Shown: positions 1 through 28,465 of the stretch, in pieces | How positions within the stretch are numbered: the first letter of the stretch is position 1 | Layout: the number at the start of each line of letters is the position of its first letter | Origin: an uncultured Caulobacteraceae bacterium | Lineage (GTDB): Bacteria; Pseudomonadota; Alphaproteobacteria; Caulobacterales; Caulobacteraceae | Direction of reading: 5' to 3' | DNA length: 28,465 nt | Assembly (NCBI GenBank): GCA_964614675.1 | Contig: CAZTMF010000001.1 | Span: 1 to 28,465 of the forward strand | The notes under the pieces: model-generated | Database searches by the model: none | Told to the model about the DNA's origin: nothing | The model's input: only the letters and a program-made list of their open reading frames with translations | Translations under genes and position numbers: made by a program

Positions 1-378
1 GCCCAGCTGTTCGAGATCACCGCCCTGTTCGACATGCGCCTGAGGCCCGAGCTGGTGCTGCTGCAGAAGACCATGATGGTCACTGAGGGCGTGGCGCGGC
101 GGCTCGATCCCGAGCACGACATCTGGAAAGCGGCCGACCCGGTGGTCCGCCGCTACATCATGCGTGAGCTGGCCCCCACCGCCCGCGTCCGCCAGCTCCT
201 GGAGGAGGGGCTGCGGTGGGCCGAAGGGCTGGCGCGCCGCGCCGAAGCGCCGGCGGTCGCCGCGGTGGCGGAGATCGAGCGCGAGGAGCAGCGCCTGTCC
301 TCGCGCTTCACCTGGTTCGCCGTCGGCGCGGCCCTGGCGGCCCTCGCCTTCGTCGTCTTCGAGCTGCTGCAGCGCTAG
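1..378 (+). CDS. ubiB: Ubiquinone biosynthesis kinase-like protein UbiB, C-terminal part (5' truncated by the window edge)
   Basis: The frame is open from base 1 (AQLFEITALFDMRLRPELVLLQKTMMVTEGVARRLDP..IW). This matches the UbiB C-terminal QLxLLQKTxxxxEGVARxLDP motif and ends in a hydrophobic helix. Confidence 0.85.
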   Translation, partial: AQLFEITALFDMRLRPELVLLQKTMMVTEGVARRLDPEHDIWKAADPVVRRYIMRELAPTARVRQLLEEGLRWAEGLARRAEAPAVAAVAEIEREEQRLSSRFTWFAVGAALAALAFVVFELLQR

Positions 379-402
379 GGTCCGATCATAGAGGAGGCCG
401 CG

Positions 403-690
403 ATGTCCCGTCCGCAGAAGATGCCGGTGGACCAGGCCCTGGCCGGGCTGGACGGCTGGACGGCCGTGCAGGGCCGCGAGGCGATCCAGAAGAGCTTCAG
501 GTTCAAGGACTTCAATCAGGCCTTCGGCTTCATGACCCGCATCGCCCTGGCCGCCGAGAAGCTCGACCACCATCCGGAGTGGTTCAACGTCTACAACCGC
601 GTGGACGTGATCCTGGCCACCCACGACGCCGATGGCGTGACCGAGCTGGACCTGAAGCTGGCCAGTCTGATGGACGCCGCGGCTAGTTGA
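403..690 (+). CDS. phhB: Pterin-4-alpha-carbinolamine dehydratase (PCD/PhhB), 95 aa
   Basis: Signature [52 protein letters not shown]; GAGGAGG Shine-Dalgarno upstream. Confidence 0.95.
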
Positions 691-1084
691 GCAGGATAGA
701 CCCCAGCAGGACCTTGGCCCCGCGGCGGCGAAGGACGCGGTCGGTCTCGCGTTGCAGGGCCAAGGAAATGTAGTCGGCATTGGGCGGCTGCCCCGCCGCC
801 AGGCCCAGGCCATAGGGCTGCAGCGCCGAGACATAGGCCGAATATAGGATCGGCAGGTAGAGATCGAGGCTGTCGCGCAGCTTGGGATCGGGCACATCCA
901 GCCCGACCTCGACGGTGAGCACGCCGCGCCGTCCGTTGGCCCGCACGATCGAGACCGCAATCGTCTTGAGCTGCAGATAGGGCGGCTTGGCCTTCTTGCC
1001 GCCCCCCTCGCCCTCCGCATGAGGCGCGGACAAGGGCGCGGCCGCGGCGGCGGCGAGGGCGATCAGGAAGAGGCGGCGGCGCAT
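683..1084 (-). CDS. Exported FliL-like protein with an RRxxF (Tat-like) or cleavable signal peptide, 133 aa
   Basis: N-terminus [23 protein letters not shown]. The body [54 protein letters not shown] resembles the FliL periplasmic domain. Overlaps the phhB stop convergently by 8 bp. Confidence 0.55.
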
Positions 1085-1118
1085 GGGAGCATTCGCCGCT
1101 GCTTTGGTTGACGACGGG

Positions 1119-1568
1119 TTATGACTGGTTCGGGAAACAGGCCGACTGGGCGATGGCTACCGACGACAGGCCGGTGATCAGGTTCGGGACCACGGTCCGG
1201 AACGTGTAGTTGATGGTCACCGAGGAGAAGCCCGTCGCGCCGCCGCAGGTCGCCGAGGTGCTGAGCGTCACCCCCGCCGACGGAACGGTGACGCCGTAGG
1301 TCGAGGCCACCGCCTGGACGTAGCTCAGGGCCTTGGTCGAGGAATAGGCCGCGCCGTTCGCGCAGCTGGTCGCCAGCACCCCCATGCACCGGGCCGCCTG
1401 GATGGCGGTCTGCTGCAGGGCGTTGGCGGTCCACATGTACCAGCCGAACTCCGTCACCCCGAAGAGCAGGGTGAACATGGTCATGATGACGAGGGAGAAT
1501 TCCACCGCCGCCCCGCCGTTCCGATCCTCCAGCCAGCGCCGGACTAGAGCGGGCTGACGCGGGCTCAC
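1119..1568 (-). CDS. tadE: TadE/TadG-family minor pilin (pseudopilin), 149 aa
   Basis: Class IVb prepilin motif DRNG|GAAVEF followed by a hydrophobic helix and FGVTEFG; four Cys. The GTG start overlaps the upstream stop (GTGA, 1565-1568). Confidence 0.88.
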   Translation of the reverse strand: MSPRQPALVRRWLEDRNGGAAVEFSLVIMTMFTLLFGVTEFGWYMWTANALQQTAIQAARCMGVLATSCANGAAYSSTKALSYVQAVASTYGVTVPSAGVTLSTSATCGGATGFSSVTINYTFRTVVPNLITGLSSVAIAQSACFPNQS

Positions 1569-2146
1569 TGGACCTGGACCAGGCTGGAGACGGTCATGGT
1601 CCCGGACTGGGAGAGCATGCCGTAGCCGATGAAGATCGGCGAATAGGCCCGGCTCGCCGACAGCAGCACGAACTTCCCAGCATAGCCGCCGCCGGGGCAG
1701 GTGGTCCCGCAGGTCTGGGAGCCTCCCCAGGTCACCGAAGCGGAGGTTCCAGTGGGGCAGTAGCAGCGGTCGGCGTTGGACGCGGTCCCGCCGGTGGTGA
1801 CCGTGCCGCCCGAGGAGCCGGCGGTCGGGCCGTTGTTCACGGTCACCGCGCTGTCGGCCCAGTTGGACGCCTGGCCGCTGGAGATCAGTCCCGCCAGGGT
1901 GCTGGCCAGGCTGGCGCCGGTGGTGGAGCTGACGCTCGCCTGGTTGACCATGGCGTAGTTGGCCGCCGCGCTCAGCGAGGCGTTCAGCTGGAAGCGGGTG
2001 TAGAGCAGCCCGCCCAGGTCGATCAGACCGACCAGGATCAGGATGACCGTCGGCGAGATCAGGGCGAACTCGACCGCCGCCACGCCGGAGCGGTCGCGAA
2101 GGAATCCCGCGCCGAGGCGCCGGGAGCGCTGCAGGACCGGCCGCAT
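1565..2146 (-). CDS. tadE: TadE-family minor pilin, 193 aa (real start 2146, not 3577)
   Basis: MRPVLQ..DRSG|VAAVEFALISP..LVGLIDLG prepilin motif and a CYCP..C..C cysteine cluster. The ATG overlaps the tadG stop (TGATG, 2144-2148). Confidence 0.88.
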   Translation of the reverse strand: MRPVLQRSRRLGAGFLRDRSGVAAVEFALISPTVILILVGLIDLGGLLYTRFQLNASLSAAANYAMVNQASVSSTTGASLASTLAGLISSGQASNWADSAVTVNNGPTAGSSGGTVTTGGTASNADRCYCPTGTSASVTWGGSQTCGTTCPGGGYAGKFVLLSASRAYSPIFIGYGMLSQSGTMTVSSLVQVQ

Positions 2147-4107
2147 CACTGCACCAGCGCGATCTTGACGCTGCCGGAGCCGCCGCCGACGCAGTTGGAG
2201 GCCGCGGTGGTGCCGCCGGACAGGGTGACCTGGGTGCCGATCAGCTCCAGGCACTGGCCCGCTCCGCCGCCGACGCTCGAGCCGCCGCTGAGCGATATGG
2301 AGCCCTGCGGGAAATAGAAGGCGCCCGACAGGCTGGTGTTGGAGGCGCCCTCGGCGAACAGGGCCCCGCCGGTGTTGGAGGCGGGACCGACGACCACCAG
2401 ACCCTGGGTGGCGCCCGAGGTTGGTGCGGTCATGGTCACGTGGCCGTAGCCGGCGGCGATGCAGAAGGATTGGCCCGAGCAGGACCCCGAGGCCGGCGTG
2501 GAGGCCCCGCCAATCACCCAGGTCACCCCCGTGCCGCTCATGCCGACAGTCACGCCATTGCAGGTGACGTCGCCGCCCGCCGAGCCGCCGAGGTCGACGT
2601 ACTGCGTAACAGAATAGACGCCCGAACCCAGGATGCTGCCGCCCGCGGTGATGAAGTAACCCTGGATGTCGTGCTGCGCGGCGGCGCTGATGGTGGTGCA
2701 GCTGCCCCCGCCGCTGGAGACGTTGAAGTTGCCGACCAGCTGGAAGACGCTGCCGGCGTCGGTCGCGTCGCCGAGCGTCGTGGTGGCGCCGCCGCCGATA
2801 TAGAAGGCGTTGCCGCCGCTGCTGGGGCCGACGAGGAAGCTGTTTCCGGTCCCGGACGAGCCAAGGACCAGCTTGGAGCCGCCGCCGTTGTAGACGCCGC
2901 CCTGGAGGGTGAAGCTGCTGGGGCCGCCGAAGGTCAGGATCGTGCCGGTATTGCAGATGCTGTAATTGGCGCCGTTGCAGCTGAAGCTCGCCTTGCCGAT
3001 GTTGAAGGTCCCGGCGCCGAACGTCGTAGTGGTGCCGCCGCCGGTGCTGAGACCGCCGGCGATGTTGTAGGTCCCCGGCCCGAAGGTCATGGCCGTGCCG
3101 GTGTTCTTGATCGATCCCGAGAAGTTGTAGGTGGTCGAGGCCGATCCGCCGGTGTTGAAGTTGACCGTGATGCCGCCGCCGGTGGTGATATTTCCGAAGG
3201 TGTAGGACGAGTAGCCGCTGCAGGTGACCGTCCAGGTGTTGCTGGCGAAGGTCCCGCTGCAATGGTCGGTGGTGAGCTGGGCCTGGGTGCTCGCGGTGCT
3301 GTAGGCGAAGTCGACGTCGCCGCCGGCGGTCACGGTCGGCGCAGCCGGCGCCGACATGGACGAGACGCTGGTCAGGTGGCCGGTGGCCGCGGTCACGCCG
3401 GAATTGCCGGCCAGGGGATCGGCGGTCGCCTTCTGGCTGATCGTGGGCGAAGCGCCGCCCGGCCCATGGATCCCGCTGCAGCCGACGGTGGGTGCGGCGG
3501 AATTGTAGGTCACCGACTGGGCGGTGATGCTGGTGCCGCAGGGCACGGTCTCGGAGGCGTTGGACGAGACCGAGCATCCGCTGGCGGTGACGGCGGTGCC
3601 GCCCGAGAGAGCGACGCCAGCGCCGCCCGAGCTCAGGGCGATGATGCAGCCCGAAGTCTGGACGTTCAGCTCGGCGTAGGAGGCGGCCGACACCGGCAGC
3701 GCGGTCGCTCCGCCCACCACCGAGGCGAGGTAGAGCGGAAGGGAGGACGAAACCGTCACCTGCACCGCCTGGTTCCCGTCGCCGGTCGGCGAGCTGACAA
3801 GGCTGGCCGACACATTGGTCGAGGCGACCCCATTCAGGGCCGCGACGGCATTGGCCGCCGAGGTCATGGAGGTGGTGGTGCCGTTGGTGTTGTAGGCCAG
3901 GGCTCCGGCGTAGGCGGCGAGGTCGGCCACTCGCTGGTTTTCGGTCTTGACCAGGAGGCCGTGGCCGTATTCGGCGACAAGCGAGGAAAAGGCGATCAGC
4001 GCGGGCAGGCTCAGCGCCGCGACGATGCTCACCGCCGCCCGGCGGTCACGGGCGAAGGCGCCCAAGCGCCGCGTGATGTGGAACAGCCCCTGCAGCATAG
4101 GTCTCAT
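2146..4107 (-). CDS. tadG: Large TadG-like pilus protein (putative tip adhesin) with a Gly/Thr/Ser-rich repeat domain, 653 aa
   Basis: DRRAAVSIVAALSLPALIAFSSLVAEYG..QRVADLAAYAGA is a Tad/TadG N-terminal motif. It is followed by CIIALS, about nine Gly/Thr repeats and LSGAFYFPQGSISLSGG. Start placed at ATG 4107, with GGGGG upstream. Confidence 0.82.
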   Translation of the reverse strand: MRPMLQGLFHITRRLGAFARDRRAAVSIVAALSLPALIAFSSLVAEYGHGLLVKTENQRVADLAAYAGALAYNTNGTTTSMTSAANAVAALNGVASTNVSASLVSSPTGDGNQAVQVTVSSSLPLYLASVVGGATALPVSAASYAELNVQTSGCIIALSSGGAGVALSGGTAVTASGCSVSSNASETVPCGTSITAQSVTYNSAAPTVGCSGIHGPGGASPTISQKATADPLAGNSGVTAATGHLTSVSSMSAPAAPTVTAGGDVDFAYSTASTQAQLTTDHCSGTFASNTWTVTCSGYSSYTFGNITTGGGITVNFNTGGSASTTYNFSGSIKNTGTAMTFGPGTYNIAGGLSTGGGTTTTFGAGTFNIGKASFSCNGANYSICNTGTILTFGGPSSFTLQGGVYNGGGSKLVLGSSGTGNSFLVGPSSGGNAFYIGGGATTTLGDATDAGSVFQLVGNFNVSSGGGSCTTISAAAQHDIQGYFITAGGSILGSGVYSVTQYVDLGGSAGGDVTCNGVTVGMSGTGVTWVIGGASTPASGSCSGQSFCIAAGYGHVTMTAPTSGATQGLVVVGPASNTGGALFAEGASNTSLSGAFYFPQGSISLSGGSSVGGGAGQCLELIGTQVTLSGGTTAASNCVGGGSGSVKIALVQ

Positions 4108-4253
4108 GGATCTGTTGCCCCCGCGGCAACATCTGCCATCTGACTTAAGCGTCAGTGAGTATCTAAGCTTAACTCCGGTCAACCAAAGTATTGATCGAAG
4201 CAAAGCCCGCGCAGCGGTTCGAAGCCTGCGCCTTCGGGGGGTGGGCCCGCCCG

Positions 4254-4269
4254 TTAAGGCATCCTAAAC
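4254..4269 (+). promoter_or_regulatory. Candidate CtrA box upstream of the flaEY-like gene
   Basis: TTAA-ggcatcc-TAAAC, one mismatch to TTAA-N7-TTAAC, about 50 bp upstream of ATG 4319. Confidence 0.45.
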
Positions 4270-4318
4270 GCCGACGGCGCAGGGTCCGGTCGAGGTTGGG
4301 GCCTCGTCGCTGGCTGAC

Positions 4319-7186
4319 ATGGGAACGCTCGACCTTTCGGTCCTGAACAATTGGTACAACGCCAAGGCGGGCGTCAGCAGCGGCGCGTCCGGTTCGACCG
4401 GGAGCGGCAGCGTCGCCTCCACCGCGCCCACGCCGCCGTGGCAGATCAAGACTTCGACGTCCTCCAGTTCGTCCTCGACCAGCACGAGCTCGACCAGCAT
4501 CCCTGACCAGGTCAGCGCGCTGATGCGGTCGCTGGCCGCGGGCGCCAAGCTGATCGATCCGACCGCCACCAAGGTGAGCGGCACGGGCGCCGATACTGAC
4601 GCGACGTCGAACTACCGCAACCTGTTCGCCCTCTATCAGGGCCTGAACAACCTGCAGTCCATCGCCAAGGCGGCGACAGCCAAGAACCTCTCCGACGCCC
4701 AGACCCAGCAGTTGCAGAAGGCCTTCCAGACCGGACTGCAGCAGCTGCAAAGCTATCTGGGGACCGACCCGTTCAAGGGTTTCGACGTCTACCAGACCCA
4801 GCCCGCGGTCAATGTGACGACCAGCCTCGCCATTCCCAAGGAGAAGGACACCTACACCACCCAGCCGCTCTATCAGGGGCCGGCCAATGGCGTGGTGCCG
4901 GGCTTCCAGGGGAACGTGCAGTTCAGCGTGACCGCAACACGGGCCTCGGGCGCCCAGGTGACCGTGGACTTCGACCTGAACGATCTCGGATCGACGCCGC
5001 GGACCTTCGGCAATGTCCTGAACTACATGAACGACAAGATGCAGGCGGCGGGGCTGGCGACCCGGTTCAGCGACAGCCTGACGCCCGGCAAGGCCAGCAC
5101 CGTCCAGGCTGGCTCCAAGACCATCACCCTGCCCGCCGGACCCGACCAGTACTCGCTGAAGATCGTGGGCACCTCGGCCGAGACCCTCGCCTTTTCCACC
5201 CCGACCACCGATCCGGCGGTCTATGTCGCCCAGACCGCGGGCATCACCACCGGCGCCAAGCCGGACGCCGTGCGTCAGCTGGTCAAGTTCGACGCCTCCG
5301 CCACCCCGGCCGACCCGTCGGCGGTGAACAACCAGGTGTTCAACCAGTCCCTGGGCTCCGGCGTGTCCAAGGTGACGGCCACCGCCACGGCCTCGGACGG
5401 CTCGGTCTATGTACTGGCCAATGTCACCGGACCGGTGAACGGACAGTCGATCCAGGCCAACCAGGACGTGGCCCTGATGAAGTACGACTCGGCGGGCAAC
5501 CTGGTGTTCACCCGCACCCTGGGCGCCGACACCAGCGCCTCGGGCTATGGCCTGGCCGTCTCGGCGGACGGCTCCCAGGTGGCGATCGTCGGGTCGACCG
5601 TCGACAACCTGAGCGCTACCGCGACCTCGAACGCGACGACCCCGACCTCGACCACGCCGCCACAGGGCTTCGTCAGCGTCTACGACGCGTCGGGGAACGA
5701 GGAGTGGACCCAGCAGATCCAGGCCACAGGCGGGACCGGCGGCGGCGTCCAGGCCAACTCGGTGGCCTTCGGATCAAACGGCATGGTCTATGTCGCCGGC
5801 CAGGTGGACGGCCGCATCCTGGGCGGCTCGTCCTCGGGCGGGCAGGACGCCTTCGTCCAGGGCTTCCACGCCGTCTCCAAGCCGCTGAACGACGGCTCGG
5901 GGAGTTCGCAGTGGGTGGTGACGACCACCGCCACCTCGCAATTCGGGACCACCGGCGTCGACCGGGCGACCGACCTCGCCGTATCGGGCTCGGCGGTCTA
6001 TGTCTCGAGCATGGAGAACGGCCAGGCGGTCGTGCGCCGGCTCGACGCCGCCGGCGTCACCGGAACCGGCCTGACCCAGAGCGCTGTGCGCAACCTCGGA
6101 GCCCTGCAGGGCGGCGCCATCGCGGGCCTCGCGGTGAATGCCGACGGCTCGGTGATCGTCGCCGGCTCGACCCACAATGGCGCCTTGAACGCCGGAACCG
6201 CGACCCAGGCCTATGTCGGCGGCGAGGAGGCCTTCGTAGCGAACCTCGCGGCGGACCTGCAGCCCGCGGCCGGCGACGCCGTGACCTACCTCGGCGGCTC
6301 GGCCGACCAGAACGCCACGGCCGTCACGGTCTCGAACGGCAAGGTCTATGTGACGGGCCAGATCGCCACCGCACCCCTGGCCGGCACGGGCCAGACACAG
6401 GGCTGGAACGGCTATGTCACGGCGCTGGACCCCACCACCGGACAGGTGAGCTGGTCCCAGCAGTACCAGGGCCAGGACAAGCAGGCGGCGCCGACCAGCA
6501 TCGCGGTCGCGGAAGGCGGCGCTTCCGTGCTCGACCAGCTGGGCTTGCCCAGCACGATCTCCTGGGCGCCCTCCCAGGAGCTGGTGGCCAACACCGCCAT
6601 GCGTCCAGGCGACCAGCTCTACGTCCAGAACGGAACCGGAAAGCCCATCGCAGTGACCATCGCGGCGGACGACACCTACGAGACCCTGGCCAAGAAGATC
6701 GCCAAGGCGTCAAACTACGCCATCAAGACCACCATCCTGCCGCTGACGACCGGCTCGACCCTGAAGCTCGCGCCGGCCTATCCGGGCGTGCAGGTGACGC
6801 TCCTGCCGGGCCCGCTCGGGCACGACGCGCTGGGACCGCTCGGAATCGCCCAGGGCGTCCTCACCGCCTCCGCCAGCAAGGAGGGCTCGGCCGCACCCGG
6901 CGGCGATTCCGGCCCGCTCGCCAGCCGCAACTCGTTAAAGAACGGCTATTCGCTGAAGCTGTCGTCGAGCCTGACCCTGGCGAACCCCGCGCGCGCCTTG
7001 GCGGCGTCTGGGGCCCTCAGCGGCGCCATCGCCACCCTCAAGGGCATCTACGCCGACATGAGCACCCCTCCGTCCCAGAACAAGGCGGCGACCAGCGGGA
7101 CCGTGCCGACCTATCTGACCAACCAGATCGCCAACTACCAGGCGGCCCTGTCGCGCCTGCAGGGCAGCAGCAGTAGCAGCAGCTGA
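4319..7186 (+). CDS. flaEY: FlaEY/FlaY-like flagellum-associated protein with an internal SBBP-type beta-propeller, 955 aa
   Basis: Length and layout match my recollection of Caulobacter FlaEY. Ser/Thr-rich N-terminus, helical YRNLFALYQGL segment, propeller blades (ASDGSVYVL, MKYDSAGN, GSNGMVYVAG, NADGSVIVAG, SNGKVYVTG), VTIAADDTYETLAKKI and C-terminal YLTNQIANYQAALSRL. No Sec signal. Not confirmed by search. Confidence 0.62.
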   Translation: MGTLDLSVLNNWYNAKAGVSSGASGSTGSGSVASTAPTPPWQIKTSTSSSSSSTSTSSTSIPDQVSALMRSLAAGAKLIDPTATKVSGTGADTDATSNYRNLFALYQGLNNLQSIAKAATAKNLSDAQTQQLQKAFQTGLQQLQSYLGTDPFKGFDVYQTQPAVNVTTSLAIPKEKDTYTTQPLYQGPANGVVPGFQGNVQFSVTATRASGAQVTVDFDLNDLGSTPRTFGNVLNYMNDKMQAAGLATRFSDSLTPGKASTVQAGSKTITLPAGPDQYSLKIVGTSAETLAFSTPTTDPAVYVAQTAGITTGAKPDAVRQLVKFDASATPADPSAVNNQVFNQSLGSGVSKVTATATASDGSVYVLANVTGPVNGQSIQANQDVALMKYDSAGNLVFTRTLGADTSASGYGLAVSADGSQVAIVGSTVDNLSATATSNATTPTSTTPPQGFVSVYDASGNEEWTQQIQATGGTGGGVQANSVAFGSNGMVYVAGQVDGRILGGSSSGGQDAFVQGFHAVSKPLNDGSGSSQWVVTTTATSQFGTTGVDRATDLAVSGSAVYVSSMENGQAVVRRLDAAGVTGTGLTQSAVRNLGALQGGAIAGLAVNADGSVIVAGSTHNGALNAGTATQAYVGGEEAFVANLAADLQPAAGDAVTYLGGSADQNATAVTVSNGKVYVTGQIATAPLAGTGQTQGWNGYVTALDPTTGQVSWSQQYQGQDKQAAPTSIAVAEGGASVLDQLGLPSTISWAPSQELVANTAMRPGDQLYVQNGTGKPIAVTIAADDTYETLAKKIAKASNYAIKTTILPLTTGSTLKLAPAYPGVQVTLLPGPLGHDALGPLGIAQGVLTASASKEGSAAPGGDSGPLASRNSLKNGYSLKLSSSLTLANPARALAASGALSGAIATLKGIYADMSTPPSQNKAATSGTVPTYLTNQIANYQAALSRLQGSSSSSS

Positions 7187-7220
7187 CGGGCGACCGGAAC
7201 GCGCCAGGCGCCGATCATCA

Positions 7221-7235
7221 TCAACATGATCTTAA
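7221..7235 (+). promoter_or_regulatory. Candidate CtrA box upstream of the 571-aa gene
   Basis: TCAA-catgatc-TTAA, one mismatch to TTAA-N7-TTAA, 40 bp upstream of ATG 7276, inside a 90-bp intergenic gap. Confidence 0.5.
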
Positions 7236-7275
7236 GTCCGCCCTGGTCTGATCCGTCGCCTGGAATGGGGACTCC

Positions 7276-8991
7276 ATGGGCGACGATCGCATTCATTTCG
7301 AGGTGTTCGCCCAGAGAGCGGGCGGGACATCGTTCAGCCTGCAATCCGCCACCGAGACCCGTGAGCGCGCGCTCGAGACGGCCGAGGAGCTGATCGACAA
7401 CGGTCGCTTCACGGCCGTGCGGGTCACCAAGGAAACGCTGGACCCGGAGTCCGGCGAGTTCAAATCCATCACCATCTTCAACAAGGGTACGGCCCAGACG
7501 ACCCGGAGCAAGGTGGAACCGATGGAGCAGGCGCCCCTGTGCGTCAGCCCGGCCGACCTCTACACCGTCCACGCCCGCGACCGGATCGCCCGCCTGATGC
7601 AGGACTGGCTGAACCGTCAAAGGGCCACGCCCTTCGAGCTGCTGCACCGGGCGGACCTGATCGAGAAGCTGGAGGCTTCGGGCGTCGAGCTGCAGCACGC
7701 CATCCAGAAGATCGCCGTGCCCGAGGCCCAAGCGACGGGCGCCAGCGTGCATGAGATCATGCGGCGCTTCCACGACCTGATCCAACGCGCCATCGACCGG
7801 GTCCTCAGCGACGCGAAGAAGGGGCAGTTCCCCAAGCTATCACAGACCGACTTCGCGGCGACCTGCGAGCGGCTGCTCGAGCATCCGGACCGCTTCTACC
7901 TGCTGGGCGCGGGTGTGGCGGTCTATGTCGGCGCGGCCAAGGACTGGGGCGAGAAGGTGGGGCTGCTGCTCGATCTGGCCGATGCGGCGCCCAAGGCCGG
8001 GCCTTCGCGCGCCCTGGCCCTGCAAGTGATCGAACAGCCGCTGGGCGAGATCCTGCGCTCGCGCGTGGGTCTCTCGGAGTTGCTCGGCAAGGAGCTGGAC
8101 TTCGGCGCCAGCATGGGAGCCCTGACCCGCCTCGCCGCGGCGGATACCGTCGATCTCGTCTCCACCGTCGATGCGAACGTGGCGCGGCTCATCCCGCCAC
8201 TGACGGGCGCGCCCGAGCGGCTCGGCCGCTGGCTCACCGGACCCAGCTTCGAGGGCGTGCGCTTGGCCCTCAACCAGCGGATCCTGCAGGAACTGGGCGC
8301 GCGGCGGCGGCTCAGGCCCTCCGACGCGCACGGCGAGATCGAGATCCTGCGCGCCCTCGCCGTGGCGCTGACGTCAGCGGCCGGCAAGCTGTTGCCGCTG
8401 GACGACGTGCGCGAAGCCTTCGCCGAACGCTCCAAGATGCTGGTGGCTTCCGAGTTCGTGGACGCCCTGCTCCGCGAGAGCGATTCTCCGATCCAGGAGG
8501 CGCACGACCTGATCTGGCTTCTAGAAAACGTCACCGGCGGGGGCAACAAGCGCTCGGCCCTGCGCTGGCTGATGGCGACCGTCACCTCCCTGCGCTTCGA
8601 GACCGAGGCCCTGTCGGCCGCCGCCTCCAGCCCAGGCACACAGCTGACCCAGATCGCCGAGATCTATCGCGACACCGCCCGGGCCGCGGGCGAGACGGCG
8701 GGCGTGCGCGAGGTGCTGCAGCGCCTGTCCGACCTCGGCGGACGCATCGAGGCCCAGAACAAGATGGTCGCCCAGGTGACCAAATCGACGGCGCCCCCGG
8801 TGCAGAAGCTGACCATGCTGCTGAAGATGGCCACCGGCGAAACCGCCCCGCCGGGTCCCGCCGCCGAGCGGGCCAAAGCCCTGGCGCTGAAACTGGCCGC
8901 CGAGCCGGACGTCCGCTCCGGCCTGTCGCAGGACGCCGAGACGATGAGGCGGCTGCGCCAGGTGGTGGGTCCGCTCGCACCGGCCGCCTGA
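7276..8991 (+). CDS. Protein of unknown function, mostly alpha-helical, 571 aa
   Basis: Long ORF with typical GC3-biased codons and plausible globular composition. It has a small N-terminal alpha/beta segment (HFEVFAQR..AVRVTKETLDP), then APLC..DLYT..TPFELLH. No signal peptide or TM segment. Confidence 0.8.
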   Translation: MGDDRIHFEVFAQRAGGTSFSLQSATETRERALETAEELIDNGRFTAVRVTKETLDPESGEFKSITIFNKGTAQTTRSKVEPMEQAPLCVSPADLYTVHARDRIARLMQDWLNRQRATPFELLHRADLIEKLEASGVELQHAIQKIAVPEAQATGASVHEIMRRFHDLIQRAIDRVLSDAKKGQFPKLSQTDFAATCERLLEHPDRFYLLGAGVAVYVGAAKDWGEKVGLLLDLADAAPKAGPSRALALQVIEQPLGEILRSRVGLSELLGKELDFGASMGALTRLAAADTVDLVSTVDANVARLIPPLTGAPERLGRWLTGPSFEGVRLALNQRILQELGARRRLRPSDAHGEIEILRALAVALTSAAGKLLPLDDVREAFAERSKMLVASEFVDALLRESDSPIQEAHDLIWLLENVTGGGNKRSALRWLMATVTSLRFETEALSAAASSPGTQLTQIAEIYRDTARAAGETAGVREVLQRLSDLGGRIEAQNKMVAQVTKSTAPPVQKLTMLLKMATGETAPPGPAAERAKALALKLAAEPDVRSGLSQDAETMRRLRQVVGPLAPAA

Positions 8992-9155
8992 CGTCCCGGG
9001 CCGGACGTTCGTCGCGGAGCTCGGCTCAACGAGCGGGCGAACTTCAAGTCCGCCACGCTGGGCATTTTCGCGTTCGCCGCTCTCGGGACCCCTGCGACAT
9101 TTAGCCAATCTTCACCCGTCGGTTGCATATTCCATCAAGTGTTGGGGCATGGGCG

Positions 9156-9959
9156 ATGAACGCCGAGCAACCGCAGATCAAGGCTCTGATCCTGGACGAC
9201 GACCGTGCGTCGACGTCGCTGCTCGGTTCGCTGCTACGCACGGCGCGCCAGTGCGTCGCCTTCGAAGCGACTGACCCGGCCGGCGCGGCCGTCCTCCTCG
9301 AACAGATCGTTCCCGACCTCGTCTTCGTGGCCCATGCGCCGCCGAACCTCGACGCGACCCTGTTCACGCGCGAGCTGAGGCGCAGCGACCTTGCGGCGCG
9401 CAAGGCGCCGGTGGTGATGCTGGCCTCCGAGCCGACCCAGAGCACCACCCTGGCCGCGCGCGACTCCGGCGTGCACGAAGTGCTGCGCAAGCCCTTCACC
9501 ATCAAGGACCTGATGGCCCGCGTCGATCTCCTGACCGGCAAGGAACGCCATTGGATCGAGGGCGTGGCCTATGTCGGGCCCGACCGGCGGCGTTTCAACT
9601 CCGCCGAGTTCTCCGGCGCCAGGCGGCGGCGCGTGGACAAGGAGATGAGTTCTCCCGACAACGCCCGCATCGGCCAGGCCCTCAGGATCATGAAGGCCGC
9701 GATCGACGCCATCGAGACCGAGCCGCGTCAGGCGCTCCGGGCTCTGCGCGCCCAGGCCGACGAGCTGCAGGACGCCGCCATCGCCATGGCCGACTTCTCC
9801 CTGGCGGGGGCGGCCAAGACCCTGAAGCAGTACCTCGACCAGGCGCCGCGTCTGAACGGCCGCCAGCTCGCCGCCGATATCGACGGCATGCTGGGTTCCG
9901 CCGCGGCCCCGCCCGAAGCGGTCGAGACGCGGACCAAGAAGATCCTCTGGGTCAAATAG
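9156..9959 (+). CDS. Cle-type (CheY-like c-di-GMP effector) pseudo-receiver with a C-terminal helical extension, 267 aa
   Basis: Receiver fold motifs ILDDD, PDLVFVAH (phospho-Asp position is Ala), PVVML and LRKPF. These are followed by WIEGVAYVGPDRRRFNSAEFSGARRRRVD, the arginine-rich region typical of Caulobacter Cle proteins. Confidence 0.82.
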   Translation: MNAEQPQIKALILDDDRASTSLLGSLLRTARQCVAFEATDPAGAAVLLEQIVPDLVFVAHAPPNLDATLFTRELRRSDLAARKAPVVMLASEPTQSTTLAARDSGVHEVLRKPFTIKDLMARVDLLTGKERHWIEGVAYVGPDRRRFNSAEFSGARRRRVDKEMSSPDNARIGQALRIMKAAIDAIETEPRQALRALRAQADELQDAAIAMADFSLAGAAKTLKQYLDQAPRLNGRQLAADIDGMLGSAAAPPEAVETRTKKILWVK

Positions 9960-9985
9960 GCCTCGGCCTGCCCTGGCGCTGGGCG

Positions 9986-11107
9986 TCAGGCCAGCGCGGA
10001 CCGTAACGCTGCGATCACCCGCGTGACGCTGTCGTCCGTCAGCTCCGGATAGATGGGCAGGCTCAGGATTTCGGCCGCCAGGGTCTCCGTGACCTCCAAG
10101 CCCCCGGGGCCGATCGGAAGCCTGTCCGCATAGGCCGGCTGTCTGTGGACGGGCTCGGGATAGTGGATGGCCGTCACCACGCCGCGCTCGGCCAGGGCCC
10201 GGCGCAGAGGGTCGCGCTCCGGCGCGCGCACCACATATTGATGCCAGACATGGGTTTCCCCCGGCCCTTCGACCGGCAGGATCAGCGGAAGACCGCGCAG
10301 TCCCTCGGCATAGGCGCCGGCGATGGCGCGGCGGCGGGCGTTGGCCTGGTCCAGACGCGACAGCTTCACCCGCAGCACCGCCGCCTGCACCTCGTCCAGG
10401 CGCGAGTTCATGCCTGCCGTCTCGGAGACGAAGCGTCGACGCCAGCCATATTCTCGGAGGCTCCTTGCGCGCGCCGCCAGGTCCTCGTCGTCGGTCACCA
10501 GCATGCCGCCGTCGCCGAGCGCTCCCAGGTTCTTGGTCGGATAGAAGCTGAAGGCGCCGACCTCGCCGAAGCCTCCGACCTTGCGCCCCCCCACTTCGGC
10601 GCCATGGGCCTGGGCGGCGTCTTCGAGCACGACGGCGCCCCAGCGCCGTGCAAGGGCCCGGATCTCACGGATGCGGGCCGGCCGGCCGTAGAGGTGAACA
10701 GGAACGATGGCCCGGATGGGCGGCTGCGAAGATCGGAGCAAGGCCTCCAGGGCGTCCGGGTCCATGTTGAAGCTCGACGCCTCGACATCGACCAGCACGG
10801 GCGTCGCGCCGGCGAGCTCGATGGCGGCCGCTGTGGCGCTGGCGGTCAGCGAGACGGTCGCCACTCCGTCGCCGGGCCCTATCCCAAGGGCCTTGAGCCC
10901 GAGGGCGATGGCGTCCGTGCCGCTGGCGACGCCGACCGCGAACCGGGTTCCGGTCCAGTCGGCGAACGCCCGCTCGAATGACTCCACCTCCGGCCCCAGG
11001 ACGTATTGTCCATGCGTCAGGACCTTGGCGACGGCAGCGTCGATCTCGACCTTCTGCGCCAGGTAGGCGGCGCGGGGGTCAGCCTGGGGAATCGGAAGGT
11101 CGGTCAC
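9986..11107 (-). CDS. DegT/DnrJ/EryC1/StrS-family PLP-dependent sugar aminotransferase, 373 aa
   Basis: YVLGPEVESFE, VASGTDAI, PVHLYG, EDAAQAHGA, SFYPTKNLGALGDGG (PLP Lys), NSRLDEVQAA and LSLPIYPEL. The GTG start at 11107 overlaps the upstream stop (GTGA). Confidence 0.93.
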   Translation of the reverse strand: MTDLPIPQADPRAAYLAQKVEIDAAVAKVLTHGQYVLGPEVESFERAFADWTGTRFAVGVASGTDAIALGLKALGIGPGDGVATVSLTASATAAAIELAGATPVLVDVEASSFNMDPDALEALLRSSQPPIRAIVPVHLYGRPARIREIRALARRWGAVVLEDAAQAHGAEVGGRKVGGFGEVGAFSFYPTKNLGALGDGGMLVTDDEDLAARARSLREYGWRRRFVSETAGMNSRLDEVQAAVLRVKLSRLDQANARRRAIAGAYAEGLRGLPLILPVEGPGETHVWHQYVVRAPERDPLRRALAERGVVTAIHYPEPVHRQPAYADRLPIGPGGLEVTETLAAEILSLPIYPELTDDSVTRVIAALRSALA

Positions 11108-12090
11108 AGGTAAGCGGCAAGATGTTCGCGGAAATAGTCGAGAGTGCGCTGAAGACCCTCCTCCAGCCCCACCTGCGGCATCCACCCGGTCAGCCGCCGG
11201 AACAAGGCGTCGTCGGCATAGAAATCGCCGATATCGATGCGTCGGCGCTCGGCAGGGAATTCCTTCACCTCGAAACCGCCTCCAGTCAGGCGCGACAGAA
11301 GTTTTGCGGTCTCCAGCAGGCTCAGGGCCGGCGGCGCGCCGGACAGGTTGAACACCTTGCCTATGGCTTCGGGCCGGGAGGCGGCCAGCAGCAGGGCCTC
11401 CACCACGTCGTCGACATAGGCGAAGTCGCGCAGCTGATCTCCGTCCCACACCTCGAAGGAGCGTCCCATCAAGGCGGAGCTGATCCAAATGCCGAGGAAG
11501 GTCTGGCGGGCGTCCTTGATCCGCATCCGGGGCCCATAGGTGTTGGTCAGGCGCAGGATCGAGGCCTTCAGGCCGTAAACCTCGCCATGGAGCCGGTGAT
11601 AGCTCTCGCCGGCGAGCTTGTGCACGCCGTTGAAGTCGACGGGCCGGAGCGGATGGGCCTCGTCGACGGGAAGGTAGTCGGGCCGGCCATAGATCTGACG
11701 GGTCGAGGCGAACACTGTGAGCGCCCCTGGCGCCAGCCGGCGCCAGGCGTCCAGCAACGAAAGATGGGCCCGGCAGTTCAGCTCGAGGTCGAGCTGCGGA
11801 TCGCGCATGGAGTCCAGGTGGCTGGTCTGGCCGGCCAGGTTGAAGATGATCTCCTGGCCCGGCAGCAGGCGCTCCAGCAGCGCCTGGTCGCGGAGGTCGC
11901 CGATCTCCACCGCCAGACGGTGCTCGACGCCCAATATGTTATGGCGCAGGCCGCCCTGACCCGGATGAAGGCAATCGACCAGGGTCACCTGGGAGCCGAG
12001 CTCGACCAGTCGGCGAGCGAGATTCGACCCCAGGAACCCGAGACCGCCCGTCACCAGCACGCGGGCGCCCTGGAAAGCGGAGGCGCTCAC
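11104..12090 (-). CDS. NAD-dependent nucleotide-sugar epimerase/dehydratase (extended SDR), 328 aa
   Basis: VLVTGGLGFLGSNL, FNLAG, ASTRQIYG, FNGVHK (the YxxxK Tyr position appears to be Asn), RLTNTYGPR and RDFAYVDD. GTG start at 12090 with AAGGAG upstream, overlapping the previous stop. Confidence 0.92.
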   Translation of the reverse strand: MSASAFQGARVLVTGGLGFLGSNLARRLVELGSQVTLVDCLHPGQGGLRHNILGVEHRLAVEIGDLRDQALLERLLPGQEIIFNLAGQTSHLDSMRDPQLDLELNCRAHLSLLDAWRRLAPGALTVFASTRQIYGRPDYLPVDEAHPLRPVDFNGVHKLAGESYHRLHGEVYGLKASILRLTNTYGPRMRIKDARQTFLGIWISSALMGRSFEVWDGDQLRDFAYVDDVVEALLLAASRPEAIGKVFNLSGAPPALSLLETAKLLSRLTGGGFEVKEFPAERRRIDIGDFYADDALFRRLTGWMPQVGLEEGLQRTLDYFREHLAAYL

Positions 12091-13967
12091 TCTCCTTGCC
12101 GCTGGCCGGTCGCCTGCAGCAATTCGTCCAGGGCCGCTTCGACCGTCTCCACGGACAGCGACCAGGCGTCGCGCTGCGGCCCCGCCGGATCGCCGAACAG
12201 ATAGCTGAACCGGTTTCCCGACGCCCCGATCCAAAGGGCGATCTCGTCGAGGAATCCGTGAGCCGCAGGCGGCATGAGCGCCAGGACGCCGCGCGGCCTC
12301 GATCCATAGGCGGCAAGATTCAGATAGGCCGACCCATAGGCGCCCCCGATCATCTCGGCCTGCGAGAAGAGGGCGTGGGCGCGTTCGAAGCTCAGCCGCT
12401 CGGGCCGGATCGAGCGGAAGCCGCGGCGCTCGAAGGCGGCGCGGATCTCGGGCTCGTTGACGAGGCTGCGGGTCGAGACGCCTTCCCGTGACAGATAGAG
12501 GCGCTCCCCGCGATCGGTCTTCATCGGCGGAGCGAGGCGCTGATAGACGTCGAAAAGGCCCCGCATGGGCTGGCTGCGCAGGGGAAGGGGCCAGGACGGG
12601 ACATAGAGCTTGGCGAACACGGACACCCCCCGGGGATCGTGGAGGATGATCCGGTCGCGTCGGACGCCGAGCGCTTCGAGCATATGCAGCCAGGGCTCCG
12701 GCCGCCCAGACCGCACCACGATCGGACAATCAAGGCCGGCGGCTGCGGCGATCGTCAGGCGGCCGGGGAAGTTCAGCGTCCAGTCGCCGAAGCCGGAGTC
12801 CGTGGGACCCGCCAGCAACAGGGCCGGCGTGTCGAACACCTCGACCGGACAGGCGCCGTCGCGGAACGTCGGCGGGTCGGCGACGATGTGACCATGGGCC
12901 TCCTGCAGCCCCGCCTTGCCGAGGTCACACGGGGGCTTCAGTTCCTCGGGCGCTTCGCCCTTGCGGTTCAGGACCAGGCCGCGGCCGACCAGCGCTGCGC
13001 CCTCGAGCGCGGCCAGGTGCTTGGGCGCCGTCGTGTACCTGAACAGCGTCTTGCCGGCCGGCGCGCTCGCGAGCCGGACCACCGGCTCCAGTTCGACAGT
13101 CTCCCCTCCGGGATCGAGCGTCAGGATGGCGTCGCCGGACCCCTCGAGCTCGCGCAGGTCGCGCACCTGCTGCAGCGCCTCGCCTCTGGGGCGGATCGGG
13201 ATTGCCTCGCGTGGATCGAAGACGAATCCCCTGGGGCCAAGCCGCCGGGACATCACGGGCTTGACCGCCCATTGGGTTCGCGGAGAGTAGATGCGCCATG
13301 CCCGCTTGAGCGGCTCGAGCTCCTCGGACTTGGCCTGGGCCTCCAAAGCGCCGCGCCAGCCGAGCCAGCCTTCCACGAAGGCCGGACAATAGCGCGTCAG
13401 CTTGGCGAACTTGATCTCGGCGTCGGCGAACCGCCGGCGAGCCAACAGCTCCATCGCCTCGAGATACAGTCCCTTGAAAGCCGGGCTGAGGCCGCGCCGA
13501 GAGTCTTGCTCCAGGCCGACCAGGGCCGCCCGGTGACGGCGGAGAAGAACTGGCGCGTCCTCGGGATGCTTCGCGATGGCCTCCGCAAACCCCCTGGTGG
13601 CTTCGCTGTAGAATCCCATCTCGAAGAACAGGGACGCGCTTTCAATCTCCGGGATGGACGGGCCGTCACCGGTCTCCGGGCGGCTCCGCAAGGCGTTCAA
13701 CGCGTCGCTGAAGCGTCCCAGGCCGATGAAGGCCCTCGCCAATTCGACGGCCGCAGCCGCGGAAGCCGGGTGGAGGCGCACGGTCTCAGCGAGCTTGGCG
13801 ATCCGCTTCTTCGCGGCTTCAAGCCGAAGCCGAGGGAAAGTCAGCGCATTCGCACTCGCGATGGTCTCCACCGAGGCCGATCGGCCTGGGTCCGGACGCA
13901 CCGCCACAGCGGCCCGCCGGACGGGCGCACGGCGCGCCTCGACCGCTCTTACTCGCACAAACGCCAT
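12087..13967 (-). CDS. TPR-repeat protein fused to a GT61 (DUF563-type) glycosyltransferase domain, about 626 aa
   Basis: N-terminal TPR-like helices (LARAFIGLGRFSDALNAL, LFFEMGFYSEATRGFAEAI, LLARRRFADAEIKF..PAFVEGWLGW). C-terminal FGDWTLNFPGRL and RLYLSRE..RSLVNEPEI..GFRSIRPERLSFE..LFSQAEMIGGAYGSAYLN. Start inferred at ATG 13967. Confidence 0.78.
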   Translation of the reverse strand: MAFVRVRAVEARRAPVRRAAVAVRPDPGRSASVETIASANALTFPRLRLEAAKKRIAKLAETVRLHPASAAAAVELARAFIGLGRFSDALNALRSRPETGDGPSIPEIESASLFFEMGFYSEATRGFAEAIAKHPEDAPVLLRRHRAALVGLEQDSRRGLSPAFKGLYLEAMELLARRRFADAEIKFAKLTRYCPAFVEGWLGWRGALEAQAKSEELEPLKRAWRIYSPRTQWAVKPVMSRRLGPRGFVFDPREAIPIRPRGEALQQVRDLRELEGSGDAILTLDPGGETVELEPVVRLASAPAGKTLFRYTTAPKHLAALEGAALVGRGLVLNRKGEAPEELKPPCDLGKAGLQEAHGHIVADPPTFRDGACPVEVFDTPALLLAGPTDSGFGDWTLNFPGRLTIAAAAGLDCPIVVRSGRPEPWLHMLEALGVRRDRIILHDPRGVSVFAKLYVPSWPLPLRSQPMRGLFDVYQRLAPPMKTDRGERLYLSREGVSTRSLVNEPEIRAAFERRGFRSIRPERLSFERAHALFSQAEMIGGAYGSAYLNLAAYGSRPRGVLALMPPAAHGFLDEIALWIGASGNRFSYLFGDPAGPQRDAWSLSVETVEAALDELLQATGQRQGE

Positions 13968-14320
13968 CCGATCGCCCCCCGGCTCAATCAGAACACCAAG
14001 GGCGCCAGATTCGCCCCAAGCCCACGAACATTTCAAGTGCGCAATCAACGAAATGTTCGCGCCGAGCCGACCTGTGGCTCCGTTGAAGTGATTAAGATAC
14101 GACTGTGACAAGCCGTCGCTTGATCAAGCTTGATCTCGGCTTCTGCCCTGTCGGCGCGGGCGGGCGGAGGGCCCGCGCTCGGTGGGAGCATGTCCCAAGT
14201 TGGAGCGCGATCGCCGGCGACTTACTGCTGCTACTGACGCTCGCGGCATGCAGCCGCGCCCGAGGTTGCACCCGACGGACGCCCCCGAGCCGAAGCGTCC
14301 GATCACCAGGTGCGCGGGCG

Positions 14321-14611
14321 TCATTTGTCGGGCAAGGCCAACCGCGCGCCCAGGCTCAACACGGGCGCGCCGTCCCGCTCGATCCAGTGGGCCTCAAAAC
14401 GTCCTGCCAGATCACCGTCCAGCCGTCGCCGCAGCTCCCCGTCCACGTCCGGCGGGGCAGCCCAGCGGACCGGCGGCGAGGTGGCGTCATCCTCGAAGAT
14501 CAGCCAAGCCTGGTTCGGCGGGGTGCAACGGCACAAGACAATGACCACGCGGCTGTCGGCGCGGGCCTGCGAACAGCCAAAATCCGCGGGTGGCGGGGAC
14601 AGCAGGTGCAT
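14321..14611 (-). CDS. Small hypothetical protein, 96 aa
   Basis: The only ORF in the 14.0-14.9 kb gap that looked coding to me (mostly G/C at third positions). Globular-looking sequence VVIVLCRCTPPNQAWLIFEDD..ELRRRLDGDLAGRFEAHW; weak RBS. Confidence 0.45.
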   Translation of the reverse strand: MHLLSPPPADFGCSQARADSRVVIVLCRCTPPNQAWLIFEDDATSPPVRWAAPPDVDGELRRRLDGDLAGRFEAHWIERDGAPVLSLGARLALPDK

Positions 14612-14889
14612 CGCTTCTTTCAACTTGCAACTTGCCAAAATCGACCGTGGCGCAGCTCAGCTGTGACGCCTTGGGATTGCGCGGGTATATCAATGCCGCG
14701 AACGCGCGGCCAAAACTGGGCGCCTGCCGATATTGCCGGCGCCGACAGCCACTCCATCGAGGTTTGAGCGGAGACGTCCGAACAGCGCGACGGCGCACCA
14801 ATTCGATCCGTTCGGGCGCCAAGATGAAGATTGTCGTCCAGGGCTGACCGAGCCGCCGCGGCGTCTGTCGACTGTCGTGAAATAGATCC

Positions 14890-17151
14890 TCACGAACCAG
14901 ATCGCGCCACGCGATCTTCCCGGCAAGCCGGCCGTCCGACGATCCTCAAGCCGCCCAGCTCGGCGATCGCCGCGACGATGTGGTAGAACGAACTTGCCGG
15001 CGCGGGGCCGTCTGCGAATTGCCCCTCCGTTCCCAGGCGGTCTCTCCAGAGGCCCGGAATGGGCGTCGCAAAATAGGTCTCGAGCACCTCCGCCGCCCGG
15101 ACTGACGCGTCCTGTTCACCCAGGATGTGCGCGGCCTTGACCCGTTCAGTCTGTGGCCACAGCCGCGCGGTGCGTTCGCGCGGCGAGAGGTCGTCCAGAA
15201 GGCTGTCGATCGCCGCGCCCGAGACCCGGTCGACTCCGGCGTCGCCCACCTCGAACAGCCGCCGGGCCCTGGCGGATGCATCCCGGCGATCATTCAGCCA
15301 AGCCCATTGCTGCAGCAGCCAGGCCCATTCGAACTGGTGCCCGGGCTCGACGATCCGGCCCAGATCACCGGGCGCGGGCCGCCATTGCTCGTCGAAGACT
15401 TCGCGCAGCGCGCCCGATTCAGCATCGATGAAGCGGCTGCAGCAGAGCTCGCCGATCTCGTCGGCCAGTTCTCGCCAACCGGCGTGGGCGCTCACGCCGC
15501 TCCAGGTGAGCGACGCCTCGAAGAGGTGCATCAGAGCGTTGGACTGGTATGGCCTATCGTCTCCCGCCTCGCGCAGGCCCCCCGACGGACAGTCATGGGC
15601 CTCGCGGACGCGGCCAAGCAACGCCTCGGCCTGCGCGGAGAGCCTCGCCCGGTCCTCCGGCAGCGCCTTGGCGGCAGAGGCCAGGGACAGAAGCACGAAG
15701 GCCTGATCATAGAGCATGGCCGAATCATCGGCGACGGCCCCGTTGTCGGTGACCAGGGTGCGGTAGAGGCCGTCGGGGCGGCGGTACCGCGTATCCAGGT
15801 AGTCGAGGCCGTGACCGATCGCCTGGCGCCAGGGCCCCCGCCAGCCGAGGGCGCCGGCGGTTGCATAGCTATAGACCTGCCGAGCCTGCACCCTGAGTCT
15901 GCGCCCTTCGTCAGCGGGCCGACCCTGCTGATCCAGCCCCTCGCGGAATCCGCCACGCTCGTGGTCGGCTCCCAGAGACCACCAGATCGGAAGGGCGCTG
16001 GTCATGAGCCAGTCCGTCAGCCGCCCGCTCACCGCCGCCAGGGGCCCTACCTCTCCCGCCACTGTGGCCGAGGCGGCCTTGAGCTTGTCGACCAACCCCT
16101 TCACCTCCTGGCTGGCATCGAGGGCGCAGACGAGGATGGCGTCCGGCTCGACCACCACGCCCACCCGGTCCAGTCCCACGAGGGTGACGAGCTGGCCTGT
16201 GGCGGAACGCACCAACGACCCGGTGCTCGCGTGCGCCATCGCCGCGCCCCGGAAGGCATTGCCCTGCTCGTCCTGAGCAGAGGCCTGATGGATCGCCTGC
16301 CAGGACCCGAGGTCCGACCAGGAGTAGCTGACCGGCACCACCGCGGCGTGGCGGGTCTTCTCCATCAGGGCGTAGTCGATGGAGATCTTGGGCGCGGTCC
16401 GGAATTGGTCGCCCAGGTCCAGGCCGTCGGACCTCTGCTCGCCGCCCACGTAGGCCGCGCGCACCCTCTCCATCAGCTCGGGCGCGAAGGTATCGAGTTC
16501 GCCCAGCAGCCGGTCGGCGCGGAAAACGAAGTTGCCGCTATTCCAGAGATAGCCGGCGTCGACATAGGCCTTGGCCGTCTCGGCCGGCGGCTTCTCCACG
16601 AAGCGCCGCACCCAGTGGGCGCCGGGCGCCAGATCCAGCGCCTCGGCCGGCTCGATATAGCCATAGCCGGTGGAGGGTTCGGTCGGCCTTATCCCGAAGG
16701 TCGCGATGGCGCCCCCCGCCGCAGCCGCCACAGCGATCTCGGCCGCGGCGCAGAAGGCGTCTGCGTCCGGGATATGGTGATCGGCGGCGACCACCACGGC
16801 CACGCCGTCGGCGGCCTGGCCCTGAATCCAGCAGCCGGCGGCCGCTATGGCGGGCGCCGAATCCCGACCCTCGGGCTCGATGATGATGAAGGCGGACCGG
16901 CCGATCGCGGCAAGCTGTTCGCGGATCAGCTCAAGGTGCGCGCGGCCCGCGACGATAACCGCATCGCGCGCCCCGCGCAGGCGCGACATGCGCAGCACGG
17001 TGTCCTGGAAGATCGAGAATTCGCCCAGCAGCGGCAGGAACTGCTTCGGCCGCGAGGGCCGCGACGCCGGCCAGAGCCGCGTGCCCGCCCCTCCGCACAG
17101 GATGACTGGAAACACAGGCAGTTCTACGCGCGGCAAAGGAGCCCCTCTCAT
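14890..17151 (-). CDS. manC: Mannose-1-phosphate guanylyltransferase fused to a C-terminal AGE-family (alpha/alpha)6 epimerase/isomerase, about 753 aa
   Basis: N-domain PVILCGGAGTRLWPASR..PKQF, FVEKP, WNSGNF, SIDYALMEK, WSDLGSW. C-domain RVQARQVYSYA, LYDQAF, NALMHLFEA, EPGHQFEWAWLL, WPQTERVKA, FYHI. Start uncertain (17151 or slightly downstream). Confidence 0.9.
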   Translation of the reverse strand: MRGAPLPRVELPVFPVILCGGAGTRLWPASRPSRPKQFLPLLGEFSIFQDTVLRMSRLRGARDAVIVAGRAHLELIREQLAAIGRSAFIIIEPEGRDSAPAIAAAGCWIQGQAADGVAVVVAADHHIPDADAFCAAAEIAVAAAAGGAIATFGIRPTEPSTGYGYIEPAEALDLAPGAHWVRRFVEKPPAETAKAYVDAGYLWNSGNFVFRADRLLGELDTFAPELMERVRAAYVGGEQRSDGLDLGDQFRTAPKISIDYALMEKTRHAAVVPVSYSWSDLGSWQAIHQASAQDEQGNAFRGAAMAHASTGSLVRSATGQLVTLVGLDRVGVVVEPDAILVCALDASQEVKGLVDKLKAASATVAGEVGPLAAVSGRLTDWLMTSALPIWWSLGADHERGGFREGLDQQGRPADEGRRLRVQARQVYSYATAGALGWRGPWRQAIGHGLDYLDTRYRRPDGLYRTLVTDNGAVADDSAMLYDQAFVLLSLASAAKALPEDRARLSAQAEALLGRVREAHDCPSGGLREAGDDRPYQSNALMHLFEASLTWSGVSAHAGWRELADEIGELCCSRFIDAESGALREVFDEQWRPAPGDLGRIVEPGHQFEWAWLLQQWAWLNDRRDASARARRLFEVGDAGVDRVSGAAIDSLLDDLSPRERTARLWPQTERVKAAHILGEQDASVRAAEVLETYFATPIPGLWRDRLGTEGQFADGPAPASSFYHIVAAIAELGGLRIVGRPACREDRVARSGS

Positions 17152-17307
17152 CAACTGGAACAACTGATCCGCTGCCCCGGGCAAGTGTCAAGCCGGCCAA
17201 GAGGAGCGCCGGCGCATCGGCGCAGAGTTTCGCCGCATTGACCACATAGTTGAGTTCGATTAACCTTTGTTCTCAGTTTTTGTGCAGCTCTCGAAGGAGG
17301 GCGAATA

Positions 17308-17445
17308 TTGCGACGATTAGCGGCAGGTCTTCAACTCGGCGCGCTGATCGGGTTTTGGCTGGTGGCGTGGTTGCCGCTGGCGTTCTACTGCCTCGCGGCG
17401 TCCGCGGTCAGCATCTTGCGCAGCCCGAGGCACGTTCTTTCCTGA
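17308..17445 (+). CDS. Small membrane peptide, 45 aa (not in the ORF track)
   Basis: AAGGAGG (17294-17300) 7 nt before TTG. Translation MRRLAAGLQLGALIGFWLVAWLPLAFYCLAASAVSILRSPRHVLS has one long hydrophobic segment. Confidence 0.5.
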   Translation: MRRLAAGLQLGALIGFWLVAWLPLAFYCLAASAVSILRSPRHVLS

Positions 17446-17529
17446 AATCTCGGCGCCCGGCATCCGGGCCCGGCCTGGTTCTGCGGCAGTCCCGGCGGGA
17501 CAGCGATCGGGGAACCGATGACGGTCGGG

Positions 17530-18396
17530 TCAGGCGGTGGCGATCATGGACATCTCAGCCGAAGCGAGGTCCGGGCGCCAGATGTGGTGCAGACGCCCTT
17601 CCGCATGCCTGCGCTGCGGAGAGATCACGAACTTGACGATATCGCCGAAGGCCGCCGGCGCCAGCGCCCACGGCTCGATGAGATAGCGCCGGCCGAGGCG
17701 GCGCGGGTCGCAGACCAGGCGATACAGCCACTCGATGCACAGGAGGCCCAGAAGGCGCGGCGCCGCAGGCTGGATCCCGGCCTCGTAGTCGAACGCCGCC
17801 CCCACCGACAGAAGGACGCCCGAGGTCAGCGCATGGAAGTTGCGGCCGATCCACCGCTCCTGCAGCGGCATGCCCATGCCGACCAGGACGACGTCGGGCC
17901 GGAAAGCGTTGATCTGTTCGACAACGGCCGCGTTTTCGGCCGAGCCGTCGGCCTGGTCGAAGTAGCCATGGTGGGTGGCGATCTCGATGCCCGGCCATTC
18001 GAGCTGCAGCCGGCGGGCCGCCTCGTCCGCTACGCCGGGCTCGGCTCCCAGGCAAAAGATCCGCCAGCCTTTGGCCGAGGCCATGGCCCAGAACTGATCG
18101 CGCCAGTCCAGATAGGTGCAGCGGTTCGCCGGTTTCGTCTCGAGGCCCATCAGACGGCCCCAGAGCACCATCGGCATGGAGTCGATCTCGATCAGGTTCG
18201 CCAGGTCGAAGAAGGCCGCCATCTCCGGGTCTTTCCGGGACAGGTACAGACTGTGCAGGTTCTGGTTGGCGACGACGCCCTTGCGGCCGGAAGCGGCGGC
18301 CTCGTCGATGAAGGCCAGCACGTCTTCGGTGGTGACGAGATCCGCGGCCGCTCCGAGGAGTTCGACGCGGCGGACGATTTCTTTCGCCTTTCCCAT
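17530..18396 (-). CDS. WecB/TagA/CpsF-family glycosyltransferase (GT26), 288 aa
   Basis: ANQNLHSL, IDSMP, FCLGAEPGVA, HHGYF, VGMGMPLQERWI, VGAAFDYEAG and EWLYRLVCDPRRLGRRY. Confidence 0.93.
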   Translation of the reverse strand: MGKAKEIVRRVELLGAAADLVTTEDVLAFIDEAAASGRKGVVANQNLHSLYLSRKDPEMAAFFDLANLIEIDSMPMVLWGRLMGLETKPANRCTYLDWRDQFWAMASAKGWRIFCLGAEPGVADEAARRLQLEWPGIEIATHHGYFDQADGSAENAAVVEQINAFRPDVVLVGMGMPLQERWIGRNFHALTSGVLLSVGAAFDYEAGIQPAAPRLLGLLCIEWLYRLVCDPRRLGRRYLIEPWALAPAAFGDIVKFVISPQRRHAEGRLHHIWRPDLASAEMSMIATA

Positions 18397-18560
18397 GACC
18401 TAAGTCCCAGCTTGGAACAGCCGTCTTGCTGTCGTCGCTCGCGCTGCAAGCGAAAAGCCAAGGCAGGAATTCAACCATTGCGTAACCACGTTATCCGGCG
18501 GCGACAGCGGAGCGGGGCATTTGATTGCGCGCCGGGCGGTGGCCGGCTAAGCGGCGGCCG

Positions 18561-20207
18561 ATGATCCTCGGGTGGAGCGAGTTCGCCGCACGGTCGACGC
18601 CAGTCGACATCTGCATCGTCGGCGGCGGCGCCGCCGGACTGACTCTTGCCGCGTCGCTCTGTGGCTCCGGCCTCTCGGTGATCGTCCTGGAAGCCGGAGC
18701 CGCCCGTCAGACCAAGGCATCCCAAGCCTTCTACGAAGGGGATCTGGCCGACCCCGCGTCCCATCCCTGGCTGCACCACTTCCGCGTCAGGGCCATCGGC
18801 GGCTCGAGCCGGATATGGGGCGGCCGTTGCGTGCCGTTCGACCCGGTCGACTTCGAACGTCGCGATTGGGCCCCCGGTCCGGGGTGGCCCATCGGTTTCG
18901 CCGAGGTCGCGGAACATTACCCCGCCGCCCAGGCGGCCGCGGAGGCCGGGGCTTACGACTATGATCCGGCCACGACCCTGCCTGGGCGCCAGGCCGAGTT
19001 CGCGCCAGGCCTGGATGGCGAGATGATCGCCACGCGGCTCGAACGGTTCAGTCGCCCGACCGATTTCTGGCGCCGGTTCGGCGCGAAGCTCAGGTCGGAT
19101 CCGCACGTCCATGTCGTCATGGAGGCCCCGGCCACGGCCATTCGCCTGAAGGCGGACGGCGGAGCGGTCGACCACATCGAGGTCCGCGGCCCCGGCGGGG
19201 AGCTGGCGCAGGTGACCGCCAGGACCTTCGTGATCGCCGCTGGAGGCCTCGAAACCGTCAGGCTGTTGCTCGCGTCGAACGACGTGACGTCATGCGGCGT
19301 CGGCGGCGGGTCCGGCCATCTTGGCCGCTACTACATGAGCCACCTGGCGGCGACGGCAGGCCAGATCGTCTTCGCCGATCCCTCTCGCGTGGCCTTCGAC
19401 TACGAGCGGGACGATGAGGGGATCTATGTTCGGCGCAGGCTGGCCCTGACGGAGGCCGCCCAGAGACAAGCCAGGTGCCTGAACGTCGTCTTCCGGACGC
19501 ATCTGCCGGACGCGGCCGACCCGTTGCACGGCGACCCGATCCTCTCGGCGATGTACCTGGTCAAGGACCTTGTCCTGTTCGAATACAGCCGCAAGATGCG
19601 ACAAGCGCGTCCGACGCTGGGACAGAGGCTTTCCCATTTCGGGAATATCGTCCGCCACCCTTTGCGGCTCGGCGGCTTCTCCCGGAACTGGATCCTGCGC
19701 AGGGTCCTCTCCGACCGGAAGCTCCCCTCAGTGGTCCTCGGGTCGCGCACGGGCGCCTATCCCCTGGAGTTCCATGCCGAGCAGGCGTCCAATCCGGACA
19801 GCCGGCTGACCCTCGGCGCAGAGACGGACGCCTTCGGCATGCCGCGGCTGAAGGCGGACTGGCGGTTGACCCAGCTCGATACCGAAAGCCTCCAGCGCGC
19901 GTACGCCCTGCTCGCCGCCGAGCTCAAACGGACTGGCGTCGGGGAGCTCACGTACGACCCCGATGATGTCGCCGAGGCGGCGCGGCGGGAAGGCGCCTAT
20001 GGCGGTCACCATATCGGCGCGGCCCGGATGTCGGCGCTTCCCGGCGAGGGCGTGGTGGACCGGGAGTGCCGCGTTCATGGCGTCGGGAATCTCTATCTCG
20101 CCAGCAGCGCGGTGTTTCCGACCTCGGGCCAGGCCAATCCGACCCTGACGATCCTCGCGCTGACTCTGCGGCTCGGCGCGCGCATCCGGCAGGAACTGAA
20201 GCGCTGA
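18561..20207 (+). CDS. GMC-family FAD-dependent oxidoreductase, about 548 aa
   Basis: IVGGGAAG FAD-binding motif, IGGSSRIWGG, IAAGGLETVRLL, HHIGAARM and VVD..CRVHGVGNLY..SSAVFPTSGQANPTLTI. No signal peptide. Alternative start 18525. Confidence 0.92.
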   Translation: MILGWSEFAARSTPVDICIVGGGAAGLTLAASLCGSGLSVIVLEAGAARQTKASQAFYEGDLADPASHPWLHHFRVRAIGGSSRIWGGRCVPFDPVDFERRDWAPGPGWPIGFAEVAEHYPAAQAAAEAGAYDYDPATTLPGRQAEFAPGLDGEMIATRLERFSRPTDFWRRFGAKLRSDPHVHVVMEAPATAIRLKADGGAVDHIEVRGPGGELAQVTARTFVIAAGGLETVRLLLASNDVTSCGVGGGSGHLGRYYMSHLAATAGQIVFADPSRVAFDYERDDEGIYVRRRLALTEAAQRQARCLNVVFRTHLPDAADPLHGDPILSAMYLVKDLVLFEYSRKMRQARPTLGQRLSHFGNIVRHPLRLGGFSRNWILRRVLSDRKLPSVVLGSRTGAYPLEFHAEQASNPDSRLTLGAETDAFGMPRLKADWRLTQLDTESLQRAYALLAAELKRTGVGELTYDPDDVAEAARREGAYGGHHIGAARMSALPGEGVVDRECRVHGVGNLYLASSAVFPTSGQANPTLTILALTLRLGARIRQELKR

Positions 20208-20315
20208 TCGGCTGGATGTGGCGGCGTTCAGGCGCTGCGTGGGCGCGTCTGTAATCTGACCGGACAGCGCAGTGTAAGTCCCCCCTGGCAAGCTTGAATT
20301 GGGCGAGGAGGGAAC

Positions 20316-20441
20316 ATGCTGTTGCTGAGGCGTCTACTCGAAGTCGCTTGTGTTCTGGTGCTGGCGCGCGTCGCCGCCGCTTCGATCTGGGCCGGCCAAG
20401 TCATGGCCGTAAACGATCTGGACTCCGAAGTCCGATCCTGA
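20316..20441 (+). CDS. Possible small hydrophobic peptide, 41 aa (not in the ORF track)
   Basis: GAGGAGGG 3 nt before ATG (core GGAGG 5 nt before). Translation MLLLRRLLEVACVLVLARVAAASIWAGQVMAVNDLDSEVRS. Confidence 0.33.
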   Translation: MLLLRRLLEVACVLVLARVAAASIWAGQVMAVNDLDSEVRS

Positions 20442-20614
20442 CGAGGCGATCTTCGTCCTTGGGTTCTGCAGGGACCGTCTATCCCGACCCGTCGGCGCTG
20501 ATACGGATTAGTATTCGCGCAACCAACGATCTTCATCGCCTGTAATCCACATAACTTCAGGTTACTGCAAGTCGCCGCGGGATAAGACCGGCCCCAGTCA
20601 CACCTGAGGCGACG

Positions 20615-22852
20615 ATGCCCACGATTTCCAATATTCCTTACATCATCGAAAACGGCGGCAAGCCTTGGAGCTTCTCCCAGAGCGGAGACGTGTCTCGTTT
20701 CGAGGTCCACCCCGGCGACAAGTGGTCGGGCGACGCGGTCTACGCCAATCCCAAGGAACGGTCAGAGATATCGACCACCACCAAGTTCCAGTTCAACCAG
20801 GTCTACACGCTCGAATACAAGTTCATGATCGAGCCGGGCGCTCCCAACACATCCAACTGGATGTACATCGGGCAAATCCATGCGACCCCTGATGCGGCGG
20901 ACGCCGCGCTCGGACCGCCGGTCGGCATCCAGCTGGTCGGCGACCGGCTGGAGATCACGGTAAGCTCTGACGCCAAGGCGACCCAGACGACCACTCCCCC
21001 TGTCCAGACCCTGTTCCTGGACAGCCAGAACATCACTCGCGGCCAATGGTACGACATCACCATGCAGGTGAAGTTCGATCCAAGCGGCGGCGGCATGCTG
21101 AACGTCTTCAAGGATGGCGTTCAGATCGTCAACTATACTGGACCGCTCGGATACAACGACGCCGTGGGACCCTATTGGAAAGAGGGCATCTATCGAGGCC
21201 CCTCTCCAAATCCGATCGCCGTAGACTACAAAGGCCTCGATATCGAAACCGGCCAGTTCAACAAGGCCGTGACAGCGACCAGCGGCCAGCCGCTTTCGGG
21301 GACCGCCGGGGCGGACCATCTCGGCGTCGCCGCGGCCCAGGGCGGAGCCACTGGAGGCGCCGGGTCGGTCGTGCAGGGGTTGGGCGGCGACGACGTGCTG
21401 GTTTCGGGGCCAGGCAACGACACCCTGGACGGCGGGGCGGGCAACGACACGGCGGTGTTCAGCCAAGCCTATGGCGCCTACGCGACCGCCTCCAGCGCGG
21501 CGGCGACGACGGTCAGCGGCCCGGACGGAACCGACACCCTGATTGGCGTCGAAATGCTCACCTTCGCCGACCGGCAGGTGATCGTCTCGACCGCTGGGCA
21601 GACCCTCACCGCCCGCGCTGGCGCCGACATCCTTGTCGGCGGCGCAGGAGCAGACACCTTCGTGGTCAAACCGGGCAACGACGTCATCGACGGCGGCGCC
21701 GGAAGCGACACGGTGATCTTCTCCGGGAACTCCTCGGCTTACACGATCGGCCTGAACAACGGCGCGCTGACGGTGCGCGGCCCGGACGGGACCGACACCC
21801 TGACCAATGTCGAGAGCCTGCGCTTCGCCGACAGCACCGTGCTGGCGTCCAGCATCACCTCCTCGACATTGGGGGGCCAGACGCCGAACGGCGCCGGCGC
21901 CCTGAATTCCGGTTCGGGCGGCGCCACGCTCACCGGGAACGCCGGCAATGACACGCTGAACGGCGGGGCCGGGAACGATACGCTGACCGGAAACGCCGGC
22001 AATGACGTGCTCAATGGCGGCGCAGGGATCGATACCGCCGTCTTCAGCAACACCTATGCCCACTACGCCATCACCACGGCCAGCAGCGGCGCGACCGCCA
22101 TCAGCGGCCCCGACGGGAACGACACGCTGACCAACATCGAGATCCTCAGGTTCGCCGACCGGCAGATGGTGATCACCAGCGCCGGCGAAACCCTGACCGC
22201 CCGCGCGGGGGGCGACACCCTGGTCGGGGGGACCGGCGACGACACCCTGGTGATCGGTTCAGGCAACGACAAGATCTACGGCGGCGCGGGCTCCGATATC
22301 GTTCTCTTCTCGGGCGCATACTCGACCTATACCGTCAGTCAGAGCGCCGGCGTTGTGACGGTGAACGGCCCCGGCGGGACCACCGACACCCTGAACAATG
22401 TCGAGACCCTCCATTTCGCTGACCAGACCGTCAGCGTCGCCAGCCTCGCCTCTCCGGCGCCCGCCGGGCAGACCCTCACGGGCGGCGCGGGTGCGGATGT
22501 CCTGACTGGCGGCGCGGGCGCAGATATCCTCAAAGGCGGAGCTGGCCAGGACACCCTGACCGGAGGCGCCGGGAACGACGCCTTCGTGTTCGGCGCGTTG
22601 GCGGACACCGCCGTCGCCCACCCCGACACGATCACCGACTTCGTCTCGGGTCAGGACCGAATTGACGTCTCCGCCATCGACCCGCACTTCCATCTTGGAT
22701 CCGCGGCCGGAGCCCACACCATCGTGGTGAACTACGACGCCGCACACGACCGCACCGTCGTCGACCTATATGTGACTGGCGGGTCCACGCCCGGGGCGGA
22801 GATCTGGCTCACGGGCGCCCATGCCCTGAACGCCAGCGACTTCCTTCTCTAA
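20615..22852 (+). CDS. Type I-secreted RTX protein: N-terminal polysaccharide-lyase (jelly-roll, PF14099/heparin-lyase-I-like) domain, Ca-binding GGxGxD repeats and a serralysin-like C-terminus, 745 aa
   Basis: Lyase-like motifs RFEVHPGD, KERSEI, YIGQIH, GQWY, YWKEGIYR. Many GGAGNDT nonapeptides, DTLxNVExLxFAD modules and DTITDFVSGQDRIDVSAID..ASDFLL terminus. No Sec signal; GAGG RBS. Confidence 0.85.
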   Translation: MPTISNIPYIIENGGKPWSFSQSGDVSRFEVHPGDKWSGDAVYANPKERSEISTTTKFQFNQVYTLEYKFMIEPGAPNTSNWMYIGQIHATPDAADAALGPPVGIQLVGDRLEITVSSDAKATQTTTPPVQTLFLDSQNITRGQWYDITMQVKFDPSGGGMLNVFKDGVQIVNYTGPLGYNDAVGPYWKEGIYRGPSPNPIAVDYKGLDIETGQFNKAVTATSGQPLSGTAGADHLGVAAAQGGATGGAGSVVQGLGGDDVLVSGPGNDTLDGGAGNDTAVFSQAYGAYATASSAAATTVSGPDGTDTLIGVEMLTFADRQVIVSTAGQTLTARAGADILVGGAGADTFVVKPGNDVIDGGAGSDTVIFSGNSSAYTIGLNNGALTVRGPDGTDTLTNVESLRFADSTVLASSITSSTLGGQTPNGAGALNSGSGGATLTGNAGNDTLNGGAGNDTLTGNAGNDVLNGGAGIDTAVFSNTYAHYAITTASSGATAISGPDGNDTLTNIEILRFADRQMVITSAGETLTARAGGDTLVGGTGDDTLVIGSGNDKIYGGAGSDIVLFSGAYSTYTVSQSAGVVTVNGPGGTTDTLNNVETLHFADQTVSVASLASPAPAGQTLTGGAGADVLTGGAGADILKGGAGQDTLTGGAGNDAFVFGALADTAVAHPDTITDFVSGQDRIDVSAIDPHFHLGSAAGAHTIVVNYDAAHDRTVVDLYVTGGSTPGAEIWLTGAHALNASDFLL
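21431..22432 (+). repeat. Internal duplication of a 137/139-aa module (21431-21841 and 22016-22432), plus a 2 x 54-bp RTX tandem repeat (21929-22036)
   Basis: Both units read GGAGxDTAVFS..SGPDGxDTLxxxExLxFADRQ..xAGxTLTARAGxDxLVGG..GNDxIxGGAGSDxVxFSG..GPxGxxDTLxNVExLxFADxTV. The 54-bp units encode LTGNAGNDTLNGGAGNDT and LTGNAGNDVLNGGAGIDT. Confidence 0.9.
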
Positions 22853-23010
22853 GCCGTCTCGCTCCACCGCGCTGTGGAGGGTAGTCGCGGCGGCGCGGAC
22901 GCGGGCCGACGGCGCCCGAATTGCATGCGGCGGTCGAAACAGCGAGGCGCCGCTCCTCGACGCCTCCGGCCAAAAATGCTAATGACGCCCGTCAGATCGA
23001 GAGGCCGGTG

Positions 23011-23520
23011 ATGAGTTGCATTTCTAGGGCGCGCCGCGCTCTGCCGGTGGTTTCCGCGATCGTCATGGCGGGCTGCTCCGCCGCCCAGGCGCAGACGAGT
23101 TCCTCGCCGAGTTACTATGGCTACGGGAACCGCCCCCAAGGCCAGTCCTCGTCCACCTGCTTCTCACCCTACGGGGGCGCCTGCACTGGCCAGGGCGCCG
23201 GTCAGCGTTACGCCGGCTATTCGGGCGCCTACGGCCGGCGTCTCGGCTCGGGTCCGTCCGGAACGCAGCCAAGTTCGGGCGGTTACAGCGGCTACGGCAG
23301 CAAATACTCCAGCTCGGGCGTGCTCGGCGGTTCGAACACCGCCCAGTACGACGACATTCTCCTGCAATCGGCGATCTCGCGACAACAGCAGCAGCAGTAC
23401 GATCCTCCGCCCAGCCAGTACCAGGGGCTGACCTGGTACGGGAACTATGGAGGCTGCAAGGTGCGCTGGCGCTGGGACCCCGAATATCACAAGTACCTCA
23501 GGCGGGGCGGTTGCCGGTGA
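23011..23520 (+). CDS. Exported Gly/Ser/Tyr/Gln-rich low-complexity protein, 169 aa
   Basis: GAGAGG RBS before ATG 23011. Signal peptide RARRALPVVSAIVMAGC with a lipobox-like MAGC and an AQA site. 17 Tyr in the mature part, and two Cys pairs (C-x7-C, C-x18-C). Confidence 0.72.
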   Translation: MSCISRARRALPVVSAIVMAGCSAAQAQTSSSPSYYGYGNRPQGQSSSTCFSPYGGACTGQGAGQRYAGYSGAYGRRLGSGPSGTQPSSGGYSGYGSKYSSSGVLGGSNTAQYDDILLQSAISRQQQQQYDPPPSQYQGLTWYGNYGGCKVRWRWDPEYHKYLRRGGCR

Positions 23521-23715
23521 CCTTCGTCAGGATCGCGGGCGCATCGCCGCGGTTTGGTCCGACTCCTGCATACCCTGTCGAGACGGCTGGAACCTGGGCC
23601 GGAGGTTGCGACCGCTTTGGCTGAGACGGACGGAAATCGGGCGCCGTCCACCTGACGAAATTAAATAGCGCAGACGACGGAACCGAACGGCTCTGGAATT
23701 GGGACATACGGGCGT

Positions 23716-25023
23716 ATGGCGCGGGACATAGTCGCAAACAATCTGCGGGAGCGGGCGGCCTGGAAGTGGATCGCCATGGGCATCGTGCTCGTGGCGACCA
23801 TCGGCTTCGACTTCGCTCTCGCGCGGGATTCCGAAACCGCCAACATCAACTGGCTCACGATCAGCAAGGCGACCCTCGCCTTGGGCCTCATCGTCTGGTG
23901 TCTCCTGCGCATCCAGCGGTGGTGGGCCTCGATCAATCGCTATTCCGCGCCCTGGCTTCTGCTGGTGTTCTGGCTGGTGGTCACCGCGGTCTATTCGATC
24001 TCCCCGGCGATCACCGCCGTCACCGCCCTGACCCTGCTCGCGATGCTGATGTTCCAGCTTTACGTCGTGCAGGAACTCGAGACCCCGCAGCTGGTCTGGA
24101 CCATGCTGCTCAGCCTGAGCGGCTTTCTGGCGGTCTCGCTCGTCCTCTATTTCGTCGCGCCGGACCTCGCGCGAACGACCGCGTGGAACTTTGTCGAACA
24201 ACAGACTCAGGACTCCGGACGGCTGCAAGGCCTGACTGGCGGCCCGAACAATCTGGGCAAGATGGCCGCCTTCAGCCTCGTTCTGCTGGGGGTTTTCTAT
24301 CGCGATCTGCGCCAGGCGAACTACAACCGGATCATCCTGATCGGAATGGGCCTGCTGGCGGCGCTGGATCTCGTCCTGTCGGGGAGCCGCACCTCGATCC
24401 TCGCGCTCGTCATCGCGGGCGGCGTCGTCGCGATGATCCGCTTTCCCAAGCTGATCGCGCCGGTGCTGGTCGTCGGCGCCCTGGGCCTGCTCATACTCAT
24501 CCCGAACTTCGCGGGTATCGCCACCAAGCTGTCTCGGTCGGGCAACCCGAACGAAATCATGACCGCCACGGGCCGGACTTATGTCTGGGCCATCGCGTGG
24601 CATTTCATCCAGCTCAAGCCGCTGCTGGGGTACGGCTACAGGACGACGATCTACCTGATGCCGACCTACGCAAAGTCGATCGGCATGTATTACGCTCCAC
24701 CGACCCCGCACAACGCCATACTGACGCTCTGGTTCGACGCCGGCATTCCCGCAGTTCTGATGTTTATCTCCGCGGTCGGATCGACGATCTACTATTGCAT
24801 TGCAAATAGATACTGGAAGATATTGACGATCTTCATGTACTGGTTCTGCACCACCTTTACAGAGCCGGGCGGCTTCAGCGGCGTGGCCGACAACGCCAGT
24901 CTGTCGCTGTTCTTGCCGATCGCCCTGCTCGCGGTGCAGCCTACGCTCAAGGTCGCCGAGGCCAGCCGGACACGTCGGCGGCGGCGGCGGGTCGTGTCCG
25001 ACTCGGTTCGGGAGCTCGCCTAA
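23716..25023 (+). CDS. wzy: O-antigen ligase/Wzy-type polysaccharide polymerase, 435 aa
   Basis: About 11-12 hydrophobic segments; RLQGLTGGPNNLG, SGSRTSIL, TGRTYVW..KPLLGYGY and HNAILTLWFDAGIP (Wzy_C pattern). Confidence 0.88.
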   Translation: MARDIVANNLRERAAWKWIAMGIVLVATIGFDFALARDSETANINWLTISKATLALGLIVWCLLRIQRWWASINRYSAPWLLLVFWLVVTAVYSISPAITAVTALTLLAMLMFQLYVVQELETPQLVWTMLLSLSGFLAVSLVLYFVAPDLARTTAWNFVEQQTQDSGRLQGLTGGPNNLGKMAAFSLVLLGVFYRDLRQANYNRIILIGMGLLAALDLVLSGSRTSILALVIAGGVVAMIRFPKLIAPVLVVGALGLLILIPNFAGIATKLSRSGNPNEIMTATGRTYVWAIAWHFIQLKPLLGYGYRTTIYLMPTYAKSIGMYYAPPTPHNAILTLWFDAGIPAVLMFISAVGSTIYYCIANRYWKILTIFMYWFCTTFTEPGGFSGVADNASLSLFLPIALLAVQPTLKVAEASRTRRRRRRVVSDSVRELA

Positions 25024-25817
25024 TCCGCGTCGCGTCCCCGATCGTTGCCCGGGGACTGCGGAGAAGAGGCGGAACCGGCGGCCCGACTACGCATCCAGGG
25101 GCGCAGGACATCTGAATTGCCCGCCTGGGATCCGACGTGCACGTCCCGATAGTGGACGGCGATGGGCGTGGTCGACGCCGGGCCATAGATGCCGAAGCGG
25201 AAATAGACCCCGTCAGGGTCATTGAAGCCCACCGGCCCATGATAATCGATGATCTTGGCCCCGTCGCGGTAGCCGATCACAGCGCCCTGCGCGGGATCTT
25301 CGTGGATGCGATAATTGAAATTGTACCATCGGCCGCGTTGGAAGCTCCGGTCCGTGAAGACGGTTTGTCCGCGATTGTCGTCGCCTCCCGCGGTCACCAC
25401 CCGGAATACGTCCCGGGGGAGGAGCTGCTGCGAGAAGGGCTGGGCGCCCCGGCTGGCGTCCTGGCCGCCGCCGCCCCTGTGCATCTGGCCAAGGATCACA
25501 TAGGGCGCGCCAAGCGGCGGACCGGGCTCCACCATCATCGAGAAGGACACGGTGAAGTCTCTGGCGCCATGACGGACCGGATCGTCGAGCTCGGTCCGCT
25601 CCTTTGTCTGGCCCTGCCAGGAATTGTTGTCGCTCACGTCTTTGGCCCAGCGGTCGCCTGGCCTGCGCTCGAAGCGAAACGAATTCGGACCCTCCACGCG
25701 CAGAGACCAGGGCTGACCCGCATTGATAGGTTCCCACGGCTTGCCGTCGATGGCGGGCGGCGGGCCGGATTGGGCGAGGTCCGCCGGACCATGGCTAGGC
25801 GGAACGTAGTGAGGCAT
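25020..25817 (-). CDS. Stand-alone polysaccharide-lyase-like protein with no signal peptide, 265 aa
   Basis: RFERRPGD, KERTEL, ILGQMH, GRWY, DYHGPVGFND and YFRFGIY align end to end with the lyase domain at 20615-21250. GGGAG RBS 7 nt upstream. 4-bp convergent overlap with wzy. Confidence 0.8.
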   Translation of the reverse strand: MPHYVPPSHGPADLAQSGPPPAIDGKPWEPINAGQPWSLRVEGPNSFRFERRPGDRWAKDVSDNNSWQGQTKERTELDDPVRHGARDFTVSFSMMVEPGPPLGAPYVILGQMHRGGGGQDASRGAQPFSQQLLPRDVFRVVTAGGDDNRGQTVFTDRSFQRGRWYNFNYRIHEDPAQGAVIGYRDGAKIIDYHGPVGFNDPDGVYFRFGIYGPASTTPIAVHYRDVHVGSQAGNSDVLRPWMRSRAAGSASSPQSPGNDRGRDAD

Positions 25818-26200
25818 GCTTCAACTCCCACTGACGATCGAGCCCAACCAATCGATCTTTACAGGAAGACGGCGGCTGTTGTGTAGCGCCGACCAGGCAA
25901 GACTGTGCGCAGAAACGCAGAGGTCAGCTCAAGGTTCACCCTGGCCCGCACGGACCATGGACCGGGCGAGACCTCTTTTGGAACGAACTCCACGAGGCGC
26001 GGTCAGTGCAAGCATCGCTCGTCTGCCGCCGAGTGGCGTCTGAGGCGGTCCGTCGCCCGGAAAGCGGGCCGGATCGGGCTTCTGGCGTCGCAGCTCGCCT
26101 TTTTCGCTGGAGATTGTGCAGCGCAGCGGGCTATTTCGCCGGCGGGCGGCGCGGCATAATCGTTGCAGACGCACTTAATCGATTGGCGAATGGTGGCTCG

Positions 26201-27004
26201 ATGAGCGCGGCTAAGCGACTATTACGGCACGCTGTGAAGCGGCTGCTGCCGCCCGGCATGGGACTACGGATCAGAACCGCGCGGCACCTGAAGGTGGGGC
26301 CGGCTGAGCTGCGCCTCTTGCGGACCATGCGCGGCGACGGCGATTTCATAGACGTGGGCGCCAACGAGGGCTTCTGGGCCTATGTGGGTAGCCGCCGCTT
26401 CCGCCACGTGCATGCCTTCGAACCGGATCAGGCCCTGGCCGAGCACATCGCCAAGGCCCTGCCCTCGAACGTGGTCGTCCACCAGGTCGCGCTCTCCGAC
26501 CATGAAGGACAGGCCGAGCTGCTCACCCCGGTCTTCAGCGGGGAGCGGGTGCACTCGCGGGCGTCGCTCGAGCCGACGGCGAACGATACGCCCACCCACA
26601 CCACCCAGAAGGTCCCGCTCCGCACCCTCGACAGCTTCAACTTCACGGGCGTCTCGGCCCTGAAGATCGACGTGGAGGGCCATGAGGCGGCGACCCTCGC
26701 GGGCGCGCGCGAGACCATCAAGCGCGAACGGCCGGTGATGATCGTCGAGATCGAAGAGCGCCACCATCCGGGCACGTCCGAGAAGATCATCGCCGACGTC
26801 TGCGAACTCGGAATGAAGTGCTTCTATCTCCGGGGCGGAAAGCTGGTCCCGTTCACGCCGGGCGAGATCGAAACGCTCCAGGCCAAACCGCCGTCCGGCT
26901 TCGACTTCAGCGACGAGCGGTCGTACGTGAACAACTTCATCTTCATTCCCGAAGAGCAGGAACAGGCTGTGGTCAAGCAGCTGAACGGCGGGCTCAGCGC
27001 CTGA
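26201..27004 (+). CDS. FkbM-family SAM-dependent methyltransferase, 267 aa
   Basis: FIDVGANEG, VHAFEP, VALSD and LKIDVEGHE..LAGA..I.RERPVMIVE. Start inferred at ATG 26201 (GGTGG upstream). Confidence 0.9.
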   Translation: MSAAKRLLRHAVKRLLPPGMGLRIRTARHLKVGPAELRLLRTMRGDGDFIDVGANEGFWAYVGSRRFRHVHAFEPDQALAEHIAKALPSNVVVHQVALSDHEGQAELLTPVFSGERVHSRASLEPTANDTPTHTTQKVPLRTLDSFNFTGVSALKIDVEGHEAATLAGARETIKRERPVMIVEIEERHHPGTSEKIIADVCELGMKCFYLRGGKLVPFTPGEIETLQAKPPSGFDFSDERSYVNNFIFIPEEQEQAVVKQLNGGLSA

Positions 27005-27065
27005 GCCGCATCGCCGGCGCGCCGCGGGAGCCCGCCGCGAAGCGCGATTGAGTTCGGAGGTCTTC

Positions 27066-28415
27066 GTGCGTCTGATTAGCCTGGAGCGCCTTCTCGACCG
27101 CATCCTGCGGTTCCGCGCACGGGCGATCGCGATCGGGGAGCAGCTCGTGCTCTCGGTCGCCAATTTCGTCATGGTCCTGGCGGCCGGCCGGCTGATGCAT
27201 GGCGACGCCTTCGCCTCGCTTGGCGTCGCGCTCTCCGCGACAGTCGTGCTGCAGGGGGTGCACCGGACGGTCATCACCATTCCATTCGTGGTCGAGACGG
27301 CGCCCCAGGGCCGGCTGGAGCACGAGGGCCGCGCCTGGCTGCAGCTCAGCCTCTTCACCGCGACGGCGTTCGGCTTGGTGGGCGCCCTCATCGGCTTGAT
27401 CTGCCTGGTGATCCATCAGCCGCTGTGGATGTCCGAGGCGCTGCTCGCCTCAGGTCCCTATACGATCGTGACCTGCATGTTCGAATTCACGCGCCGCTGG
27501 ATGTTCCAGGAGCGAGCCTATCTGCGCATGCTGGTCATGAGCACCGTGATCTCGGCCATCCAGATCGCCTGCCTCTTCGTGCTGGCGAGCCTGAACGCCC
27601 TGACGCCGACCCTGTCGCTGGTGGCGATGTCGATCGCCACGGCCATCGGGGTCGTGGTCGTCTTCATTCCGCGCTGGGCGCGACTAGACCGGGTAAGCGG
27701 TCAGTTCAGGGCCATCGCCATACGCCAAGTGCACTTCGGCAAATGGTCCGCGCTCGGGACCCTAGCCTACAACGGCTACAACAACATGATCCCGATCCTG
27801 TTGGGCTTCTTTTCGGGAGCTCCCGTGGTCGCGGCGTTTTCCGCCTCCCGCCAGTTGATGCAGCCGGTGTTGATCCCGTTGATGGCGGTGAACAATGTGG
27901 ACAAGCAGAGGTCCAGCCAGGAATTCGCAGCCGGCGGCCTACCCCGGCTGAAGGCCTCGCTGTTCCGCACCGGGCTTTTGCTTTTCAGCCTCTGCGCCAT
28001 CTATGCCGTGGCCGCGGTCGTGCTGGGGCCGATGACGATGGATCTGATGTTCCGTGGCAAGTACCACGCGGGTCCCCTGGTGTTCGCGTTGTGGGGGCTC
28101 GTCTTCATCTTCACGGCCGTGGTCCAGCCGCTCGAGACGAGCATGTATGTGCTGCGCCAGGCGCATGCCACGTTCTATGCCAAGCTGATGGGAGGCGCTG
28201 TCGCGATCGCTGCCGTCGCGCTGCTGTCGGCGCGCTTCGGCGCAGGGGGCGCCGTGGCTGCGGCGGCCATAGGATGGGCCGTGACTTTCGTCGCCTCCTG
28301 GATCGCAGTCACCCGCCGTTGGGCGCGCATGGAGGCGGAAGCGCCGGAAGACACCCCGTCGGCCGAAGCGATGGCCGCCGATCAGACGGCCGGAACCGCT
28401 TCAGCACAGGTCTAG
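27066..28415 (+). CDS. wzx: Wzx-type polysaccharide flippase (MOP superfamily), about 449 aa
   Basis: About 12 TM segments; EQLVLSVANFV, ILLGFFSG..VAAFSASRQLMQPV and MDLMFRGKY. GGAGG 5 nt before GTG 27066. Confidence 0.78.
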   Translation: MRLISLERLLDRILRFRARAIAIGEQLVLSVANFVMVLAAGRLMHGDAFASLGVALSATVVLQGVHRTVITIPFVVETAPQGRLEHEGRAWLQLSLFTATAFGLVGALIGLICLVIHQPLWMSEALLASGPYTIVTCMFEFTRRWMFQERAYLRMLVMSTVISAIQIACLFVLASLNALTPTLSLVAMSIATAIGVVVVFIPRWARLDRVSGQFRAIAIRQVHFGKWSALGTLAYNGYNNMIPILLGFFSGAPVVAAFSASRQLMQPVLIPLMAVNNVDKQRSSQEFAAGGLPRLKASLFRTGLLLFSLCAIYAVAAVVLGPMTMDLMFRGKYHAGPLVFALWGLVFIFTAVVQPLETSMYVLRQAHATFYAKLMGGAVAIAAVALLSARFGAGGAVAAAAIGWAVTFVASWIAVTRRWARMEAEAPEDTPSAEAMAADQTAGTASAQV

Positions 28416-28465
28416 CCCAGCCAGGCCCCCAAATCGCGCCCGATCAAATCCTGCTGTCTCAGGAT

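Follow-up and report, generated by a model that had tools for sequence, protein, structure and literature searches.

A recurrent three-gene cassette encoding a TPR-GT61 glycosyltransferase, an extended SDR and a DegT aminotransferase in a Caulobacter-like bacterium: a possible module for amino-sugar synthesis and transfer

Introduction

OGT/SPINDLY-type enzymes (GT41), which modify Ser/Thr residues of many proteins, combine a TPR superhelix with a GT-B domain, as does the glycosyltransferase described here, but their catalytic domain belongs to a family other than GT61. Within GT61, EOGT acts on Ser/Thr of EGF repeats and POMGNT2 on O-mannosyl peptides; both share the Pfam/CAZy family (PF04577) and GT-B fold of our protein at 12–15% sequence identity, but they are lumenal, lack a TPR domain and use UDP-GlcNAc, whereas ours is predicted to be cytoplasmic, is fused to a TPR domain and travels with its own amino-sugar genes. 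In the WbpB/WbpE, GnnA/GnnB and NtdC/NtdA pairs an oxidoreductase of the Gfo/Idh/MocA type feeds a DegT aminotransferase; a C3-type DegT enzyme is common to these pairs, to DesV and QdtB and, as predicted below, to the present cassette, in which the oxidoreductase is instead an extended SDR without the catalytic Tyr. A 4,6-dehydratase is required on the routes of DesV and QdtB, and a cupin ketoisomerase as well on that of QdtB; the cassette contains neither.

Closer to the host, in the same bacterial order, is FlmG of Caulobacter crescentus and Brevundimonas subvibrioides, where the protein acceptor docks on the TPR domain and the GT-B domain determines which donor is used (PMC7591256; bioRxiv 10.1101/2022.03.25.485807). 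FlmG serves here as the working model for a TPR-GT61 protein, although its catalytic domain is not homologous to GT61 and its donor is CMP-Pse or CMP-Leg, whereas the cassette would supply a C3 amino sugar through its SDR and DegT enzymes. Standalone bacterial GT61/DUF563 proteins lie in capsule clusters, for example in Vibrio sp. KMM 8419 (PMC11641403); they belong to the same catalytic family but are about 390 aa long, lack a TPR domain and sit inside a polysaccharide cluster, and they score <95 bits against our protein as against >200 bits for its full-length relatives. An earlier note on this DNA knew of no characterised bacterial TPR-GT61, and our literature searches likewise found none.

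Results

The window analysed (a stretch of 28,465 nt) comes from an uncultured rhizosphere Caulobacter-like bacterium and carries a real feature of three overlapping minus-strand genes (Table 1). Reading of the minus strand bore out both the genes and the two GTGA overlaps that the earlier note had described. The 4-nt overlap between the glycosyltransferase and SDR genes, 5' of which lies a Shine–Dalgarno-like AGGAGA run, is also found in the related loci L001, L007 and L008, and the GTGA overlap of the SDR and DegT genes is kept in these three and in L010. The start of gene 1 is also the one called for P0001, a protein 99% identical to its product. No sigma-70 consensus and no match to an Rfam family was found in the intergenic region upstream of the cassette, which holds one weak terminator-like site (14564–14545) and an ORF of 96–105 aa (14321–14638) that is a gene call in L001. 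As previously described, appendage-type genes lie on one side of the cassette (TadE/TadG-like genes, a 955-aa protein with a FlaEY_3rd domain, a 571-aa unknown protein, p571, and a response regulator) and polysaccharide genes on the other (a ManC-AGE fusion, a WecG glycosyltransferase, a GMC oxidoreductase, a lyase-RTX fusion, Wzy and FkbM). The FlaEY-like protein, encoded two genes away from the cassette, is S/T-rich and has no signal peptide.

Table 1. Coordinates of the cassette and its parts in the window
Feature	Coordinates	Strand	Details
Gene 1, 626-aa soluble TPR + GT61 glycosyltransferase	12087..13967	-	ATG 13967, TGA 12089-12087
Gene 2, 328-aa extended SDR	11104..12090	-	GTG 12090-12088, TGA 11106-11104
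Gene 3, 373-aa DegT-family PLP-dependent sugar aminotransferase	9986..11107	-	GTG 11107-11105, end 9986
GTGA start/stop overlap, GT and SDR genes	12087..12090	-	sequence read
GTGA start/stop overlap, SDR and DegT genes	11104..11107	-	sequence read
N-terminal TPR-like helical domain, residues ~33-240	13248..13871	-	AF2, Foldseek, family profile
GT-B catalytic domain, GT61 type, residues ~256-624	12096..13202	-	Pfam, Foldseek, family motifs
Upstream intergenic region, cassette to ManC-AGE gene; presumed promoter region	13968..14889	-	

The domain assignments made earlier stand for all three proteins. In the gene 1 protein the Pfam family Glyco_transf_61 (PF04577) matches residues 420–552 (nt 12312–12710) and scores 48 bits, the cutoff being 27. 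A Foldseek search of the PDB with the confident AlphaFold2 model (pLDDT 89, pTM 0.88) matched the catalytic domain significantly to POMGNT2 alone, which supplied all of the top 16 for the GT domain (E 8.5e-6 to 1e-3, about 380 aligned columns). Three motifs are invariant in the TPR-GT61 family: GPTDSGFGDW (12780–12809), SRxxxxxRxxxNE (12453–12491) and YGSAxxN (12318–12341). The twelve helices modelled for the N-terminal domain match TPR superhelices (CTPR, Hop, P58IPK, PEX5 and the OGT TPR domains), and the TPR call is supported by the family profile, which scores 197 bits against consensus TPR proteins and 69 bits against the OGT TPR domain; with the single protein, TPR matches fall under the Pfam cutoffs. 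Full-length matches of the model to OGT and SPY were of low probability (0.16–0.47). Neither a signal peptide nor a TM segment was found in any of the three cassette proteins, and the gene 1 protein contains no hydrophobic segment (maximum KD19 1.31).

The gene 3 protein matches DegT_DnrJ_EryC1 with 389 bits (Pfam) and carries the Schiff-base Lys within SFYPTKNLGALGDGG (10505–10549). Among solved structures it comes nearest to 7b0d (344 bits), DesV (337), QdtB (289) and WbpE (265), as against 212 bits for ArnB, 197 for Per and about 85 for PseC/PglE. It is closest to four of four reference C3-aminotransferases, and the residues around its Schiff-base Lys form the C3-type motif, both set and motif being as described in bioRxiv 10.1101/2021.09.04.459008. 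By these comparisons it is assigned to the C3-type sugar aminotransferases of the DesV/QdtB/WbpE clade. A PseC- or ArnB-like identity was rejected on clade and motif; against the NCBIfam PseC model the protein reaches 251 bits, with a cutoff of 423.5.

The gene 2 protein matches the Epimerase family (PF01370, Pfam) with 150 bits, and no NCBIfam equivalog scored above its own cutoff. Its motifs are a GGLGFLGS Rossmann motif (12025–12048), STRQIYG (11686–11706) and NGVHK (11617–11631), all kept in six cassette orthologs. Alignment to GalE, UXS and other structures places Asn154 opposite the catalytic Tyr, and the Asp-Glu pair of dehydratases is Arg-Gln. Of the 120 best SDR homologs, 114 have the STRQ motif and all except one the NGxxK motif with its Asn. 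Among the cassette proteins the SDR is the best conserved (62–66% identity between phyla, with Rossmann motif, Thr and Lys all retained), and from its sequence it is placed in a Tyr-less subfamily of the extended SDRs that is conserved across phyla. With these changes, Tyr to Asn and Asp-Glu to Arg-Gln, the protein qualifies neither as a canonical dehydratase nor as an epimerase. The earlier suggestion of an SDR dehydratase acting with a DegT enzyme was thus right about the families but not about a canonical pair of 4,6-dehydratase and C4-aminotransferase, because the DegT protein falls in the C3 clade and the SDR lacks both the Tyr and the Asp-Glu pair.

Because the catalytic Tyr is absent, sugar oxidation by this SDR is uncertain, and to our knowledge no characterised extended SDR forms a 3-keto sugar. 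The protein might be non-catalytic, an NAD(H)- or NDP-sugar-binding partner or regulator, with the DegT enzyme aminating a keto sugar from elsewhere or a non-sugar substrate; or the three genes might be co-transcribed without forming one pathway. The replacement of Tyr by Asn across the whole subfamily would suit this, as would a Caldilineaceae locus (L097) with the SDR but no DegT gene alongside and some TPR-GT61 paralogs with neither SDR nor DegT nearby. Against it, the conservation of the SDR across phyla with its motif residues intact argues for a constrained catalytic function, the SDR-DegT adjacency is found in a planctomycete as well, and the translational coupling of the three genes is conserved, so that we regard both versions as unlikely.

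At least 15 independent loci from metagenomes or MAGs show the order GT-SDR-DegT (GT identity 44–100%), mostly with the same 4-nt overlaps, and this recurrence makes the arrangement more than chance. In five further loci the glycosyltransferase gene is convergent with or divergent from an SDR-DegT pair or a DegT gene. The flanks vary (MlaA/CDH, two-component systems, glycine-cleavage genes) and polysaccharide export or polymerase genes are usually distant. Since it recurs with such unrelated flanks the cassette is a self-contained module, which supports the earlier view of a unit for both supply and transfer of an amino sugar. The TPR-GT61 family is small, with 62 matches at E <= 1e-30 among 1.84 billion representative proteins, and each paralog is paired with a different tailoring enzyme, the neighbours including FkbM methyltransferases, sulfotransferases, GT17 enzymes, an RmlC-like cupin and an LbH acyltransferase.

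Discussion

Taken as a whole, the earlier interpretation holds for the domains and the self-contained unit but not for the dehydratase pair. In its place we tentatively propose, at a little under an even chance, that the soluble cytoplasmic cassette makes an NDP-3-amino sugar and puts it on a TPR-docked acceptor, likeliest Ser/Thr of a protein. The position of an oxidoreductase gene directly upstream of the DegT gene suggests oxidation followed by transamination, and, with no third sugar-modifying gene in the cassette, the simplest scheme starts from a common NDP-sugar and takes two steps. The SDR, which lacks a 4,6-dehydratase signature in the alignments and in the cassette orthologs, would convert a common NDP-hexose with NAD+ to a keto sugar, direct oxidation at C3 being the most economical reading and one that parallels the two-enzyme routes outlined above. 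The DegT enzyme would then aminate this keto product to an NDP-3-amino-3-deoxy sugar, its family and regiochemistry being read from sequence.

As to the acceptor, the parallel drawn earlier with FlmG extends to the TPR part but not to the catalytic domain. A divergent system of the FlmG kind, with the amino sugar replacing pseudaminic or legionaminic acid on flagellins encoded elsewhere, could be imagined in a host of the Caulobacteraceae, where FlmG enzymes occur, and with a FlaEY-domain protein two genes off that has a paralog in a true flagellin locus (L016). However, no flagellin gene is present in the window or in about 95 related loci and the FlaEY paralog of the window is linked to Tad-like rather than flagellar genes. 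The FlmG-like proteins of L016 lie with flagellin genes, show no match to PF04577 even at E <= 10 and align with the family profile in the TPR region only. As the SDR also is not PseB-type and the DegT score falls below the PseC cutoff, we consider such a system very improbable.

With the same donor chemistry the TPR-GT61 protein might instead add the 3-amino sugar to a glycan or glycolipid, such as a unit of EPS, O-antigen or core carried on undecaprenyl, or some other glycan, lipid-linked or soluble, at the cytoplasmic face, the TPR domain serving for oligomerisation or docking on the assembly machinery. This is a substantial possibility, though we incline against it. Some multidomain capsule polymerases carry TPR domains, xylan and N-glycans are substrates of plant GT61 enzymes, and that of POMGNT2 is a sugar already on a peptide. 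Standalone GT61 genes have been annotated within capsule clusters (PMC11641403), and the COG label of the family is 'capsular polysaccharide biosynthesis protein'. In the window the cassette adjoins EPS-type genes (ManC-AGE, WecG, Wzy, FkbM and the polysaccharide lyase), WecG is near it also in L007, L023 and L027/28, the flanks in L007 and L008 hold envelope genes (MlaA, LpxL-like, CDH, GT2/GT4) and the neighbourhoods of the paralogs are rich in the glycan-tailoring genes listed above. On the other hand, flippase, polymerase and export genes are missing within 8–10 kb of the cassette at most of its loci, the TPR-GT61 protein is soluble without a membrane-association segment, and it is TPR-fused enzymes that have radiated into paralogs within the family.

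A protein acceptor is plausible, given that the transferase carries a TPR domain and that the cassette is soluble and isolated. The TadG, FlaEY-like and RTX neighbours named earlier are candidates by adjacency, the S/T-rich FlaEY-like protein being likewise a candidate only. Adjacency to FlaEY-like/Tad genes is seen in only two of about seven informative contexts, the window and the L015/L023 lineage (where p571 recurs beside the FlaEY-like gene), and is absent from L006, L007, L008, L010 and L012; conservation of these neighbours is confined to related genomes. Among orthologs, identity is lowest in the TPR domain (31–40%, as against 49–54% for the GT domain and 69–79% for SDR and DegT), which counts against a glycan target. 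The TPR domain is the fastest-evolving part of the cassette, which fits adaptation on the acceptor side. On the reading we prefer, the TPR-GT61 protein, whose fold and family are established, would move the amino sugar onto a macromolecule docked on its TPR domain, most likely onto Ser/Thr of a cytoplasmically synthesised protein ahead of its export, as with OGT and FlmG.

Organization of the cassette and its surroundings

The three minus-strand genes of the cassette (encoding a TPR-GT61 transferase, an extended SDR and a DegT aminotransferase) were read directly from the sequence, and the two GTGA overlaps described in the earlier note lie at the positions claimed for them; an AGGAGA run precedes the overlap between the transferase and SDR genes. 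None of the three products contains a hydrophobic segment fit for a signal peptide or membrane anchor, and no NCBIfam equivalog model scored above its cutoff for any of them. On the plus strand, upstream of the DegT end, lie genes for a 955-aa protein with a FlaEY_3rd domain, a 571-aa protein without an assigned family and a response regulator; minus-strand TadE/TadG-like genes come further along. The other flank carries genes for a ManC–N-acylglucosamine-2-epimerase fusion, a WecG-type transferase, a GMC oxidoreductase, a polysaccharide-lyase–RTX fusion, Wzy, a second lyase and an FkbM methyltransferase. Scanning the window for promoters and terminators, and comparing it with Rfam, turned up nothing informative. 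Relatives carry the label Caulobacteraceae; the cassette locus, which stems from an uncultured bacterium of the rhizosphere, is present in DNA runs from rhizosphere metagenomes and in none of the RNA runs searched.

The ManC–epimerase fusion (764 aa) joins a mannose-1-phosphate guanylyltransferase-type nucleotidyltransferase to an N-acylglucosamine 2-epimerase domain and is also found in the related locus L015, where it is placed differently relative to the cassette. In the lyase–RTX protein (745 aa) a polysaccharide lyase domain occurs together with RTX nonapeptide repeats and a C-terminal domain of the serralysin type, from which make-up the protein is probably a lyase secreted by the type I route.

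Positions of the features discussed, in the window unless a related locus (L number) is named
Feature	Position	Strand	Remarks
Gene 1, TPR-GT61 transferase	ATG 13967 to TGA 12087-12089	minus	626 aa, sequence read
Gene 2, SDR	GTG 12090 to TGA 11104-11106	minus	328 aa, sequence read
Gene 3, DegT	GTG 11107 to stop at 9986	minus	373 aa, sequence read
GTGA junctions	12090-12087 and 11107-11104	minus	start/stop overlaps
Asn154 codon of SDR	within 11617-11631	minus	
Small ORF, 96-105 aa	14321-14638	minus	lies in a gap of 922 bp, upstream of the transferase gene; called gene in L001 (contig near-identical to the window); no family
ManC–epimerase fusion	14890-17184		
Lyase–RTX protein	20615-22852		
Second lyase gene	25020-25817		
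Tad-FlaEY block	1565-8991; L015 6838-14649		TadE/TadG-like pseudopilin genes divergent from FlaEY-like and 571-aa genes
True flagellin locus	L016 12859-20490		
Rieske/ring-hydroxylating oxygenase gene	L007 7880-9022; L012 14115-15284		
Paralog clades with distinct tailoring genes	L062 1580-2218; L012 4510-5217; L039 10826-14621; L006 17055-21641; L033 6664-8598		
Cross-phylum SDR subfamily	11104-12090; L096 8001-9011; L097 2596-3579		STRQ for STDE/STSE

The transferase combines a predicted GT61 domain with TPRs

Pfam assigned Glyco_transf_61 (PF04577) to residues 420-552 of the transferase with 48-49 bits, above the gathering score (27), and the same domain was found in 63/63 of its close homologs. 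A family profile was built from 34 members and the same alignment was fed to AlphaFold2, giving a confident model (pLDDT 89, pTM 0.88) in which twelve helices (33-240) are followed by an alpha/beta domain of two lobes (256-624). When the catalytic part was compared with the PDB using Foldseek, the top 16 matches were all chains of the GT61 enzyme POMGNT2 (E 8.5e-6 to 1e-3 over some 380 aligned columns), which was the only significant match; the TM-score is low because the TPR domain is additional and the lobes are oriented differently. Three motifs (GPTDxxFGDW, SRxxxxxRxxxNE and YGSAxxN) are invariant in the TPR-GT61 family. At the N-terminus the single sequence gave 21.3 bits with Pfam TPR_19, under the cutoff of 25; the family profile scored 197 bits against consensus TPR proteins and 69 bits against the TPR domain of OGT, and Foldseek matched this part to TPR superhelices with a probability of 0.94-1.0. 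The Pfam, family-profile and Foldseek results therefore bear out the earlier domain calls for this predicted GT61 glycosyltransferase with an N-terminal TPR domain, the C-terminal domain being GT61 by both Pfam and fold; the family calls for the SDR (Epimerase, 150 bits) and the aminotransferase (DegT_DnrJ_EryC1, 389 bits) also held in Pfam. Literature searches for characterised bacterial GT61/DUF563 or TPR-GT61 proteins returned nothing relevant except one annotated capsule gene, in agreement with the earlier statement that no characterised bacterial TPR-GT61 was known.

Conservation of the cassette and its paralogs

The cassette is a real, conserved feature. Homologs of the transferase, both close and distant, were located on their contigs. 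Three related loci (L007, L008/9 and L010/11) keep the order transferase–SDR–DegT, mostly with identical 4-nt overlaps, in unrelated flanks: MlaA, YggT, Rieske oxygenase, GT2 and LpxL-like genes in L007, MlaA and CDP-diacylglycerol pyrophosphatase genes in L008, and a two-component system with a dienelactone hydrolase gene in L010. This retention of the block amid unrelated surroundings supports, as an idea, the self-contained amino-sugar transfer unit proposed in the earlier note. L012 and L006 differ in that their transferase gene converges on an SDR–DegT pair. A Rieske/ring-hydroxylating oxygenase alpha-subunit gene adjoins the SDR–DegT pair in both L007 and L012, contexts that are otherwise different.

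A metagenome scan yielded 79 further loci. Among loci with enough downstream sequence and a transferase at least 44% identical to that of the window, 15 have the SDR gene (and DegT) directly downstream on the same strand; at the same identity, two further loci have a convergent DegT gene. The more divergent paralogs mostly lack SDR–DegT directly downstream and are followed instead by other small tailoring genes, which differ from clade to clade: an RmlC-like cupin, to which an HpcH-like aldolase is often added; a hexapeptide-repeat (LbH) acyltransferase; or a PhyH dioxygenase together with an FkbM methyltransferase. Near the paralogs there are also recurrent TPR-sulfotransferases and TPR-GT17 proteins, which points to a broader system of modifying enzymes fused to TPRs in the genomes concerned. 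A cluster of 40 apparent neighbour ORFs was discarded, as these appear to be antisense ORFs overlapping the transferase gene. When 1.84 billion representative proteins were searched exhaustively with phmmer, only 62 were found at E <= 1e-30 and 175 at E <= 1e-10, with a sharp drop in score between full-length TPR-GT61 proteins (>200 bits) and generic GT61 proteins of 300-420 aa (<95 bits). The scan of species-representative genomes gave only five loci, of which a single Caulobacteraceae MAG accounts for four, as paralogs, and identified no cultured host. By these homology searches the TPR-GT61 proteins form a real, narrow, paralog-rich and rare family.

Relationship to FlmG

FlmG, the flagellin O-glycosyltransferase of Caulobacter crescentus, is a 596-aa cytoplasmic enzyme whose N-terminal TPR region (residues 1-313) binds flagellins, and it resembles the window transferase in having a TPR domain at the N-terminus and a GT-B domain at the C-terminus (PMC7591256). 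The FlmG class is said to be limited to Caulobacterales (bioRxiv 10.1101/2023.12.03.569772). Homologs of the FlaEY-like neighbour led us to L016, a true flagellin locus with a FlaEY paralog (45% identical to the neighbour), a GNAT gene, two flagellin genes, FlaG, FlaF and FlbT, which also encodes two TPR proteins (584 and 604 aa) whose C-terminal domains share 50% identity. Their context, size and architecture make them FlmG-like, although they are not C. crescentus FlmG itself. Their C-terminal halves gave no Pfam match even at E <= 10, PF04577 included, in the same run in which that of the window transferase gave 49 bits for GT61, and only the TPR region aligned when they were compared with the TPR-GT61 family by hhalign. 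A flagellin N-terminal query (tblastn) found no match in the window and about 95 related loci. With no relationship to GT61 shown by the L016 proteins in Pfam or hhalign, and no flagellin gene found in these loci, membership of the FlmG family was rejected for the transferase; with alignment confined to the TPR region, it appears to share the architectural principle of FlmG but to stand outside its family. The predicted donor pathway also differs, the FlmG class drawing on a Pse/Leg pathway whereas the window SDR is not of PseB type and the DegT protein falls under the PseC cutoff (251 bits against 423.5, NCBIfam).

A tyrosine-less SDR paired with a C3-type aminotransferase

The catalytic tyrosine is regarded as essential for SDR catalysis. 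The SDR of the cassette retains the GGLGFLGS Rossmann motif and the active-site Thr and Lys, but Asn154 aligns opposite the catalytic Tyr of three solved enzymes (PVDFNGVHK versus PxSPYGxSK), and Arg-Gln follows the Thr (STRQIYG) at the site of the Asp-Glu of 4,6-dehydratases. Both substitutions are common to six cassette orthologs, and among the best 120 database homologs STRQ occurs in 114 and NG[IV][NH]K in all but one; shared this widely, the substitutions are not a sequence error. An RmlB-type 4,6-dehydratase was rejected (Thr-Asp-Glu/YxxxK absent; TIGR01181 104 bits against a cutoff of 365), as was a GalE-type 4-epimerase (Asn154 for the Tyr of the triad; TIGR01179 107 bits against 262), so that neither the ‘dehydratase’ nor the ‘epimerase’ of the earlier note could be kept; a Polysacc_synt_2/PseB type was not borne out by Pfam and NCBIfam. 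The SDR is the most conserved cassette protein (orthologs share 71-79% identity in it, against 31-40% in their TPR domains), and homologs with 62-66% identity occur in Planctomycetaceae and Caldilineaceae. A planctomycete genome has the SDR gene followed by a DegT gene, and a Caldilineaceae contig has it without a following DegT gene; the unknown proteins beside the SDR in these loci are unrelated to the GT61 family. The SDR subfamily spans the Alphaproteobacteria, Planctomycetaceae and Caldilineaceae, and a C3-type DegT gene often comes next after its members. Literature searches on the subfamily and on SDR-type sugar 3-dehydrogenases found nothing.

The best solved relatives of the aminotransferase are 7b0d (344 bits; nothing was found in the literature on it), DesV (337), QdtB (289), 7n63 (278), WbpE (265) and WlaRG (247), with lower scores for the C4 enzymes ArnB (212), perosamine synthase (Per, 197) and PseC and PglE (about 85). 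DesV, QdtB, WbpE and WlaRG are precisely the four C3 aminotransferases taken as references in a C3-versus-C4 study, which places the discriminating motif around the Schiff-base lysine (bioRxiv 10.1101/2021.09.04.459008). The corresponding segment here, SFYPTKNLGALGDGG (residues 187-201), differs from that of 7b0d by one substitution (L→Y) and is very similar to that of DesV, the match to the C3 motif being judged against these two segments. Closeness to the four reference enzymes and the lysine segment together mark the protein as a predicted C3-type sugar aminotransferase, not a C4 enzyme of the PseC, ArnB or Per type; the DegT family named in the earlier note stands, and the predicted chemistry becomes that of a C3 aminotransferase with a Tyr-less SDR in place of a dehydratase/C4 pair.

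With only an SDR and a C3 aminotransferase present, and no dehydratase signature in the former, C3 oxidation and transamination would be the simplest route: the SDR would oxidise a common NDP-hexose at C3 and the DegT enzyme would then transaminate the 3-keto product. In WbpB/WbpE, GnnA/GnnB and NtdC/NtdA the oxidoreductase partner is of the Gfo/Idh/MocA type, to which the proposed SDR step would be the counterpart.

Protein or glycan as acceptor

A protein acceptor is our tentative preference, held at just short of even chances. It is favoured by the predicted soluble, cytoplasmic nature of the transferase, by the TPR domain being its fastest-evolving part, by the occurrence of TPR domains on several enzymes of these genomes (GT61, GT17 and sulfotransferase) and by the precedents of OGT and FlmG. 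The cassette also usually lies away from polysaccharide assembly genes; that of the window adjoins EPS-type genes, which speaks for the rival reading, a glycan or glycolipid acceptor, to which we give a sizeable but minority probability. Glycans are also the substrates of plant GT61 enzymes, and the partner genes of the paralogs encode typical glycan-tailoring enzymes. Standalone bacterial GT61 genes, moreover, sit in capsule clusters, as in one annotated case (PMC11641403).

If the acceptor is a protein, the neighbours put forward in the earlier note (TadG, FlaEY-like and RTX proteins) could be substrates. The FlaEY-like protein contains 22% Ser+Thr with an S/T-rich start and no signal peptide. 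The block of Tad-like, FlaEY-like and 571-aa genes appears to put a FlaEY paralog to an uncharacterised use outside the flagellum, and it lies beside the TPR-GT61–SDR–DegT operon in a second lineage too (L015/L023), where the operon goes on with genes for a methyltransferase, a 138-aa protein and a TPR-sulfotransferase. Against these candidates, the adjacency is absent from the five other informative cassette contexts and may be no more than synteny between related genomes.

Discussion

The cassette is best placed among the TPR-guided glycosyltransferases, with a GT61 catalytic domain. To our knowledge, cytoplasmic protein O-glycosyltransferases with built-in acceptor recognition are few (OGT/SPY, FlmG and Maf-1), and they are attractive for programmable glyco-engineering because acceptor and donor modules can be swapped. 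In the most far-reaching reading, which we consider unlikely, the TPR-GT61 proteins would be previously unrecognised bacterial cytoplasmic protein O-glycosyltransferases, catalytic cousins of animal EOGT and POMGNT2, that reached a TPR acceptor-docking domain independently of OGT and FlmG. They would have radiated in the Caulobacteraceae into paralogs, each tied to its own type of donor tailoring (SDR+DegT, RmlC-like cupin, LbH acyltransferase or PhyH+FkbM). With the TPR-sulfotransferases and TPR-GT17 proteins, the paralogs would assemble complex glycans on exported proteins outside the flagellum, the S/T-rich FlaEY-like protein being one example. The SDR without its Tyr would act as a novel NDP-sugar C3-dehydrogenase in a two-step route to 3-amino sugars that spans phyla.

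If the acceptor proves to be a polysaccharide, the cassette would be only an unusual but ordinary decoration module. A protein acceptor would provide the first function for a bacterial GT61, would link bacterial GT61 to the protein-modifying EOGT and POMGNT2 of animals and would make available a natural set of paralogs that differ in donor module. Whichever acceptor is used, the Tyr-less SDR, conserved as it is, adds a puzzle of its own: an enzyme without a residue held to be essential occurs across phyla, regularly paired with a predicted C3 aminotransferase, and therefore raises a testable enzymological question of how 3-amino sugars are made.

Follow-up and report, generated by a model that had tools for sequence, protein, structure and literature searches.

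We identified, in the window analysed here (the whole stretch of 28,465 nucleotides, from an uncultured Caulobacteraceae bacterium), a single gene that likely encodes a bifunctional phosphomannose isomerase (PMI)/GDP-mannose pyrophosphorylase (GMP), an analogue of the type II PMI-GMP enzymes which, judging from its sequence, has a non-homologous isomerase. The C-terminal domain, of the AGE fold ('type III' PMI), would interconvert fructose-6-phosphate and mannose-6-phosphate, using the paired-His proton-transfer chemistry of AGE-family aldose-ketose isomerases. Mannose-1-phosphate would be supplied by a separate phosphomannomutase encoded elsewhere in the genome, and the N-terminal ManC domain would use it, together with GTP, to form GDP-mannose. 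Steps 1 and 3 of the GDP-mannose pathway would be carried by one chain, as in AlgA, XanB and WbpW. An earlier note on this DNA had offered two readings of the gene, a convergently built bifunctional PMI-GMP or a GDP-hexose pathway fed by a different 2-epimerisation. The former is now the best supported, given the 52% identity of the AGE domain to a Caulobacter ManA orthologue, the His and Glu motifs invariant in 25 homologues and the near absence of other PMIs, while nothing was found that speaks positively for the latter.

Architecture of the fused gene

The gene is a single unbroken open reading frame (14890..17184, minus strand) of 764 aa when started at an upstream TTG (17184). The database form of the protein (P0002, 753 aa, 100% identical) starts at the ATG at 17149-17151, which is where the earlier note had placed the end of the gene.

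14890..17151, minus strand: fused gene manC-manA(AGE), 753 aa from the ATG, stop codon at 14890-14892
16264..17109, minus strand: nucleotidyltransferase (GDP-mannose pyrophosphorylase) catalytic domain, residues 26-307 (Pfam PF00483 NTP_transferase, 1.3e-39)
16081..16224, minus strand: ManC left-handed beta-helix domain, residues 321-368 (Pfam PF22640 ManC_GMP_beta-helix, 2e-07; strands 299-343 in the model)
16021..16080, minus strand: end of a helix, then a short linker of low confidence that joins the two enzymes, residues about 369-388
14968..15954, minus strand: AGE-superfamily (alpha/alpha)6 domain, predicted type-III phosphomannose isomerase, residues 411-739

The AGE domain matched GlcNAc_2-epim/AGE (PF07221) with an E-value of 6.9e-71, covering positions 1-347 of the 347 in the model. 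The two halves, at 16081-17109 and 14968-15954, agree with the spans proposed earlier (~16080-17120 for GMP and ~14950-16020 for AGE). Pfam found neither a cupin domain nor a type I PMI domain (PMI_typeI, PF20511) in the fused gene, and the GMP_PMI model TIGR01479 aligned over positions 2-351 of 467 (E 3e-102), with a score of 342.7 that lies below its cut-off of 372.95. The best AGE-type matches in NCBIfam were weak, with 46.1 bits to NF052547 (N-acylglucosamine 2-epimerase) and 33.8 to NF051846 (D-mannose isomerase), against cut-offs of 600.

The predicted structure had a pLDDT of 88 overall and above 90 in the AGE helical repeat, falling below 50 in the linker (model residues 361-366), which lies between helices 344-362 and 370-394. 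The inter-domain arrangement is weakly predicted (pTM 0.61), and the model does not fix the orientation of the domains. Foldseek matched the N-terminal domain to the GDP-mannose pyrophosphorylase of T. maritima (2x65; E 3e-26, 34% identity, TM 0.82), and superposition on 2x65 and 2cu2 gave TM values of 0.82-0.90. For the AGE domain, Foldseek TM values to AGE-family enzymes were 0.78-0.85, with 0.85 for the D-mannose isomerase 5x32. The nearest solved structures in a profile search of the PDB were 3gt5 (E 4e-25) and again 5x32 (E 9e-21); a single-sequence search, less informative than the profile search, gave remote matches only (about 1e-11). No entry named as an AGE-fold PMI was returned by the PDB sequence and fold searches.

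Conserved residues

In order to identify conserved residues we used 25 fused homologues, which are 51-73% identical; residue numbers below are counted from the ATG unless otherwise indicated.

17038..17094, minus strand: glycine-rich nucleotide-binding loop with PK, GGAGTRLWPASRPSRPKQF; G20, G21, G23, R25, L26, W27, P28, S30, P35 and K36 invariant in the 25
16588..16602, minus strand: FVEKP motif of mannose-1-phosphate guanylyltransferases; F184, V185, E186, K187 and P188 invariant in the 25
15877..15903, minus strand: RRLRVQARQ, with the conserved AGE-family Arg and clade-specific extra Arg residues, from the homologue alignment
15517..15540, minus strand: NALMHLFE, first His motif (H553 from the TTG, H542 from the ATG); M541, H542 and E545 invariant
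15325..15348, minus strand: EPGHQFEW, second His motif (H616 from the TTG, H605 from the ATG); P603, G604, H605, E608 and W609 invariant
15133..15165, minus strand: RLWPQTERVKA, with the conserved Glu of AGE enzymes and clade-specific R/R/K; R663, W665, T668, E669 and K672 invariant
14977..14988, minus strand: FYHI, third His motif (H735 from the TTG, H724 from the ATG); Y723 and H724 invariant

We take GGxGxRLWPxSRxxxPKQF and FVEKP, both present in the fused gene, to be the signature motifs of the ManC-type GMP family, and FVEKP to serve in sugar-1-phosphate binding. The three His motifs, found at the places where they had been reported before, align with NMHMxEA, PGHQTEW and DYHTMG of 3gt5 and 5x32, respectively. 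All of H542, H605, H724, E545, E608, E669 and R424 are invariant in the 25 fused homologues and align with motifs of these two structures, and their catalytic roles are presumably those of the AGE family. The counterpart of RLWPQTERVKA in mannose-isomerase-like structures is FWVQAES, and one basic position of RRLRVQARQ is not basic in 3gt5 and 5x32 in the HMM alignment. The extra Arg/Lys residues may have a phosphate-binding role, the extra Arg residues in RRLRVQARQ being candidates for binding the 6-phosphate.

Counterparts in Caulobacter

Both halves of the fused protein have homologues in Caulobacter. The AGE domain shares 52% identity over 367 aa (E 6e-104) with the ManA protein of C. vibrioides DSM 9893, the orthologue of CCNA_03732; the two positions at which CCNA_03732 was mutated are present in it as A23 and G339. 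CCNA_03732 was shown genetically to be an AGE-fold 'type-III' phosphomannose isomerase: it could be rescued by E. coli ManA and not by YihS, a hypomorph had a raised F6P:M6P ratio, and C. crescentus manA was reported to be essential (preprint 10.1101/700559). This assignment was made by genetics and metabolomics rather than with purified enzyme. The adjoining gene, CCNA_03733, is manC, the deletion of which is viable and leads to loss of smooth LPS and a shortened core (PMC9393093). The ManC domain in the window shares about 50% identity with the protein that corresponds to CCNA_03733 in C. vibrioides, and from this identity and the delta-manC phenotype we infer that it would produce GDP-mannose from GTP and mannose-1-phosphate.

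The AGE motifs of the window's protein match those of Caulobacter ManA, and Caulobacter ManC is likewise of the short form, with beta-helix and without cupin; the role of the pair, GDP-mannose supply for LPS and EPS, would also be shared. However, Caulobacter has two separate, convergently transcribed genes, whereas the window has one polypeptide, ManC followed by AGE, the ManC domain of which falls in a sister clade made up nearly entirely of fused genes. The same manA-manC neighbours are present in L015, whose manC is the one with ~50% identity to the window's ManC domain. Judged by homology, the fused gene joins manC and manA, which adjoin in Caulobacter.

Pathway context in the genome and the family

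Other PMIs are scarce in the family, since a genuine cupin (PF01050) was found in one of 61 genomes and a type I PMI in three. Neither was found in the window's genome (PF01050 and PF20511 both without a match), where the fused gene is the sole ManC-type match; this genome is a MAG, 84% complete and in 936 contigs, which weakens the case against another PMI or ManC for this genome alone. It has a genuine gmd (609 bits) as well as two genes of the PGM/PMM type, and therefore GDP-mannose is needed and the middle step of the pathway is available. It also holds a stand-alone AGE copy. In nine other fusion-bearing genomes (G032, G047, G058, G018, G040, G028, G025, G050 and G012) the fusion was the only match to the fused protein, and no separate AGE copy was detected.

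The fused gene probably feeds the Wzx/Wzy polysaccharide locus around it, and fused homologues elsewhere likewise belong to polysaccharide loci, which include genes for a flippase, Wzy, glycosyltransferases and a pyruvyl transferase. We identified no direct consumer of GDP-mannose inside the window.

17185..17529, minus strand: upstream intergenic region with an AT-richer stretch, candidate promoter region of the fused gene

This region is probably the gene's own promoter region, separating it from a GT26 (WecG/TagA) gene at 17530-18396. A sigma-70 consensus scan found no sigma-70-like promoter, and a terminator scan gave one weak hairpin (14545-14564), no better than in shuffled sequences. 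We also considered a GDP-perosamine operon comprising the fused gene and the downstream minus-strand DegT aminotransferase (9986-11488) and SDR (11104-12729) genes. This was rejected because the SDR matched gmd poorly (2e-6, 27 bits, compared with about 1e-30 for LegB, GalE and dTDP-glucose dehydratase models) and because a gap of ~780 bp lies between this cassette and the fused gene. By these profile scores, the SDR is not a GDP-mannose dehydratase.

Distribution and origin of the fusion

Fused copies were present in 17 of the 61 genomes of the same family and in 19 of the 151 of the order, and none was found outside the family in a class sample of 301 genomes. The frame runs without stops in many independent assemblies, including complete or near-complete genomes, and is found as well in further families of the order and among protein clusters, of which more than 100 contain it. 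Among the 61 family genomes, manC and manA(AGE) are fused in 17, adjacent on the same strand in about 11, on opposite strands in three and located elsewhere in the rest, and some relatives have the pair in convergent orientation; in G014, G038, G056, G015 and G004 the adjacent genes share a strand and lie a few bases apart or overlap by a few bases.

In the ManC tree, 26 fused genes and one stand-alone gene form one clade (SH-aLRT 99), apart from the ManCs of adjacent-gene pairs, and two more fused groups lie elsewhere; therefore the fusion probably arose at least three times in the order. In the AGE tree the fused domains nest in a clade shared with C. vibrioides ManA and the homologues from Rhizobiaceae, with moderate support (SH-aLRT 90). 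Both are 'quick' IQ-TREE trees with SH-aLRT support only, and the number of fusions depends on the starred branches of the ManC tree. The earlier note had raised the case that the two domains are separate genes in relatives and their fusion a sequencing artefact: separate genes are indeed found in many relatives, but the fusion recurs in independent genomes and arose more than once, which argues against an artefact.

Its guess that similar fusions exist in Caulobacteraceae annotations was borne out, as they are present in Phenylobacterium, Caulobacteraceae and Caulobacterales entries. The architecture is already in the databases under generic names, and searching the literature for the fusion, or for the term 'type III PMI', returned nothing relevant. 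The fusion is an evolutionary variant rather than a new kind of system.

Alternative explanations

Many relatives have a near-touching same-strand pair that one indel could fuse in silico, and the window comes from a fragmented MAG; nevertheless, we give almost no credence to an assembly or sequencing artefact joining two adjacent genes, given the same frame in 17 family genomes, in other families and in the protein clusters mentioned above, the separate clade of fused ManC domains and a linker modelled as a helix and a short loop. The chance that the AGE domain is catalytically dead, leaving an ordinary ManC with an added module for regulation or oligomerisation, seems to us very slight. The stand-alone AGE copy in the window's genome could supply PMI activity in that case, but fused homologues of such limited identity have kept all three His motifs, the Glu and the Arg unchanged, the Pfam match covers the full model, and many fusion genomes have no detected separate AGE copy. 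It is also very improbable that the substrates of the domain are unphosphorylated sugars, with for example mannose/fructose isomerase or glucose/mannose 2-epimerase activity providing a salvage entry in place of a PMI. Two observations point in this direction: 3gt5 and the D-mannose isomerase 5x32 are the solved structures closest by profile, and the best NCBIfam matches are AGE (46 bits) and D-mannose isomerase (34 bits), both far under cut-offs. However, identity to enzymes of the 3gt5/5x32 type is ~20%, as opposed to 52% to the Caulobacter PMI orthologue, the extra invariant Arg/Lys of the clade are at positions where 3gt5 and 5x32 lack a basic residue, the fused gene has no linked hexokinase or mannokinase gene, and CCNA_03732 could be replaced by E. 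coli ManA but not by YihS (10.1101/700559).

We consider it unlikely that the AGE domain isomerises another ketose phosphate, or several, in which case PMI-GMP would be a wrong or incomplete name for the fused enzyme. Within the same genome, the domain is most closely related to the stand-alone paralogue (57% identity, same subclade). This paralogue lies in a heptose-type cassette, where the genes immediately after it encode an HddA-like heptose-7-phosphate kinase (334 bits) and a fusion of HddC and GmhB, and substrate specificity within the AGE clade may accordingly vary. A same-strand AGE-HddC-GmhB-HddA cassette is also present in a second genus (G017, 100% complete), and no GmhA was found in 55 of the 61 family genomes or in the C. 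vibrioides genome used as a control. Heptose is a component of the Caulobacter core. Moreover, the reported essentiality of C. crescentus manA, compared with the viable delta-manC mutant, hints at a ManA role beyond GDP-mannose. Against this, the fusion partner is a ManC-type guanylyltransferase with beta-helix, of the kind characterised on mannose-1-phosphate, and not of the HddC type; the AGE copies in heptose cassettes are unfused; and the family activity with experimental support is that on F6P/M6P (10.1101/700559). Within 3 kb of manA loci of the genus Caulobacter we found no HddA, only a GmhB-like phosphatase. A broader proposal, which we put forward tentatively and hold to be rather unlikely, is that the AGE module is a general isomerase for manno-configured ketose phosphates, opening both the GDP-mannose and the glycero-manno-heptose pathways in Caulobacterales in place of a cupin PMI or the SIS enzyme GmhA, with the fused enzyme and the stand-alone paralogue as two specialisations of one promiscuous catalyst. 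If true, this would explain why C. crescentus manA is essential although manC is not, and the AGE paralogues in heptose cassettes of genomes in which no GmhA was found would be the missing first enzyme of heptose synthesis in this group, which would matter more than the fusion. The HddC/Rv3264c-like nucleotidyltransferase beside the AGE paralogue could be a second GDP-sugar pyrophosphorylase.

Comparison with known enzymes

Bifunctional PMI-GMP enzymes are a textbook example of one chain carrying two pathway steps that do not follow each other. Like the type II enzymes (AlgA, XanB, WbpW, ManC/CpsB; TIGR01479), the window's protein has an N-terminal GMP domain and a beta-helix, and it differs from them in that the C-terminal cupin (PF01050) is replaced by an (alpha/alpha)6 AGE domain of ~370 aa. 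Chemistry probably differs as well, cupin PMIs being metal-dependent, in contrast to the paired-His acid-base catalysis of AGE enzymes. The type II form is usual in other Alphaproteobacteria, with open frames of about 480-520 aa. The N-terminal half resembles the GDP-mannose pyrophosphorylases of T. maritima and Thermus thermophilus (2x65, 2x5s, 2cu2) in its short, two-domain architecture, with 30-34% identity and TM values of 0.82-0.90, but those enzymes are monofunctional and lack an isomerase domain. Solved AGE enzymes (5x32, 3gt5 from Xylella, YihS/sulfoquinovose isomerase 2zbl and 7ag4, cellobiose 2-epimerase 3wkg, and AGE 1fp3 and 2gz6) share the fold (TM 0.7-0.85) and the His/His/Glu/Arg motif positions with the window's domain. 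However, they are 16-23% identical to it, their substrates are unphosphorylated or sulfonated sugars, and a nucleotidyltransferase fusion occurs in none of them.

The Pmi of Sinorhizobium (Rhizobium) meliloti is said to be the founding 'type III' PMI, described by Schmidt and colleagues in 1992. AGE homologues in Ensifer, Rhizobium and Agrobacterium genomes, which may be linked to the published S. meliloti pmi, are 44-47% identical to the window's AGE domain and form the sister group of the clade holding the fused domains in the AGE tree. They are stand-alone genes, with no ManC within 3 kb. A statement on type-III enzymes in 10.1101/700559 supports the rhizobial link.

The PMI-GMP pairing thus appears to have been rebuilt with an isomerase of unrelated fold, probably at least three times in one bacterial order, which therefore suggests selection on the pairing itself rather than a historical accident of the cupin fusion. 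Such selection may have acted on co-expression, stoichiometry, or control of flux into and out of the mannose-phosphate pool. The PDB searches returned no solved structure named as a type III PMI, and the fused protein would therefore offer a naturally occurring single chain with which such an enzyme could first be characterised, biochemically and structurally. As for annotation, Caulobacterales proteins of ~720-790 aa named 'AGE family epimerase/isomerase' should be read as ManC/ManA fusions.

A guanylyltransferase fused to an AGE-family domain

The fused gene occupies a single open frame on the minus strand (window 14890..17184). In public protein collections it appears as P0002, a protein of 753 aa that starts with the ATG at 17149-17151; residues in the following list are numbered from the TTG.

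Residues 26-307: nucleotidyltransferase domain (Pfam, E 1.3e-39)
Residues 321-368: ManC-type beta-helix (Pfam)
Residues 411-739: complete AGE-superfamily domain (Pfam, E 6.9e-71, model positions 1-347 of 347)
Window 15517-15540, 15325-15348 and 14977-14988 (-): three His motifs of the AGE domain

A short linker separates the beta-helix from the AGE domain. The alignment to TIGR01479, the NCBIfam model of the classical bifunctional GMP/PMI, ends at position 351 of 467 with a score under the cut-off, and the cupin PMI family PF01050 has no match in the fused gene or in the genome of the window. The earlier note had described a guanylyltransferase fused to an AGE domain bearing three His motifs, in place of the usual cupin, and the open frame, the Pfam domains and the motif positions confirmed every detail of this description.

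Both domains were folded confidently in an AlphaFold model built from a 25-sequence alignment (pLDDT 88), which does not fix their mutual orientation (pTM 0.61). Its N-terminal part matches the GDP-mannose pyrophosphorylases 2x65 and 2cu2, and its C-terminal part matches AGE enzymes. By sequence and by fold, the gene thus falls among ManC-type guanylyltransferases and within the AGE-fold type III PMI family, the activity being predicted. The enzyme would be a functional counterpart of type II PMI-GMP with a non-homologous isomerase, and it stands outside that family, since the defining cupin is missing.

Distribution of the fusion

The full architecture is common to more than 120 protein clusters (90% identity clustering), at 50-73% identity, from Phenylobacterium, Caulobacteraceae and Caulobacterales assemblies. 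It is therefore already in the databases, under the names 'AGE family epimerase/isomerase' (NCBI) and 'mannose-1-phosphate guanylyltransferase/mannose-6-phosphate isomerase' (JGI), and the guess that similar fusions sit in Caulobacteraceae annotations was borne out. No paper describing a ManC-AGE fusion was found in the literature searched, an incomplete collection.

The earlier note had also proposed a survey of this architecture. In an even sample of the family, a continuous fused frame was present in 17 of 61 genomes and 10 of 27 genera, and in a sample of the order the fused form occurred in 19 of 151 genomes and four of six families; of the seven frames newly fetched for the latter, six were confirmed to be stop-free and the seventh carries one stop. 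These frames, together with the protein clusters, rule out an artefact. In the 301-genome class sample, in which the unpublished genome G100 accounts for only one of the 300 negatives, no fused form was seen outside the family, and in most other Alphaproteobacteria ManC lies in open frames of ~480-520 aa, the classical cupin form.

Evidence for a probable phosphomannose isomerase function

In Caulobacter crescentus, CCNA_03732 bears the annotation of a YihS-like AGE-family protein and appears essential; E. coli ManA rescues it, whereas YihS does not; an A23T/G339N hypomorph shows a shifted F6P:M6P ratio and lowered O-antigen and EPS, and its authors termed the protein a type-III PMI (10.1101/700559, preprint). 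The adjoining CCNA_03733 is manC, deletion of which abolishes smooth LPS and shortens the core (PMC9393093). In the equivalent locus of C. vibrioides DSM 9893 (L015), which we retrieved, the AGE gene (2983-4155) encodes Ala at position 23 and Gly at position 339, matching 10.1101/700559. It converges with the gene of a short ManC in which NTP_transferase and beta-helix domains are present and a cupin is absent. The AGE domain of the window shares 52% identity with C. vibrioides ManA across 367 residues (E 6e-104), and the ManC domain is ~50% identical to the L015 ManC. Judging from these identities, the window gene fuses homologues of two adjacent genes that have been characterised genetically.

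In 25 fused homologues there is no variation in the three His, the Glu and the Arg that an active AGE-type isomerase should have, nor in the GMP signature loops. The AGE motifs align with their counterparts in 3gt5 and in the D-mannose isomerase 5x32, the two nearest structures that have been solved. The clade has extra invariant Arg/Lys residues at positions where these two enzymes of unphosphorylated sugars have non-basic ones; we infer that the extra residues may bind the 6-phosphate.

Because it carries gmd (609 bits, contig 282), the genome of the window needs GDP-mannose. PGM/PMM genes for the middle step are present, the fused gene is the only ManC-type match, and neither a cupin PMI nor a type I PMI was found. 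As this MAG is only 84% complete, such absences are weak evidence; stronger is the family-wide scarcity of other PMIs, with a genuine cupin PMI in one and a type I PMI in three of 61 genomes. The sole classical ManC-cupin type II enzyme among them (G037:C1:863655-865058, L148; PF01050 152.8 bits, 605-aa open frame) is in a genome that has an AGE gene elsewhere.

Homology to ManA, the invariant residues and the scarcity of other PMIs make PMI the best reading of the AGE domain, and the bifunctional PMI-GMP that the earlier note had put forward is the best supported prediction. That the domain instead has a substrate broader than, or different from, that of PMI seems improbable to us; the main reason to consider it is the presence of AGE paralogues in heptose cassettes of genomes without a GmhA match.

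AGE paralogues in heptose cassettes

A second AGE gene in the genome of the window stands alone on contig 3; it shares 57% identity with the fused domain and belongs to the same subclade. Its cassette and one from a complete genome of another genus (G017) are as follows.

L159:6096-9755 (G000:C3:22095-25754): AGE, then directly an HddA-like heptose-7-phosphate kinase and an HddC-like guanylyltransferase-GmhB phosphatase fusion
L167:2442-5899 (G017:C13:171941-175398): AGE-HddC-GmhB-HddA, one strand

GmhA is the usual first enzyme of the heptose pathway, and its chemistry is that of PMI, from a ketose phosphate to a manno-configured aldose phosphate. The contig-3 genes form a predicted GDP-glycero-manno-heptose cassette in which an AGE enzyme takes the position of GmhA; the AGE protein of G017 shares 42% identity with C. 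vibrioides ManA and retains every motif. No GmhA was found in the genome of the window (84% complete), in G017 or in 55 of 61 family genomes, and in the control C. vibrioides genome neither TIGR00441 nor PF13580 gave a match. In genus Caulobacter, the region upstream of manA contains divergent genes for a GmhB-like HAD phosphatase and an RmlD-like reductase (L015:2351-2959 (-); same position in L011-L020). The cassette copies, the missing GmhA, the GmhB-like neighbour and the shared chemistry together suggest that AGE-type isomerases may replace GmhA in this group, a non-orthologous replacement of phosphoheptose isomerase. In C. crescentus manA is reported essential and manC dispensable (10.1101/700559; PMC9393093), a difference that GDP-mannose supply alone leaves unexplained and that such a replacement, if true, would fit.

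Evolution of the fusion

Across the family, manC and the AGE gene are found in four arrangements: fused, far apart, or adjacent in one of two ways.

Adjacent, one strand, a few bases apart or overlapping by a few: G014, G038, G056, G015, G004, G030, G048, G026, G060
Adjacent, opposite strands: genus Caulobacter, G049, G019, G017

In G055 (C12:2607-4868, L112) the order is reversed, with AGE upstream of ManC in the same strand and frame, ~90 nt apart and with a stop between them. In another alphaproteobacterial family, an AGE match (G111:C14:232318-233460) lies inside a 797-aa open frame, which could be a different AGE fusion or merely a long GC-rich frame.

In the ManC tree, 26 fused genes and one stand-alone gene form a clade (SH-aLRT 99) that is sister to the manC of genus Caulobacter, while the fused genes found in two further families of the order, and that of G012, group elsewhere. 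The label 'fused' needs at least four changes on this tree, which we read as probably three or more fusions that arose independently, plus one fission. In the AGE tree, one starred clade takes in 22 of the 24 fused domains and eight stand-alone copies; it is nested in a larger group with C. vibrioides ManA and homologues from Ensifer, Rhizobium and Agrobacterium. Both trees are quick ones with no outgroup, so that the direction of these events is provisional.

Genomic neighbourhood

The fused gene sits at one border of a Wzx/Wzy-type locus that contains a GMC oxidoreductase, two polysaccharide lyases, Wzy and an FkbM methyltransferase. Upstream, a spacer of 345 bp lies between the fused gene and that of a GT26 (WecG/TagA) transferase. 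In Phenylobacterium and relatives, too, fused homologues are found within polysaccharide loci. Downstream, after ~780 bp, is a TPR-GT61/SDR/DegT cassette.

14112-14889: gap separating the fused gene from the TPR-GT61 gene, with no Pfam-recognisable ORF (14105-14767 (+) gave nothing)
14545-14564 (-): one terminator-like hairpin in the gap
11104-12729 (-): SDR adjoining the DegT aminotransferase

The SDR matches LegB, GalE and dTDP-glucose 4,6-dehydratase models at ~1e-30 and gmd at only 2e-6; we therefore rejected it as a GDP-mannose dehydratase and do not link the cassette to the fused gene. The window holds no transporter for the RTX-tailed polysaccharide lyase (20615-22852). A candidate exporter for this lyase is encoded on contig 3 of the same genome (L159:2807-5987 (-)), where an HlyD adaptor and a PrtD-type ABC exporter that scores above the cut-off (550 bits) form a type I secretion pair.
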